Assembly (NCBI GenBank): GCA_002269645.1 | Contig: NIVC01000753.1 | Coordinates: 366,979-430,978 of the forward strand | DNA from: Macrostomum lignano | Lineage: Eukaryota | Direction of reading: 5' to 3' | DNA: 64,000 bases | Shown: piece after piece, positions 1 through 64,000 of the stretch | Layout of the letters: the number at the start of each line of letters is the position of its first letter | How positions within the stretch are numbered: position 1 is the stretch's first letter | Program-made: the position numbers and the translations under genes | Notes under the pieces: model-generated | Told to the model about the DNA's origin: nothing | Seen by the model: only the letters and a program-made list of their open reading frames with translations | Database searches by the model: none

Positions 1-2
1 AG

Positions 3-1671
3 GGCCCGCCGGGGCCGAAAGGCCAGCAGGGTGATCACGGCGACGGCGGCGACAACGGTTCCAAAGGCGAGCCGGGCAGCGACGGTGACCGCGGTCCGGA
101 GGGTCGCAACCTGCGGGGCGACATGTTCGCGTTGCACAGTCAGCGGACCGACGTTCCCGGTTGTCCCAGCGGCACGCAGCGCCTTTGGGCCGGCTACTCG
201 TTCATGTCGGTGTTCTCGAACTCGTACACCAAAGTCTACGACCTCGGCAGTCCCGGCTCCTGCCTTCGACGCTTCAACGTAATGCCATTCAGCCTGTGCG
301 AGAACTCCAAGAACTGCCACAACGCCCAGAGGAACAGCCTGTCCTACTGGCTGAGCACGGACGTCTCCGTTACCATGGAGATGGCAATGGACTTGGACAC
401 CTACAGGAACATGTCCCAGTACATCAGCCGTTGCGCCGTGTGCTATTCGCCCAGCAAGGTTAGTAGCAACTATTGTTTACTTTATTAGCATCTACGCACT
501 GAGGCGATGTACATTGAGAAAATATACGCTGTATTTAAATCAGCTTTAAGAAACCGAAAAAAGATCCATTCGTTACCACCACTCTCCATCTATTTGCAGG
601 TGTACGCATTTCACAACTACACCAATACTAGGCCGAATTGTCCCTCGGGATGGAGATCGCTCTGGGATGGTCACAGCCTCTTAACAGTGAGTATCTATTG
701 GCATCAAACTGTCAATGACTATACTTATGCTTAATAAGCACACTCAGCCACCCACAAGCACACTCAGCCACCCACAAGCACACTCAGACATCCACAAGCA
801 CACTACTCAGCCATCCACAAGCACACTCAGACATCCACAAGCACCATCAGACATCCACAAGCACCATCAGACATCCACAAGCACCATCAGACATCCACAA
901 GCACCATCAGACATCCACAAGCACACTCAGACATCCACAAGCACCATCAGACATCCACAAGCACACTCAGACATCCACAAGCACACTCAGACATCCACAA
1001 GCACCATCAGACATCCACAAGCACCATCAGACATCCACAAGCACCATCAGACATCCACAAGCACCATCAGACATCCACAAGCACCATCAGACATCCACAA
1101 GCACCATCAGACATCCACAAGCACACTCAGACATCCACAAGCACCATCAGACATCCACAAGCACACTCAGACATCCACAAGCACACTCAGACATCCACAA
1201 GCACCATCAGACATCCACAAGCACCATCAGACATCCACAAGCACCATCAGACATCCACAAGCACCATCAGACATCCACAAGCACCATCAGACATCCACAA
1301 GCACCATCAGACATCCACAAGCACCATCAGACATCCACAAGCACCATCAGACATCCACAAGCAGCAACCCGTCGCCCCCACCGCAGTTCGGCCGCCAAAC
1401 CCCTGGAGATTCGGTGCAGCCCCTGTCCTCGCCAGGCAGCTGCCTAAGGTTCAAGAAGAACATGTTCATCGAATGCCGAGGCGAGGGCAGCTGCGGCTAC
1501 TTCAAAGACTTTCACACCCTGTGGCTGCGCGCCACGGAGACAGAGGAACCCGTGCTGAAATCAGAGACCTTCACCTACGCGAGCGGCACTGGCCACATAG
1601 CCAGGTGCGTCGTCTGCACCAGGAACATTATCGAATGGGCCAAGTACATTAACGGTACCCTGACAGTTTGA
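3..1671 (+). CDS. Type IV collagen-like alpha chain, 3' end (Gly-X-Y tail + NC1/C4 domain); 5'-partial; exons <3-458, 600-686, 1387-1671
   Basis: Frame from base 3 reads GPPGPKGQQGDHG... then NC1 motifs (CPSGTQRLWAGYS, DLGSPGSCLRRF, YISRCAVC; CPSGWRSLWDGHS; SPGSCL..FIECRGEGSC; HIARCVVC). GT-AG introns 459-599 and 687-1386 keep the frame (phase 0, 0); stop TGA 1669-1671. Confidence 0.92.
736..1362. repeat. 20-nt minisatellite (GCACCATCAGACATCCACAA and variants) in the second visible collagen intron
   Basis: Tandem periodicity directly visible, three units per 60-nt line. Confidence 0.95.
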
Positions 1672-2817
1672 AACACGCTACCTTGCTGCTGGCTATGTTG
1701 GATAAATTTCGGTACAAATCTGTGACATTATAGTGTTCGAATAATCGAATAATATATTTCTATTGCTAGTTGCTATTTATTTATTACCCGAATGTTGAAA
1801 TTATTCTGCTCCGCGTTGCCGTTGCCGTTTCCTTAAAAAATTATGCTGAAGCACTAGAATTTCTATCTATGCTCCCCCCCTAACTGACGCTGTCACGCGG
1901 CACAAAAGTCATACAATGTCATTAATGCCCTGGCAACCTGATCACCAGCCGGTTGATAAACTCTTGGGGCAGCTGAGACCAGGCAAAACTTTTGGGCCGT
2001 TTGGCATCGCGAGTGGGGTGCGTGGGGTGAAAATGTTGCTAAGTATATAATATATTAAAATCATACAAATATACACTCACATAGTAAGAAATAAAGCTTA
2101 ACTTTCATATTTAATGCTTTTCATGATGTCAAATACGCTTCCCGTACGATTCTGTGCGCTCCAAATGAATGTTTTGGCTCACGTGCAGTACATGATGGCC
2201 AGCGGAGAGAGTACTGTACACGTTTAGAATTTTTAGAAACAATAAATTTGCTTGCTTTCTGCAATTATTTGCTTCCAAAATCAGCGGCAATAAATTGGTG
2301 ACAGAAGCTGTCCCTGTCCACTACTGCAGCTAACGAAGAGGTCAACTGAGGACAAATCCGCGGAGAGAGAGGATCCAAGAAAACTAGAATGATAAAAGAC
2401 AGGGCATAAAACTGCCATATGCGGTGAACTTCCTGGTTCGGTGAACTTTACTGACCGTGACCTGCAGGTGTTAAGCGTTTATGCCAGAAATTTTTATTGA
2501 AGGATGCGCGCGCTGGACCGCCTGCCTCTTGCTGCCGATCGGACCGTTCTTCATCCACGACGGCACCGAACGAGCTGCCTTCAATCAAAACCAACTTTAA
2601 TGATGCAGGAAGTTTCTGGATGCTGGCAGAGTGAAGGGAACGCAACATTCTTGAATTGCCCGTATTCGCGTTGAATTTTGCTGCTATAACGAGAGTATAA
2701 CAGTAGCCAAAGTAGAAAACTATTATATATACGATAGATATGCAGGGATGAACGAAGGTCATGGATTGCTATTATTGAGGAAAGCCATACGCGTCAAATT
2801 ATAGGTACATGCTGTTC

Positions 2818-3672
2818 CAGGAGATGCCTGGAGTCCAGCATTCCATGGAGCAAGCAGCTTCCATTCCAGATGCCTGGAGTCCAGCATTCCATGGAGCAAG
2901 CAGCTTCCATTCCAGATGCCTGGAGTCCAGCATTCCATGGAGCAAGCAGCTTCATTCCAGACGCCTGGAGTCCAGCATTCCATGGAGTAAGCAGCTTCCA
3001 TTCCAGATACCTGGAGTCCAGCATTCCATGGAGTAAGCAGCTTCCATTCCAGATGCCTGGAGTCCAGCATTCCATGGAGCAAGCAGCTTCCATTCCAGAT
3101 GCCTGGAGTCCAGCATTCCATGGAGCAAGCAGCTTCCATTCCAGATGCCTGGAGTCCAGCATTCCATGGAGCAAGCAGCTTCCATTCCAGATGCCTGGAG
3201 TCCAGCATTCCATGGAGTAAGCAGCTTCCATTCCAGATGCCTGGAGTCCAGCATTCCATGGAGTAAGCAGCTTCCATTCCAGATGCCTGGAGTCCAGCAT
3301 TCCATGGAGCAAGCAGCTTCCATTCCAGATGCCTGGAGTCCAGCATTCCATGGAGTAAGCAGCTTCCATTCCAGATGCCTGGAGTCCAGCATTCCATGGA
3401 GCAAGCAGCTTCCATTCCAGATGCCTGGAGTCCAGCATTCCATGGAGCAAGCAGCTTCCATTCCAGATGCCTGGAGTCCAGCATTCCATGGAGCAAGCAG
3501 CTTCCATTCCAGATGCCTGGAGTCCAGCATTCCATGGAGCAAGCAGCTTCCATTCCAGATGCCTGGAGTCCAGCATTCCATGGAGCAAGCAGCTTCCATT
3601 CCAGATGCCTGGAGTCCAGCATTCCATGGAGCAAGCAGCTTCCATTCCAGATGCCTGGAGTCCAGCATTCCT
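2818..3672. repeat. 46-nt minisatellite (CCAGATGCCTGGAGTCCAGCATTCCATGGAGCAAGCAGCTTCCATT), about 18 copies
   Basis: Near-identical head-to-tail copies with no spacers; explains the many overlapping repetitive ORFs here. Confidence 0.95.
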
Positions 3673-4139
3673 GCATGGAGTAAAGAAAAAACAAGTTTTT
3701 ATTTCAGATGCTTGTTATTTCATGGATTATTGATGTCAATTCCTCTGATGCTACTAGATTTTCGAATCCCATGAAGGATGGTAGTTTCATTCCATAACTC
3801 CTTGACGTCAGGGTGCAGCATGAGTCAGCCATTGAAAATATTTTTCGAATGACATTTTTGCTGCCTTATTTGTCAGCTGAATGGGGTGGGTGGCGCACTG
3901 AGTGCTGGTACGGACGCACCGGACCAGACGGTGTTCAGAATTCATTTCGCTGGGTGCTTTCAGTGTTCAATTTGTTCCTACAGCCTACTGCACAGATCAA
4001 ACTCTCTCTCTCTCACGGGTGCTTGGGCACTCAGTACCTCCTGCCCACTGATGCGTCTGATGCAATAATTGGGCATTCAGACAGACCTAAATCTCCATGC
4101 CCACTCGCTTGTCTCACCCTCCACTGCCACCTTATCACA

Positions 4140-4325
4140 CTCCTCTCAGCTCTCCCTCTCTCTCTCTCTCACTCTCCTCTCATTCTCTTCTTTCCATCCT
4201 AAACTTTCTGTTTTTCTCGCGCTTTTACGCTTCTTCATTCCTCAGTACGAGCGTATTGTCCCTCTTTCACTTTCACTGTCCAAGTCCACCTGCTCCCGTT
4301 CCCCTCCACGCCACTTTCCCTGTCC
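4140..4325. repeat. Copy 1 of a ~185-bp pyrimidine-rich direct repeat (copy 2 at ~7335-7510)
   Basis: Shared sequence TTCTCTTCTTTCCATCCTAAA...TTTTACGCTTCTT..ATTCCTCAGTACG..CGTATTGTCCCTCTTTCACTTTCACT..CCAAG...CCTCCACGCCACTTT in both places, with scattered mismatches. Confidence 0.85.
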
Positions 4326-4352
4326 CCGAAAGTTCTGCCGAATTCTGCCGAA

Positions 4353-5927
4353 ATCCACAAGCCTGTCGAATCGTGCCCGCTCGGCGACATTCCACCGGGC
4401 CGGCCCATCGTGTCTGATGTGGACAGCGAGTCCTACGCCAGCGGCCGCTTCATCGACAGTTTCCGGCAGCCCATCGTCATCAGGCTGCCCAGCTTCATCA
4501 GGGACACCGACCACTTCCAGGCCGCCATCCGCGGGATCACCTGTCCGACGTCTGAGGAAACCTTCCTGTTCACCATGGACGTTGCCAGCCTGTACACCAA
4601 CATTCCGACGGAAGCCGGCCTCGAGTGCGTGCGGAGAGCATTCAGGGAGCACCCGGACAGTCAGCGCCCGGATGCCAGCCTCCTCAGTCTGCTCAAGCCG
4701 AATCTGGAGCGCAACGACTTCGGATTTAATGGCAGCTACTTCCTGCAGGTCAAAGGCACGGCCATGGGAAAGTCGTTTGCGCCCAGCTACAGCAACATCT
4801 ACATGGGCTACTGGGAGCAGCACGGCCTGGCGGTCAGCCCGCAGAAACCCGCCCTGTGGCTCCGTTACATTGATGATATCTTCGGCGTGTGGCGCGGGAC
4901 GGAAGACGAACTGATCCGCTTCCACGGACTCCTTGATGACCTTGACCCGAATATTAGGCTGCAACTCAACTACAGCAGCACGGAGGTGGCCTTTTTGGAC
5001 ACCACCGTCTTCTGGGTCCGCGAGGGCGACGTTAAGCGCCTGGCAACCAAGGTGTATTTCAAGCTGACCGACAGCCGAACGCTCATTCACCGTGACTCTT
5101 TCCACCCGAAGTGGACGTTCCGGGGCGTAGTGAAGTCCCAGCTCCTCAGATACGCCCGACGGTGCTCCCGGATGGCCGATTTCGACGCAGCGTGCACTGG
5201 GCTGTTTTCAAGTCTGGTGCAGCACCAGGGCTACAATCGGCGGTTCCTGCGCACGATTAAGTACGAGATGCTGACGGAGCTGGGCTTCTACCCGACGAGA
5301 CGGTGGGAATTCGGCTCGGAATGCAACCCGACCCGGCTGTGCAGGTGCTGCCGGACACACACCAGGTTCACCTCCGTCTGCCCCGGATCAGCAGCCACGA
5401 CAGTCCAGCTCATCATCAGTCAGTGGATCGACTGCAACGCCACCAACGCCGTCTACGCCGTGTTCTGCCGCCGGTGCGACCACACTGTCTACATCGGTGA
5501 GACTGCGAACAGCATCCGCGGCCGCATGCTGGCGCACATCGGCGACATCCGGCACGCCCGTTACACTCCGGTGGCCCGCCACTTCACCAGTGATGGTCAC
5601 AGTCTGGCGGACTTCGGCTTCACCGGCATCTGGTCACGTGACGGCACGGGACCCAGAGCGAACGAGCGGCGTCAGCGCTACGACGCCAAGCTCATCGAGG
5701 TGTTAAAGACTCGAGCCCCGCACGGCGTCAACGAGCTTGCCGGCACGCTGCATAACCCGGCCATCCCGCTGATCCTGCCCCATTGTGCGAGGTCGGACGC
5801 CCTCGTGGCCGCGGTGAAGGATCGCGTGGCCCGGCACTGCGAGGCCCTGGTGCTGCCCTCCTACACCAAAGGGCGGAACCTCCGGCAGCTGCTCTGTCCC
5901 AGTCGACTGGAGTCCACCACTGATTGA
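4353..5927 (+). CDS. Penelope-like reverse transcriptase + GIY-YIG endonuclease (N-terminally truncated; no native start)
   Basis: In frame from 4353: IHKP...PGRPIVSD, TMDVASLYTNIP, QVKGTAMGKSFAPSYSNIYM, WLRYIDDIF, VAFLD, and the endonuclease NAVYAVFCRRC...YIGET...RM..H. The LPK of LPKIHK sits in another frame at 4344-4352. Confidence 0.93.
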   Translation: MHKPVESCPLGDIPPGRPIVSDVDSESYASGRFIDSFRQPIVIRLPSFIRDTDHFQAAIRGITCPTSEETFLFTMDVASLYTNIPTEAGLECVRRAFREHPDSQRPDASLLSLLKPNLERNDFGFNGSYFLQVKGTAMGKSFAPSYSNIYMGYWEQHGLAVSPQKPALWLRYIDDIFGVWRGTEDELIRFHGLLDDLDPNIRLQLNYSSTEVAFLDTTVFWVREGDVKRLATKVYFKLTDSRTLIHRDSFHPKWTFRGVVKSQLLRYARRCSRMADFDAACTGLFSSLVQHQGYNRRFLRTIKYEMLTELGFYPTRRWEFGSECNPTRLCRCCRTHTRFTSVCPGSAATTVQLIISQWIDCNATNAVYAVFCRRCDHTVYIGETANSIRGRMLAHIGDIRHARYTPVARHFTSDGHSLADFGFTGIWSRDGTGPRANERRQRYDAKLIEVLKTRAPHGVNELAGTLHNPAIPLILPHCARSDALVAAVKDRVARHCEALVLPSYTKGRNLRQLLCPSRLESTTD

Positions 5928-6499
5928 ATTTTTATTTTATTTTTTTATTTTCATTGCTACTTAGCTTTGTCAAGACCGTGCTGGTACCTACCTAGCCTCT
6001 TATTGCTCATTTCTTAGGCTTGGGGGATTTTTTATTCTCATCGCTAGTCCAAGTTCAGCTTTTGTATATTCTCAGCATTTATTCTCCATCTAGATTTCTA
6101 TTGTTTTTTGACATCCTGTACATTTTTATTACACTTTTCTCTTTTACTATTTTGCTTATCGTACAATTGCTTATTTTTTCAGTTTTTGAGGGCCTTCTCA
6201 TTATTTATTTATTGAGGTAATTTTCTAAAGAGCTTAGCGTCACTCTTTCCTTTTTAGACACCGGTGCAGTTGCACCGCTCCTATATTTATTTCGCGTGTA
6301 GGGTCGCTGCAGCCCACGTGCGGTTCACTTTATTTGTGCACTGATTCAGTGATTTTGCATTTTTAAGTCTAATAGTGTTTTATCGACTCACACCAAGTGT
6401 ACATACCGTACGCTCTCTCTATCCACCTGTCTACTCTCTCTCCCCTCTCACCCCGCCTATTTAATAACTTTTACAACGCCACTTGTCGCTACTTTTCAC

Positions 6500-6541
6500 T
6501 TGCCCTAACGAAGAAATATAACAATTTCGAAATATCGGCAA
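6500..6541 (+). ncRNA. Minimal type I hammerhead-ribozyme-like motif (core variant CUAACGA)
   Basis: Helix I TTGCC(6500-04)/GGCAA(6537-41); core CTAACGA(6505-11)+A; helix II GAAAT(6513-17)/ATTTC(6524-28); GAAA(6529-32); palindromic ATAT mini-helix III; putative AUC cleavage at 6536. G5 is replaced by A. Confidence 0.6.
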
Positions 6542-6699
6542 CTGTTACAATTTAAACCTTTTGCTCCTGGTCTTTTTACCGTGTTAGTGCCCGGGATTGG
6601 AGGCTCTCCTCTCTCTCCCTCTCTCCCCCTCTCTCTCAGTCTCTCTCTCCCTCACTCACTCTCCTCTCAGCTATCTCTCTCCCTCTCTCTTTTTATTAG

Positions 6700-7054
6700 A
6701 GGCAGGGGTTGTGTGCACCCCGGCGCACTTTAAGCGACATAGGCACACAACCGGCGAGAGGCATTACTGCCCATTCCGCCGACTCCCCTGAGCAGGCATA
6801 CAAGCGCGCGGATACGTACGCAGTCATACGCACAGACACACACTCACACAGGAGTGTACAGCGGCCCTAACTTTATATTATCGTTAGGCATGTACACTTC
6901 ACTGCGCCTTGGGGGGTTGGCTCTCAAGGCCGTTAATTGCACGAGCAGAGCCAAGCCGAGATTCCAATTCAGCCCCAAATTAATGTGACTGCACTTGGAA
7001 TCGAGCCTGGGTTGCTGGCACACCAGAGCCTGCGCTAGACCGGTGGGCTACGGC
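6700..7054 (-). mobile_element. Probable tRNA-derived SINE
   Basis: Minus strand begins GCCGTAGCCCACCGG (A-box-like) ... GGCTCGATTCC (B-box-like). Its body shares motifs with 21305-21470. The 5' (left) boundary is approximate. Confidence 0.55.
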
Positions 7055-7059
7055 CCCCC

Positions 7060-7370
7060 TCTCTCCCTCTCTCACTCTCCTCTCGGCTCTCCCTCTCTCA
7101 CTCTCCTCTCAGCTCTCCCTCTCTCACTCTCCTCTCAGCTCTCCCTCTCTCACTCTCCTCTCAGCTCTCCCTCTCTCACTCTCCTCTCAGCTCTCCCTCT
7201 CTCACTCTCCTCTCAGCTCTCCCTCTCTCACTCTCCTCTCAGCTCTCCCTCTCTCACTCTCCTCTCAGCTCTCCCTCTCTCACTCTCCTCTCAGCTCTCC
7301 CTCTCTCACTCTCCTCTCAGCTCTCCCTCTCTCACTCTCCTCTCAGCTCTCCTCTCCCTCTCTCACTCTC
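7060..7370. repeat. 26-nt CT-rich minisatellite (CTCTCCCTCTCTCACTCTCCTCTCAG)
   Basis: Tandem copies directly visible. Confidence 0.9.
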
Positions 7371-7742
7371 TCGTTCTCTTCTTTCCATCCTAAATGTTTT
7401 TCTCGCGTTTTTACGCTTCTTAATTCCTCAGTACGCTCGTATTGTCCCTCTTTCACTTTCACTCTCCAAGCCCACATGCTCCCGTTTCCCTCCACGCCAC
7501 TTTCTCTATCCTAGAGTCAGAGTCAGATGTGCCAATCCGGTCAACAGGCCAATGCTGTACTGCTTGACATTCCAAAGTTAATTGATAAAAACTTCGGCAT
7601 TGCAAAAAGAGCCAACAGTTCTAAGGAGAAAAATGTAAATTGCGATCAATAAAACTACTGCACTCGGCTGGTACCAACAGCTTGTGGGATTTTGCTATGG
7701 GGTTAACTCCAGAATGTTCAACAACACCATTCTGGTGCCCTC

Positions 7743-9008
7743 TACTAAGCGCCATCACACTAAGCGCCATCACACTAAGCGCCATCACACTAAGCGCCAT
7801 CACACTAAGCGCCATCACACTAAGCGCCATCACACTAAGTGCCATCATACTAAGTGCCATCAAACTAAGCGCCATCACACTAAGCGCCATCACACTAAGT
7901 GCCATCATACTAAGTGCCATCATACTAAGTGCCATCATACTAAGTGCCATCATACTAAGTGCCATCATACTAAGTGCCATCGTACTAAGTGCCATCATAC
8001 TAAGTGCCATCACACTAAGCGCCATCAAACTAAGCGCCATCACACTAAGCGCCATCACACTAAGTGCCATCATACTAAGTGCCATCATACTAAGCGCCAT
8101 CATACTAAGCGCCATCACACTAAGCGCCATCATACTAAGCGCCATCACACTAAGTGCCATCATACTAAGCGCCATCATACTAAGTGCCATCACACTAAGT
8201 GCCATCATACAATACTAAGAGCCATCACACTAAGCGCCATCATACAATACTAAGCGCCATCAAACTAAGCGCCATCATACTAAGCGCCATCACACTAAGC
8301 GCCATCACACTAAGCGCCATCACACTAAGCGCCATCATACTAAGCGCCATCACACTAAGCGCCATCACACTAAGCGCCATCATACAATACTAAGCGCCAT
8401 CACACTAAGCGCCATCACACTAAGCGCCATCATACAATACTAAGCGCCATCACACTAAGCGCCATCACACTAAGCGCCATCACACTAAGCGCCATCACAC
8501 TAAGCGCCATCATACAATACTAAGCGCCATCACACTAAGCGCCATCACACTAAGCGCCATCACACTAAGCGCCATCATACTAAGCGTCATCACACTAAGC
8601 GCCATCACACTAAGCGCCATCATACTAAGCGTCATCACACTAAGCGCCATCACACTAAGCGCCATCATACTAAGCGTCATCACACTAAGCGCCATCACAC
8701 TAAGCGCCATCACACTAAGCGCCATCATACTAAGCGTCATCATACTAAGCGCCATCACACTAAGCGCCATCACACTAAGCGCCATCACACTAAGCGCCAT
8801 CATACTAAGCGTCATCACACTAAGCGCCATCACACTAAGCGCCATCATACTAAGCGCCATCACACTAAGCGCCATCATACTAAGCGCCATCACACTAAGC
8901 GCCATCATACTAAGCGTCATCACACTAAGCGCCATCACACTAAGCGCCATCATACTAAGCGCCATCACACTAAGCGCCATCACACTAAGCGCCATCACAC
9001 TAAGCGCC
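7743..9008. repeat. 15-nt minisatellite (ACTAAGCGCCATCAC and variants), ~1.27 kb
   Basis: Tandem periodicity directly visible; source of the SAITL/KRHHT/MALSV pseudo-ORFs. Confidence 0.97.
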
Positions 9009-9656
9009 TACTGCTAATTATTGTCAGCAAACTCTGACAGGAGCACCTATTGTCAGACAGGAGCACCTATTGAAATCAATTTTTGGATGTTTTTACTGCA
9101 GCTTGCATCCGAGACAACTGCAATGGATTAGATAATTTTGCAATAGCTCGTATATCTTGCCACACCAAACTGCAAATTTTTCGTAGCTTTCGCAGTCGAG
9201 TGGTTTGCACTATTGTGCACTAATAGTTGCTAGACAGGCAGACAGACAGGCAAACACGCTCAGGACCCGCCTCCTTACCTGCAGAGCCACGGGTTTCTTT
9301 TTCGCTGCTTTCGCTGGGCCATCGCAGTGAAGATGGATGGCAAAAAACGGCTCTGTTGGGTCGCTTTGGAAGTGCTTTCTCTACCCCGATGTCAGACGCT
9401 GGGGGGGGGGCGCAGGGAAAAGGCATCTGGGCATCTGCGCCGACTTCCAGCCCGAGAGGAGCTGCCTGGTGTTATCATTGACCTTTCTTCTTAAAAAACC
9501 CGACCGAAAACATCGAATGGGAACCGATTGGGAAAGTTGGGTTGATGGGAAGCTGTAACTGCAGCTGCATAATAGCAGTAGATAGTGGCGACCCAAGGCA
9601 GCGATAAATAACAGCAGTAGGTAAACAAAGACAATGGCGATGACAAATTTAAAGGA

Positions 9657-9657
<1 letters not shown>

Positions 9658-9725
<68 letters not shown>
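9658..9725. repeat. (AAC)n microsatellite
   Basis: Pure AAC run. Confidence 0.98.
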
Positions 9726-9727
<2 letters not shown>

Positions 9728-10045
9728 AGAAATCTGTTTGTGCAAACTTCTCAAAATTCTCGCTAGATAAGAAATATTGGTACGACGCATTTTGTCGATC
9801 TTCCTGCCTCAATAAACTGAGTCAGCACAGCACACGAAGTACTACGAAAAGAACAAAATATTTATGCAAGAGCTGAAAAATCTAGTAACTATAAAAAATA
9901 TTGCTGACACTGTATTTTCGCAACTACTCTACTTATGCAATTTAGTAGTATGATGCCAACAATTTATTTTTTATACGATTTTAGGAACTGAACCTGAAAT
10001 TATCATTTCGGCCGTCTATACGTTCTTTCTATCAACCTGTCGTAC

Positions 10046-10756
10046 ATGTATCTCACCCTGTCTTATCTCACCCTCACCTTGTCTTGTCTCACCCTGTGTT
10101 ATTTCACCCTCATCCTGTCTTATCTCATCACCCTATCTTATCTCACCCTCACCCTGTCTTATCCGACCCTCACCTTGTCTTATCTCACCCTTCTTATCCT
10201 ACCATCACCTTGTTTTATCTCACCCTGTCTTATCTCGCCCTCATCTTGTCTTATCTCACCCTGTGTTATCTCACTCTCACAGTCACCCTGTCTTATCTCA
10301 CCCTCACCCTATCTTATCTCACCCTCACCCTTTCTTATCTCACCCTCAATCTGTCTTATCTTACCCTTACCCTGTCTTATCCCACCCTCACCCTGTCGTA
10401 TCTCACCCTGTCTTATCTCACCCTGTCTTATCTCACCCTGTCTTATCTCACCCTGTCTTATCTCACCCTGTCTTATCTCACCCTGTCTTATCTCACCCTG
10501 TCTTATCTCACCCTGTCTTATCTCACCCTGTCTTATCTCACCCTGTCTTATCTCACCCTGTCTTATCTCACCCTGTCTTATCTCACCCTGTCTTATCTCA
10601 CCCTGTCTTATCTCACCCTGTCTTATCTCACCCTGTCTTATCTCACCCTGTCTTATCTCACCCTGTCTTATCTCACCCTGTCTTATCTCACCCTGTCTTA
10701 TCTCACCCTGTCTTATCTCACCCTGTCTTATCTCACCCTGTCTTATCTCACCCTGC
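10046..10756. repeat. 15-nt minisatellite (TCTCACCCTGTCTTA), degenerate at left and homogeneous at right
   Basis: Perfect copies from about 10400 to 10756; mixed 15/21-nt variants from 10046 to 10400. Confidence 0.95.
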
Positions 10757-10897
10757 ACCATCTAATCCATTTAAACACAAATATACTGTAAAAAATATTG
10801 GTTTCAATCGCACGAATTAATAAAAAATTCAGTCAGGGTTAATATTATATTGTTACCAGTACGCTCGTAAGTATACTATAGATTTAGTATCGCGCTA

Positions 10898-17043
<6,146 letters not shown>

Positions 17044-17519
17044 CTTCTGTTCTTGCGAGCGCGTACGGGAAACCCCAACGTCTCTTATATGCTACTTCGT
17101 GTCGAGTCGTGAAAGCTTTTGAGCAGGTCTCTCAATGATTCACTGCAAGCCCTGTTACGGAAAATGTCTCCAGTTTTCAAAGACAATTCCTTATCTTATC
17201 GTCTTTAAGTTGTTGTTTTATCTATTTTCTAAAGAAAATAGACTAGTAAAAAATTCTGTTCTCGAAAAATTTTATTGCGCGCTTTGCTAGATAAATTCCA
17301 ACGAATGTGCGTACGTGTACGTTGGCGGCATTTCAGCAGCCTGATAAAAGGAAACCTGCTACTTTCATTTCGCTCTGATCCTGAGCAAGGGCTTCGAACA
17401 GCTGATGCAATCCGCAGCATGACTTTCAGTAACTTAGAATCAGATTTAACTGCTTATACGGATGTTGCAGTCCACTGCAGATAACGGCACAGTTTGGTAA
17501 TTGATTAAATGCTAATATG

Positions 17520-18035
17520 CTGCACAGACACTGCTCAGACACTGCTCAGACACTGCTCAGACACTGCTCAGACAATACTCAGACAATACTAAGACACTAC
17601 TCAGACACTACTCAGATACTGCTCAGACACTGCTTAGACACTGCTCAGACACTGCTCAAACACTGCTCAAACACTGCTCAGACACTGCTCAGACACTGCT
17701 CAGACACTGCTCAGACACTGCTCAGACAATACTCAGACAATACTAAGACACTACTCAGACACTACTCAGATACTGCTCAGACACTGCTTAGACACTACTC
17801 AGATACTGCTCAGACACTGCTTAGACACTACTCAGATACTGCTCAGACACTGCTTAGACACTACTCAGACACTGCTCAGACACTGCTCAAACACTGCTCA
17901 AACACTGCTCAGACATTGCCCAGACGGCTCAAACACTACTCAAACACTGCTCAAACACTGCTCAAACACTGCTCAGACATTGCCCAGACGGCTCAAACAC
18001 TACTCAAACACTGCTCAAACACTGCTCAGACACTT
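17520..18035. repeat. 11-nt minisatellite (ACTGCTCAGAC and variants)
   Basis: Tandem copies visible. Confidence 0.92.
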
Positions 18036-18367
18036 TTCAGTCACTGTAACACGCACAGAGCAACCACAAAGCAATATGTACAAAAAAGTAAAAAATCTGA
18101 AATTTGCTATGTAGTAAAGTGCAACTGGAATCAGATGCTGTCGAATAAAAATCTGAGTTTTATTGTTGATAACGATGAGAAAATAGAAAATCATATAATA
18201 ATTTTTATCGAAAAAACGTATTAAATTTTTCTGGATTATCAATTGAATAAAATCGGAATGAAGGCTGGGTAAGAGACACAGTGAATCGCATTGTCGAGGA
18301 TAATCCAATAACAAATTAACTGAATCCGATTGTTGAACCAGAGAAATCCACACGACATCACGCCCGG

Positions 18368-21300
18368 TCAACCTCGTTTTAGCAGAAGTCCGTCCGGGTG
18401 CTGGCTGGCGTACATGAGCAGCTTGTCCATGCTTTCAAATTCAATCTCTGGCCGGCCTTCGATTCTGTAGATCCACTGAAACGCAGAGCATATGCTAATA
18501 AGCTACTGTCAACTCAGTAGTATGATTCCCTACCGAATTCATATTGGCGTATTTGTCTGCCTATCGTTTCCGCCATTCCACGCACACAGCTGGCCTTGTC
18601 GCTTTATTGCTCTCCCATTTTATTGCCCCCATCGATCGCGTCCTGGCTGGGGGGGGGGGTTAAGCTGCCATGTACATATCCGCTGCACTGACCAATGTAC
18701 ATTCTGCCCTTGCACTGATAACAAATTGTGTCACGTGATTCTTTCTCTAGGTAACAATCTATCTGCTAATTTAATTGGCCTTCCTAAGCAGAAAATAGCT
18801 GCCACCTCCTTTATTTGCTACTGAATAGTAAAATAGTTCAAACAGTTTTTTTAAATGCCATGTCGGCGTACTCCAGTGTTACAGTTAGGTCAACGAGTCA
18901 CTCTCTCACCTGGTAGCCGCGAACTCTCGCCTCCTCAACCAGCACCCCAGCCGCCCAGCCGCCCGCTACTGTCAGCTTCATCTGGCTATCCTCGCCATCC
19001 AGCAGAGTCTCCGTGCGGACGCAGGCGCTACCAAGTCGTTTGATGCTCACCACCAGAGAGCCACCACCGCCATTTACGACGCTCTCGGTGCACTCTTCAG
19101 TCACGTGATCAGTCAGGTACTGACTCAGGTTGGTTTGAAACTTTCTGGAGAATTGCAAATTGAAGAGGAAACGTTTACCTGACATTCGCTATTTAAAGTA
19201 CATAGAAGCTCACTATCAGCTCACTCTGATAGCTGACAGGGCATTGTTAGCCGCAATGGCACCTCCTTGCCGCCGGAGTCGGTAGAAATCACACTGAGAC
19301 TATACCGGTGATAATGCATCAGAAATTTCTCAAGTGAGTCAAATTTTTCCGAATCAGATACCCAGAACTTTTGCTGCTGAAATTTTGAAATACCGTTCGA
19401 TTAGGCCATTGCATAAGGAAGTGGAGTAGCTTTGTGATGAATTATGAATTGGGCAGAAGTGAGGTGGCTTGCTAGAATGGGCAGCAGGGAGTGAGGTGGG
19501 TGCTAGAATGGGCAGCAGGGAGTGAGGTGGGTGCTAGAATGGGCAGCAGGGAGTGAGGTGGGTGCTAGAATGGGCAGCAGGGAGTGAGGTGGGTGCTAGA
19601 ATGGGCAGCAGGGAGTGAGGTGGGTGCTAGAATGGGCAGCAGGGAGTGAGGTGGGTGCTAGAATGGGCAGCAGGGAGTGAGGTGGGTGCTAGAATGGGCA
19701 GCAGGGAGTGAGGTGGGTGCTAGAATGGGCAGCAGGGAGTGAGGTGGGTGCTAGAATGGGCAGCAGGGAGTGAGGTGGGTGCTAGAATGGGCAGCAGGGA
19801 GTGAGGTGGGTGCTAGAATGGGCAGCAGGGAGTGAGGTGGGTGCTAGAATGGGCAGCAGGGAGTGAGGTGGGTGCTAGAATGGGCAGCAGGGAGTGAGGT
19901 GGGTGCTAGAATGGGCAGCAGGGAATGAGGTGGGTGCTAGAATGGGGAGGAGGGAGTGAGGTGGGTGCTAGAATAGGCGGTTGGGAGTGGGGTGGCTGCT
20001 AGAATAAGCTTATTAGGTTTAAGTTGAGTAACCCCCAAGCGTCTCACTTGTACCTTGCCATCGGTGTTAATGCGCATTTTCACCGTCATCTGCTTGTCTG
20101 TCGCCGTTGCGTATAATGATAGCTGCTTGGTCTGCTGATCCACAAGCAGAGCAAATGTGCCTTCCTGAGCCCCTGTCAGCAGACTGCAATAATTTGAGCA
20201 GGGGTGATGTGAGTAACTCAGAGCAAGGTATAGCCAATGAATTTGTAGTTCTCACTCACCTTAGACACAGGGGCTTGTCACCGAGGCACCAGATTGACGC
20301 GCTTAGAAAACTCGTTTGCCTGTGTGAGAGAGAAATACGAATCATGTTTAGGGAGATAAGAGCTCGTTTAGATATGGGTATATATATGGATATGGATATT
20401 AATATCCTCACTCACCGGCACAAGTGCAGCGGACGAACCAGCTTAATCACGGTTTCCGGGTGATCTTTGCAGATGGGCAGGTCGTGAATGTGATAATAGT
20501 ACAGCAGCTGGTTGACGCTTGCGTGACTGGCCGAGCCCAGGGAGCCGGCAATCTGAACTCCGTTGGTTGTTGTCTCCTTGATAGTGTACCGGCAGACGGA
20601 ATGCACCGGGTCAGCAGACCTAACTAGCAGAGTCAGCAGACGAAGTTGCCCGCCGCCGCGGCCGCTGGAGCCGCCGTGCACCACGAAGCTTCCGGCGGGA
20701 GCCGCCTCCAACTCGCTAGATGCGGGTAAAATGAATAAATACGGTTGAAGTCCTTACAGGCTAGGCTTAGAAGAATGGAACTTCTGGAGCCTGGCGCATT
20801 TCTATAAATAACCTGGGATTCCCCTCGATAGCTTAGCTCCTATTGGCTGGAAGCATAATGGAGCTCACGAATGTACTTTGCTTTGCTCCGTGCTATAAAT
20901 AACCCAGCAATTTTCCGAAGCTTTACGCTCATTGGCTGAGTCAACCCACCTAACGCTGCAGGGAGTTTCACATCGTCAAAAAAGGAAATCCTCTACAAGC
21001 TTGAAATGTCACAAGCTCGAAAACTCGTAAGATTCAAATCAGTTTTTTTCAAGCCAAAATGAAACAGTTATGGAAATTTTCATGGCTAATCGCTTCCGAG
21101 TTTATGTTTTATTATTGGTTTTCGAGATTATGAATTTAATCAAGAAGGCTTTTCGACGATGTGAAATTTTGAGCTTGTGAAAGCAACCCCTCAAGCCTTA
21201 CTCGCTAGCAAGCCTTTCATTTACAAATGATTAATTGCAGTGATCAAATGTAGCTCGTAGTTAGCATGAATTTTTGTGTCTAAAAATAGTTTTTTGGAAG

Positions 21301-24145
21301 CCTACAGGCCCACGCTCACTTGTGAGTGTACATCAGCCCTGCATGTACTCTGTGTCTTTGGGTTGGGGGTTGGCCCCTCGCTGGTGTGAATCGCACGAGC
21401 CCCAAATAAATGTGACAGCGAACGGAAGCGAACCTGCATAGGTCGTGCTTTAGCGCGAGAGAGTGAGACGCGATAACTTACTCTGTGCCCGATTGAGGCT
21501 CATTGTCTGGTACTTGGTTAAACTAATGAAAGAAGAAAGTGGGACTAATATCCCAATGAACTCGTGAAATTTCTGTCTGAAATCAAAGCACCGCAGACTT
21601 GCCTGACAGCATCCTGCAGCAGCGGTTTGCAGTTGAACGCCTGGTAAAAGTAGCTCACGCTGGCGTCCACAGCGGCGCCAGCAAGCAGCTGGTCCTTGAG
21701 GGAGCCCTCAATGGTAGCGGGGAGCCGCGGTGTGGGCGTCGGGCTCAAGGACGGCTTCCGCTGACGCAGTGCTTCTCCGCCCTCGGTAATTTCGGGTTTG
21801 CCGTTGGTGTCGCCGCTATCGTCGGATCGGCCTCGCGGCGCCGGTATCGGCGGAGTCGGCCGGAGCTGCCGGCTGCTGAGCATCTCAGGCGTCACGAGGC
21901 CCTTCTGTGGCTTCAGTGGCTTTGCTGGAACAGCAGGAGGCGGCGGCGGCGTTGGGAGAGAATGATCGTCTGGCGTCTCGTAGGTCTGCTCTTTATCGTC
22001 CCCATCGATAGCCCGGTTCGACGAGTTGTCCTTTTCGACATTGGCCAGCGAATCGTCCAGCGTCGTGTAGATCATCTCTTCGTCGTCCTGATCGGCTCCC
22101 GCCGTTTGCTGCTGGGACGTCGACTGGGCTGGGCCACCGCCGCCGCCTTCGTTTCGTTCCTGGCTGAACGTCCGAACCCGTTGGAATTTGTTTATTAGCG
22201 AATTGAGCATGCTCGACTTCGGTTTCTCCGTCTTGCTAGGCAGCTGGAGCTCTTCGAAAGCGACGGCGGAAGTGGCGGCTGAACGAGCCGTGAGCAGTTG
22301 CTGAGCGGCGATGAGCAGATTGCGAGTTTCGGCCAGCGCTGCAGCTCTATCATTCCGCGCTTTGGTCAGCTGGTCCGGGATGTGCGCCTGCCAATTGCTG
22401 TGCCTCGACCAGCCCAGATGATGCTGCAACTCCTGGCCTCCGCTGCCGCTGCTGTTGCTGCCGCCGGAGGTGTCTTGGACTGCGGATCTTAGCGTGGCCG
22501 ACTTCTTGAAGCCTTCCGGCCAGCTGGGCGGTCCAATGGACGCGTCCGGTAGGTATCTGGGGTTTGTTGAAAGCCTTTTAGGGGTAAAGTACTTCAATTG
22601 CTCTGAAGGGCGACGCCAGCTTTAGTCCCAAATCTCTATCTCTAGCAGTCTCACTCAGCCTCAGGGAGACTTCCACTGAGAGACTTACATGTAAGTTGAA
22701 ATAAGATGCCTGTTTCTCTACTATCCCACTGGGGAAAAGCCCACTGAGTCCGAAACAAATCAACGCTCAATCTGCTCCTTACAATTAAGGCTCTAGCTCG
22801 TATACATGACAACTGGAACTCCTTTGAGCTTAATTGTTGGTATCGATTGGTCCAAATAGTCAGCCAGCATCGCATTGGGTAAACTAAACCAAGTCCTCGC
22901 CATTAAACTCTGCACCGCAGAGCTACTCGACATGCGGTACTCGGTAGGGACCATTGGAAGCTGCAGTGGATTCAAGGGAATGAGCTGGCTAATGCCCCTG
23001 CTAAAGCTGTGACTCTGAATCATCTGGTTCCTCATGGACCTGAACTGGGCTAGCGTTTGGCCTTCAGCCGGGCCCAGCTCCACCACCTCGGGATTAACAC
23101 GTCATTCGATGAGAATATCCCCACGGCTCATCCGGTTCTTCCGGGCTAATGTACCAGACGAGCCTCCATCGTCCCTACTTAATCTATATGCGGGCCCTTC
23201 AGGCGGTCAACTTCCATCTTGCGTCATTGAACCACCCTGCAGCTAAGTCAAGTAAGTTAAGGGTCCTAAACTGGATCCCGGTTCCCACCTGCGCCATTGG
23301 TATCGTTGGTATCATGCTCCAGGCAACCTGGAGGCACTATCCCCAGCACGAAACCGATTTTTTACACCAATCGCAAATCGGCACCGTCGGATTGGCAGAT
23401 GACCCTCTCAGGTCACGACTGCTTCCACTTTCAGTTGTAAGTAGAATGCCACGCGCATCAGTGTGATGAAACTCAGATGACAACCGCTGAAGACTTTTAT
23501 ATCGGGTGCATCAAACACTGACGCTGCCAACCCGAAAACTCAGTTTACCTCATGCTAGATAATTAGATAATTTATAAATTTCGTTGTCAACAAATAATCT
23601 GACAATCCAGAGTTATATGTACTGCTGGACGGTTCCAAGGTTTGCTAAGTCAAGGACTGCAGTTGATTAATTTGCAGAAAGCTCTCTCAAAAAAATTAAA
23701 ACGACCCAGCTCTTACTCAAACTGGCTTAAGATGATGACCTCCTTGCACTGAGTGCTGTCCTCATTGTGGAATAGAAACAATTGCTTGGCACGAAGTACC
23801 GCATAGTAGAGAACGACTGGAATTTTAAGTTAGATAAGCATTTGAGATTATGCAAATTTTAGAGGACCTAAGTATATATAGCAGTATACCTGTCACTCAC
23901 AGTTGTCATCAAATTCCTGATCAGGGCCTGCAGCTGCACCTGTGGATGAGCCGCCAGCAACGCATACCGCTATCTTCTCTCTGCGACAGATGTAGCCGCA
24001 CTTTATCAGCTTGCTGTCGTGTGAGCAATCTGTCAACAGGCTCACTGCAACCATGCACGGGTACAAGTTGCAATATGTACATGTGGATGAAATTTAAAAT
24101 TTGTGATGTTATATAGTTTTATCTCATACAAGCTTTCGAAGGCAT
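18368..24145 (-). CDS. PH domain + Pro/Tyr-rich linker + three SH2-like domains, paralog 2 (~712 aa). Exons 24145-24130, 24044-23901, 23816-23717, 22556-21603, 20715-20416, 20183-20054, 19376-19225, 19144-18910, 18475-18368
   Basis: Intron phases are identical to paralog 1 (1,1,2,2,2,0,2,0) and exon 3 is 100 nt in both. Shared motifs: CGYICR, LYYAVLRAKQLFLF, HHLG..SNWQ, AGSFVV...SVNQLLYYY, EGTFAL...FDSLEKFLMHY, GSLVV...FESMDKLL. Intron 4 needs a GC donor (AG/GCAAGT). The 16-nt first exon is least certain. Confidence 0.78.
18504..18826. mobile_element. Dispersed non-autonomous repeat, copy 2 (related to 16338-16609)
   Basis: Same shared core as copy 1. Confidence 0.7.
19460..19970. repeat. 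31-nt minisatellite (GGGAGTGAGGTGGGTGCTAGAATGGGCAGCA) in an intron of paralog 2
   Basis: Near-perfect tandem copies. Confidence 0.95.
21305..21470 (-). mobile_element. SINE-like element related to 6700-7054
   Basis: Minus strand GGTTCGCTTCC (B-box-like), then GTCACATTTATTTGGGGC...CGTGC...GCCAACCCC...GTACATGC...TGTACACTC, collinear with the 6700-7054 element. Confidence 0.5.
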
Positions 24146-25357
24146 GGAAAAATGAAGCAGCTGGATCTGCTGAACTGGATTTTCTTAGAAATGACCTGGA
24201 GTCGGTAACGAACGTGTATCGTTTCGCCATGTAGTAAGTTTAGTAGTCTCTACTAGAGAATGCATATAGCGTTAAATGGGGTTTCGCCATAGACAAAAAT
24301 TCTGACGAGATATCTTAAGAGAAATCAAACCCCTGAGGGGAATTACTCGTAATAATGGATGGAACTATCTGGTTCCGACTTTTGATCGTTACAGGATCAA
24401 ATTCGTTTTTTTATCAAACGTGGACTGCAGTTTAACATTATTTGTATATTTGAAACTTCATTATAGTACATATCAACCAATTTTTATTTGGTAGTTTAAG
24501 AATTGTGCTTCAGCAAAGGCTGACCACAAGTCCAGCAAAACCGCTGAAAAAGTATACTCAAGCAACATTGAAAAGTCGCCACTCTTTATCCCAGTGATCA
24601 GTGTCCTTCGACCAGCGTCTATCACCGGGCCAACCATTTTGATATTAAAAATGCTTTAAAAAACAATGAAAATCGGGGGAAGCTTCAATCCATCTAATCT
24701 TCGCCCTCAGCTCTTCCAAATCCCTCTTCACCCAGCAGCCCAACTCTGCGTCGCGTGGCGCAAGTTGCGTCACTTCAAACTCAATACCATGGGCTAGAAT
24801 TTACGGCGCACTCTCAAAGGTGGAGACTGCTCAATGTTGTTGAGAATACGTGTACTTCTCTCCGAAATTAAAATCTAAACCTCTTGAATGCAAAACCGGC
24901 TACAGCGGGACCAGGCACAATTCGGACTTCTTCAAGTAATTAGGTTGACAAATTGCTTCCAATTTTCTGAAACTTTACCAGGCACTTAAAGGATGCCCAA
25001 AAGGACAAAACTGCTAAAAATATTTTAGTGGTGAGGCAACCTCCATCTGTCAATCCCCTACAAAGCAGTCTCCAAGAATAATTTCTTTAAAAATTTCAGG
25101 AAAAGGAACACGTTTTTTTAACTAGTAAAATTAGGGAATAAGTAATAAACTATAATTTAATATTTTGGCTGATAAATTAGTTGGTTTTGAAAGGATCCTA
25201 TAATTTTATTCTAAATGGGTTTTAGATGAACTAGTTTTCAATTTTAAATTTCATTTAAATAGGTCTTTATGCTTCTATTAAAGTTTAAGTTGATAAAATC
25301 AATTGTGATGAAAAATCTTTCTATCCTAAAACCCTACATTCCCTATGTCTTGGTGCT

Positions 25358-25642
25358 CATACATGTGCAACAGTCGACCGAGTCGGCCGACCGATTTGGC
25401 GGCCAACCTAGGTAAGTCGCAAGAATGCCCACCCGAATAAATACCAAAGTAGTACTAAGTAGATGACGAGGCATTTTTTGTGAAAAATACAGTCATAGTT
25501 ACTCCTGCCGTTTACCAAGTTGCGTTAATTTTGCCTTAGGTTTTTTTTACATGCAAGTCGCATTTTTGGTCAAAAACTACGTCGCATTTTTGTTAAAACT
25601 AAGTCGCACGGCCGACCGAATTTTGGAGGTTGCGCATGTATG
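25358..25642. mobile_element. MITE with 14-bp TIRs and 8-bp TSD (hAT- or P-type)
   Basis: TIR CATACATGTGCAAC / GTTGCGCATGTATG; identical flanking TTGGTGCT at 25350-25357 and 25643-25650. Confidence 0.88.
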
Positions 25643-27310
25643 TTGGTGCTTGGAATTAAGCTACATCAAGTTGGGTTGTAGGTTAAATTCGAAAACAGCA
25701 CTATCAAAAGCCCCTATAGAGACAAAGTAACAGTTAATTAGAGGTATTCACCAGACAGCTGATCCAGGCCAATAGGCTTGTATTTGGCTTCAATGCAGCC
25801 AGCAGACATGCTCACAATGCCAGAGTTTCCTTCAGCACAGATGCAGAAATGATACACAATAAAACTGTTTGGTCTGTGTTTACACTGCGTGTGCGCTTTA
25901 AACCTCTATTAGCTACCCTTTCTGAGTTAGGCAGCTTAGCAAAAGTATGAAGTGAGTCTTATCAAACTAACCAATTCGCACTTGTACATGGTTTTAATCA
26001 GCAATGTCCACACAGCAACTGTTATCTACCTGTCTGCCTGTTCTGTATCGCATGCATTTTTATATCCTGCTACTAAAACCAACATTTCCGTTATCAACAC
26101 TGAGAAGTGAGCTGATCAAAGAAATGAAAAGAAATTGCACACAGGTCATTGCTAAATTTGTACTCGGTGAGCAATTTTTTGTTTTAATGCAAGTCGAATA
26201 ATTTTCAGTCGGAGGGATAACCGACAGTTCATTGAGTATATTTTGTATTATTTTACTACTACTACTATTGTACTACTATTAGTAAATATGCGCGATTAAT
26301 AACCGGAAAAAAGAAAATATGGATGGATACAAATTAAGATATTAATAAGCAGTACACAAGAAGTTAATTTATTTAATTTTAGATTATTTACCAAAATTTG
26401 CCTCCAACGCCGACAGAGCGCGCGCTTCCACAATCCCGCAGCAGCAGAGGCGCGCGCGCGTGCATGGGACTCCTCATGCTCATCCTCCATTAATCCCTTT
26501 CTCCTCCTCTAATCCTCTCCTCCATCCTCCGGGTCCCGTCTGGATTCAGTTTAAATAACAGGTTAATAAGCAGAATACATAATAAAAGATAGATCGGTGC
26601 AGACAGCCTAATTTACAGTAACTTATTATTTACCAGACGAAAAAAACACTATTCGCTACTTGCAGTAGAGTAAAACAACTAGCTACAGTTATTGTTAATT
26701 TTGCTTAGCAAAAGTAATTTTTAGCACATTAATAATAAAAAACAAGCCAATGACCTGTTTGTCCCAGCAGTCCACTCCACTTCACGCTTGCTTGGGCGCC
26801 AGGTCCTCCACTCCACAGAAATGACCATTTCCGCATCCTCACTTCTCCAATGATCAATATCCGCTTGAGGAAAAAGGGGGAATGGAATTGGCAATTGGCT
26901 GAATTAGACATTGTCAAATCAATATTTGCATTTTACAGTATGTCAGAGTCTATTGAGATGAGGAGAGTGCCAGAGCCCATCAAGTAGTAGATGGTTCCCA
27001 ATTGAAGAAGGGAGTCCACATCAAATACGAGACGTGAGGCACGCACTGGACCCGAAACAGACCCTCTATGCCTATTAGGAACTGCCAAGAAATCCCTTAA
27101 TAAAGTAAAATTTCACACATAAAAACAGGCGGGCAAACTCGATGAATCAACACCAATTTTTCAGTTGATCAGTTAAATCAATCAACTAAACAGTTGAACA
27201 ATCAAACTAATCAATTGATCAATCAACTAATCAATCAACTAATCAATTGATCAATCAACTAATCAATCAACTAATCAATTGATCAATAAACTAATCAGTT
27301 GATCAGCCAA

Positions 27311-30300
27311 TCAATCGCTGTAGGAGCGGCTTCGGCTGCGGCTCCGCTCGCGCATCGGCGAATAGGTCGGCGAGCTGCGCCTTCGAGGCGGAGAGCGGCT
27401 CCGGCTGCGACTGCGACTGTCGCGGCTTCGACTGCGGCTCGGACTGCGCCGGCCCCGGCTGCGGCTGCGGCTGCGCGAGACGGAACGGGCGCCGTCACCT
27501 CGGTCCTCCTTGACGCGAATGTGCGACGTCTCGCCCTAAGGGGAGAGAAAGGGAGGAGGAGACGAATTTAATAAACTAATCATCATCTTAATTTAATATG
27601 AAGTACAGGCGCATTGAATTAAAGGACTGTGAGTACATTTAGTAGATTTTGTGGACGCCAATGCCCTGAAGAGCTGATACACAATAAAACTGTGTATCAA
27701 AGAGAATCAAATAGAATATCAAGAATATCAAAGAGAGAGTGACAAAGAGAAGAGTGACACGGATGCCCTGAAGAGCTGAAGGAGAGAGTGACACGGATGT
27801 CCTTAAGAGCTTAATGAGGGAATGACAAGAGTGCTCTGAAAAGCTGAATGAGGGAATGACAAGAGCGCTCCGAAAAGCTTAATGAGGGAGTGACAAGAGC
27901 GCTCTGAAAAGCTTAATGAGGGAGTGACAAGTGCGCTCTGAAAAGCTGAATGAGGGAGTGACAAGAGCGCTCTGAAAAGCTGAATGAGGGAGTGACAAGA
28001 GCGCTCTGAAAAGCTGAATGAGGGAGTGACAAGAGCGCTCTGAAAAGCTTAATGAGGGAGTGACAAGAGGTCCTGAAAGACTAAACGAAGGTGTGCCCTA
28101 AAGAGCTGAATGAAGCGGTGCCTGAAGAGCAATATAAATGAATATATAAATATATATATAAATACAACAAACACGAAGAAGACATGGCAAGGCAGAGACA
28201 AAGGCAGGAGTTAAGCCAACCTCGTGCGACTTGAACTTGGTACCGTCCAGCTTCCTGATGGCCCGCTTCATATCCTCGTAGCGCATGAATTCAACAAAGC
28301 CGACGCTGCCGCGCACGTCAGCAAAGCCGACTTCGCCGGCCTCGCGCATGTGGTCTTTGAGATCCTGCCAGGAGCCGGACGGCGGTAGGCCGGACACCAC
28401 GACTCGAAATTCGCCCCTTCGTGACGGCCCTCTGCCGCCGCCGCGGCCGCCAAAATCGCGACCATAGCCGCCGCCGCCTCGGCCGCCGGCGCTTCTAGGA
28501 AACTCGACTCGAAGGCTGTAGCCGTCGAAATTGTAAGTGTCCCGGCCGCGCACGGCGTCCTCAGCGTCTCTGGGTGTGTTTATAGAGTATTAGATTAGAT
28601 CTTTTCCAATAAATTCCTACTTGTCTACTGGCAGTAGCGTACTTGGGCTAACTAAAGTTTTTTCTTTGTTTGATAATAAAATACAATTTATCATTAGTAA
28701 TGTTTATTAAAAGAGTTGAAAAGTGTTTTAATTGTCAAATTGAAATGCTAAACAGTAATTTTATGTAAATGTTTCAATGCTTGCAACAAAAGCATCATTA
28801 TAATTTGCATGCTTTCTATAAGAACACAAAGAACAGAGGGTTCCCAAAGTAAACCATAAGTTTCTAATTAGTTAAAGTCAGTTTCTAGAGTTTCCAAAAA
28901 ATGCTTACTTTTTGCAATTTAATTTTAGAATTACCAAGTGTTGAAAAATTGAAAATAATTCTAGGTTTAAGACTAACCATATAAATATGAGCTATCATAT
29001 AAATACATAGCTATCATATACTATATAAATATGTTAAAAATGTAATATATTTTGTTAAATTGAACTATTCTTTATATATTGAAAATTCATTTAATGAAAA
29101 ATAAATGCATTAGCTAGGCTACACCCAAAGGCCATATAAATGAGACTTATTTCTGTCTGATTTCTTAAAGCCATTATAAAGAACTTTTACCTAGACACAA
29201 TGACAAGTCAAAATGCTTATCTTATCTAATCAGTCAATTCAACAGAACTTTGCCATGTGTAATGAATGTATATCATACATTTAAATTAGCCAACTTTGCA
29301 ATGGCCTAAAGCCAACCGGAGGCTGACTACCAAGCTTATTGATATTAGCCTTAACCTATAAAGCTTGCACTGTTAGACATACATGCCCAACCTCAAAATT
29401 TCACCCATCCAGTGCAACTTAGTTTTGTCCAGATTTGTGACTTATCTATGTGCCACCACACTGAAGGACTGGGGGGGGGGTAGCATGCCTTGCGTGCTTG
29501 TGCTTATTGAAGAATGGAAGTACCTCATTTCTTTTCCCTTTCTCCTGCTCTCTCTCTTTCCCAATTGATTTATCATTCAACTTATGCAGCATTGCAGACT
29601 GCAGTACTAAACTGCACTGTAGCCTATACCCTGTAGATTACACTCTACATACTGTACTGTATGTGACAGACTAACTTATATATGTACACTGTGCACTCAT
29701 ATATATATATGTGTACATTCTTTGAGTCATTATATATTTAACTTAAAGATAGACCTGCACCTGACTATATACTGAATCCTACATGTGAATGGGATGAAAA
29801 AGGCCATGAAGACTATTCTATCAACCAGTGCCCCCTTTCTGTAGCTGAAGAGCGAAAGCCATTGCTTTTTTTCAAAATGGAAACTTGGTTGTATAACTTC
29901 TAGAGAAGTTAATGATTGTTCTAGTATGCATTTTTTATTATTTTATGTAGAAGAAAATTTACCAACTATCTTAAGTGCAGCCCAGGGATCAGTTGATGGT
30001 GCAGCTACAGCGCATTCAAGGAAATTAGAAACACCACCATCCCAATGTTCAGCAAGCTCACACAGAGAGAGACTGTTAATGGCAATGCAGAATCCAGAGG
30101 TTGTTGCTTCTAAAAGAGATCTAGCTGTGCAGAATGGAAAAATTGAGATTCATAGTGCAGATGCAACAACCCACACATATTGCTCTTCTCGAGTAATGTC
30201 AGCTGAAAGAAAAGCTGCTTTTGAAATGAATGAAGAAACTAGATATCTTGAGACAGAATTTGTACGATGGCGCAATGCTCATGTTGAATATATTGCTATA

Positions 30301-33300
30301 GAATGTTGCTTATCAATTGATGCTGATACTGAAGCCCAGATCCAACGATCACATACAGCCATTCATTTGGACTCAGATTTGGAGACTGAGACTGATGGCC
30401 AAAGAAGTGAGTCCTCCAAGAAAAAGATATATAGTAATATAAACAGTTACCTAATGATATACTTCTGGATGCTTGAGAAGAGCAAACTAATAATGTACTT
30501 CTATAGATTTAAGCAACTGTCAGTCAGAAATAAGACAAAGCATTGTATGATAAAAGATTTATTTACTTAAGATAGTATTATGACAGTTGTTTCATAAGAC
30601 TATGGGCTGTTACAACAGATAAAGCATCTATGATGACAGGAAGTCAAGTTGGACTTACAAGTTTACTAAAACCATGGGCAAGAAACAATTTCTTCTAACA
30701 CCATTGTGCTGCACACAAATTGGAGCCTTCTATGTATCATGCCTTAGAAAATTTGCCATATATATAATGCCTAGATACACTATTGCAATGCCTAGACAAC
30801 AGGCAGAAAAATCTCCCAATTGCAACTTAGTTCCTCCCAATTGTGACTTAGTTCCTCCTAACTGCAACTTAGTTCCTCCTAACTGCAACTTAGTTCCTCC
30901 TAATTGCAACTTAGTTCCCTGATTGGGATTTAATTTTCACATTGTATATGACTTTTCTTGCCTTTTTCTCTTTTTCTTTCCTCTTTCCCCTCTTTTTCTT
31001 CTCCCTTCTTTCTTTTCCTTTTCTCTTCTTCTCCTTTTTTTCTTTCTCCAATTTTTTGTTTTTTTGCATTTTTAATTTTGCAACTTACCTTAGCTGGTGG
31101 CCATTTCAACTATCTAGTTCAGACAGGTTGGACAGGTGTTTGGCATGTATGCTATTGGATAAGATGTCAATAGGATATCAACGAGATGTCAACTATTTGC
31201 TATTTGGCCATTATGATACCACCTATTTTAAGAAAGGTTTTGGAAACTTCTTGTACTGGATGGCTTACTATTATTACTATTACTATTAACTAATATAATA
31301 CTTACTTGATAATAACACTTACAATATGCTTGCTACTCATACATGCGCAACTTTGGAAATCACTTGGCCATTTCTATTGGCAACACACACACATATAAGT
31401 CGCTATTGGCTGAGAGCAGTCACGGGACTATTATTCTGTCCAATAGCAACTTATGTGTGTATGTTGCCAATAGAAATGGCTAGGTGAATCCCTAGGTTGC
31501 ACCCAAGCATATTGCTACACATTTGGTTTTAAACCACTTTGGCAAAGGAATTTTTGGCAAAAGTCAATATTGGCAAAAAATACTTTTGCAATGACCATTT
31601 TGTCTAAAGCTGGCTATTTTGGCAAATGATTTGTAGAGATAATTCTAAGCTTTGGCAAAAAGTGAAGAATTCCTATTGTATTATAAAAATTTAAAATAAA
31701 AAGATAGACTTTATAAAGACATTCATTAGGATATGTTTTTTATTCTACAACAATTTTGTTATTTTATTTGTAAAATGTTCTTAGGTGTTGTTTCCCTTAT
31801 GCCATACTAAGGAAGGTGGCCTTTTTGCTTGAAAATTCTAATGTGCATTAGCCCCTCAATAGTTTAGTTGGCATACATTTGGCATACTGCGTACACAACA
31901 AATTGCATTTGGCATACAAGAAAGTGGCATACAATAACAAAGCTTTTTGAAAATGTAAGTATCTTTAGTTTCTGTAACAAAAACTATATCAACATTTGAA
32001 AAAAAGGTTGCAGTTAAAAGATGATGGGAGTGCAAATGAAAAGAAAAATAATATTAATAGAATGTGATAATACTTTTTAAAATAATTTAAGTACTAAGAC
32101 TTTGCCTAAATGCAAGTTATTGTAAAGGAAAGATAGACACGACACTTATTTTGTTATAATGTAAATACAAATGTCAAATGTCAAATGGAAAAAGGTCCTA
32201 TAATGTGGCAGCGCCAAAGTAAAGTTGCATAATTTTTTAATTTTGGCATATATGACAATCTCATTTCCAATTTTTGGTATACTTGGCATACATAGGGCCT
32301 AGGGGCCTCTTCCCAAATTTAATTCCAACATGCACATGTCACATGGCCCTTATGGTAGGATTTCAAAGTACAATTTAGAAATGAACTGAAAAACCATGAC
32401 CATCTAATAACTAATCCATTTATTGTACTTTGTGTGCATGGTGCATATAACATAGCAACCAGCTAAGTCATAATTTTTTATATGCAAACTGCAAATATAT
32501 GCAAGGTGGTCAATAAATAATTTATTAAAAGCTACAATCACCAATTAGTAGTATATTTATACTAAACTGGTCACTTTTTTGCCAAAATTTCTATGTATCC
32601 AAACTAAAAATTCACTTTTGACAAAGCATCTTTCAAAAAAAATTTATCAAAATGGGCTGCACCCTTGTATTCCCCATAGTCCAGATGATGTACATTACAC
32701 CGGAAATTTCCGGCGTACAATTGAAAATTTTACTTTTTTGGCATACAATTGGCATAAAAATGAGGCAAAATATATTTGGCATACCTTTTGGCATGACGCC
32801 GTGGCGTAAATACGCCAAGCAGCGTATGCCAACTCCAACATTCACGCCAAAGTTAATATTAACAATTGTTGGCATAATGCCATGACCTCAGAATCTAATT
32901 ATAAAATCATAAAAACCATAAAACTCGTAAGATGAAAGTTCATTAACTATTCGTGATTTATAAAAATTTAAAATTCTACGCAAACTAATCGTGCAATTTT
33001 CTGAAGAAAACTTAAACAAAAAATTGATTTTTGTTGGCATTATCTGTAAGCCAATTTACTTTAAATAAAAACCACACATTTGTTAAATTTTAATTGTTAA
33101 AATTGTTAAAAAATGTGTAACACGCAAAAAAGGTCATTTTTTTGTCGCAAAGCCTAAAAAACCTGGCGTAAGTTCCTAGGACCTTGGCATATGTTTCAGT
33201 TATGAAGTGGCGTAGACTTTTTAAGGGACTTTTTTTCCGGTGTATACCATGACATGATCCTGACTATGGTGTATTCCACCTGTTGCAACTATCTTATATA

Positions 33301-34287
33301 AAAAACTGAAAAATAGTTTAATGCAGCAAACTAGGAGATTGCCAGTAAGTGGTACACCTAATTATATTAACTATAAAATAACAAATTATATGAAAATAGT
33401 AGTCATTGGGCCTTATTCTTATGAATGCATTTAAAAAACTGGAGAAGCCTTATTCAACTTGTCAAAAAACTTGACTAAGTCCTTAATTTATATCCAAAAG
33501 TCTAGCTCAGTTGGACTATACTTTAAGTCTTTAAGTATATTTATTATGCCTATCTCTATAAGATATAATGCATCTTATATAGTTATAGGCCTAGTTAATA
33601 CAATACATAGTTGTAGGCCTAGTTAAATGCAACTTAGGTAGGCCTACATATTATAGGTTGGTGATCTGTTCTAGTTTGTTTTGCAATATTATTCTCAAGT
33701 TTGAATTGGTGCTGCAACATAATGGCACATTAGAAAATGATGTATATGGCCAAAAGGGATGCAAAAATAGCACTGTTAAAGACATTCTGATTTCACTGGC
33801 TGTCTGAAGAATTTCACACAGCATTTGGTGCTGTGCTGTATTGGGTGTGGCATTATTATCCTCTGTAACCAGATCCTCTGTTTTCCGCCCCCCCCCCCAA
33901 ATGTTACTGTTACTCATCTGCTTCTATTTCACATCCCTTTTGGCCGTAGGTATCGTTTTCTGATGTTTCACTACATTGACGCACCATTTTAACTAAAATA
34001 AACAAGCGAATAATTTCGCGAAACAAACTGGAAGATCGCCTATAGATCTAGTCTTATGGACTCCAAACACTCAAATAATCATCTAGGCTTAGACGTACAA
34101 TAATTTCCATTTTGTAATAAAATTACCTTTCATCATCGAATTCAATAAATGCAAAAGGTGGTCCCCTGCTATTTTTTAAATCAATTTCACGAATGTTTCC
34201 ATATTTGTCGAACAAATCACGAATGTCCTTAGATCGGACGTCAGGTGGCAGGTTCCCAACATAAACTGTCTTTGAACCACGAGACAT
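27311..34287 (-). CDS. SRSF1: SR splicing factor, SRSF1/SRSF9 (ASF/SF2)-like: two RRMs + RS domain. Exons 34287-34127, 28569-28221, 27535-27311 (~244 aa)
   Basis: [18 protein letters not shown]...[34 protein letters not shown]; pseudo-RRM [13 protein letters not shown]; [13 protein letters not shown]; RS-rich tail; phase-consistent GT-AG introns. SRSF1 versus SRSF9 orthology not resolved. Confidence 0.93.
27815..28075. repeat. 34-nt minisatellite (GAGGGAGTGACAAGAGCGCTCTGAAAAGCTGAAT) in SRSF1-like intron 2
   Basis: Tandem copies visible. Confidence 0.9.
31338..31511. mobile_element. Largely palindromic MITE sharing the CATACATG(C/T)GCAAC terminus with 25358-25642
   Basis: Arms GCCATTTCTATTGGCAAC...ATAAG..GCTATTGG / CCAATAGC..CTTAT...GTTGCCAATAGAAATGGC; flanks TTGCTAC(T/A) resemble a TSD. 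Confidence 0.7.
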
Positions 34288-35189
34288 TTAAGATTTCAAT
34301 CAAGTCGATAGCTTAGCCTTAGCAACTGTAAGTCAGTGTTTATTGCTGGGATGAAAATAGAAAATCAGTAGCTACAGACAGCTACACAAGAGCAGAAGGG
34401 GTGATTAGGTACTTAGAATTTTTCAAGAATAATTTTAAACTTTAACTGAAACAGAATGGACCTGGTTCTTAAGATACAAGAAGCGCACCGATTTTCGTAA
34501 AATTTGTAAGATGCAAGCTTGCTTGCAAGTTAGTTAATTGTCAACAGCTAAACAGTTCTTGTAAAGTATTTTTAATTTTTTATGCATCATTTGAATGTAT
34601 GTACTTTTTATAATGTATTCTGTGTTCCTGGAAATTATCTATTAATTATTTTAGTCAGTGTTTTTTTCAGTAGTGTTTTTTTTCCGCGATACTTACTGTA
34701 CGTACTTTATTACTATTGTTTTACTGTATGTTAATTCCTATCGTATTTGAAACGCGAATGCGCTGTGTTTCAAGGAGCCTCTTCACGGCAATCGGTTCTA
34801 GAATCAGAATAAATTCGAGTTCTAGAACCAGAACCAGTGTGAAATGAGGAGTTTCGAACCCATTTTATGTTTGACAGTCTTTACAATTTGATTTTGTCGT
34901 TTTTGACTTTGAATTTCCTCTTGGATATGACAAAAAAGGAATAATTATATAACAATAATAAAAAATTGACGATTTCAAATATATTTTACTGTTAAAGTGT
35001 AAACATGACAACGGTTTGAGAAAATTTCTCGAACTATATTCTAGAACCAGAACCATGTTCCGGAACTGATCCTGTTTTTCGAACCATCGATATGAAGAGC
35101 GTCGAACCGGTTCGGAACCGGTTCCGTTTTTCGAACCGGCAATATGAAGAGGCTCAAGGTGTTAGGGTTTCTAGGCGCCGTGGTAGTTG

Positions 35190-36052
35190 TAGGGGGAGTA
35201 CGACGTTTGCTTGCGGGAAGTTTTCTTGCCGAAGTTTGCTTGCAGGAATTTTGCTTGCCGAACTTTGCTTGCCGAGCTTTGCTTGCGGAATTTTGATGTC
35301 TGCTTCCTAGAAATTCGCAATCACAATTGCAAGGTTTTAACTTGCCGAATTAGAATATTTTTTGTCTGCTTGCTTGTTTTGATTGCTTGTGAAGTTGGTC
35401 CGTCAATTATTACTTACTACAGATGCTTTGCAAGTGGATTCTTTATCAGCATCGACGTAAACTGACTTGACGCTGAGCTTTCAAACTAGGCTTATAGAGT
35501 TTCATTCTAAGAATTTAAGGGTCGCAATATAAAGCTGTCGTAGCGTAAGTTCGATCGTACGTCGGAACTTTTACACTACGGAGATGGGAGCTAAGAACGA
35601 TCTTATCTTACGATGTTCTGCATTAGGGCTTTTCAAATCCGCCAAATCCTCATACAAAATCATAACACTATAGGCGACTTCCACGAATCTTAGAAAACAA
35701 AAATTAGAAATACAAGAGCTCAATAATAGGTTCTCTAAGGTTCCGCAAGAAAACTGTGGCTGGCAAATCTCGGCAAGCAAAGTTCCTGCAAGCAAACTTC
35801 GGCAAGCTTATGTGCAGCAAGCAAATTTCCTGCAAGCAAAATTCGGCAAGCAAACTTCGGCAAGCAAACTTCGGCAAGCAAAGCTCGGCAAGCAAACTTC
35901 GGCAGGCAAAATTCCGCAAGCAAAGTTCGGCAAGCAGACTTCGGCAAGCAAAGCTCGGCAAGCAAACTTCGGCAGGCAAAATTCCGCAAGCAAAGTTCGG
36001 CAAGCAGACTTCGGCAAGCAAATTTCCGCAAGCAAATTTCATAGACCCGTTA
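35190..36052. mobile_element. Foldback-like element with ~15-nt subrepeats (TTGCTTGCCGAAGT / ACTTCGGCAAGCAA) in inverted orientation at its two ends
   Basis: Subrepeat arrays at ~35205-35300 and ~35765-36040 are reverse complements; degenerate termini GGGGAGTACGACGTTTGCTTGCGG versus CCGCAAGCAAATTTCATAGACCC. Confidence 0.6.
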
Positions 36053-36299
36053 GACTGCTGCAGACTGTGGTGGTGAAGCTGGAGAATGGAGATACACAAA
36101 TTCCTCTCAGGGCTGCTAATTGGCCAGAAAGATGACGTGATTAAAGCATGAGAAATGATAACAACCATGATAGTACTACATTTAACATCCCACAAACTAG
36201 CTTTCGAAGCAGGGATCGGCAGATTTTTATCTCAAAGGCCAGATAAAGAATCCAGCTCATGGCTGCGGGCCAGATGAGAGTGAAAAGAAAAAGGAATAG

Positions 36300-37915
<1,616 letters not shown>

Positions 37916-38977
37916 AGAAGTAGAGGTCAGAGTTTGCCTGACATTCTGCGCACTGTGCGCAGCACCCCAGCCAACAAAATCAATGCTTGCTTCAAATCCT
38001 AATTTTAAACGAATGTACACTCCATTTATCCTAACTATTAACAAGTTTTTGTTTGAGTTTGACCTCAGATTTCAGAATACATGCAAAAATGATTCCGGGG
38101 AATGGAGTTCCCCGGGTTCAAAATCCGCGGCTTTCAACAGCTTGTTGCTATATAAAAACGAAAGTTTCTGCATAGCAAACAGCTAGTTTTGAGAAAAGTA
38201 TTCATTTCGAACAACGAACTCCTATCAACTTCTTCCCACAGAAATCTGCTAAATTCCGGTTTCCCAAAAGGCACCTGTATTTTATTTCATGAAGCCGATA
38301 GATAAAAAATGACAGAAAACCGATTTATAAAAGCCGAGATGCCTTAAAATTTTCAGTCATCTAAGAATCCTAGTCCACAGGTTTGTGAAATTCCGTAAGC
38401 ATAAAGACAGACTGTTTTTTGATCTTCATCTTTCATTGGTCATACATATACACACATACTAGCTGCAGTATCGTTCACTTTATTAGGCAAGCCCTGCTGT
38501 GTTGGCTTGCTGTGGTGGCTGCGTACACGCGTACGAGCTAGCTAGCTAACGAAACAAACAGGGCCTTCACAGTTTCTGAGGCGCGAGAGAGAGCCGGTAA
38601 GCACAACTTACATTTTGCTATTTCTTCATTGCACCTGAGCTTGGAAATTTGCTTTTTACAAACCAGAAGAATATATGTATAGCTGTGTAAGGCTTGAAAA
38701 ATATTAATATTCTACCTCGTATTTTTCTCGTTGCTCCTAACAACGGGGGTTGCTTGCAAAAGCCATTCCAAACACAATTACTGCTGCGCGCTGCACACAG
38801 ACTCACATTGCAGCCGGACTGTACAGTGATGAAAACGCAGGCGAAAATTTGCATAATAAAGCCAGCTCAGCAAGCTGTGGGTGCGGCTTGGCCGTGCGCC
38901 TCGACTTTAGTTGAATCTATAGTTTACATACAGCACTAGAGCCAGTTCTCAAGTAGAAATAAATAGCATTAAAAATC

Positions 38978-39424
38978 ATGCATAATAGCGTACACCCGGA
39001 TCCTGCTGGCAGCAAGCCTCCTGAGCCCGTGTACCCGCCGCCGCCGTACCAGGCCTACCCGCCGCAGAGCTACCCGCCGCAGCAGCAGCCACAGCAGCAG
39101 CAGCCACAGCAGCAGCAGCCACAGTCGCAGCATCAGCAGCAGCAACAGACAGTAGTTAATATTCAAACTGCATCCTTACCCACCGCAACGGCCTATAAAT
39201 TAGGTCGCTACCCGGTTCCACTGACGTGTCCGTATTGTAGCAGCTATGTGAACACTCTGGTCACCTACAGTCCTGGCAGCTTCACCTGGTTAATTTGTTT
39301 TCTTCTGTGCATATTCGGCTTTGCCCTGTGCTGTCTGATTCCATTCTGCGTGGATTCCTGCAAGGACGCGCATCACTCCTGCCCGAACTGCCGTGGAACC
39401 ATCGGCGTCTGCAAGGCTAACTGA
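38978..39424 (+). CDS. LITAF-domain protein 1 (148 aa), intronless CDS
   Basis: PPPY/Gln-rich N-terminus; PVPLTCPYC...hydrophobic segment...CKDAHHSCPNC. Confidence 0.93.
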   Translation: MHNSVHPDPAGSKPPEPVYPPPPYQAYPPQSYPPQQQPQQQQPQQQQPQSQHQQQQQTVVNIQTASLPTATAYKLGRYPVPLTCPYCSSYVNTLVTYSPGSFTWLICFLLCIFGFALCCLIPFCVDSCKDAHHSCPNCRGTIGVCKAN

Positions 39425-40834
39425 TCTAATTGAGAGACAAGCAGATGAAAAAAATTTATTGAAACTTGTAGGCTTTTCGTTTTCTATACATTGTACTTGC
39501 GTGTGTTTAAACGGCTTTAAAACAAAGCGCTACAGCTCTTTAACACACTTCTAACAACTATGTTTATACGAGGTATGTACAATTTTTTTACAGTTTTTGA
39601 GAGCCTTGTTGAAGTAACTCAACTTTCTGTTAAGAGAACAAAATGAAATTAAAATGTTCGAATATTTAATACAACAACTAAAATATTTGCTTGTTTATCC
39701 AGACATAAAATTTTCTGCTTAGCTCAACGCAAATTTCTACTGTCCCGCAAATGTTTTCGTTCTTCTGCTGAACTTATAAGCTACGCAAATTTGAACTCTT
39801 ATGATGCAAAATGTATTATCTGCTTCAAAGACTATTACATAACCAAAATGAATCCGAAACATACATTTTTTTGTTTTAGAGGCCTTTTTACAAGCGTACA
39901 CTGTACATCCATGAGAAATAATACAATTACCGCAGCCAGCGAGGAATCACGCTGAAACAATCTGCAGCACCACATCATGCGCATCATACATGTACTCGTA
40001 CATGTAATATACATTCATGTAAGCGTCCTACAGTGTACTATCCACAGCCATGTATAGGATGTGCTGCTATGTTGCTCCTATATATGAGTCAATGAGTTCT
40101 ATAACTAGCAGGATTTAGCAGGAGCTACGTTACTTTTGTATATTGTATAATGTGATGGATCGAAGCGAAAAAACAACGGCCTCCTCTCGTCTCGCCCGGT
40201 TCTATCCAGCCAGACCAGCTCTACACTAAAGGGCAGATAGCAAAGCTGAGGTTCGAAGGCCAAGCCAGCAGCCTGCGAACGCGTGACACAGTGGAATCGC
40301 AGCAATGCTTCTGGGGGGTGATATAGTTTCCTAACAACGGGACAGAGAAAAATGCTCGAGCGATAACCCTGCCCCGCTCATACTATGCATTGCTCTTCAT
40401 TTGTCAACTAAACCAGTTTGCTTGCTTGACTATAAAATACACTGTCTTGAATAATTTGCGGCATAGAAAGATTCCGAGATGTGAGCCTCACACTCATAAC
40501 AGGGCCCTTAGAGGCCAGTGTGTTAGAATTCTTTCTGACTTGTGAGCAGAAGATAGCAGGAATAAAAACTGTTATATGGATGACTCACACGAGGCCAATG
40601 CAAAGTCGATGCACTTCTGTAAGGCCAAAACGCAGCCTCACACGCATGTCTTCTAAACTCAAGCGCTTTTAACGAGTTACTCGCAGCAGCACTTTAGCAC
40701 ATAGACAAAACTATGGAAACGTAGAAGTGCAGGCGAAAACAATCGCATAGCCCAGGTGCGGAGTCAGACAGATAGCTGCCTAAAAAAGGTTGCACACTCA
40801 GTTTAGCCAAGCCGTCGCAGCCCAGCCATCAGCC

Positions 40835-41299
40835 ATGTCAGACACTCCACCGCCCAGCTACCAGTCGGCTGCGAAGGAGAAGCAAGCCGGCAGCCAGTCG
40901 TCTGGAAACCAACAGTCGACAACTGGAAATGCGACAGTTGAAAACCAGTCGCATTACGGGTACCCACAGCAAGCTGGCTACCAGCAAGCTGGCTACCAAC
41001 AAGCTGCCTATCAGCCTGTTCAACCCGTTGCAGTTCCAGTTGCAGTCCCGGCCATGGGCATGGGCACAGCGAACTTGGGAGAGGCGGCAACCCGCATGAC
41101 CTGCCAGTTCTGCGGGGCCGACATCATGACTAATACCCAGTACGTCATCGGCGTGACGGTCTGGATAATAGCGGCCGTGCTGTTTATCACCTGTCTTTGG
41201 CTCTGCATTTTCATTCCATTCGTCACTAACGCCTGCAAGGATGTCAAGCACTCGTGTCCGAACTGCAACAACCAGATAGGAGTGTACAAGCGCTGCTGA
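40835..41299 (+). CDS. LITAF-domain protein 2 (154 aa from ATG 40835), intronless CDS
   Basis: PPPSY; RMTCQFC...CKDVKHSCPNC. Confidence 0.93.
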   Translation: MSDTPPPSYQSAAKEKQAGSQSSGNQQSTTGNATVENQSHYGYPQQAGYQQAGYQQAAYQPVQPVAVPVAVPAMGMGTANLGEAATRMTCQFCGADIMTNTQYVIGVTVWIIAAVLFITCLWLCIFIPFVTNACKDVKHSCPNCNNQIGVYKRC

Positions 41300-43852
41300 A
41301 CAAGTTCGGCGATGCCATATCGGTCTGTCCAGAGCTCGCCCATCGTTAAAGCCATCGGGTTCGCGATCTCAAACAAATTATATAATTTAAAATCGACGGG
41401 TTTAATTGAATTGTAGCAGTCAGCAAAACTGCGACAAATGACTGCATCCATACTGTGTGTAAAATCTGTAATGCCACTAAATACACTTAGTAGTGCCGTC
41501 TCGCACGTGCAGAAGGACAAATATTCGAAGGCATGTTTGCATGTCATTTTCTTTATGTAACTTTCAGAAGTGCTTTTGGTAAAAGTTGAATAGCAGTATG
41601 GGTTGAATTTAAGCCTTTCTCTACCAATGTCCAGATCAGGGGTCGGCAAACTCCGGCCTGCGGGCCACATGCTGCCAACGAATACTCTTTATCGTGCCCT
41701 CTGGTCCGTTGAAGTTTTTCAATTGCAATCCGGCCCGCCCAAGGTTTGTGTCTTTTTTAGCTCTCTTCTCAGTTCTCTCTCCCCCCTTCTCTCTTTTCTA
41801 TCCTCTCCTCTTTTCTCTCATCTCCTCTTATCTTCTCTTTTATCGCATCTCTCATATCTCATTCGGCCCGTAGCAAGGATCTAGATTATTTATCTGCCCA
41901 TTGAGGTACAAAAGTTTGCCAACGCCTGATATAAATTGATAGTCAAAATTGCTGGGTTCAAATAATTTAAGATTAATGTGCGAAAAAGTGCCTAAAGCTT
42001 GCTTAGAACGCAGCTATTAGCAGCATGGAAAAGTGGATGACCACGGGATGTTCGGGACCAGTCGGGAGCAAAAGTTTTCGTGTCAGAGGTCTTTTTTTAA
42101 TTAAAGATTTTACTTTTTCAGGCAGCTTACAGCCATCTAAGTTTTTGGTAGGGTTGAAAGTTCCAAGTATTTCAGAAGTAAAAATGGGTAAAAAGCTGTT
42201 AAAAACTGCTCCGCAATCTGTGGTTCACTGTGTCTTCTTCCAACTTGTCTCGAGATCCCGGCCGCAAAAATCTTATCACATCCCGTCTCGTATCGACCGC
42301 TACAGCAAAGCCTATCTAAATATGATAGCGTTTTGGGATAATAACCAATTTTGGAAAAATCAATGACTTTTTATCAAATCGCTTTCTGGTCAATGTGTGG
42401 TTTAGCTAAAAAATTCTGTGACGGAACTCTTAGATCAAGAATTCAAGGACTAGTTAAGTTTCGTTTATATAGGACGATCCATATAATTTGTAGAGGCTGG
42501 AATTTCCAAGTGGTTAAGTAGTTCTTGGCGTATACTATAGACATGGAAAAAATAAAATATAATATAATGTAAACCATGCATTATGCATACACTGTATTGA
42601 TAGTAGAGCTACCAAAGGTCTTCCTGTTGCATGCTGTACCAGGCGACTAGGAGTGTTATTAATAAGAAAAATCTGACATAGTTGCAACAGGAAGTCCATA
42701 GTCGCCTGGTGTCAGGTGCCGACGACGTCCAGGTGACGACTGAATGCTTGAGAGACTAGCTGAGGATGTCCAGCAGTTGAGGCTTGCCCACTGTCGGAGC
42801 TTGTTCAGCGAAACTCAAGAAATTTGCAACATGGTCCATAATGGCAACAAAAGTCTGGACTTTCAACAATGGCCATCTGTTGAAAGTCCAGAAGCTCCGC
42901 CTGGGTGAAGGCCAGTGACAAACGAAGTCAGAGCTGATGAAGACACTTGTCGTCGAATTGCCGATGAAATTTGGAGGCTTGGCAAGGCTGCACTGAGGCG
43001 CAGTGCTGATTGGCGCACAGGGGTGTACTGAATACACTGGCGCTTTTGAGAAAAACATCCGACCTTCTGGCAGACTCGTCGAATATCTCGACGGTCCGGA
43101 GGGCTGGCGACTTGATTCTTGTTTGAGAAGGTGCGCAACAAAAAGTTGGCCCGTGTTCTTAAATTTTGGCTTGGCTTGGTGTTCCTACTGTTAACTGATT
43201 GGGGACAAAATCATGCACTTCCAGTGATAAAATTACACTTCGACGAGTTTCTGTGGCCGGGCTTACGTAAAATTAAATAATCAGTCTTTAATAAAATTTG
43301 CACGTTTTTGTGCGGGTCCCGCGTCCTCTCGTAATGTTAGCAATCCATCTGGAAATCCATACAGTTGTCTAAATTGCAAACTCTTGCCAGCTGTAAAATT
43401 CAAGTTAAATTCAGGGACTTACTGTACTCGTACAATCCTCTGTTGAGCTGTCCGTTAGTACAGTGTTGCTAGAAAATTAAAAATCCCAACAGACAGAATC
43501 AAGAATGGAATGCACAGCAGGGTCTCGTCGCAATGGCATTCATTCCGTCCAGGCTGTACGCCTGCTCTCGTGAACTCTCTTTCCCTGTATTCGAGAGGGC
43601 GGAGAGAGGAGAGGAGAGAGGAACTGGAGTGACATTGTACAGTCCGGAGTGGAAGCGGAGTATTGTTTGCCGTTGCCAATGACAACGGCAGTCTGAGCTG
43701 AGCACGCAGACTCTATTCCACTCTATTTCTCTCTGACAAGCTGTGCCTTGCCAGTTTAGGGGAACTGCTAAGACTGTAAAGCAGATCAGAGGAGACTCAG
43801 CATCGGAGCTGCTAGTTGACATTAACTATTGGTCTTCATCGTTCAGGAGGAC

Positions 43853-44431
43853 ATGAGCGGAACCGTGCACCCGGTTGGTGTCAGCAAGACGGACGGCGCC
43901 AATCCGTCTGCAGCTCAGCCTGGGTACCCGCCAAGCTACCCGACTGCCTCCACAGCTCAGCCTGGATACCCGCCAAGCTACCCGACTGCCTCCACAGCTC
44001 AGCCTGGATACCCGCCAAGCTACCCGACTGCCTCCACAGCTCAGCCTGGGTACCCGACTAGCTACCCTGCTCAGCAGCAGCATCAGCAACCGCCGCCGCC
44101 GCCTGCCTACCCAGCCGCTGGCGGCTACCAAGGCCAGCCCGCTCAGCATCATTTGGTAGTGATGCAGCAGCAGCCAGTGGTTGTGAACGCCACAATTCCG
44201 CGATTCAACCAGTCGCCGGTGTGGATGGTCTGCCCAAACTGTCACAACAATGTGCAGACCACTGTCTATTATAAGATCGGCGGCTACACCTGGCTGATTG
44301 CCGCTATTCTGTTCTTCGTCGGCCTGTCGCTCGGCTGCTGTCTGATCCCGTTCTGCGTGAACTCGTGCAAAGACGTTGAGCACATCTGTCCGAGCTGCAA
44401 CCGAATGGTTGGCCGATTCCACCGTCTGTAA
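43853..44431 (+). CDS. LITAF-domain protein 3 (192 aa from ATG 43853), intronless CDS
   Basis: PGYPPSY repeats; PVWMVCPNC...CKDVEHICPSC. Confidence 0.93.
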   Translation: MSGTVHPVGVSKTDGANPSAAQPGYPPSYPTASTAQPGYPPSYPTASTAQPGYPPSYPTASTAQPGYPTSYPAQQQHQQPPPPPAYPAAGGYQGQPAQHHLVVMQQQPVVVNATIPRFNQSPVWMVCPNCHNNVQTTVYYKIGGYTWLIAAILFFVGLSLGCCLIPFCVNSCKDVEHICPSCNRMVGRFHRL

Positions 44432-44564
44432 TTCGGGGCGTCGGCACTTTTTAGATAATTCTGCTTGATTGGCAGTAGACTCATTACAGCTTCTTGTAAC
44501 CTTTTTGATAACCTTTTTTGTTTTTACCCTAAATGATAATTTATTAATATAGGCTCTCGGGGTA

Positions 44565-45480
44565 TTCAGAGGAGTGCCATTGTACTCTGAGGAGTGCCAG
44601 GATACTCAGAGGAGTGCCAGGATACTCAGAGGAGTGCCAGAATACTCAGAGGAGTGCCAGGATACTCAGAGGAGTGTCAGGATACTCAGAGGAGTGCCAG
44701 GATACTCAGCTACTCAAAGGAGTGCCAGGATACTCTGAGGAGTGCCAGGATACTCAGAGGAGTGCCAGGATACTCAGAGGAGTGCCAGAATACTCAGAGG
44801 AGTGCCAGGATACTCAGAGGAGTGTCAGGATACTCAGAGGAGTGCCAGGATACTCAGCTACTCAAAGGAGTGCCAGGATACTCAGAGGAGTGTCATGATA
44901 CTCAGAGGAGTGCCAGGATACTCAGAGGAGTGCCAGGATACTCAGAGGAGTGCAACGTTCTTTAAAGGAGTGCCAGGGTGTCCAGAGAAGTGCCAGGATG
45001 TCCAGAGAAGTGCCAGGGTGTCCAGAGAAGTGCCAGGGTGTCCAGAGAAGTGCCAGGGTGTCCAGAGAAGTGCCAGGGTGTCCAGAGAAGTGCCAGGGTG
45101 TCCAGAGAAGTGCCAGGGTGTCCAGAGAAGTGCCAGGGTGTCCAGAGAAGTGCCAGGGTGTCCAGAGAAGTGCCAGGGTGTCCAGAGAAGTGCCAGGGTG
45201 TCCAGAGAAGTGCCAGGGTGTCCAGAGAAGTGCCAGGGTGTCCAGAGAAGTGCCAGGGTGTCTAGAGAAGTGCCAGGGTGTCCAGAGAAGTGCCAGGGTG
45301 TCCAGAGAAGTGCCAGGGTGTCCAGAGCCAGGGTGTCCAGAGAAGTGCCAGGGTGTCCAGAGCCAGGGTGTCCAGAGAAGTGCCAGGGTGTCCAGAGAAG
45401 TGTCAGGGTGTCCAGAGAAGTGCCAGGGTGTCCAGAGAAGTGCCAGGGTGTCCAGAGCCAGGGTGTCCAGAGAAGTGCCC
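44565..45480. repeat. Two adjacent related 20-nt minisatellites (GAGGAGTGCCAGGATACTCA, then GAGAAGTGCCAGGGTGTCCA)
   Basis: Tandem copies visible; the switch occurs near 44955-44970. Confidence 0.95.
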
Positions 45481-45980
45481 GGATTGTTTAATTGTTTTAT
45501 TTCTTCCTCCACACTCTATAATTCTTTTGTTACTGATAGAGTTTTTAAGTCATTGATATCCAATTTTACCTATAAATCATTGACGACGGGAATTAATCAG
45601 TGAACCAACTTATTCAGCTCTGCTATAAATTCATATTTGACTCGTGCAAAATCTTCTTATATTTAATTAGCAGCAAAATATCTCTCTATTTTATATGCGT
45701 TACTGTCGATGACATCTCTAGTGCTATCTATTTCTGATCGCCTACTGATAGTAGACTGTAGTGTTTTATTTATTTTGGCCAAATATTATATTGTTTTGCT
45801 AAAAACAGTGAAATAATACTAGCGTAAATACTGAAAAACAGAGAAACAGCTTGCGTTGCTTGACTGCGCTACATGGCAAGTCTTATCAGCTGTGTCACCG
45901 CCTGTGACGCCTTGCACTGTACAGCGTATGCACAAGTGGTCTTAAAACCGCTCGTTCGCTCGGTTTTCAACGCAGCTAAC

Positions 45981-47424
45981 ATGCCATTTCCAACTGATTC
46001 CATGACTCTGAAAGCTTTGCTGCTTCTAACAGCAGCAGCAATCTCTGCAACAATAGCAGTAGTAGAAGCCGCGTATCCGGTATGCAGTCGTCAGCTGAGC
46101 AGTTGCAGCTGTCAGACCGCTGATGGCGGCACCATCGACTTGTCACCTCTGGCGAAGGCAGCAGACTTTGCCTTTGCCGCCATGGGGCCTCAGCAGCCGT
46201 ATAACTACCTGTACAACCCCTGCACAGGGCAGCGCTGCGACAGCAGCCAAGGAGACGCCGCGTCATGTCAGAGATCTACAGATGGGCGCTATGTGAGAAT
46301 TAGAGTTGCTGCGTGCTGACTGGGAGAGGGTAGGGGAGAGAGGGTAGGGGAGAGAGGGTAGGGGAGAGAGGGTAGGGGAGAGAGGGTAGGGGAGAGATGG
46401 AAGAGGAGACAGGGAAGGGGAGAGAGGGAAGGGGAGAGAGGGAAGGGGAGAGAGGGTAGGGGAGAGAGGGAAGGGGGAGAGAGGGAAGGGGAGAGAGGGA
46501 AGGGGAGAGAGGGAAGGGGAGAGAGGGTAGGGGAGAAAGGGAAGGGGAGAGAGGGTAGGGGAGAGAGGGAAGGGGAGAGAGGGTAGGGGAGAGAGGGTAG
46601 GGGAGAGAGGGTAGGGGAGAGAGGGTAGGGGAGAGAGGGAAGGGAGAGAGGGTAGGGGAGAGAGGGAAGGGGAGAGAGGGTAGGGGAGAGAGGGTAGGGG
46701 AGAGAGGGTAGGGGAGAGAGGGTAGGGGAGAGAGGGTAGGGGAGAGAGGGTAGGGAGAGAGGGTAGGGGAGAGAGGGTAGGGGAGAGAGGGTAGGGGAGA
46801 GAGGGTAGGGGAGAGAGGGTAGGGGAGAGAGGGTAGGGGAGAGAGGGAAGGGGAGAGAGGGTAGGGGAGAGAGGGAGAGGGCTGACTATCCCTCCAACAC
46901 GGCTCGCCAACTGTCAGGAGTACCTGCTGGGCACCCAGTCGACAGCCCAGTTCTCCACGGAGCCGCAGGCGGGGCTCCAACTGACATACAGCGCCCTCTC
47001 CGGCGACGGCAAGCGCCGGTCAGCCCAGGTGCAGCTGGTCTGCGATCAGTCGGCCTCCGTGCCCAAATTCGAGGCTCTGGATGATGGCAGCGGTGGGCCG
47101 CAGTTGATTCTGTACAAAATGCGGCTGACCTCAAAGCACTGCTGCGAACAGTCCGGTGGAGGAGGAGGCGGCGGCGGCGGTGGCGGCCTAAGCGGCGGCG
47201 ACATCCTGCTGATTGTGTTCTTCTGCCTGGTGTTTGTCTACGTGGCTGGCGGCCTGGCTTTTAATGCGCTGGTGCGGAAGCTGCCAGTTTATCCTGATTC
47301 TGTGCCCAATAGAGAGTTCTGGCTGGCACTGCCGGGCCTTGTGCGGGACGGCTGCGTGTTCTCTTTCAATGGCGTTCGCGGCTTAGTGCGCGGCAGGGGA
47401 GGAAATAGCTATGAGAACATTTGA
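45981..47424 (+). CDS. Cation-dependent mannose-6-phosphate receptor / ATG27-like type I membrane protein; exons 45981(or 46002)-46292 and 46918-47424
   Basis: Signal peptide; MRH-like TIDLSPL...YLYNPC...C..LGT...VQLVCD...HCC; TM ILLIVFFCLVFVYVAGG; cytoplasmic PNREFW..LPGLVRDG and terminal YENI; phase-0 GT-AG intron. Confidence 0.88.
46322..46880 (+). repeat. 14-nt G-rich minisatellite (AGGGTAGGGGAGAG) filling the M6PR-like intron
   Basis: Tandem copies visible. Confidence 0.93.
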
Positions 47425-47494
47425 TAATAAGTGATGGTTGAAATTCTGTGATGCTACTTATGCGTTGTTTTTCTTGGGTCGGAGGTATTTGGGG

Positions 47495-47930
47495 TCGTTT
47501 TCATGGGGTGGATGGTTCATGGGTTGGATGTTTCATGGCGTGGAGTTTTTATGGGGTGGATGGTTCATGGGGTGGTTGGTTCATGGGGTGGATGTTTCAT
47601 GGGGTGAAGTTTTATGGGGTGGATGATTCATGGGGTGGATGGTTCATGGGGTGGTTGGTTTATGGGTTGGAGGTTTCGTGGGGTGGAGTTTTTATGGGGT
47701 GGATGTTTCATGGGGTGGAGATTTTATGGGGTGGTTGGTTTATGGGTTGGAGGTTTCGTGGGTAGTTTTTTTTTGGGGTGGATGGTTCATGGGGTGGAAG
47801 TTTTATGGGGTGAAGGTTTTATGGGATGGAAATTTTATGAGGTGGAGGTTTTATGGGGTGGAGTTTTTTGGAGTGGATGGTTCATGGGGTGGAGGTTTTA
47901 TTGGGTGGAGATTTTATGGGTGGAGGGATT
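47495..47930. repeat. Degenerate G/T-rich ~15-nt repeat (TTCATGGGGTGGATG-like)
   Basis: Imperfect tandem copies downstream of the M6PR-like stop. Confidence 0.8.
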
Positions 47931-48394
47931 TAGGTCAAATTAGTTTTAAGAAAGTTATATTTTTGTGCTTTTAATGCTTGATACTTTTTAGTTTCAGTGG
48001 TTTAGTATCAATTTTTTCGCTAATCTCTATTTAGTTCATCATGTTGTCTGAATTCACTGGACATTCTTCTGGGAGCTTCTTTTTGGACAATTTATGTTAC
48101 TAGCGCATTATTGGCATTAACTAATGGCTCACGAATGGGCTGTCTGGGCGGCGACAGTACGCAACTGTTAAATTGAGATTTAGTTCGGATCAAACTGTCA
48201 CTATGCTTTTAAAGTCTAGATCTGGCTTTAATAAACTGCTCCTTAAGCTCTCAACAGTTCGTGTTTAACAAACAAAGTTGAATTATGAGAATCATATGTG
48301 AACTCACCGAAAGGCTTAAAGCGAAATAGAAATATACCGACCACTTAACTTTCATTGATTTTGAATTTATTAATTGACTTCTTTTGTCATCTGA

Positions 48395-49292
48395 ACTGCA
48401 TTCTGAACTGCACCATGAACTGCACCCTAAACTGCACCCTGAGCTGCACCCTGAACTGCACCCTGAACTGCACCCTGAACTGCACCCTGAACTGCACCCT
48501 GAGCTGCACCCTGAACTGCACCCTGAACTGCACCCTGAACTGCACCCTGAACTGCACCCTGAACTCTACACTGAACTGCACCCTGAACTCTACACGGAAC
48601 TGCACCCTGAACTCTACACTGAACTGCACCCTGAACTGCACCCTGAGCTGCACCCTGAACTGCACCCTGAACTGCACCCTGAACTGCACCCTGAACTGCA
48701 CCCTGAACTCTACACTGAACTGCACCCTGAACTCTACACGGAACTGCACCCTGAACTCTACACTGAACTGCACCCTGAACTGCACCCTGAACTGCACCCT
48801 GAACTGCACCCTGAACTGCACCCTGAACTGCACCCTGAACTGCACCCTGAGCTGCACCCTGAACTGCACCCTGAACTGCACCCTGAACTGCACCCTGAAC
48901 TGCACCCTGAACTCTACACTGAACTGCACCCTGAACTCTACACGGAACTGCACCCTGAACTCTACACTGAACTGCACCCTGAACTGCACCCTGAACTGCA
49001 CCCTGAACTGCACCCTGAACTCTACACTGAACTGCACCCTGAACTCTACACTGAACTGCACCCTGAACTGCACCCTGAACTCTACACTGAACTGCACCCT
49101 GAACTCTACACTGAACTGCACCCTGAACTCTACACTGAACTGCACCCTGAACTCTACACTGAACTGCACCCTGAACTCTACACTGAACTGCACCCTGAAC
49201 TCTACACTGAACTGCACCCTGAACTGCACCCTGAACTCTACACTGAACTGCACCCTGAACTGCACCCTGAACTCTACACTGAACTGCACCCT
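48395..49292. repeat. 12-nt minisatellite (GAACTGCACCCT; variant GAACTCTACACT) ending exactly at the Polinton left end
   Basis: Tandem copies visible; last unit GAACTGCACCCT abuts AGTAGT at 49293. Confidence 0.97.
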
Positions 49293-49412
49293 AGTAGTAT
49301 ACGTTTTTTTGACACAAAGCCGATTTCCTTATGGCGAAATACATAGTAAGTACAGGCCCAAAAAAATGGCAGAGTCTGAAATTTGCCGTGCACGCAAACT
49401 AGCTTTTACGCA
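49293..49412 (+). repeat. Left terminal inverted repeat
   Basis: 49304-49384 is the reverse complement of 63919-64000 with one substitution and one homopolymer length difference; weaker similarity continues to ~49412. Confidence 0.95.
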
Positions 49413-49630
49413 ATGAATTAACCAATTAGCTGAATCACTTTTACGCAAACACCTGTCTATCCACCTAAATTCTATCCGCAATGAATGCAGCTAATTACAA
49501 GCCCAACCAAAATTCAATTTGACACAAAGCTTATTTCGCGTATAACTTAACGCATTTAAATTCTTCTTTTCAAGCAGTATTGTATATTTCAACTAGATAC
49601 AAACACAATTTGACGCACAAATTAGCGAGT

Positions 49631-50194
49631 TTACAAATATTGAGGCAGCACTCGTAAAACAAAATTGCGTAATTTAGCATACAAGTATCGAAACGAACCA
49701 GTGCGAATTATATTCCGTTTAAAAACGCTTCGAATAAAACACTCTAGGTTTCCTCTGGTAGTCAACTTATGAAAAATATAAAAAATTACCCAAAATCCAC
49801 AACTTCCACTCTGTGGGTCTTGGATAGCAAAGCGACTATAACACCAATTTTTCGAATTTCCACATTCTTTTCCTAGCCATTTTGCTATTCTTGGCAATGG
49901 TACTAGACCAAGAGAATCAAAATATTCACCAAGTCGTTTGCTACCGCGACCTGCTCGATGACCATAAACCCAAACGCATACCCAATGTTTTCCGGGCAGG
50001 TTGGAGACGTCAGTATTAACGATAAAAAAATAGTCTTTACCGTCTAAAGGTAAGCGTCTAAGTCCACCAACAAAGTTTTGAGGAAAAACACCAAGAAATA
50101 CAACATTTAAAAAATGTGCGCACAATTTCGATACAACATTGCGAAGGAAGCGATCTGTTACACCACGATCTAGGATAGAATCAATTACTTCCAT
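49631..50194 (-). CDS. Adenain-like cysteine maturation protease (187 aa)
   Basis: FLGVFP, IVNTD...GKHWV, EYFDSLG, IQ...SGSCG: His/Asp/Cys triad intact. Confidence 0.92.
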   Translation of the reverse strand: MEVIDSILDRGVTDRFLRNVVSKLCAHFLNVVFLGVFPQNFVGGLRRLPLDGKDYFFIVNTDVSNLPGKHWVCVWVYGHRAGRGSKRLGEYFDSLGLVPLPRIAKWLGKECGNSKNWCYSRFAIQDPQSGSCGFWVIFYIFHKLTTRGNLECFIRSVFKRNIIRTGSFRYLYAKLRNFVLRVLPQYL

Positions 50195-51506
50195 ACTGTG
50201 CCAGGAACAATGTCGCGAAGTTCAGTCAGTTGCAGTTGCTTGTCAAATATACCTCCAAATATGACGTTGTACACGGTACTAGTTGCAGCATTGAAGCGTA
50301 ACTCTAGTTTTACATTTCCTTCCTTATACAGTTGCACTCCCCGTCCGACACCAGGTTCACTTCCAAGACTGAATGCAAAAATTGAGTAACCATTGGCGTA
50401 ATCCAGCATATTAAATCCAATATCTCGTCCCTGTAGATAGATTCCAAGCTGTTGTAGCAAAAAATTATACTCTGTCACACAATCATCTCCAAAGTTTGTC
50501 TGCAGCGGACGCGATGGTACCGAGTCTCCATTCACAAACACACCAATGCTGCTCACATTTGCATGCTCAAAGTTGAACGGATTTGTGTCCATGCTTCCAT
50601 TGAATGCCTTGTTGCTTACGATTGCCATCAATAAAAGCCGTGGTACCCCACTAGGAAACAAATTTTCATGCGTATGGCTAGACGATCCTCGGGTATAGTA
50701 AACGTACCAAGGCTTAGACTTCGGTGCGGATATAATGCATTGTGACTTTTAAGTCCATGAGCATGTGCACTGATAACACTCGGCGAGGGTTGAACAAACC
50801 GCAATCGTAGTTCTGCACGCAAAAACTTGATCTCATAGTCTTTTAAAACCGCACCAGCTTCTAATGTTGACCCGCTCAGGACAAATTTACTTTTTGCCGG
50901 TATGAGCTTGATCCGTAGTGGTGTCTTTGATAGTAGATACCGAGGCTGACGAAACAAATCCAAGAATAACGGCCCCGATACAGTGCACCGCCTATTGTTA
51001 GCAATGAGCGCCTGCCTCTTTGTTCGTCCATCGTTTTCACTTGTTGCATTCATTTTACCAGCTGTATCCTTGTAAAACCCCCACGGCAGTAAACCAGCCT
51101 TCTGAGCTGTATGTCCATATTCCAGTAATGTAAGAAGCATAGCCTTGTATGGATACATAAAACTACCACCTTCAACTACAGTATCGCCAATAGTAAATTG
51201 AACGTCCTCAAACAATGTTCCAATAACCAAATTATTCAAACAAACAAAATTTTTCGTTGCATCTATAGGTTCACCTTCACTATCACTAACGCTGAAGCAT
51301 ACCGTGAGCACAGTTTCTTGTAGATCCAAATACAAATCGCCTGCAGGCACAACTTCAAATTCGATAGGTGATCCTTTTGTAATACCATGTTGCGGTTGAA
51401 TGTTAGTATATCGATTATCCAAAACACTAAACTGAACAGGACTTTGATCAAATAGCGACAATTCACTTTTAAGAGCAGCAATATCAGGTCCAAGCAAATG
51501 GTTCAT
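50185..51506 (-). CDS. Major capsid protein (double jelly-roll, Polinton type), ~440 aa if a 1-nt frameshift near 50691 is corrected
   Basis: KSELSLF...SPIEFEV...YLDL..T.L...NNL..TLFEDV...YPYKA.L..LL.YG in ORF 51506-50628; continues as NLFPSGVPRL...NPFNFEH...P..PL...GYSIFAFSL...GNVKLELRF in ORF 50661-50185. Confidence 0.9.
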
Positions 51507-51507
51507 G

Positions 51508-51966
51508 CTACTTTTCAAACAGACTAAAAAGTTTCTTGCTTGCAGTAGCAGTTCGACGTTTTCCTATACCACCGGTCTTCTTGCGTTTTCTTTTGTTCAC
51601 GCGTCCCTTTCCACACTGTCTTGTTCGTCGTTTCTTTTGCCGTTTCTTCTTTCCTAAGCTTATAGCCACTCCACTGGTTCTTTTCCTTCGCTTTGGTCTC
51701 GAAACTGCAGTTGTATTAAACATCTCTTCGCTCGATTCTGTGTCCAAGTGACGCTTCCGACCCATACCAATTTTTGCTGTCGCACTTTTCAAATACTCCA
51801 GACCACGATCCAAGAAATCTTTCTTTGCGTTGCGTAGTACAGGATACACCAATCTGTCCGCCAAATTTGACAAAAAACCGTAACCTTCGTAAACAGGAAT
51901 GCCATATCCACCTCCACCTTCAGCAGATCTATTCGGACCAGAATAAAAAGCAAAAATAGGATCCAT
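51508..51966 (-). CDS. Basic (Lys/Arg-rich) putative core/DNA-packaging protein (152 aa from ATG 51966)
   Basis: GYGIPVYEGYGFLSNL motif followed by an extremely K/R-rich tail; abuts the MCP start. Confidence 0.7.
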   Translation of the reverse strand: MDPIFAFYSGPNRSAEGGGGYGIPVYEGYGFLSNLADRLVYPVLRNAKKDFLDRGLEYLKSATAKIGMGRKRHLDTESSEEMFNTTAVSRPKRRKRTSGVAISLGKKKRQKKRRTRQCGKGRVNKRKRKKTGGIGKRRTATASKKLFSLFEK

Positions 51967-52007
51967 TTCAACAGTCTTCTCTTCGTCATGCAATCCCAAT
52001 TCATGTG

Positions 52008-53168
52008 TTACTTATACACTTTAGAAAATAGTTTAGCAGTCTTTGCGTCAAGATCATTTTCGTTTAACCACTGACTTCTTGAGATTGGCATACCTTTCCA
52101 TTTTACTAGATACAGACGACTTCCATTTTTCGCTCGATCAGTTTCAATAACTTTTTCAATTTCATTAGGTGTTTCATCTGTCTCGTTTACCAACATTAGT
52201 TCCGCTTGGTTAAACCTTCCTTTCAGCACTTCAAATCCATCTTCAGGGTCCACTAATTCGTACATTGGCGGGTCTGTCAAGTGTACACGATGAATGCGAT
52301 ATTTTGAATTACTCCAAGTCGTAGTGTATCCTTTTTCAAATGTTCCTCGACGTCGTGTAATTCTAACCCAATCACCAACTTTAAATTTATTCTCATTCTT
52401 TTTAGTGTACGACTTCGCAAACATTTTGTCCCACAAAATTCCTTGTAAATGCGGGTCTGTCTCTACCCGTTTTGGTGTTTCTCCACTCAAGGATCGATGA
52501 GGACTAGAGTTGAAATTATCTTCCAATTGCGGTAAAATGTCAAACCATCGAGGTAAATTTTTTGCTCGAAAGTATCGTAATAGACGTTCCTTTAACGAGC
52601 GGATAAATCGTTCAGCCATGCTTGCCTTGTAATTGCTTTGGCTAACAAAAAATCGAACTCCTTCCTGTTTCAGCATTTGACGTGTAGCTCTTCCGAGAAA
52701 CTCCATACCAGCATCACCTTGTAAATAAACAGGCTTAAAACCACTTCGAAAAATCTCTAGTAATACTTGACTAACTTCTGAAGGCTTCTTTGTACGCAAT
52801 GGTCTTAGTCGTACAACTCTAGTAAAACAGTCGATAAGAACAAGTATGTAACGATAACCTCGATTTTCCGTCTTGTATTGAGGTAAATCTGCCAAATCGA
52901 TTTGAAACTGAAACTTTGCAACTGGTGGCACACTAATTTTTGGAGTTGGAAAGTTTCGTCGTGTTTTTCGAAATAAATGATGCTCATTTGTTGATCGCAC
53001 CCAATTATCAACTTCGCGCTTTGCAACTTTGTTCGTAATCTGTGGAAACTTTTTACGTACTTCACGAACAAGTATAGTCTTGTTACCACTAAATGAAGTA
53101 GGCCTGTTCAAGTTAAAAAAAGCATCCGTCAAAAATTCTTCAATTTCCTTACGCACTCGCTTCATCAT
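52008..53168 (-). CDS. Retroviral-type (rve) DDE integrase with C-terminal chromodomain (386 aa), intact
   Basis: FQIDLADL, YILVLIDCFTR, LQGDAGMEF, ASMAERFIRSLK; C-terminal IEKVI...YLVKWKG......W. Confidence 0.95.
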   Translation of the reverse strand: MMKRVRKEIEEFLTDAFFNLNRPTSFSGNKTILVREVRKKFPQITNKVAKREVDNWVRSTNEHHLFRKTRRNFPTPKISVPPVAKFQFQIDLADLPQYKTENRGYRYILVLIDCFTRVVRLRPLRTKKPSEVSQVLLEIFRSGFKPVYLQGDAGMEFLGRATRQMLKQEGVRFFVSQSNYKASMAERFIRSLKERLLRYFRAKNLPRWFDILPQLEDNFNSSPHRSLSGETPKRVETDPHLQGILWDKMFAKSYTKKNENKFKVGDWVRITRRRGTFEKGYTTTWSNSKYRIHRVHLTDPPMYELVDPEDGFEVLKGRFNQAELMLVNETDETPNEIEKVIETDRAKNGSRLYLVKWKGMPISRSQWLNENDLDAKTAKLFSKVYK

Positions 53169-53337
53169 CAGTTAGATTGATGCTAGTCGTTTGACAGTTG
53201 CAACAAAAGAACGAAGCCTCGATCGAATCTCCGTCAGTATCCTCGTTGTGCTCCTTTCCCAGAAACGGCACACATTCAGATTTTATGCAAAAAAACTCAC
53301 AGAGACGAATCAAAAGTTTTTGGAAGATAGATGACAT
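53149..53337 (-). CDS. Small Cys-rich hypothetical protein (62 aa) overlapping the integrase start
   Basis: ATG-initiated, fits the tightly packed co-oriented gene layout; no family recognised. Confidence 0.4.
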   Translation of the reverse strand: MSSIFQKLLIRLCEFFCIKSECVPFLGKEHNEDTDGDSIEASFFCCNCQTTSINLTDDEASA

Positions 53338-53449
53338 GGTTTGTCTTATTAAACTATATATTTTTCATAAACAAAAAATTAACCTTTTTAAAAAGCTTAT
53401 AGTGCTCGAATCAATTTTGTTAAAACGTAATCTGTAATTTTAAAACAAC

Positions 53450-54139
53450 TTAATTCAGTGTTTGATAATTTTCAAACAGACTAAGATCCTCCTTTGCAAC
53501 AGTTTTTGGAGCAGACATTAGCTCGTTTCGTACATGACGCCCGATTTGGTTTGCTGCGATTCCACGTTTTCGAAGAAAGTCTAAAAATGTTTTTAGTCCA
53601 CTAGGCGGTTGAGTCTCGTGTCGCTTAAGCGGTCTGTCTCGAACAACATATTCCATGAGATCTTGTATCTCGGCATCAGTCAAATTAGCCAGCATTGGTT
53701 CTGCATTCTTGTCCATGTCCGAAAATAGGTTTTGAGCGAGAGCTTCGAAACGTGGTAAAAAAACTTTAGGAATTTCCCTTGATTCGCTGGCATATGAACT
53801 TCTTACAGTAGTCCCTTTGCGAACAAGTGACAGATTGTCCTCGTCTCCAGTGCGATAGACTTTGCGCAATTTTAAAAGTTTGTCTTCCAATCTGCTTCGT
53901 TTCAATTGAGCTGTGTAATTTGGCTCCTTTTCCATTTCCTTGTCCAAGTTATCCATTTGGTCTCTCATTTCCACCATATTTTTTGCCAGAGCATCTTGCG
54001 GTGCGTCTAAAACTTCAGTTTTTCGAGGTGTCTCAGCAGTTGGTGACGATCCTTGCTCTGCACCTTGACATGCAGATTGATACACAGATTCAGGTACTAG
54101 ATACATTCGTTGAAAACTACTACTCTCGTTAGTTCGCAT
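53450..54139 (-). CDS. Hypothetical Polinton protein (229 aa)
   Basis: ATG-initiated ORF in the gene array; N-terminal RMYLVPE resembles a recurring Polinton motif (from recollection). Confidence 0.7.
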   Translation of the reverse strand: MRTNESSSFQRMYLVPESVYQSACQGAEQGSSPTAETPRKTEVLDAPQDALAKNMVEMRDQMDNLDKEMEKEPNYTAQLKRSRLEDKLLKLRKVYRTGDEDNLSLVRKGTTVRSSYASESREIPKVFLPRFEALAQNLFSDMDKNAEPMLANLTDAEIQDLMEYVVRDRPLKRHETQPPSGLKTFLDFLRKRGIAANQIGRHVRNELMSAPKTVAKEDLSLFENYQTLN

Positions 54140-54149
54140 TATATTCCTA

Positions 54150-54578
54150 CTACTTTCGTTGAATTGATCGTATTAAATTCGCTGCTCCCGCGGCGGTACC
54201 AACTACTCCAGACGTTATCCCAAGCGCAGTGCTTATAGCAGGTAGAGCGGCAATAATTGGAGCCAAAAAAGGTAAAAATCCTCCGTGTTGGACAAGTATT
54301 TTCCTTTTTGCAGTAATTGGAGTCTTCTGTTCCAAAAGCTGGCGTATATATCTGCGATGCTTCTCAAGTCGTCTTTTGTTACAGTTACTAATTTTAATAC
54401 GTCCACTAATAATATTAAACAGAAAGTCTACTAGACATCGTATCTCCGACTCTGAAAGTGTTTGTAAAAAACTTTTTCTCTGCTTTGGATGCTTTAGCCG
54501 ATAAACAATTTGTAGTAAAAAAGCACACTGACACAATGAGCGAGCATTTTGTTTTCCTTTTTCTGTTAGTTCGCTCAT
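54150..54578 (-). CDS. Small basic Polinton core-type protein with QHGGFLP motif (142 aa)
   Basis: Basic helical N-terminus, KILVQHGGFLPFLAPII, hydrophobic C-terminal segment. Confidence 0.75.
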   Translation of the reverse strand: MSELTEKGKQNARSLCQCAFLLQIVYRLKHPKQRKSFLQTLSESEIRCLVDFLFNIISGRIKISNCNKRRLEKHRRYIRQLLEQKTPITAKRKILVQHGGFLPFLAPIIAALPAISTALGITSGVVGTAAGAANLIRSIQRK

Positions 54579-54634
54579 TCTTACAAAACAAATTCACAAA
54601 ATTTTCTATTACACAATTAATCTTTGCTTATAAA

Positions 54635-55624
54635 TTAGTCCGACCTATGTTTAAAATGCAGTACGACAACAACGTGTGCTCCCGGATCAAAATTAAACGG
54701 TTTTCCGCGCTGGTCCGATAGTCGAATCGAAATCTCGTGAATTTGTTGTCGATTTGTTTTCAAGTAGTAGGGTGTTTGCAATGCACTGCTATCGCGTATA
54801 AGTTCTCCGTTTTTCTTTTGTTGGAGTTCCACAACTCGAAGCAACGGTACTGATGTACTTCCCACTGCTTGATACTCGATTATATCTGTGTAACAGTACA
54901 TGTAAACCGTTTTACTAGGCATCGGAGAAGGTAGCACAGCATCCAAGTAGGTTTTGTTAATGCGCCAAACACGATTTCTCAACCAATATTGGTGTACTTT
55001 GATGTACACTTCTCCTTCCGTTTTTCGAAGATAGTCTCCATGCGAAACAAGTCGTATAGCTTCACCAGGCGATAGAACACAATAAAAAACATAATAGTTC
55101 TCAGGTACTAGCGCTAGAGTATTGTCGAGACTTTTTATCAAATCCAAGTATGAACCATCCGGTGGTTGTACACTACCAGCGGCAGGTTTTGATAATTTTT
55201 CCGAGACAAGTCCAGAAAGTTTCTTCCAAGAGTCAAATTTGAAAGCGTCCATAAATGTAACTGGTAGTTCTAATCCAATAGTTTTTTCGCCTGAATTTCG
55301 TAAAAGCCAGGCAAATTTTTCATCTGTACCAGACGGTTGCCAGGAAACGTAAGCATCCAAGTCTGCCTCTGCCCAAACACGACCCCAATAGTTTTTCTTT
55401 AATCGTATTATTGAGTCAATGTCCGCAAAATATGGAACTTCAAATCGACGCTCACGATGAGCATTTGGCGTCGTAATTGCTCCATGGCACAGTAATTCAA
55501 CTAGTGCAACCTCGAAGAATCCGTTCAATAAATTTATTGGTTCAGTTAGTCGCACTCGAAATTCATTAGGCGAGTTGGTTTCGTAACTGATATCGTTTGA
55601 CGGCAAAAAAACGTAAAAACTCAT
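54635..55624 (-). CDS. Minor capsid protein / penton (329 aa from ATG 55624)
   Basis: MSFYVFLPSN...N....F.V.L..PI.L...FEVALVEL; YCYTDII....VG....PLLRVV; I..I.I.L.D..G....F. Confidence 0.88.
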   Translation of the reverse strand: MSFYVFLPSNDISYETNSPNEFRVRLTEPINLLNGFFEVALVELLCHGAITTPNAHRERRFEVPYFADIDSIIRLKKNYWGRVWAEADLDAYVSWQPSGTDEKFAWLLRNSGEKTIGLELPVTFMDAFKFDSWKKLSGLVSEKLSKPAAGSVQPPDGSYLDLIKSLDNTLALVPENYYVFYCVLSPGEAIRLVSHGDYLRKTEGEVYIKVHQYWLRNRVWRINKTYLDAVLPSPMPSKTVYMYCYTDIIEYQAVGSTSVPLLRVVELQQKKNGELIRDSSALQTPYYLKTNRQQIHEISIRLSDQRGKPFNFDPGAHVVVVLHFKHRSD

Positions 55625-55681
55625 TTTGAAATAAAACACAAACTAATATTGACAACAGTTTATAATTTGCTTATAATAATA

Positions 55682-56371
55682 TTACACAAACTTTGCATCA
55701 CATTCACGAGTATAGACAACTTGTTCATCACCAGAAAATATTCCTGTTCTCAATCGTAAAAAATCTGGTGTCACTTGCCGCAGGTCAATGAATAAATATG
55801 AAAAAGGTTTGTTATTTGTTGCGTCTTCATACACATTCACTAGAAACCTACTATTACGCGGATACATTTGTCGACCGAGATGTTCAACTGTGGTTCGATC
55901 GCGCACACTACGAGTTAGACAAATATAACTAGCTGATAAACTTCGCATGCGTGCTTCTGGATCAGACTTGTTAAAAAGACCTTGACAAAGGTACAGACAA
56001 GTCAAAGGGATATGATGCGCATGCTTTGTAAACATACTAGTAAATTCTGGCAACTTAGCAATCTCGCTTTGCAAGTCGTCAACAACAACCAAATCGTGTG
56101 GTAAAAAACGATTAATCATCTGTGGTGTGAATTCGGGTACAAAAACAATAGGGTCAAGACCGCTTTTTTGCCAGCATGTTCTAATTCGTTGTTGATCGTC
56201 TGGTTTCAAACTTGATCCATGGCACCAAACAAGACGGCACGGTTTTTTATCAAATAATTCTTTTCGTTCAGTCAACAAACGCAACGTCCATTCAGTTTTA
56301 CCCGAGTTTGAAGGTCCAGCAATAATAAATGTAGAATCGTGAGCTAGTTGCATATTGTATGGCTGCTGCAT
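55682..56371 (-). CDS. A32/FtsK-like genome packaging ATPase (~229 aa)
   Basis: Walker A IAGPSNSGKT, Walker B VVVDD, HH, SLSASYI, PFSYLFIDL...LRTGIF. Confidence 0.93.
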   Translation of the reverse strand: MQQPYNMQLAHDSTFIIAGPSNSGKTEWTLRLLTERKELFDKKPCRLVWCHGSSLKPDDQQRIRTCWQKSGLDPIVFVPEFTPQMINRFLPHDLVVVDDLQSEIAKLPEFTSMFTKHAHHIPLTCLYLCQGLFNKSDPEARMRSLSASYICLTRSVRDRTTVEHLGRQMYPRNSRFLVNVYEDATNNKPFSYLFIDLRQVTPDFLRLRTGIFSGDEQVVYTRECDAKFV

Positions 56372-56373
56372 TT

Positions 56374-56817
56374 TCAAGCACCAAAGCGTTGCTTAACTTG
56401 CATAACCTTGGTAACCAACTTCGCAGCTAGTTTTTCTTTCCAACCAGTAGACGGATCGTGGGCAATCTCTCGTGCACCAGATTCTAATAGCTTATCAGCT
56501 TTTAACCTCTCTTGCACGTCAGAATTTTTATCATAGGCCACGTCGTGAAGCATGCACAAATTGTCAAGCCGATTAATTCCTCGTTGTCCTTTTGCTAGCC
56601 TAGCTTGCAGTTGCGTACCTGGACCACAAAACTGATATCCGCCGGGTAAATGTGCTTCAAATGGTAAATGATTAATTAACCAATTTACGACACCATAACC
56701 TTGTTGCTTTTTATTAATCTTTCTAATAGATTTCTTCTTTTTACGAATGCTCTTCTTTTTCTTTTTAAAACCTCGATCTTTCGCTGGAGACATTTTTACA
56801 ACATATATTTTAGGCAT
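56374..56817 (-). CDS. Parvovirus-VP1u-like phospholipase A2 domain protein with basic N-terminus (147 aa)
   Basis: HLPGGYQFCGPGT (Ca-binding-loop-like), NRLDNLCMLHDVAY (catalytic HD), ADKLL. Confidence 0.88.
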   Translation of the reverse strand: MPKIYVVKMSPAKDRGFKKKKKSIRKKKKSIRKINKKQQGYGVVNWLINHLPFEAHLPGGYQFCGPGTQLQARLAKGQRGINRLDNLCMLHDVAYDKNSDVQERLKADKLLESGAREIAHDPSTGWKEKLAAKLVTKVMQVKQRFGA

Positions 56818-56908
56818 AAATTTTTAAAATTGCTTATAGTATTTACAAAGCTCTCGCATAGTGCACCAATCACCAAAGAAAAAAATCAGTTTATTATTAT
56901 TATTATAC

Positions 56909-57391
56909 TTATTGGCCAGTGCTGCCAAAGCCGCCAAAGCCGCGCCGCTTGGTCGGCGGCTCAATCATCCGAATCGAATTGTCTGCTTCAGTCACATAGA
57001 CTGAAGCAAGCACGGCCTGCTCCAGAACCAGTTGTGCAATACTGAGCCCGGCATAGTACTCAAAGTCTTCCGGACTGTAATTAAACAAGACTATACAGAT
57101 TTCACCAGTATAGTCGGGGTCGATTACGCCACCGCCAACAAATAAGCTGTGCAGAGCCATGCTGGAACGTCCCGCTATCCTGCCATAGGTACCAGGCGGT
57201 AAGCGAATTTTGAGTCCGGTTCGCACACTCCGGGACTCGTAGGCCGGAATGGTACCATCGACGCCAGCGCAAAGATCATACCCGATCGACCCGACAGTTT
57301 TTCGGGTCGGAATCGTTGCCGAATCGTATAGACGTTCAACTAAAAGCTTACGATCAGTTAGTTGTTGTTGCTGCTGCTGCTCGGGATTCAT
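56909..57391 (-). CDS. dut: Trimeric dUTPase (160 aa from ATG 57391)
   Basis: All five motifs recognisable: SIGYDL, GRIAGRSS, GGVIDPDYTGEI, IAQLV, RGFGGFGSTG. Confidence 0.95.
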   Translation of the reverse strand: MNPEQQQQQQLTDRKLLVERLYDSATIPTRKTVGSIGYDLCAGVDGTIPAYESRSVRTGLKIRLPPGTYGRIAGRSSMALHSLFVGGGVIDPDYTGEICIVLFNYSPEDFEYYAGLSIAQLVLEQAVLASVYVTEADNSIRMIEPPTKRRGFGGFGSTGQ

Positions 57392-57683
57392 GTCGATTCT
57401 TGTAGCTGAAAGTTTAAAAAAAAGTTTTTTTTCTTGAAACATGAACGATAGCACTACATTTACGTCTACTACAAACACAAGCTTAGTCTTGAGAATCTAA
57501 CTATAAAAAATATACTTTTTCAAATAATTAAACACAAAAAAGTGCTAAAATTATAATTTAAACGAATGCCGGTATCATTTATTTATTGTAAATAATGATC
57601 AATGAAAAAATTAATGATGGGTTACAGTCTTCTATAGCATGCTATTACTTTGTACAACAAAAGAGATCAGAGCATATTGTTAA

Positions 57684-58014
57684 TTAATTAGCCAAGTGCC
57701 AGTGTCCAAAGGGTAGCGAATTAATTGAACTTGTCCAGGATCGCTTCGTATCGAAGAAGCTTAGTGCAAGTTTTCTTTGTTGCATCAAAAAAAACTTTCT
57801 GTTTTCGAGAACGAATGGACTGTATGCGCGAAAACACAAGTTGTCGCTTGTGTAAGACTCTTAAATAGTCTTGATGCTTTAAACTGCTCTGTGCGGCTTT
57901 AGAAGCAGTACTGCTCCAGCTTTGCGACCGATTGAGACTGGAACTTTAAACGATTGCTGCTTAACCAGACCGGACCGGACTGGACCGGACCGGACTGGAC
58001 CGGACTCCCCGCGC

Positions 58015-58046
<32 letters not shown>

Positions 58047-58760
58047 ACCACCACCACCGCCGCCACCACCACCACTGCCGCCGCCCGCCCCCACACCACC
58101 GTGGGACGTATTTGTTGACAGTGTGCTTGCATGGCTTTTGCGATAAACGCAGAGCATCAAGTCTAGCTGCTCGATTGCTCTATATTGCCAATTACTACCT
58201 CGAGATTGAAAATTGTCAATTTTTATTAACAACTGATTAATAACGCGTGCGAACCAGTCATTGTAGGCCTCGGGAGATAACAGCATGTCACTGTTTGTAA
58301 TCGTCTCATCAAATGATATTGTCGCAATGTTGGTATTAAAATAGACCGAAATGATCTCTTCGCTGCTCGAGCCATCGTTGTCGTCTGCTGCTGTTTTCGG
58401 TCGAAATAGTGTCACTTTCAAGTGAAAGCAGACTCTTATTAATAAACTGGGTGAGCCAATTTTTTCCAATATTTTAAATATTGGTTCTCTTAAAGACGCA
58501 ATCAACTCGCCAGGAAGTAACTCGCCAGAGCTGTTGCCTTGTTGTTCAAGAGTGGGAGTAAATTCGACAAAATTTACCCGACCACGATGAGCTGACTCGC
58601 GCAAAGCGATGGACCACCCATCTGGTGGGTTTTCGATCAGGTTTTGCAGCGATCCGGTCAGTAATCGTTGCGGTGAAAAACAAGCACCATGCGAGTGAGC
58701 ATGCAGCTCGGCTTGATTACTGAACTTTTTTCTGCAGATTTGGCATTGTGCACGCGGCAT
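57684..58760 (-). pseudogene. Internally deleted protein-primed DNA polymerase B: C2H2 finger + N-terminal segment fused out of frame to the last ~70 codons
   Basis: CQICRKKF....ELHAH; IDNFQSRGSNWQYRAIEQLDL (GSGW-type motif). After a junction near 57900-57915, other frames read SKAAQSSLKHQDYLRVL...IQSIRS and KLALSFFDTKR....NSLPFGHW*, the typical Polinton pPolB C-terminus. No exonuclease or polymerase motifs A-C are present. Confidence 0.82.
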
Positions 58761-58983
58761 TGTGTGCACCTAGCTCGACAACGAGCGTATCGAGCATAAT
58801 ATTAATAGATGATCCGGTTTGTCATTTGCGGCTGTAAGAAAAATGATGATTTGGTTAGTTATAGGTATAGCTGACACGTTTACTATTAGAGAAAACAATT
58901 GGTAAATAAATAAAAAAAGACAAAATGTTTGTAAAAGAATGCATCGCAACTGCGATTTGACAGCAATTGTTTACTTGTTAAGT

Positions 58984-59541
58984 TTAGTTATTAACAGAGA
59001 TTAAAAAATCCTTGACATGGTTAAGAATATTATTCAATTCATGAGTGTTTTGAACGCCCATAATAACAAACTTTTTCGAAAAAAATATGTTACAAAAAAG
59101 CCTTGGTTTTGATGCTGATCTAACAGAAACTGCTTGTGGGAAATTTTCTGCATCGTATCCAACCAGATAATTCGAATAGTAGCCTGCATATCTTTTTAGA
59201 CTAGAGAAACCGAATTTTGGCCAAAGATGACCAATAAAGCCGACATAGGTACTGCTCTGAATTTTTACTGAATCAAAATCTACACAATTAATAGTGTCGT
59301 TGATAAATCGTAAAACTGAGACTATCTGAGAATTTGATTTACAGCCATATATAGTTAGTTTTCCTGCTGGATAAAGTTGGATTTTAGCATTTGAATAAAT
59401 TGTCTTTAGCATTGTTGGTCGGCTTAGGAATAGTTTGCAAAACCGGTTTCTGGTCTGTAGCTTCTGTTTGGTCTGCTTTAAATCAAATTTTTCAAACGGG
59501 TGCAGCTTCAGACTCGCAGTAACTATTAATAGGACAAGTCG
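58984..59541 (-). CDS. TATA-binding protein (TBP)-like protein; 185-codon open frame after a splice acceptor, first in-frame ATG at 59412
   Basis: Manual alignment to the TBP core: IVTASL..FDLK; AKIQLYPAGKLTIYGCKS (cf. TALIFSSGKMVCTGAKS); DSVKIQS (cf. DFKIQN); YDAENFP...KPRLFCNIFFSKKFVIMG (cf. YEPELFP...KPRIVLLIFVSGKVVLTG). Confidence 0.82.
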   Translation of the reverse strand, partial: RLVLLIVTASLKLHPFEKFDLKQTKQKLQTRNRFCKLFLSRPTMLKTIYSNAKIQLYPAGKLTIYGCKSNSQIVSVLRFINDTINCVDFDSVKIQSSTYVGFIGHLWPKFGFSSLKRYAGYYSNYLVGYDAENFPQAVSVRSASKPRLFCNIFFSKKFVIMGVQNTHELNNILNHVKDFLISVNN

Positions 59542-59751
59542 CTAAAACGGAAAATAAATAATAAGAAAAGTTAAACATGACTATACTATCGTAAATTCTA
59601 ATATTAAATTACAAAACCTGGTTAGCGTACAAGGAGTAGCAAAAAATGTTTTGAGCTTTTCCCTAAAAAATAATATTTCCCTAGCCAAAAATTTGATAAA
59701 TATAGTGGAATAAGTTAGTTAAAACTTGGATAAAATTAGTCAAAAATTTTG

Positions 59752-60950
59752 TTACTCATCATCAGAGCTGCTGTACGAGTCGTCCGATGAAGACACGCTA
59801 GCTGTAGTAGCGTCCGCAGCAGCACGCTTTAAAAATGCTGTCTCCTTGGACGCTACCCTGGTTCCAGAGGCAGGTGTACTCACCAAGATCTTTGCTGGTG
59901 GAGCCTCCACCCAGTCTGTGCCATCTGCACCAGCTTCGGCAGAATTGTTTTGCTGTTTTGCACCGCTGCGTTTTCGAACTTGCTTTTTAGGCGGCGGTTC
60001 AATAGAGGCTGGCGCTGCATTCGATGTAGTCGACTTCTTCGATACGGTGGTGGTAGACCGACGCTTTGCAGGTGACTTGGCAGGTGTCACCTGGCTTGAA
60101 TTCTGCAGGCTTTGTTCATTTGCTTCTTCTTGCTCACAGGTAGATGTTGGGGACGGACTCCTGCTTCTAATTGCTGACTTGGTCGCGGGTAGGTGTGCAA
60201 GCACTCCCTTGAACATGTCGAGGCGCTGCAACATGTTGTCGGAAGATTCTATGAGTGTCAGAGAGCGCACAGCGAATGTAATGCGCCAGACGAGGCAGCC
60301 TTTTGGACAATACAAGCTCGTTGCTTGCACTGTCATTTGGTAGGTACCGCTGACACCTTTGAAATCGGAAATGGACACCTCCTTCCCGTGTGGATGATCG
60401 TTGCTGATCCTGATTGTGGCACAAGGGTAAGCAGGCTTTATAGCCAGCCATTGTTGAGGCACAAACTCGAGGACGTCGTTAGCATGCTGATGAGCTGGTT
60501 TTGTTAGTCGTGCCAAGGGTCGAGCATCTTGAATCTCGTTCAACTTGACCGATAGACCTTTTTCGACTTGACTGCAAAACATTATATAAATTATGAATAT
60601 AGTTTCCTAAAATTAATTGTATAAATTTAATATGGTGCTCACCGGAGAGAGTGGAAGAGTTCCTTATCGCAGCTGTCTGGATGAAATTGGACACTTACTG
60701 CGTCGCGAGAGTCGTGTCTGCAAGACGGATGATCGAGCTCTGGCCTTTCTGCGATTCCACGAAAAAGCTCCATTGGAGCCTTGGTTTGCAATATAATTGG
60801 GTACCATTTTGTACACTCGATTGATGGTTTCCACGCAATAGATCGAAACTGGCAGGACGAACCAGTCGTGGTTGTAGACTGCTCTCCAACGTAAAAAATC
60901 GGACTCGAGTCGGAGCGTACAATTGACTCCGTCTTGATGCAAGCTGCCAT
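59752..60950 (-). CDS. Spliced gene, join(60950-60643, 60571-59752), 375 aa; probable T7 gp2.5/NCLDV-type OB-fold ssDNA-binding protein with disordered acidic tail
   Basis: 71-nt AT-rich intron CG/GTGAGC...TTTTGCAG/T joins two ORFs in frame (308+820 nt = 376 codons). Motifs YPIILQT..M..FRGI and GTYQMTVQATSLY....WRITFAVRSLTLIE, plus the tail SSSDDSYSSSDDE. The SSB call is inference. Confidence 0.72.
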
Positions 60951-61028
60951 GTCTTACAAGCAATTGAATATAGTATTTCTTTTGCTGTAATGATTGAGCT
61001 CATGAAAAATTGACCATTTCGGGTCTTG

Positions 61029-61036
61029 TATTTATA
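61029..61036 (-). promoter_or_regulatory. Candidate TATA box (TATAAATA) ~80 nt upstream of the SSB-like ATG
   Basis: Consensus TATA sequence at a plausible spacing; the region is AT-rich, so chance occurrence is possible. Confidence 0.4.
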
Positions 61037-61639
61037 GCAAGCTTTGCATGCTGTTTGTGAACTAGTAAACAAATTTAATTGTTGCGTGCTGATTAAGACA
61101 TTGTTGCGTGCCAAAGGTGGCATAAGTTTCTAGGGTGGGTTGCATGATTAGGTCTAATTTTACGCAAATGTAGGTTGATATTTTATACAATAAAATTAAT
61201 GAATCTTAGGCACACTAGTTATAAATTTGCAAGAGTAACACGATGGCAAGCGTTTAATAAGAAGACTGCTGGTTGCTGCTTCATTAGATTGGTTTTGTTC
61301 TCAAGTAGAATGTAATTAAAATATTTTGCGACTTGAAAAATTAGCAATCTTGGATTTTAGAGTAAAAATAAGCTGCACGCGGTGCTATGAAATTAATTTA
61401 TTGAAAGTTTTGCTTGCATGTTGGAATTTTTTAGCTCGCACGGTGACAAGAGATTGCTTGAGTAACCTATATATAGAGTGTTACTTTTCAAACAGAAAAG
61501 GTATAGTTGTAACTCAGCTTTTGCAGTCCTATATTGAGCAGAAGCTATATAGAGTTACACTATCATGCTGCGACGCGCAGCTTGTTGGGACTATAATGAC
61601 TGCCGCTGCTATAACCGCATGCAGTCAGTGCAGTTGACA

Positions 61640-62345
61640 CACAAATGCTGTTTGGACTAAGCTAAATTACTGTGTTGAGACAGTTAAGCTGGACCACGGC
61701 TAAATCACTATTGATACGGTTAATTGCTACTAGACCCATGGCTAAATCACTGTACGTTGAGACGGTTAAGCTGGACCACGACTAAATCGCTGTACGTTGA
61801 GACGGTGGTTAAGCTGGACCATGGTTATAAAACTGGACGGGTGGTTAAGCTGGACGACTACAGCTAAAATTACTGTTGAGTCAGTTATGCTAGACCACAG
61901 CAGCCAAATCACAGTTGAGGTAAAGCTGACCATAGCTAATTCTCACTGTTGAGACGGGTGCTGCTGCTTGGCTCACAGCTAAATAACTGGACAGTTAAGC
62001 TAATCGGACTACAGCTAAATCCCTGTTGAGACAGTTGCCTGGACCACAGCTAAAATCACTGTTGAGGCAGTTAAGTCTGGACAACAGCTAAAATTACTGT
62101 TGAGACAGTTAAGCCTTGACTATAGCTAAATCATCGTTGAGGTAGTTAAGCCTGGACTATAGCTAAATCACTGTTGATGCAGTTTTAAGCTAGACCACAG
62201 CTAAATCATACTGCTGAGGCAAAAAAGCCGGACCACGGCTAAAAACTGTTGAGGCAAAAGCTGGACCACAGCTAAATCATACTGTTGAGGCAAAAGCTGG
62301 ACCACAGCTAAATCATACTGTTGAGGCAAAAGCCAGACCATGGCT
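61640..62345. repeat. Degenerate ~35-40-nt tandem repeats inside the Polinton (CTGGACCACAGCTAAATCACTGTTGAGACAGTTAAG-like)
   Basis: About 18 imperfect copies visible. Confidence 0.85.
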
Positions 62346-63839
62346 AAAGAAACGTATGAAAAAAAATTATTTGCATGGATTAATAATTTTTGTTTAATGA
62401 TGACTGTACAAGATATTGACTTTATATTGAATTAAATAATTTCAATAAATGGCGAATAAAATTGAAAGAATTTTTTAGAATAATGAATTTATAGAGATTA
62501 TATTATTGATTACAGACTTGTTTGATATATACTAAAAGAGCAATTACTTGGACACATTGCTGGCAAAATTTTATGAAGAGTTAGAAAAAATGTCTTTTAA
62601 GATAGTCCCAATATTCAAATACTTGAGTTGTATTACAGGTCTTTGGCTAATTCTACTTGGTAGAAGCCTGTGCTCATTTGAGAGACTTTTACAGACTTGA
62701 TGTCCTTCTGTACAATAATTGCGCGAGTTTAGCAGCGCGTTGAACTTGGGTAGAAATAGCAATTGATGATGATGGTTTTCAGTTGCTGTCGTTGGTTTGG
62801 TACTTGTAGGCTACTGCAAGTTTGCTTTGTTGGGTCATTGTAGCTGGTTGTGATGGTGGTGGTGGTGCATACTGCAGTTGGTCAGTTGTCGTGGGTTCGA
62901 TTGCTGCCTAATTGATGAATAACATCAGTTCTTGTGTAAATGCGATCTAGCTCAGTTGTCTGTCTCTCGACATGAATCGAGGTTACTCTGGCGAGAGATG
63001 TAAATATGATGCTCTTGCAGCAGAATTGGATGTGGTGGTGTCGTGGCAAATGCGTTTGCACTGATCTGGAGGTGGCCGCGTGAAGAAACCATTCTTGAAT
63101 GCTATAATAATGGATAAGATGAGGGAAATTTGGTATAGGTGCATGTATACAATGTATATAGAAACTGAACTAAAGAGAATCAGTCTAAACAGAAACCGAA
63201 CTAAGCAGACAATCAATCTAGAAATTCTGACTAGCAGAGTATTAGTCTAAACAGAACCGAACTAGCAGAAATCAATCTAGAGACTGAACAACAGAGGATC
63301 GGTCTAAACAGAAACCGAACTAACAATCAATCTAGAAACTAAACTATAGCGAACAGTCAATCTAAAAAGAAAAACTGAACTAGAGTAGGTGATTATCTTA
63401 CCTTGTTTAACATAGCGCTCGGCCAATTCTGCTGACGTGATCGCTTCATTTCACTTAAGATGTAAGTATAGTTGAACAAGTAGTATAATGTAAACTTGGT
63501 TTAAGTTATTTAATATTTTCTGTGTCAGGTGTTCGTATATATATATATAGTATAAAGAAGAAGCATGTTGACGCAGTTGTTGACATAGTATCTGTAAACC
63601 ATCTGCTCAAGTTGGTGCAAAAATTCTATAGGCACTCAAGAATAGATCATTTACTATCTTTCTTCAAAAGGGTGATAATATTCACAAGTTTTCAATATTT
63701 CAAAAACACTTGAAATGTGTGAATAGCTTTGGAGTAAATTTGTCTTGAATGGAATCCTTTGAAGTGTGTTTGTGTCACCATTGCTAGAATCGGTTACTTG
63801 TATTTTGGACAGGTGGGATATGCAATTCGTCTGAATAAT

Positions 63840-64000
63840 CACGTTGCGTAAAAGATATTTAGCGTGCACTTGGAATTTCAGACTGCGTGCACATGGAATT
63901 TCAGACTGCGTGCACATGAAATTTCGGACTCTGCCATTTTTTTGGGCCTGTACTTACTATGTATTTCGCCATAAGGAAATCGGCTTTGTGTCAAAAAAAA
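63840..64000 (-). repeat. Right terminal inverted repeat (runs off the window), with extra tandem copies of a ~24-nt GTGCACGCAGTCTGAAATT unit
   Basis: Reverse complement of 49304-49412. Confidence 0.95.

Follow-up and report, generated by a model that had tools for sequence, protein, structure and literature searches.

Why would an animal Polinton encode its own TBP and SSB, and how does a family without a complete polymerase gene come to multiply? Both questions are raised by the end of the window (the whole 64,000-nt stretch of Macrostomum lignano DNA that was analysed), where 49293..64000 is a 14.7-kb Polinton with its named genes on the minus strand. The best reading is likely that an altered-specificity viral TBP runs an early-to-late switch, that host trans-splicing cuts out the early genes and that a helper polymerase copies the defective family. 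We hold with moderate confidence to this account of the element itself: a polymerase-deleted Polinton family, recently inserted at many sites, which is likely copied by a sister polymerase and whose TBP probably turns expression from early to late through TATAAGC before the virion genes. The splicing and the promoter box are more telling features than those in the earlier note on this DNA.

Identity and Layout of the Element

Repeat and ORF analysis confirmed the TIR-bounded block and the one-strand gene order noted earlier, and the Polinton assignment is upheld by ends, TIRs, target duplication and integrase (Table 1). Within the window the TIR arms (49304-49396 and 63907-63999) are 93 nt long and 96% identical; compared with whole copies, the arm measures 104 nt. 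The AGTAGT terminus lies at 49293 and the other end about 11 nt beyond the window, past the contig end. The TIRs, AG(T)AG ends and 6-bp target duplication of Polintons/Mavericks are all present, one copy of the duplication (49287-49292) lying within a 12-bp host satellite, and Pfam identifies the rve integrase, with the chromodomain found in adintoviruses. The gene order is common to five subfamilies with protein identities of 40-46%.

Table 1. Features of the element (window positions)
Feature	Position	Strand	Evidence
Downstream-end TIR (AGTAGT terminus)	49293..49396	.	repeat comparison, whole copies
Maturation protease, Adenain/Ulp1-type, 187 aa, His-Asp-Cys motifs	49631..50194	-	Pfam E 0.038, ASFV S273R E 0.008 (weak)
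MCP, two frames in window copy	50185..51506	-	unbroken frame in other copies
Basic core-type protein, 152 aa	51508..51966	-	ORF, conservation
TATAAGC inside basic-protein gene, preceding MCP	51658-51664		
rve integrase with C-terminal chromodomain, 386 aa	52008..53168	-	Pfam over cut-off
Small Cys-containing ORF, 62 aa	53149..53337	-	ORF
TATAAGC upstream of small Cys ORF	53395-53401		
Conserved ORF, 229 aa	53450..54139	-	kept in sister subfamilies; similar ORF in the same position of other Polintons
Protein X/mu-like core protein, 142 aa	54150..54578	-	Pfam Adeno_PX E 2.3e-6
TATAAGC upstream of protein X gene	54626-54632		
Putative penton-like minor capsid protein, 329 aa	54635..55624	-	29/81 Polinton loci; pairwise E 2e-9
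TATAAGC upstream of penton gene	55669-55675		
Packaging ATPase, 229 aa, Walker A and B	55682..56371	-	matches in 35/81 Polinton loci
Parvovirus-type PLA2 protein	56374..56817	-	Pfam E 3.4e-9
TATAAGC upstream of PLA2 gene	56832-56838		
dUTPase, probable start 57391 behind acceptor-like site	56909..57442	-	Pfam E 1.5e-29
Orphan pPolB 3' end behind deletion junction (~57885)	57684..57885	-	comparison with sister
Kept pPolB N-terminus, 292/1412 codons	57879..58760	-	comparison with sister
Acceptor before pPolB, leader joining site	58832..58845	-	one sister contig with leader; acceptor identical in window
TBP, 185 codons, no ATG at start	58984..59541	-	Pfam, predicted fold, copy comparison
SSB exon 2, disordered linker and acidic tail	59752..60571	-	copy comparison
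SSB intron, 71-nt GT-AG	60572..60642	-	skipped in contigs of 3/4 runs
SSB exon 1	60643-60950	-	copy comparison
Canonical TATA box before SSB (first gene)	61030..61036	-	TATAAA/TATATA in 8/9 copies shown
Upstream region, conserved in sister subfamily only	61100..63906	.	copy comparison
Upstream-end TIR, truncated by contig end	63907..64000	.	repeat comparison, whole copies

The SSB and TBP Proteins

The SSB gene is real, but the ORF originally taken for it (59752-60582) is exon 2 alone, and exon 1 lies across an intron whose position is constant in every subfamily that retains exon 1 intact. The OB-fold call was borne out by structure comparison: the protein pairs an OB-type fold with an acidic tail, as do T7 gp2.5-like and giant-virus SSBs, and its fold aligns with ASFV CP312R (Z 12.4, rmsd 5.0, 188 residues aligned), gp2.5 (Z 7.2) and Enc34 SSB (Z 7.1). 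DUF2738 corresponds to SSB. Giant-virus matches of the SSB reach E 8e-10. Pfam detected neither exon, and no SSB relative appeared in 81 outside Polinton loci, most of them partial. One outside SSB is P0007.

The TBP was likewise correctly recognized, by Pfam profile (E 2.3e-7, 31 bits against a cut-off of 22.9) and by Foldseek, where the top 39 rows shown are all TBPs. Profile and predicted structure (pLDDT 89) agree on the two-repeat saddle fold; the model aligns at Z 12.0 over 168 residues (rmsd 7.7), its halves being mis-oriented (rmsd 7-8, pTM 0.60). A dN/dS of 0.14 was obtained against the sister. It shares about 20% identity with the TBP of the host, and its fold matches cellular and viral TBPs about equally. 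The nucleocytovirus character proposed for both genes holds for the SSB, which is of giant-virus type, but a giant-virus origin of the TBP lacks support; at sequence level no giant-virus relative was found for either. Similar TBPs occur in Polintons from other environments; among 81 other Polinton contigs five encode one, so the gene is the mark of a broader clade. No close relative came up when IMG/VR was scanned with the TBP and the MCP. Word-index searches with the TBP, covering near-length and longer proteins, returned nothing, at a low sensitivity that gives this result no weight either way.

The DNA face of the protein has diverged strongly, and the first N-repeat Phe region is among what has been lost. 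Residues D130, E132, F134, F153 and Y57 are kept in six of six subfamilies, and Q55, T63, T98 and N151 are fixed in the same six. Presumably these residues comprise retained kinking aromatics and an acidic stirrup, with polar residues across the DNA face. As the element has no viral RNA polymerase, its TBP must work with the host polymerase.

Splicing and Start Codons of the Early Genes

How is a TBP gene translated that has no start codon? The domain begins at 59541, 43 codons upstream of the first ATG, and these codons are conserved at 35-47% among five subfamilies (40-47% in the rest) and account for the first strand and helix in the predicted fold. A phase-0 acceptor AG (59543-59542) stands directly before the frame and is in phase in eight of nine copies compared, the ninth having been read one base off; in five of seven no ATG mini-exon precedes it. 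The start of pPolB varies in a related way: three copies have an ATG five codons before the first Cys, three others a TTCCAG acceptor exactly in its place, and three more a phase-0 acceptor 27-30 nt before that place. This ATG-for-acceptor swap keeps an M-P-x-x-x-C start and suits the AUG in which the host spliced leader ends.

A leader was seen at the pPolB acceptor in one RNA-like contig of one run (RNA status guessed, none of the runs being recorded as RNA), where a 23-letter loose end equals the published host leader. At 18 of 18 variants this contig is the polymerase-complete sister, so that the leader marks the sister's own pPolB, in keeping with the sister as polymerase source. Contigs of four runs, which show presence and not absence, held neither a leader at the TBP acceptor nor an SSB-to-TBP joint, and two contigs cross the TBP acceptor unspliced. 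Because the early genes use host splicing, the element is expressed in the nucleus.

The TBP acceptor could equally be served by a donor in the SSB tail (59883), which fits it as well as the leader does. Such cis-splicing would create an SSB-TBP fusion from an adenovirus-like unit, in which several acceptors share one 5' part. The fusion would couple late transcription to single-stranded DNA under replication, and it is compatible with the box model below. The donor is in phase 0, its GTRAG follows P-x-K-x-L in nine of nine copies, and two public gene models leave the genomic frame there, PAA86571.1 joining it to an acceptor before the kinase gene and the other to an acceptor within the tail. 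However, the donor coincides with a Val-Ser dipeptide, so that constraint on the protein may be part of the reason for it, the joint is absent from the contigs of four runs, a (weak) search found no longer TBP-containing protein, and the pPolB swap suits a leader AUG. We regard the fusion as unlikely, although it is the strongest of the alternatives.

On the preferred reading, with the spliced leader, the TATA box at 61036 would be recognized by host TBP, giving a single early transcript that runs SSB-TBP-(kinase in relatives)-pPolB. From it the spliceosome of the host excises the SSB intron, as seen, and joins the leader at the pPolB acceptor, as seen once, in the sister; the leader AUG would supply the first Met to the ATG-less TBP frame and to the ATG-less pPolB frames of other subfamilies. 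Flatworm spliced-leader operons have the identical leader, U-rich spacers and acceptors before downstream genes (PMC8629364), but here a virus-like element carries the operon, and the TBP frame within it is without its own start codon. Use of the leader AUG as a start codon is reported in PMC12582326, citing Cheng et al. (2006). If true, a leader-completed gene would tie the element to hosts whose leader ends in AUG.

A Candidate Promoter Box for the Virion Genes

TATAAGC precedes virion genes in all five lineage-1 subfamilies, to which the window element belongs, whereas their SSB gene follows an ordinary TATA box. Its position is kept before penton (7/7), protein X (6/6), MCP (5/5) and PLA2 (6/8), 48-64 nt before most starts, the MCP box lying 115-160 nt upstream in coding region. 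ATPase, integrase, basic-protein and protease genes are mostly without it. The box occurs 4-6 times on the sense strand in five of five lineage-1 elements (expected 0.5-1.0) and 0-1 times in lineage 2, a second, distant TBP-carrying Polinton lineage of the same genome. There CTTAAGAA is found 5-7 times in five of five elements (expected 0.3-0.5), and it is absent from lineage 1. Three copies of a TBP-less family contain no CTTAAGAA, TATAAGC 0-2 times on the virion-gene strand, and TATAAAA 16-18 times against about 6 expected. Expectations were checked with shuffled sequences. Host flank DNA shows no TATAAGC enrichment (1 and 2 against 3.1 expected), nor do 81 outside loci (14 sense, 34 antisense), and by eye no repeated box was obvious in one long metagenomic TBP Polinton. 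As the third step of the scheme, the viral TBP would recruit host RNA polymerase II to TATAAGC for expression of capsid, core and PLA2 genes. TBP and box are linked by correlation, in two TBP lineages set against one family lacking a TBP, and shared descent may be all that the boxes reflect.

TAAG is the baculovirus late core, and it is contained in both TATAAGC and CTTAAGAA. Could the boxes be late promoters for the RNA polymerase that a large DNA virus of baculovirus- or nudivirus-like type brings in by co-infection, with the TBP serving another role such as damping host transcription? That virophages, which use their giant virus in this way, and PLVs depend on giant viruses is established, and the SSB is of giant-virus type. 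Yet two boxes in one host follow two TBPs, TATAAGC resembles a TATA variant at 48-64 nt before most starts, the TBP stirrup is retained, and host-spliced early genes imply nuclear expression; helper-virus promoters are accordingly judged improbable, more so than the fusion. Least probable of all is a TBP acting as decoy or repressor of host TFIIB or promoters, with boxes read by host TBP/TRF2 or not promoters at all, since the changed DNA face, the lost Phe region, the kept stirrup and PDB entries whose titles place wild-type TBP on single G(-26) and C(-25) TATA variants would allow it, but the changed residues are invariant across six subfamilies, suggesting a specific ligand, and the box is not enriched in host flanks and differs by lineage.

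Returning to the altered-specificity TBP, its generalization is tentative and falls somewhat short of an even chance: animal Polintons may have their own nuclear transcription cascade, in which TBPs act in the manner of phage sigma factors, with an altered TBP and a matching private box (TATAAGC, CTTAAGAA) in each lineage, so that two lineages in one genome are mutually orthogonal and also orthogonal to their host, a TBP reliant on the leader AUG, and a polymerase-less, TP-keeping form as the dominant one. For the timing of Polinton genes and their self-sufficiency as viruses, TBP plus cognate late box would offer a concrete mechanism without a helper virus, in a laboratory flatworm with a young, transcribed family (the RNA status of the runs being guessed). 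If true, two natural TBP-box pairs would be a rare case of rewired TATA recognition, of use for TBP specificity and orthogonal promoters.

A Polymerase-Deleted Family and its Sister

The pPolB gene had rightly been noted as deleted, but the loss is one 3.16-kb deletion shared by the whole family and not decay of the window copy. The identical deletion is found at 30 places in the assembly, representing at least 12 insertion sites with 6-bp target duplications and at least 99.9% identity; 30 of 40 scored matches span the junction at 99-100%, and three of 12 contain the whole internal pPolB stretch (polymerase-complete sister copies). Twelve different upstream flanks were distinguished among the 17 ends read; 13 further copies and a second deletion family exist besides. 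Seven copies differ by 0-8 substitutions over 12.3 kb, an identity that assembly collapse may inflate, three of eight contigs with both ends having unmatched flanks.

Because these 3.16 kb are missing, the window element is a non-autonomous derivative. The complete pPolB of an autonomous Polinton is absent from its family and present in the 96% sister (1412 codons, Pfam E 6e-13), where a Cys motif lies at residue 297 and EXO/palm follow it. The description as a near-complete virus overlooks that the family has no polymerase and needs a helper. What is kept of pPolB comprises a zinc finger, a presumed terminal-protein domain and a Gly linker, and stops five residues before the presumed vOTU Cys; the layout TP-vOTU-EXO-palm is that of PMC11161782. 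Atlas leads for the N-terminal (presumed TP) domain all score below 0.9 (best 0.82).

As the last step of the scheme, the deleted family would borrow the polymerase only, contributing its own ends, integrase, SSB, TBP, virion genes and presumed terminal protein. Like defective-interfering and other non-autonomous derivatives it retains its ends and has lost the polymerase; unlike them it keeps the integrase and all virion genes and exceeds the complete sister by about 10 to 1 in the assembly. A presumed terminal protein on its own recalls the Stylophora polinton and adenoviruses with a separate terminal protein (PMC11161782). The defective family would be a Polinton spread by complementation.

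Relation to Known Elements and Remaining Genes

The element shares AGTAGT ends, TIRs, 6-bp duplications, pPolB (in the window copy only in part), rve integrase plus chromodomain, PLA2 and a protein X-like gene with Polintons/Mavericks of the Alpha adintovirus class, and probably also ATPase, protease, MCP and penton (Krupovic et al., 2014, PMC4028283; Starrett et al., 2021, PMC8502044). The consulted passages of these papers describe no T7-type SSB, kinase (in relatives), intron, leader trans-splicing or late box, and mention TBP in a figure legend only, for MELD viruses from non-animal data sets. PLA2, a known mark of Alpha adintoviruses, and protein X form their virion module, found by Pfam as two separate genes in the flatworm element. 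Nucleocytoviricota share the SSB fold and acidic tail (T7 gp2.5-like; ASFV CP312R), and viral TBPs the TBP fold, but the flatworm element has no viral RNA polymerase and its SSB gene is spliced. Coral polintoviruses and mriyaviruses with VLTF3/VLTF2 are also mid-size elements with a late transcription factor, and gamadviruses have a T7-like SSB; the flatworm factor differs in being a TBP with a candidate cognate box, and mriyaviruses are not Polintons (PMC11131425, PMC11253617). A literature search found no published description of the gene set, boxes or leader use, in line with the undescribed lineage with its own accessory module suggested earlier.

The upstream region has 36-bp tandem repeats near 61650-62350 and an interrupted counterpart of a 183-codon ORF of other copies; in these 2.9 kb no conserved coding frame beyond the sister subfamily was found. 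A 142-codon alternative ORF noted earlier (60695-61123) was dropped, having no matches in divergent subfamilies. Ten element proteins were looked up by exact match, and none had an entry.

The dUTPase and PLA2 calls agree with Pfam matches over the cut-off. Pfam named none of MCP, penton, ATPase and SSB; penton, ATPase and protease are tentatively identified by motifs, synteny and homologs in other Polintons, their library scores being weak, and the protease also by position and conservation. The 229-aa ORF is probably a core protein. The MCP gene is present as noted, but its frame is broken near 50.6-50.7 kb in the window copy; among nine other copies, five have a single 440-codon frame, two are broken alike and two are cut short. 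No PDB sequence match was found for the MCP. Its 112 relatives, some labelled F54H12.2-like, include fish, echinoderm and spider proteins. Its identity to the proteins in the MCP position of other Polintons is 30-47%, and the closest outside MCPs are at 67% and 46%.

The element and its genes

The Polinton begins with AGTAGT and has inverted ends of 93-104 nt, its far end lying ~11 nt past the end of the contig. The gene order given in the earlier note was borne out, with the genes on the minus strand, and the note's calls of TATA-binding protein (TBP), dUTPase, PLA2 and integrase are supported by Pfam, which also matches a chromodomain on the integrase and the protein X-like gene. Pfam support for the protease is weak, and no remaining gene of the element has a Pfam match that names it. 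A search at E 1e-20 found 112 relatives of the MCP, including Polinton-type proteins from fish, echinoderms and a spider. The Polinton core genes are described in PMC4028283. The element lies in a 12-bp satellite, and tandem repeats also host other copies (contigs C3924, C3539). At lower coordinates a purine-rich repeat splits probable host gene pieces, a secreted Cys-rich exon followed by a single transmembrane exon, and minisatellites are dense across the rest of the window.

Coordinates of features in the window and at other loci (L) and contigs (C)
Feature	Position	Strand
Probable host gene pieces	window 45873-47424	
12-bp satellite	window 48247-49292	
Polinton start	window 49293	
Extra 3.16 kb of sister	window 57885	
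Leader joint	window 58832	
SSB intron	window 60572-60642	
Second internal-deletion family	G000:C300, C4827, C2428	
Complete pPolB, zinc insert	L042:6787-10000	
9-kb elements, AGTAG ends	L084:3228-10000, L082, L086-L087	
TBP-kinase single frame	L055:1618-2871	minus
16-kb element	L048-L049	
Abundant lineage 2	L072:89-8116, L074-L075, L112-L131	
TBP-less third Polinton family	L076-L081	
Metagenomic small ORF overlapping TBP	L134:5325-6261, L138, L140	

A polymerase-deleted family

Nine other copies are 99.7-99.8% identical over the whole length that each holds, except for longer upstream tandem repeats in two, and the extra polymerase sequence is absent from all nine. That sequence is present in a ~96% identical sister subfamily, whose protein-primed polymerase (pPolB) frame has 1412 codons. 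The same deletion junction is spanned in at least 30 of 40 scored genome matches, and the inner pPolB stretch is whole in 3 of 12. Upstream flanks are diverse (12 different among 17 ends read). Among eight contigs with both ends, five show a 6-bp duplication (three sites) and three have unmatched flanks; the flanks of three more pairs, the window's included, match across contigs. Over 12.3 kb, seven copies diverge by 0-8 substitutions, though collapse during assembly may have made this number too low. The family appears to have spread recently, very probably with polymerase from the sister.

The pPolB remnant comprises codons 1-292 and ends just before Cys297. Going by the TP-vOTU-EXO-palm layout in PMC11161782, it would be approximately the piece released by the protease; no terminal-protein domain was identified in this N-terminal piece. 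A second, independent internal-deletion family is related to the sister subfamily, and one complete pPolB contains a zinc insert that resembles endonuclease VII (Pfam E 5e-12). Very numerous 9-kb elements have AGTAG ends, inverted repeats and a pPolB-type frame, with no virion genes detected; one sits inside a window-family copy (C4072).

A spliced SSB gene

The single-stranded DNA-binding protein (SSB) proposed in the earlier note held as to identity, by fold and giant-virus matches, but the ORF taken for the whole gene is exon 2 only. The 71-nt GT-AG intron is skipped in contigs from three of four runs (different studies, presumed RNA), and its phase-2 position is shared by the subfamilies. 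The exon junction of public gene models is identical. The predicted structure of the 375-aa public SSB record is mostly confident over residues 10-230 and matches ASFV CP312R (Z 12.4), T7 gp2.5 (7.2) and Enc34 SSB (7.1), together with many giant-virus proteins; in the Atlas, giant-virus clusters are its neighbours, with scores of 0.92-0.93. Sequence matches number only 8 among 1.8 billion proteins, the named ones coming from the host, Macrostomum lignano. T7-like SSBs occur in four giant-virus families and gamadviruses (PMC11253617).

TBP and its lineages

Fold and profile agree on the identity of TBP, and its dN/dS against the sister is 0.14. It shares 17-21% identity with host TBP. In six of six subfamily sequences D130/E132, F134, F153 and an aromatic residue at position 57 are kept as in the host, and Q55, T63, T98 and N151 are fixed at sites occupied by Leu or Val in the host. 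In TBP-DNA structures these are the residues of the stirrup, of kinking and of the DNA-facing surface.

The genome contains 83 matches to the TBP frame, many at 40-46%. Seven loci at this level represent about five subfamilies and, as far as read, keep the order SSB, TBP, pPolB, dUTPase, PLA2, ATPase, penton, protein X, a 229-aa ORF, integrase, basic protein, MCP and protease. Unlike the window family, they also encode a deoxynucleoside kinase after TBP. One of these elements spans 18.8 kb and has both TIRs and a 6-bp duplication. TBP and kinase form a single open frame in one subfamily and overlap in two frames in others; in a 16-kb element an inverted duplicate of the early end replaces the virion genes after ATPase.

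Lineage 2, distant TBP-carrying Polintons of the same genome, has genes on both strands, a long separate MCP branch, a PC4-like first gene and its own TBP (E 1e-23), which an ORF with an exonuclease-like start overlaps. Most of 150 scored genome TBP matches resemble lineage-2 copies by score and frame length (13 loci read).

Outside this genome, 5 of 81 Polinton loci encode TBPs that share the Arg-Pro signature, and these loci group with lineage 1 (the window family, sister and subfamilies) in a quick midpoint-rooted MCP tree (SH-aLRT 94; 44 rows, excluding one short row); TBP therefore marks a wider clade rather than a one-off capture. In metagenomic Polintons a small ORF of no known family overlaps TBP from upstream, in the place that SSB holds in lineage 1.

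Start codons and splicing

Conservation of the 43 TBP codons that precede the first ATG equals that of the remaining codons, and every copy has a pyrimidine-rich phase-0 acceptor at the start of the frame. At the acceptor ahead of pPolB, one contig of sequencing run X7 carries 23 foreign letters that are the 3' part of the host spliced leader (printed in PMC8629364); all 18 of its variants match the polymerase-complete sister. Flatworm leaders end in an AUG able to start translation (PMC12582326). At the pPolB start an ATG lies five codons ahead of the first Cys in three copies, an acceptor occupies precisely that place in three, and in three more a phase-0 acceptor lies 27-30 nt upstream, with no ATG in the nearest 30 codons; an in-frame ATG farther away is present in two of the acceptor copies. 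The same leader-AUG rule would complete the TBP frame. Alternatively, TBP could be joined to the tail of SSB, whose phase-0 donor is found in 9/9 copies and is used by public gene models, but to acceptors other than TBP's; contigs of four runs contain neither an SSB-to-TBP joint nor a leader joint at the TBP acceptor, which two contigs cross unspliced.

Relation to described elements

Outside supplements and Repbase entries, which may carry TBP labels, the literature searched gave no description of the TBP, late-promoter or SSB features in Polintons/Mavericks, nor of leader-spliced viral mRNA. PMC8502044 and its preprint name TBP in legends alone, with reference to MELD viruses from non-animal data sets, and TBPs are mentioned in mirusvirus-like elements (PMC10675990). 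TATA is absent from the main texts of 10.64898/2026.06.19.733378, PMC11131425, 10.1101/2024.03.25.586562, PMC10748475 and PMC11161782. Particular to the present elements are the two-lineage contrast in one genome, an ATG-less TBP with the ATG-for-acceptor swap, a spliced giant-virus-type SSB and a dominant defective family.

Candidate promoter boxes

In 8/9 copies a normal TATA box precedes SSB. TATAAGC stands ahead of penton (7/7), protein X (6/6), MCP (5/5) and PLA2 (6/8), counts amounting to about five independent rows because some are close kin; ATPase, integrase, basic protein and protease mostly have none in front. The first gene of lineage 2 likewise has a normal TATA box, and (C)TTAAGAA, picked by k-mer count, precedes 7 of 11 of its genes; abundant lineage-2 loci carry a CTTAAGAA box. 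In whole-element counts the two boxes are doubly dissociated between the lineages. A family without TBP by sensitive profile is enriched for neither, with many TATAAAA and, on the other strand, 3 TATAAGC against ~1 expected. Since the motifs were chosen on the same elements, enrichment is no independent test, and the crossed absence of boxes is the better evidence. Two points count against a TBP-box reading: both boxes contain TAAG, and the single long TBP element from outside this genome shows no obvious repeated box. The balance tips slightly towards viral TBP reading TATAAGC.

A mechanism can be proposed around what was observed: the genes and their folds, the deletion, the numerous insertions, the SSB intron, the single leader joint and the lineage-specific boxes. 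Host TBP would read the early operon as a single unit, the leader AUG would serve as the TBP start, viral TBP would read TATAAGC with host polymerase II, and a helper polymerase would copy the deleted family. This last step is held with high confidence; the mechanism as a whole is modestly favoured.

The TBP-less third Polinton family is AT-rich, encodes an F5/8-type (discoidin) domain protein and often has TATAAAA directly before ATG.

Follow-up and report, generated by a model that had tools for sequence, protein, structure and literature searches.

A TATA-binding protein fold encoded in Polintons of Macrostomum lignano, and a variant TATA box ahead of virion genes as its candidate target

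A Polinton in the genome of the flatworm Macrostomum lignano encodes a two-lobed TATA-binding protein (TBP) fold at 58984-59541(-) of the window, that is, of the whole 64,000-nt stretch of DNA analysed here. We consider it probable, if far from certain, that this protein is the late-gene switch of the element, acting on host RNA polymerase II (Pol II) through TATAAGC boxes, with the early operon expressed from a canonical box and resolved by trans-splicing; binding, partner, timing and TBP start are the parts of this reading that we infer. All positions refer to the window, and all genes, exons, splice sites and boxes given for its element lie on the (-) strand.

The stop-to-stop frame at 58984-59541 comprises 185 codons and forms one coding exon with both lobes. 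The first-pass annotation, made from the sequence alone, had seen in it a TBP homolog extending over both repeats, and profile searches, modelling and fold comparison all bear this out. The frame has two stretches that match Pfam TBP (PF00352), with E 2.2e-7 and 31 bits where the cut-off is 22.9; among five sister-lineage frames, two pass the cut-off, two fall just below it and one is without a match. A scan of the PDB with a profile built from eight family members gave 35 TBP entries at E<1e-4 among the 37 listed, and most of these TBP matches span frame positions 16-176. The AlphaFold model of the 185-codon frame (mean pLDDT 94.9) has the shape of the TBP saddle, and its top Foldseek matches are TBPs (E 1.8e-9, TM 0.73). 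In VIA-align the model superposes on yeast TBP with Z 16.4 and an rmsd of 2.8 A over 168 residues, compared to only Z 8.7 for the next unrelated fold. The BFVD matches of the protein include the ASFV B263R homologue. The presence of a two-lobed TBP fold in the Polinton is therefore regarded as confirmed.

The viral surroundings of the frame, also described in the first-pass annotation, are Polinton genes within inverted repeats. The element is 14.7 kb in size, and repeat comparison places the left terminal inverted repeat, with its AGTAGT end, at 49293-49396 and the right one, which is cut off by the contig end, at 63907-64000 (93 nt, 96% complementary). Upstream of the TBP-like exon there is an SSB-like gene, and downstream follows the N-terminal remnant of a putative protein-primed PolB (57879-58760); approximately 3.2 kb of this gene is missing from the window's copy and present in other copies. 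The remaining genes are dUTPase (56909-57442), a PLA2-like gene (56374-56817), packaging ATPase (55682-56371), a putative minor capsid gene (54635-55624), a pX-like gene (54150-54578), a 229-aa gene (53450-54139), integrase (52008-53168), a basic 152-aa gene (51508-51966), the major capsid gene (50185-51506) and protease (49631-50194). The dUTPase, PLA2-like, pX-like and integrase genes were named by Pfam, where rve + chromo (integrase) and pX score above the cut-off and the adenoviral-type protease below it. The ATPase, in which a P-loop is seen in the sequence, and the capsid gene are without a profile match and presumably carry the right names on the basis of motifs and gene order; the gene at 54635-55624 we take to be the minor capsid gene from its position and a motif. 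With its PolB deletion and a capsid frame broken near 50628, the window's copy is one of many near-identical deletion derivatives. The stretches 40835-44431(+) and 48396-49292 to the left of the element hold two host frames that we take to be LITAF-like from a CxxC pattern, and a tandem array of 9-nt units into which the element is inserted. Degenerate tandem repeats separate the early promoter from the right inverted repeat, and the corresponding stretch of lineage B contains a coiled-coil frame of 197 aa (61650-62350 and L031:1781-2374).

The TBP-like gene belongs to a family that has been maintained by selection. Searching the worm's own genome gave 83 matches among 97 candidates, including 22 identical full frames (the window's among them), four at 99% and, in addition, broken and divergent copies. 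The divergent copies make up five more lineages, B, B2, C, D and E (39-46% identity), next to lineage A of the window. The common gene order is spliced SSB-like gene, TBP-like gene, deoxynucleoside kinase (dNK), PolB and then the virion block; the kinase is absent from lineage A, and the TBP-like gene stands between the SSB-like gene and PolB in all six lineages. The dN/dS comparison of element copies suggested in the first-pass annotation gave 0.12-0.19 in six pairs (within A, within B, B versus B2) with at least six synonymous changes and 0.50 in one pair. Comparisons within A against the divergent subtype yielded 0.15 and 0.18, those within B 0.12 and those of B with B2 0.17; the value of 0.50 belongs to one B2 pair. 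Pairs with few changes ranged from 0.23 to 0.61. Between lineages dS is saturated, yet the 39-46% identity and 27 invariant columns remain. The family is under purifying selection. As a separate observation, in lineage E (L040:2622-4001(-), L042, L063) the TBP-like frame reads without a stop into the deoxynucleoside kinase, giving 460 aa with Pfam TBP and dNK, and the kinase still has an acceptor-like site and an ATG of its own.

A Pfam TBP search of the genome, in which 150 of 330 candidates scored, recovered the host TBP and a TRF2-like gene and, beyond these, well over 100 matches. Those further matches that were inspected belong to Polinton families G and H, and all four Polinton families sampled in the genome carry a TBP-like gene. 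Next in score after host TBP and TRF2 are three single-lobe fragments of family-G type (L083-L085), which are likely broken copies. Among 1.84 billion representatives, 137 proteins were found at E<=0.001, of which 4 are close relatives, 49 are near cellular TBP and 54, mostly of 155-200 aa, share a motif of RPxM type. A metagenome scan queried with 25 rows of this last group detected 12 loci with a TBP-like gene, 11 of them with Polinton virion genes. IMG/VR scans with five queries gave no confirmed locus, and a word-indexed protein search with the single TBP-like protein yielded no match, as none of its 36 candidates scored. In a 32-row tree, in which the rows were hand-chosen and the branches are long, the window family is a clade (100/100) that joins the RPxM and metagenome Polinton proteins (99/98), families G and H form a clade of their own (97/93) and the cellular rows fall on one side (100/98). 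Grouping of the window family with host TBP is rejected by the AU test (p=0.0006). A quick 68-row tree puts G and H among the cellular rows and the 32-row tree puts them apart, so the placement may be read as one or as several captures of a TBP, with long-branch attraction possible.

These data bear on the case that the first-pass annotation had set against its own proposal, a recent host TBP retrocopy restricted to one copy of the element. A retrocopy or dead passenger would agree with the window's copy being a deletion derivative and with the RNA-like contigs described below carrying another subtype's letters. The frame is, however, only 21% identical to host TBP, the AU test separates the two, and 22 identical copies, six lineages and purifying selection refute such an origin for the family; we assign it practically no probability.

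The yeast residue numbers were put on the host TBP sequence by motifs, a placement that we assume to be correct and that was checked against the superposed yeast segment (residues 66-239). The numbers come from Table 1 in the accessible part of PMC12529657 and were transferred via host TBP in the alignment. In yeast numbers, lobe 2 keeps F190, P191, F207 and V213, together with both stirrup acids (D130 and E132 of the Polinton protein). Lobe 1 is changed at F99P, L114Q, F116Y, V122T and N69L/Q, and further changes are N159S/T, V161T and L205N. In the numbering of the Polinton protein, the two intercalating phenylalanines of repeat 2 are retained (F134, F153), both asparagines are replaced (L4, S96) and repeat 1 is divergent, all as the first-pass annotation had it; P42 and Y57 occupy the phenylalanine sites of repeat 1, and the canonical set of four is thus incomplete. 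The listed DNA-face residues are nearly all invariant across the eight family rows, with Q55, Y57, T63, T98 and N151 as fixed new residues and with L/Q and S/T in place of the base-reading N69 and N159 in all eight, which argues that the DNA face was re-tuned and did not decay.

On the TFIIB side, the acidic stirrup of lobe 2 (D130 and E132) is invariant in 8/8 rows as far as presence of the residues is concerned, and the basic helix of lobe 1 is absent. Viral TBPs lose the lobe-1 basic helix and regulatory surface, and most are without the TFIIB stirrup acids and carry their own TFIIB, according to the text available of PMC7221094. None of the 15 TFIIB-family matches of the genome falls on element contigs. 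Complex prediction with a host TFIIB exon scored 0.00, an outcome that speaks neither for nor against docking; the TFIIB piece was without its first helices and DNA was absent.

The word TATAAGCA was first noticed in upstream regions and then counted. In five lineages TATAAG occurs 40 times on the coding strand versus 11.8 expected, and 3 times on the opposite strand versus 9.0 expected; TATAAA is not enriched on the coding strand (18 versus 16.1). Among non-repeat 8-mers TATAAGCA ranks first (18 versus 1.0 expected), and an unguided ranking has the same word at the top of the non-repeat 6-, 7- and 8-mers. In the window, TATAAG sites are found 21-233 nt ahead of eight of the nine genes from PLA2 through protease. 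These are TATAAG(CA) 21 nt before the PLA2-like gene (56833-56838), 51 nt before the putative minor capsid gene (55670-55675), 54 nt before the pX-like gene (54627-54632) and 98 nt before the 229-aa gene (54232-54237); TATAAG(CT) 233 nt before integrase (53396-53401) and 158 nt before the major capsid gene (51659-51664); TATAAG(TA) 50 nt before the basic 152-aa gene (52011-52016); and TATAAG(GA) 134 nt before protease (50323-50328), the last of which lies within the capsid coding sequence and may be codon-driven. Some TATAAG sites do overlap coding sequence (Y-K codons). The packaging ATPase is without a site of its own in the window's copy, and no TATAAG site precedes the SSB-like, TBP, PolB or dUTPase genes there. 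In most lineages the box precedes the PLA2, minor capsid, pX, integrase, capsid and protease genes; before TBP or PolB it is found in 0/6 elements, dUTPase has a site in 2/6 and the ATPase has none. Judged from sequence, the eight sites at 50323-56838 are the candidate targets of the Polinton TBP.

A different box stands ahead of the early block. The canonical TATA box TATAAATA at 61029-61036 is located 86 nt before the first gene of this block, a TATAWA box is present there in all lineages, and in lineages C and D it overlaps a TATAAGG. The first-pass annotation had proposed 61029-61036 as the site for a binding assay; as this site stands ahead of the very block in which the TBP is encoded, host TBP is its more likely reader, and the TATAAG sites are to be preferred.

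One amino acid change can be related to the altered base. According to the available portion of PMC13566119, which summarises Patikoglou 1999, Leu-72 of Arabidopsis does not tolerate C or G in box position 7 without a clash. By the offset of the four phenylalanines, Leu-72 equals yeast L114 and thereby Q55 of the Polinton TBP. All eight family rows have Q in this column; the residue is L in host TBP, as it is in Polinton families G and H. Among YWTAAG sites of the Q lineages A-E, position 7 is C in 39 of 77 (15.4 expected), while in G and H, where Leu is kept, it is A in 14 of 19; the link between Gln and C7 comes from this one clade contrast. Family J has a polar residue in the L114 column, yet TATAAATA stands before its virion genes. 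In metagenome elements of Q type, TTTATGCA is enriched by itself (11 versus 2.3 expected) and the wider box pattern is not (39 versus 37.8). No TBP-less Polinton that could serve as a control was present among seven further loci of the genome. Each Polinton family has its own box word, which tracks its own TBP lineage.

The same structural rule, in the excerpted text of PMC13566119, leaves TATAAGCA compatible with cellular TBP, with position 7 costing a Hoogsteen pair only, so host TBP might read the box. This matters for the two roles between which the first-pass annotation had left the choice, a virus-encoded TBP with altered promoter specificity and a decoy of host TBP/TFIIB. As a decoy or repressor, the protein would occupy host TFIIB or host promoters and the TATAAGC boxes would be read by host TBP, in line with that compatibility and with a TFIIB stirrup kept while two of four intercalating phenylalanines changed. 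We find this unlikely, as the DNA face is fixed at new invariant residues over saturated synonymous distances and the family-specific box words track each family's TBP lineage. Altered promoter specificity fits best with selection, polar swaps and variant box, all of which support it indirectly, and the decoy explains less.

The other families show how variable the setting of such genes can be. In families G and H (L091-L110, L133-L136, L143-L146) the TBP-like genes are intronless, start with ATG and overlap the upstream frame; the box word of these families is YWTAAGAA, and they also have a PC4 gene, recognized in L091 by Pfam PF02229. Among family G copies, the first lobe is nearly constant and the second varies. 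Family J (L137-L138) is PolB-less; its inverted repeats of 814 nt enclose approximately 10.4 kb, in which there are integrase, capsid, protease, ATPase and a very degenerate TBP-like gene, besides the TATAAATA boxes mentioned above. In the metagenome Polintons (L112-L119) the TBP-like gene and the virion genes are on opposite strands, and the former overlaps one or two frames, PC4-like by eye and without a Pfam match; TTTATGCA is found ahead of several virion genes.

In the window family the TBP-like exon is preceded by a gene made up of exon 1 (60643-60950), a 71-nt GT-AG intron (60572-60642), the joint of which is seen in three of four runs, and exon 2 (59752-60571), whose product has a basic linker and an acidic tail and is SSB-like, as a lead only. 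The ESM Atlas neighbours of exon 2 are DUF2738/DUF5871 at 0.86-0.90. Exon 2 alone folds poorly (pLDDT 49), its BFVD ssDNA-binding matches are weak, and searches of exon 2 gave no Pfam, PHROG or PDB sequence match. The gene is a candidate single-strand binding protein of T7 gp2.5/DUF2738 type, split by a conserved intron. Motifs PxKxLVS and RVASKD are conserved in its otherwise variable tail. With the TBP-like gene always between the SSB-like gene and PolB in the window family, and with a divergent Giardia TBP that binds ssDNA according to the published text at hand, a role in replication or packaging could be thought of, in which the target of the fold would be single-stranded or terminal DNA instead of promoters, with the SSB-like protein and PolB as partners. 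The conserved TFIIB stirrup, the different gene position in families G, H and J and in metagenome elements, and the TATAAG motif, which it leaves unexplained, make this role very improbable.

The TBP-like frame itself is without ATG until codon 44. The upstream "stop" bounding the frame is the AG of a candidate splice acceptor, a pyrimidine tract with TTTTAG (59542-59547) that adjoins codon 1 in phase 0. All six lineages have such a tract with YAG at this place and in this phase, and two relatives outside these have a trace of the same acceptor. A start at Met44 was rejected: codons 1-43 are as conserved as the rest (18/43 versus 66/141 identical to lineage B) and form strand 1 and helix 1 in the model. 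An ATG 37 nt before the acceptor was rejected as well, being out of frame and absent in three of 29 copies checked, and so was an intron donor at the end of the upstream frame, which has the wrong phase. Stand-alone homologues have their Met 1-4 residues ahead of strand 1.

Four runs from four studies were aligned to 58200-61600 as contigs, which drop rare forms; the kinds of the runs were guessed. Three runs look RNA-like, with the 71-nt intron of the upstream gene removed, and the fourth looks like DNA. The RNA-like contigs agree with a minority subtype (3 of 30 loci) at 25 of its 29 listed variants, and not with the window's subtype. A spliced-leader acceptor, TTACAG (58832-58837), lies 71 nt before the PolB ATG and was recognized from the loose end of one contig: in run X7 this contig ends at 58832 in 23 letters that, compared by eye, equal the 3' end of the M. 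lignano leader, which points to a trans-spliced PolB message. The terminal AUG of the flatworm leader can reportedly serve as a start (Cheng 2006, as cited elsewhere). The leader of M. lignano is printed in the accessible text of PMC8629364, and it ends in ATG. At the TBP acceptor neither leader nor cis joint was seen in any of the four runs (contigs, with rare forms dropped), and the leader at the PolB acceptor was seen in one. Between the upstream gene and the TBP exon there is a coverage dip in runs X6 and X7, from which no conclusion is drawn.

The 5' ends of PolB were compared at L054, L055, L064, L040-L045 and L035. In lineages A and D the PolB ATG is found five codons before the first Cys; at that codon lineages B, B2 and C have an acceptor CAG, and lineage E has an in-frame acceptor a few codons earlier. 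No in-frame upstream Met exists in PolB of B2 and E, and that of B and C is distant and unconserved. Such an exchange of ATG and acceptor fits an AUG supplied by the leader, and the same is likely for the TBP. It is somewhat more likely than not that the AUG ending the host spliced leader provides the first codon of the TBP, possibly side by side with a cis-spliced fusion. In the window's own lineage the leader AUG is not in frame with PolB; at this acceptor it would begin a separate upstream frame of 10 codons (58760-58831(-)), a possible brake on polymerase translation.

Left unexplained by the leader model is a conserved candidate donor in the upstream gene, GTGAG at 59879-59883, which is in phase 0 and would bound a 342-nt intron (59542-59883). 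GT[AG]AG is present at the homologous L|VS site in 6/6 lineages, in phase with the TBP acceptor, versus 0/10 other Val-Ser pairs, against a background in which purine-ending Val codons make up 0.33-0.56 and four of seven other conserved Ser columns switch codon family; GT[G/A]AG is also the host's top donor motif. The TBP exon could accordingly be cis-spliced to the SSB-like gene, producing a fusion of 517 residues (332+185 codons, by arithmetic) that would tie late transcription to replicating single-stranded templates, with the unspliced form as a plain SSB-like protein with an acidic tail. A published source states that flatworm acceptors are often common to cis- and trans-splicing, and the same source that cis-splicing is rare at operon-resolving acceptors. 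The joint is absent in 4/4 runs though the small intron is seen in three, the X7 and X3 contigs continue unbroken across the donor, and conservation of the PxKxLVS peptide could have a reason unrelated to splicing. A search for the longer form found none among 7999 scored, which is weak evidence, and none occurs among the 1.84 billion representatives either. We regard the fusion as a serious possibility to which we give a little less than even weight, and it may coexist with a leader-started TBP.

Our preferred reading, the late-gene switch, builds on the fold, selection, fixed gene place, motif placement, one intron and one leader site described above, and it would proceed as follows. Host TBP would fire the canonical box and yield a single early transcript with SSB-like, TBP, (dNK) and PolB genes, which trans-splicing would cut into TBP, kinase and PolB messages, the leader AUG becoming codon 1 of the TBP. 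Lobe 2 (F134, P135, F153) would read the 5' TATA half of the late box, and lobe 1 would read the AGCA half, with Gln55 in the place of the leucine that C or G in position 7 would collide with. D130 and E132 would dock host TFIIB, as the element is without a TFIIB gene, and loss of the lobe-1 basic helix may allow escape from control of TFIIA/Mot1 type. On TATAAGC the viral TBP would then recruit host TFIIB and RNA polymerase II to the capsid, packaging and integrase genes. In a wider form, animal Polintons would run an early/late programme on host Pol II in which the minimal TBP of each lineage co-evolved with its own TATA variant (here Leu-to-Gln reading C7), the flatworm element taking the start codons of TBP and PolB from the host leader; this we propose tentatively, as somewhat less probable than its contrary.

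Whether Polintons are working viruses, and how elements of 15-20 kb without an RNA polymerase time their capsid genes, are questions for which a one-domain TBP with a matching box before virion genes offers a direct test, in a worm amenable to RNAi and transgenes. If the proposal is true, TBPs that are naturally fixed at a specificity of their own would supply Pol II with the smallest orthogonal modules for promoter recognition and would put the rules of TBP-DNA recognition to a natural check, and the swap of ATG for an acceptor would tie expression of the element, hence its host range, to hosts with an AUG-ending leader. Genes started at an acceptor in this way would be missed or truncated by gene callers.

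In the literature searched, most subscription papers being outside its scope, "TBP" is in print for a related virus only as a figure label, and a term look-up in the available texts of PMC11131425, PMC11161782 and 10.64898/2026.06.19.733378 gave no mention of TBP. The label is found in the Figure 5 legend of Starrett et al. 2021 (PMC8502044), for MELD viruses with an adintovirus-like PolB. It is one legend line on non-animal datasets; family, motif, residue and splicing analyses are absent from the text portion considered, and figures or supplements may say more. Within this literature no paper describes the Polinton TBP as a system; new here are the match of residue to base and the exchange of acceptor for ATG.

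Compared to cellular and archaeal TBPs (PF00352; PDB 7o4i_O, 7egb_P, 1mp9), the Polinton protein has the same full-length two-lobed saddle with the lobe-2 Phe pair, Pro and stirrup acids. It is only about 20% identical to cellular TBP and differs from it in the substitutions F99P, F116Y, L114Q, L205N, V122T and V161T and the loss of both Asn, and in being without the lobe-1 basic helix, an N-terminal extension or an ATG. The TBP-like proteins of NCLDV, as far as the excerpt of PMC7221094 goes, are likewise divergent viral TBPs without the lobe-1 regulatory surface, but these viruses mostly carry their own TFIIB and polymerase, and the Polinton carries neither. KSHV ORF24, in the sections at hand of PMC12529657, is likewise a factor of a nuclear DNA virus that uses host Pol II, with a polar DNA face proposed to read a late-gene variant TATA, and it offers a precedent, by analogy, for recognition of a variant box through a polar TBP face. 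In contrast to the Polinton TBP, a bare core keeping the TFIIB acids, ORF24 is a 752-aa multi-domain protein of a six-subunit complex in which the four Phe are kept and the acids absent. Finally, flatworm spliced-leader operons, in the parts available of PMC8629364 and PMC12582326, likewise have acceptors between close co-oriented genes and a leader ending in AUG; they have been described there for host genes, whereas here the acceptor belongs to an integrated virus-like element and replaces the ATG.

Follow-up and report, generated by a model that had tools for sequence, protein, structure and literature searches.

The TBP-like frame of a Maverick/Polinton copy in the flatworm Macrostomum lignano lacks an ATG of its own at the start. 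It probably forms the terminal coding exon of an early Maverick gene with alternative splicing, joined in cis to an upstream SSB-like gene. The first-pass annotation of this DNA had proposed that the TBP start depends on the AUG of a host spliced leader (SL). This was unsupported as stated, a conserved phase-0 cis donor being present upstream; a start supplied in cis was considered most likely, and the SL-AUG idea fitted the polymerase of sister lineages better than it fitted TBP. The copy represents a known kind of element with a conserved feature and an unreported expression mode.

The element and its TBP-like frame

The window (the whole stretch analysed here, 64,000 nucleotides) contained a non-autonomous Maverick/Polinton copy at 49293..64000 (no strand assigned), truncated at its far end by the end of the contig and devoid of most of the protein-primed polymerase (pPolB). 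Its inverted arms (49304-49396 and 63907-63999) were 93 nt long and matched at 96%; the first bases of the ends in several other copies were AGTAGT. A 6-bp target duplication was encountered in one of two two-ended copies (present in C877, absent from C84), and the end of the window is the contig end. Pfam detected an integrase (PF00665, E 5e-8) with a chromodomain (rve-chromo), as well as TBP, dUTPase, a PLA2-like domain and an adenovirus pX-like motif, while the protease displayed a weak match to Peptidase_C5 (E 0.043). Genes which we take to encode the capsid and packaging ATPase were labelled from their size, order and Walker A motif; no database match was found for these candidates. The likely major capsid gene (50188-51563, minus) was split by a frameshift here and formed a single frame in other copies. 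No RNA polymerase gene was noted in the element. All four long polymerase frames from other copies matched protein-primed PolB (PF03175, E 1e-11 to 1e-21); in the window family pPolB was reduced to its N-terminal zinc-finger part. Degenerate tandem repeats of ~35-45 nt occupied 61650-62330, in the interval that separates the promoter from the right end. Outside the element, a host exon (46837-47424, plus) presumably encodes the end of a mannose-6-phosphate-receptor-type membrane protein.

The DNA search gave 40 matches among 43 candidates, 31 of which were near full length at >=97%. At the protein level 83 matches were obtained, some of them from families only 40-46% identical. Twenty divergent places were sampled and assigned to six lineages, A (window) to F; lineages B and C being close, they amount to five deep lineages, not six. 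Lineages A and F were not grouped in four trees, and F was paired with D in two trees (96-99% support), one of which was flagged for long branches meeting. Decayed fragments (L110-L112) were omitted. Viral contigs and metagenome contigs searched for the locus contained no true relative: L117 proved on inspection to be a chance opposite-strand match, and L118 displayed the same match. One copy (on C272; L073:6297-7819) displayed a second SSB-like gene, inverted and directly after the ATPase, indicative of a rearranged or nested element.

The TBP-like exon (58984..59541, minus) is a stop-to-stop frame of 185 codons which opens directly after the TAG of an acceptor and displays its first in-frame ATG at 59412, codon 44. 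The first-pass annotation had described 43 TBP codons before the first ATG, right after an in-frame acceptor, and this was confirmed over 59541-58984. It was equally correct that the sole ATG of the 210-nt spacer (59578) is out of frame. Contrary to what had been stated, the acceptor TAG does not block this ATG, which opens a different frame of 28 codons ending at a TGA. The frame matched Pfam TBP (E 2e-7). An AlphaFold model of the 185-aa frame alone (pLDDT 94.7) placed strand 1 at residues 2-11 and a helix at 21-30; its best Foldseek match was TBP (E 9e-10, TM 0.73) and its best BFVD match the TBP of Heterosigma akashiwo virus (E 1e-9). A TBP-like profile matched 35 PDB sequences, all of them TBP or TBP-containing. 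As modelled, the frame is a complete two-repeat TBP saddle. In TBP, four Phe residues act in DNA binding by kinking the DNA. The pair of the second repeat was kept (F134, F153); in the first repeat one Phe site was occupied by Tyr, and the surroundings of the other contained no Phe.

Judged from substitutions between lineages, purifying selection acts on the 43 Met-less codons, which are constrained like the remaining gene (pS 0.59-0.89, pN 0.24-0.60, with pS>pN in 15/15 pairs). A YAG stood directly 5' of the first TBP codon in 24/24 loci examined, a count which omits truncated or duplicate loci (L033, L035-L040, L060), and this codon was Arg in nearly all copies. Both the conservation of the acceptor and the selection on the Met-less codons, which the first-pass annotation had named as checks, were upheld. 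In the 30 closest copies sampled, the donor, the TBP acceptor and the next acceptor were intact without exception. Copies with an in-frame ATG had been named as evidence against the SL proposal. One F subgroup (L048) displayed such an ATG, 11 codons upstream and within the pyrimidine tract; its sisters L053 and L058 lacked it.

Among the four close outside relatives (P0002-P0005), P0002 and P0003 displayed unrelated sequence before an Arg/Lys start, a pattern expected of an acceptor at this place. The distant stand-alone relatives P0006 and P0007 (24-25% identical) carried a Met at most two residues from the acceptor position. Word-based protein searches with the TBP-like frame found, in the database searched, no near record, neither a fused protein of 325-2000 aa nor a stand-alone one. 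In lineage E (L050:1440-2819, minus) the TBP-like frame continued into a deoxynucleoside kinase, giving 460 aa (PF01712, E 6e-24); kinase-like sequence occupied a separate frame in D and F and was lost from the window lineage.

A start on unspliced RNA, at a near-cognate codon or at Met44, is highly improbable. Unspliced contigs did span the acceptor in at least three of eight runs (among the contigs listed), and Met44 was invariant in an alignment of eight, but a start at Met44 would delete strands 1-2 and helix 1, whose codons are those under purifying selection. The pyrimidine tract and YAG were moreover conserved in 24/24 loci, and codon 1 of the window frame comes after a TAG stop.

The upstream gene and its internal donor

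The SSB-like gene starts at its own ATG at 60950, downstream of a TATA-like box (61031..61036, minus) found at a similar position in the other five lineages. The coding part of exon 1 (60643..60950, minus) matches P0138, a public M. lignano model of this gene of 375 aa; a UniRef record of the upstream gene, identical at 100%, and the SL match described below both point to M. lignano as the host. It is followed by a cis-spliced phase-2 intron of 71 nt (60572..60642, minus), the joint of which was displayed by contigs of three of four runs (among the contigs listed). Intron 1 was present in 34 of the 35 genomic copies scored, the remaining one being without anchor, and its phase 2 was common to all lineages. 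Exon 2 (59752..60571, minus) reads on to an acidic tail if its internal donor is skipped. The resulting 375-aa form is conserved and displayed by contigs, and the public gene models P0138-P0140 stop at this tail. Atlas features of the protein reached 0.92-0.95 to Nucleocytoviricota clusters, in which 10-17% of members carry DUF5871/DUF2738/Pox_I3. The exon-2 model was of low confidence (pLDDT 56) and gave phage SSB matches at E 2e-3, with VIA Z <=3.5. As a lead, the product is likely a ssDNA-binding protein resembling viral ones, with a possible OB fold and an acidic tail. In the decayed lineage-B copy L057 no stop interrupted the SSB-like tail, which crossed the spacer and entered the TBP frame.

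Inside exon 2, after K-I-L, lies a phase-0 donor GTGAGT (59878..59883, minus; cut 59884|59883). Together with the pyrimidine tract and TAG acceptor it would delimit an alternative intron of 342 nt (59542..59883, minus), as deduced from the conserved splice sites. All 24 loci examined carried a phase-0 donor GT[AG]AG after K/E-x-L, at a distance of 259-619 nt from the downstream TBP acceptor; in six representatives it stood 42-50 codons before the exon-2 stop. These representatives of the lineages are 22-53% identical, and in all six the donor fell in one alignment column, within a poorly conserved linker. The invariant Leu adjoining it was coded TTG, CTG, CTC or CTT. Between lineages, silent sites were saturated. 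None of the nine other Val-Ser dipeptides read GTRAG (Fisher p 2e-4, for lineages only partly independent), a value that overstates the case because a conserved Ser tends to keep one codon family; the Val third position alone gave ~0.03 for five lineages. In lineages A and F the next (polymerase) acceptor is out of frame, so that the donor had no productive partner other than the TBP acceptor among those found. Exon 1 holds a further phase-0 donor (60698), which was not conserved.

The conserved, phase-matched donor column makes alternative cis-splicing the best explanation. In its favour, the unit is cis-spliced at intron 1, and acceptors are reported to be predominantly SL-spliced where no cis donor lies upstream (PMC8629364). 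Splicing of 59884|59883 to 59541 would yield a fusion of ~517 aa starting at ATG 60950 (332 + 185 = 517 aa predicted), and RNAs skipping the donor would yield the 375-aa protein with its acidic tail. Use of the 59541 acceptor in cis, with or without SL, is accordingly rated likely. The TBP-like domain would probably act on the element's own promoters.

Of the 20 runs covering the region, eight were examined as contigs, which were presumed by guess to be RNA, had rare forms dropped and came with no DNA control. No junction at 59541, cis or SL, was found among the contigs listed for these runs; in the same contigs the donor was crossed unspliced in at least six of the eight runs and the TBP acceptor in at least three. 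The missing cis junction counts against the fusion, as does the fact that no precedent was found for an SSB-TBP fusion. The first-pass annotation had regarded cis-splicing from an upstream ATG-containing exon as fatal to its proposal: the in-frame donor 342 nt upstream is indeed there and conserved, and the corresponding junction was not found among the contigs listed for the eight runs. A break at 59886/59915 in run X5 was excluded as donor use, being 2 nt off the donor, and a break at 59536 was rejected as acceptor use, its position differing from the acceptor. A contig of run X6 displayed 60964 joined to inverted dUTPase-like sequence.

Spliced leader and polymerase start

The SL of M. lignano is 35 nt long and ends in ATG (PMC8629364), so that the flatworm host with an AUG-ending SL presupposed by the first-pass annotation was borne out. 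All four SL array loci checked displayed an SL RNA donor, host SL genes carrying ATG|GTAAG. The first ten genomic SL matches lacked a donor and were rejected as SL RNA genes; these dispersed copies of the SL 3' end (L061-L070) shared the same downstream start in 9/10 cases, which suggests an SL-derived repeat. Rfam assigned no family to three SL-matching loci.

Element RNA was found SL-joined at the acceptor following that of TBP. The acceptor TTACAG (58832..58837, minus) precedes an exon beginning at 58831, and one contig of run X7 carried at 58832 a loose end of 23 nt which, together with a shared G, equalled the 3'-terminal bases of the published SL of 35 nt. TTACAG was displayed at this acceptor by 31 of 35 element copies, the other four being without anchor. 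The 23-nt SL end had 58 exact genomic matches (G000), none of them on the contigs listed for lineage A copies. The SL end and these genomic checks together indicate trans-splicing of element RNA at the polymerase acceptor, in one contig of one run. SL joining of element RNA was thus borne out at 58831; at 59541, where the first-pass annotation had placed it, no SL was found among the contigs listed for eight runs.

In the window, the N-terminal zinc-finger part of pPolB (57879..58769, minus) displays its own ATG (Met-Pro), and the rest of the polymerase is absent. Alignment of pPolB N-termini revealed Met-Pro in lineages A and F, with the upstream acceptor out of frame. Lineages B, C, D and E displayed an in-frame acceptor exactly before the same Pro, reading TTCCAG in all four, with unrelated sequence upstream. 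In lineage B the Pro stands three codons after a stop, and the frame reaches its first Met at codon 112 (L041, L042); in lineage E the first Met falls at codon 122-124 (L050, L051, L055, L056), well beyond the conserved zinc finger. In the decayed B copy L059, codon 11 was a Met lying within the finger. In-frame ATGs 36 and 15 codons upstream render the polymerase start ambiguous in C and D, respectively. Between the TBP and polymerase acceptors no donor was common to the lineages; in L041, L042 and the window copy no candidate reached the cut-off. AATAAA preceded the polymerase acceptor by 30-421 nt in six of eight loci, as in an operon. The SL junction of the window lineage was seen at the equivalent, out-of-frame acceptor. 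From these alignments it seems rather likely that the SL AUG starts pPolB in lineages B and E; the rival reading is that the upstream donor, likewise of phase 0, skips the TBP exon.

Between 58831 and 58760 (minus), SL joining leaves two short upstream frames before the polymerase ATG of the window, which might damp translation; the frame opened by the SL AUG stops after nine more codons. An acceptor CTTTCAG (57406-57411, minus), 14 nt before the dUTPase ATG, is likely a further SL site. Similar pre-dUTPase acceptors were encountered in other lineages, and the tightly packed later genes displayed their own ATGs and no consistent acceptor.

Exclusive use of the TBP acceptor by the SL would make the TBP-like frame a separate cistron, with the SL AUG starting a 186-aa TBP and the donor kept for another reason, e.g. 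blocking spacer cleavage. Such use is consistent with the AUG end of the host SL, with SL joining at 58831 and with the coincidence of the acceptor with the Met position of stand-alone relatives, the same pattern as in the SL-Met argument for pPolB. The 185-aa frame also folds completely by itself in the model, the donor-skipping isoform is conserved and displayed by contigs, and AATAAA was found in the spacer of two of six representatives. The motif [T/C]TNCAG, reported for SL sites (PMC8629364), was matched by five of six TBP acceptors, but this motif also fits some cis intron-1 acceptors and hence does not discriminate, and the window acceptor is TTTTAG, not TTNCAG. Exclusive SL use would leave a strong phase-matched donor unexplained in 6/6 representatives, and no SL end was found at 59541 among the contigs listed for the eight runs; this reading is quite unlikely.

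Less unlikely, and overlapping the best explanation, is a dual use in which both products are functional: cis-splicing would give the fusion; in RNAs that bypass the donor, the SL would be attached at the TBP acceptor to give free TBP. Phase 0 suits either route, RNA with an unspliced donor needs some downstream processing, and acceptors are often common to cis- and trans-splicing in flatworms (PMC12582326). In parasitic flatworms, on average 66% of SL acceptor sites display some cis-splicing (PMC12582326). Against dual use, cis-splicing is described as strongly prevented at operon-resolving SL sites (PMC12582326), and neither junction was found among the contigs listed for the eight runs. SL use at 59541 at a functional level was held to be tentative, the balance leaning somewhat against it.

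With cis-splicing to the fusion as the preferred reading, the genes would form one transcription unit, likely polycistronic, from which SL trans-splicing at 58831 releases the polymerase mRNA. Where a lineage has no genomic ATG at this place, the polymerase would start at the SL AUG. The SL may also have a minor use at 59541, and an additional SL-started TBP of 186 aa is plausible. That the SL resolves a polycistronic early unit, and that several lineages lacking an ATG for the polymerase, and possibly for free TBP, depend on its AUG, was slightly favoured.

Comparison with known systems

If this dependence is real, a DNA virus would be bound to a host phylum via a borrowed start codon, its horizontal spread would be restricted to hosts with an AUG-ending SL, and SL AUG dependence would exist outside host genes. 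Conserved alternative splicing would be part of Polinton expression, missed by ORF-based annotation, and hidden splicing may explain apparently start-less polymerases elsewhere. M. lignano is a transgenic model with abundant RNA data.

A literature search, outside of which lay many subscription papers, found no report of a DNA virus or Polinton with SL trans-splicing. The string 'splic' has no occurrence in the available text of PMC8502044 and PMC11071308, and one in that of a preprint on nematode Polintons (10.1101/2023.08.22.554363), where it concerns group I introns. SL-bearing retrotransposon sequences, possibly trans-spliced or chimeric, were reported in Schistosoma (PMC5832876).

The element resembles the Maverick/Polintons described by Starrett et al. 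2021 (PMC8502044) in its inverted ends, protein-primed PolB (in fuller copies), rve-chromo integrase, putative adenain-like protease, pX-like and PLA2-like genes and dUTPase; it is also reminiscent of related MELD elements, a figure legend on which lists a TBP-like gene (PMC8502044). It differs from Maverick/Polinton by its spliced, TATA-driven SSB-like gene, its ATG-less TBP exon and its SL-joined polymerase acceptor. TBP-like proteins of Nucleocytoviricota share the TBP fold of the window frame. They have their own ATG and belong to viruses with their own RNA polymerase.

The adenovirus E2 unit likewise combines a ssDNA-binding protein and a polymerase in one spliced unit (PMC7851563). In contrast to the window element, adenovirus uses cis-splicing only, with no TBP fold and no host SL. 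A small exon further upstream provides the initial codons of its pol and pTP. In over 40 Schistosoma cDNAs an in-frame acceptor replaces the gene's own Met (Cheng et al. 2006, as cited in PMC9851317). Initiation at the SL AUG in flatworms was thus reported for host genes, whereas the candidates described here are genes of a virus-like element, the strongest being pPolB.

Follow-up and report, generated by a model that had tools for sequence, protein, structure and literature searches.

A spliced gp2.5-type SSB gene and a probable second splice in the replication module of Macrostomum lignano Polintons

The window, a stretch of 64,000 nucleotides from contig NIVC01000753.1 of Macrostomum lignano, carries near its right end a gene for an SSB. 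This gene sits in a 14.7-kb element between inverted repeats at 49304-49396 and 63907-63999 (93-nt arms), and every gene of the element lies on the minus strand (Table 1). A first-pass annotation had called the element a Polinton, and this identity is borne out by the TIRs, the integrase and a protein-primed polB, which is recognised at the level of the family (PF03175, E 4e-20, in another copy). At the point where the polB of the window stops, other copies carry polymerase sequence and an endonuclease VII domain. At one of the six sister-locus pairs tested, a sister family has a TIR of 192 nt with AGTAGT at its ends, along with a target duplication of 6 bp; at the other five, no TIR pair was found within the stretches examined. 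The packaging ATPase, minor capsid and major capsid labels in Table 1 are presumptive. An intron in the major capsid gene was considered and rejected, as the split between its ORFs is a frameshift.

The polB is cut at the same place in the window (57879-58760) and in both other near-identical copies examined (L044-L047); the most abundant subfamily may therefore spread with no polymerase of its own. Degenerate tandem repeats occupy 61650-62350, upstream of the SSB gene and within the element. To the left of the element lie two single-ORF host genes (40835-41299 and 43853-44431, plus strand), which we take to be LITAF-like.

Table 1. Features of the Polinton and of its SSB gene, with positions in the window.
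Feature	Position	Strand	Remarks
Right TIR	63907..63999	.	cut by contig end
SSB exon 1	60643..60950	-	102 codons + 2 nt; N-terminal half of OB-fold domain
Intron 1	60572..60642	-	71 nt, GTGAGC..TTTTGCAG, phase 2
SSB exon 2	59752..60571	-	remaining OB domain (to ~residue 215), basic disordered linker, Ser/acidic end
Donor 2, alternative, GTGAGT	59878..59883	-	after codon 332, K-x-L|V-S motif, phase 0; putative, from conservation
Putative alternative intron 2, 342 nt	59542..59883	-	would run from donor 2 to TBP-like acceptor; overlaps last 43 SSB codons
TBP-like frame, 185 codons	58984..59541	-	starts at phase-0 acceptor; first Met at codon 44
polB N-terminal part (C2H2-like start)	57879..58760	-	polymerase domains missing in window copy
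dUTPase	56909..57442	-	PF00692, E 1.5e-29
Parvovirus-type phospholipase A2-like virion protein	56374..56817	-	PF08398, E 3.4e-9
Packaging ATPase (presumed)	55682..56371	-	Walker A visible, weak Pfam matches
Probable minor capsid protein	54635..55624	-	no Pfam match
Adenovirus protein X-like core protein	54150..54578	-	PF05829, E 2.3e-6
Retroviral-like integrase with chromodomain	52008..53168	-	PF00665 (E 4.5e-8), PF00385
Probable major capsid gene	50185..51506	-	two ORFs in window copy
Adenain-like protease	49631..50194	-	PF00770, weak, E 0.038
Left TIR	49293..49396	.	begins AGTAGT

The SSB gene appears in a program-made list as two ORFs of 103 and 276 aa. The first-pass annotation had proposed that these ORFs (60639-60950 and 59752-60582) join in frame through a 71-nt GT-AG intron, and family conservation and spliced contigs both show this intron to be real. 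On the minus strand, the gene runs from the ATG at 60950 through the donor GTGAGC at 60642 and the acceptor TTTTGCAG ending at 60572 to the stop at 59752. The intron splits codon 103 in phase 2, and an unspliced reading meets a stop. Its GC content is 21%, against 49% in the flanking exons, and it has the features of a U2-type intron, namely a GTRAG-like donor, a pyrimidine tract and a YAG acceptor. The in-frame joining alone is weak support, because 11 GT..AG pairs around the intron also preserve an open frame. A GT at 60698, which would be a perfect phase-0 donor within exon 1, was rejected, as other families are without it.

A search of the genome with the SSB gene gave 47 matches (30 full-length, 96-100% identity). 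The donor and acceptor of intron 1 are intact in all 30 full-length copies, in 28 of which both exons are open. Within the window's family, intron 1 measures 71, 81 or 90 nt according to the subfamily; between subfamilies it takes up 21 and 10 gap columns, with zero in exon 1 and in the first 120 nt of exon 2. Genome searches that used three diverged public relatives as queries split at the same site. Intron 1 occurs at the identical codon and phase in seven diverged SSB families of the genome, whose aligned proteins or pieces are 25-36% identical to the window's protein. In the other six families the intron is 78-101 nt long. Its sequences are unalignable between families (global identity 42-58%), and GT..YAG ends are found in 10 of the 10 variants listed. 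No intronless copy of the gene was seen among the loci examined. The seventh family is counted for intron 1 only, because its exon 1 is broken, K-x-L-V-S finds no match in it and the stretches examined do not show the gene order of a Polinton. Among further loci, L031, L034 and L036 lack the donor and the adjoining end of exon 1, no usable exon pair exists at L102, L112 and L113, and exon 2 stands alone at L078-L080 and L099.

Evidence for splicing comes from contigs of four runs (X1, X5, X6 and X15), whose RNA status was guessed, none being on record as RNA. A joint between 60571 and 60643 that skips exactly 71 nt, with CT..AC ends, is present in contigs of X5 and X6, which represent two studies and two of the three presumed-RNA runs; the short side of this joint is 29-30 letters, just below the 31-letter bridging rule. 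The joint is absent from the contigs of X1 and X15. Junction-spanning sequence from presumed RNA and conservation of the intron in other copies, both suggested as checks by the first-pass annotation, have come out in favour of the intron, and we regard it as virtually certain that intron 1 is a real spliceosomal intron that is removed. As to the related expectation, that annotation by ORFs alone would fragment genes of this kind, public models already join the exons and only misname the product. The public M. lignano protein model P0001 (375 aa) is the product of the joined exons, and public gene models with joined exons carry the wrong names VASt, OTU, YDG and DUF3668.

The spliced product had been proposed to be an SSB of the gp2.5/NCLDV type, and an AlphaFold2 model examined by Foldseek and VIA-align agrees, displaying a gp2.5-type OB fold. 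The model of the public 375-aa protein was built on a 15-row alignment and has a mean pLDDT of 55 and a pTM of 0.48, with pLDDT of at least 70 for 128 of the 375 residues. A mostly confident domain extends to about residue 215, the OB fold covering residues 1-211, and the rest is modelled as disordered. The position of intron 1 corresponds to a helix (residues 96-115) with strands on either side; the OB domain requires both exons. In a Foldseek search of the PDB, the ten best rows consist entirely of gp2.5-type SSBs and similarly folded phage proteins, ASFV CP312R ranking first (E 4.3e-5), with T7 gp2.5 and the Enc34 SSB next. VIA-align gives CP312R a Z of 12.5 (rmsd 4.0, 184 aligned residues), the Enc34 SSB 7.0 and T7 gp2.5 6.7 (rmsd 5.4, 157 aligned residues), followed in its list by DUF2815 (6.5) and the herpesvirus proteins BALF2 (5.3) and ICP8 (4.6), with others at 3.9 or below; RPA, at 3.0 or below, is far from the gp2.5-type matches. 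The number of BFVD matches at the level of E 0.001 is 113, and among the top 50 all 47 that bear an organism name are nucleocytoviricot proteins. The Atlas independently leads to neighbouring clusters of Nucleocytoviricota, in which 10-17% of the members carry DUF5871, DUF2738 and Pox_I3.

At the level of sequence, no match to any SSB was obtained by Pfam, by PDB profile or by hhalign against T7 gp2.5, and no relatives outside M. lignano were found by sequence among homologous proteins, the representative library, viral contigs or phages. A metagenome search with the TBP-like alignment likewise returned no relatives outside M. lignano. The representative-library matches P0006, P0007, P0010 and P0011 were dropped for consisting of many short stretches; P0011, the sole one inspected, is a tandem repeat. 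The acidic tail noticed earlier is present in a reduced form: some acidic residues do stand at the end of the protein, but it is far less acidic than gp2.5. The last 15 residues hold 5 D/E and 8 S/T (relatives have 2-6 D/E), compared with 15 D/E in the last 21 residues of T7 gp2.5, and residues 226-375 are net basic, with 16 D/E against 20 K/R. On the strength of the model, we are very confident in predicting a gp2.5-type OB fold, and it is highly likely that the protein would bind ssDNA. The SSB was probably acquired from a giant virus (nucleocytoviricot).

The place of the gene within the element is also conserved. The order SSB, TBP-like, polB and dUTPase, followed by the virion module, is shared by five Polinton families, and a sixth family keeps the order SSB, TBP-like, polB. 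Since the order is conserved in five families and partly in the sixth, the SSB is a core gene and not cargo. Within this order the families vary. At L108:5872-7251 (minus strand), the TBP-like frame continues into what we take to be a deoxynucleoside kinase-like domain, 460 codons in all, and in two other families it is extended at the C-terminus by 120-140 residues. The L103-L104 family shares the SSB and TBP-like genes, and its polB is 28-35% identical to the reference, versus 53-76% elsewhere; this suggests a polymerase swap. An acceptor-like site also appears to lie shortly before the likely ATG of the dUTPase in several families, as judged by translations (window ~57400; L105, L108, L111). 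Past the end of one element there is another, more distant capsid-protease pair (L097:8479-9443), which probably belongs to a neighbouring Polinton. L038, L039 and L041 are rearranged: the SSB-polB block is inverted beside the capsid-protease end, and SSB exon 2 carries a deletion. At L031:8900-9238 (minus strand) and L032, an ORF that is presumably RPA-like and fragments that are presumably Helitron-like lie by a degraded copy and are probably unrelated to the Polinton SSB. The genome (G000) holds many other polB lineages, with 119 matches to PF03175; no SSB relative was detected beside them in the short flanks at loci L050-L061.

The more surprising part of this system is the probable second splice, which lies just outside the interval that the first-pass annotation described. 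All six families spell the motif K-x-L|V-S of SSB exon 2 as GTRAGY, in phase 0, and GTRAG occurs in none of the ten other Val-Ser pairs of the same exons. Codon usage gives an expectation of 0.18 per site for this form, and the third position of Val alone gives 0.025; 0.18^6 overstates the odds, because the families share ancestry. Two other conserved motifs have Ser columns that alternate between AGY and TCN among families. Both donor 2 and the TBP-like acceptor are kept in 30 of 30 near-identical copies, and the distance between them ranges from 271 to 619 nt across the six families.

On the acceptor side, the TBP-like ORF as listed, from 59412, is incomplete: conserved coding sequence extends upstream of it by another 43 codons, as far as a pyrimidine tract and the AG at 59542. 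In six of six families the frame opens in phase 0 at a YAG acceptor, with Arg as its first codon. Five invariant residues precede Met 44, and in two families the first Met comes at codon 21. The profile of the frame matches 35 TBP sequences of the PDB, most over positions 16-176, and the similarity, which begins no later than profile position 16, starts ahead of Met 44. PF00352 is found in two stretches of the frame, which would thus hold a predicted two-repeat TBP core (~180 aa).

Beyond donor 2, all six families keep the reading frame open over 42-50 codons, and contigs of X6 cover the sequence past donor 2, which argues that the read-through form of the SSB is also kept. No joint at donor 2 is present in contigs of the four runs, nor do they have a loose end at the TBP-like acceptor, and one X5 contig is unspliced from 58093 to 59973. 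The X6 cover of the TBP region is low and, together with the missing further joints, was counted for no model. No public model of an SSB-TBP fusion occurs among the cluster members listed, and exact look-ups of nine TBP-like or polB frames gave no public model; the homolog searches were length-limited (476, 462 and 324), so that a protein of ~517 aa could not be returned. The earlier inference that this family uses host splicing is supported; it overlooked a further conserved donor and a TBP-like frame that has no ATG, which widen the dependence on host splicing beyond one intron. Conservation makes donor 2 a strong candidate for a splice site in actual use, and an SSB-TBP fusion mRNA is likely to be made. 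The simplest reading is probably that alternative splicing yields either the SSB alone or an SSB-TBP fusion.

These features can be arranged into a mechanism of four steps. The host spliceosome removes intron 1 and builds the OB domain, as seen in the contigs with the caveats given above. The SSB, whose fold is predicted, would then coat the strand displaced in protein-primed replication by the polB of the element; the available text of PMC4889955 describes such strand displacement by protein-primed polB and viruses that often coat the strand with their own SSB. The SSB, TBP-like and polB frames would form one spliced unit. When donor 2 is read through, the 375-aa SSB with its Ser/acidic end would result, and when donor 2 is used, the last 43 SSB residues would be swapped in frame for the 185-aa TBP-like domain (332 + 185, ~517 aa). 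In families where the polB frame starts at a phase-0 acceptor, donor 2 might also be joined to polB. In the window's family, the strong acceptor in front of polB does not match donor 2 in phase, a point against this reading. More speculatively, the fusion might tie the TBP-like factor to replicating templates, or it might be a polyprotein cut by the protease of the element. Overall, a spliced SSB of giant-virus type at the head of an alternatively spliced SSB/TBP-like/polB unit is the best explanation and, in our judgement, a likely one.

Its most serious competitor is spliced-leader trans-splicing, by which the TBP-like frame, and polB as well, would gain a start codon in an operon-like manner; donor 2 would have another role or be little used, with intron 1 and the SSB unchanged. 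The M. lignano leader ends in ATG, with 30% of genes trans-spliced and 15% in operons, according to the available part of PMC8629364, and flatworm leaders all end in ATG, usable as a start, in that of PMC12582326. A leader ending in AUG joins a phase-0 acceptor in frame, and the element, with its genes all on one strand, could therefore act as an operon. The polB frame fits too: in four of six families it opens at a phase-0 TTCCAG and has no Met ahead of its zinc finger. What trans-splicing leaves unexplained is the conservation of donor 2 at the DNA level and its phase; moreover, it dominates where an acceptor has no upstream cis donor (PMC8629364, available part), whereas here a donor lies 271-619 nt upstream. 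We consider it unlikely as the main route, and the two kinds of splicing can coexist.

The same polB acceptors, placed in phase 0 just before the zinc finger in four of six families, with a weaker in-phase TAG in the window's family, would allow donor 2 to be spliced mainly to polB, giving an SSB-polB polyprotein with the TBP-like exon skipped. This is improbable: polB has its own ATG at its start in the window's family and in one of three copies of another family, the TBP-like acceptor is the nearest strong one, and no such joint is present in the contigs of the four runs. A gain of the intron after integration, or an origin of the gene as host cargo, has precedents in the intron-bearing cargo of a nematode Maverick (10.1101/2022.07.12.499685, available part) and in dinoflagellate introners (PMC11957031, available part), and sequence homologs were found in M. 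lignano only, but this is very improbable and largely refuted by the shared codon and phase in seven families at 25-36% protein identity with introns 42-58% identical, by the fixed place of the SSB in the replication module, and by virus-type fold scores far above those of RPA (Z at most 3.0).

With the alternatively spliced unit as the preferred reading, the system can be compared with known ones. The gp2.5-like SSBs of Nucleocytoviricota and phages (ASFV CP312R, PDB 8hw5/7yeq; T7 gp2.5; Enc34 SSB) share the predicted OB fold, the long disordered C-terminal part and, to a modest degree, the acidic end. The M. lignano protein differs from them in being ~10% identical, in its weakly acidic tail and, in the window copy, in the absence of the terminal Phe; its gene lies in a protein-primed integrating element, is split by an intron and has a probable fusion isoform. 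The SSBs of adenovirus (DBP), PRD1 (P12/P19) and Bam35/phi29 have the same expected role next to a protein-primed polB. These are reported either to bear no relation to typical OB-fold SSBs (PMC4889955) or to have only a highly divergent OB-like fold (PMC8276246), in the available parts of both sources. Unlike them, the M. lignano SSB, as modelled, would match the gp2.5 class. In the adenovirus E2 region, a DNA-binding protein and the polymerase are contained in one spliced unit, and the downstream frames need a splice for their start. The SSB fold of E2 is unrelated, and in M. lignano the donor lies inside the coding tail of the SSB and the partner is TBP-like. We lean slightly towards the view that a clade of animal Polintons has an alternatively spliced replication module, separately derived and adenovirus-E2-like, in which the SSB-TBP fusion would couple viral transcription to replicating templates.

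With animal Polintons/Mavericks (adintoviruses), the element shares AGTAGT TIRs, genes for an integrase and a PLA2-like protein, presumptive ATPase and capsid genes, a weakly matched protease gene, the 6-bp target duplication (in one sister family) and a polB with an endonuclease VII domain (in another copy). Intact vertebrate Mavericks are reported to be without introns in the available text of PMC8097293, which cites Kapitonov and Jurka 2006, and the corresponding part of the Widen preprint on a nematode Maverick (10.1101/2022.07.12.499685) gives core genes as intronless and cargo as intron-bearing. In the available parts of other sources, introners are described in dinoflagellate elements (PMC11957031), group I introns in Polinton-like viruses (PMC12220804), and a figure on non-animal MELD viruses marks some genes as TBP-like (PMC8502044). 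No mention of an SSB was found in the available portions of the Polinton literature that were term-searched, and nothing relevant was found in those of 10.1101/2024.03.25.586562, PMC11071308, 10.64898/2026.10.13.758929, 10.64898/2026.06.19.733378, 10.1101/2023.08.22.554363 and 10.1101/2023.10.06.561300. Within this scope no report was found of a Polinton core gene that encodes a gp2.5-type SSB or holds a conserved spliceosomal intron, or of Macrostomum Polintons; supplementary annotation tables, subscription journals and Repbase may already contain such a gene.

The present findings counter two working generalisations in print: that Polinton core genes lack introns, and that SSBs of the gp2.5 class are not used by protein-primed viruses. 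As the host is a laboratory model and the predicted junctions are exact, the splice claims are directly testable in existing RNA data. The findings also suggest that Polinton SSBs and ATG-less genes elsewhere may escape annotation based on ORFs. That a Polinton has an SSB of the NCLDV type is relevant to the exchange of genes between giant viruses and Polintons, and the keeping of the intron across such diverged families implies that these elements have long been transcribed by the host nuclear machinery while spreading.
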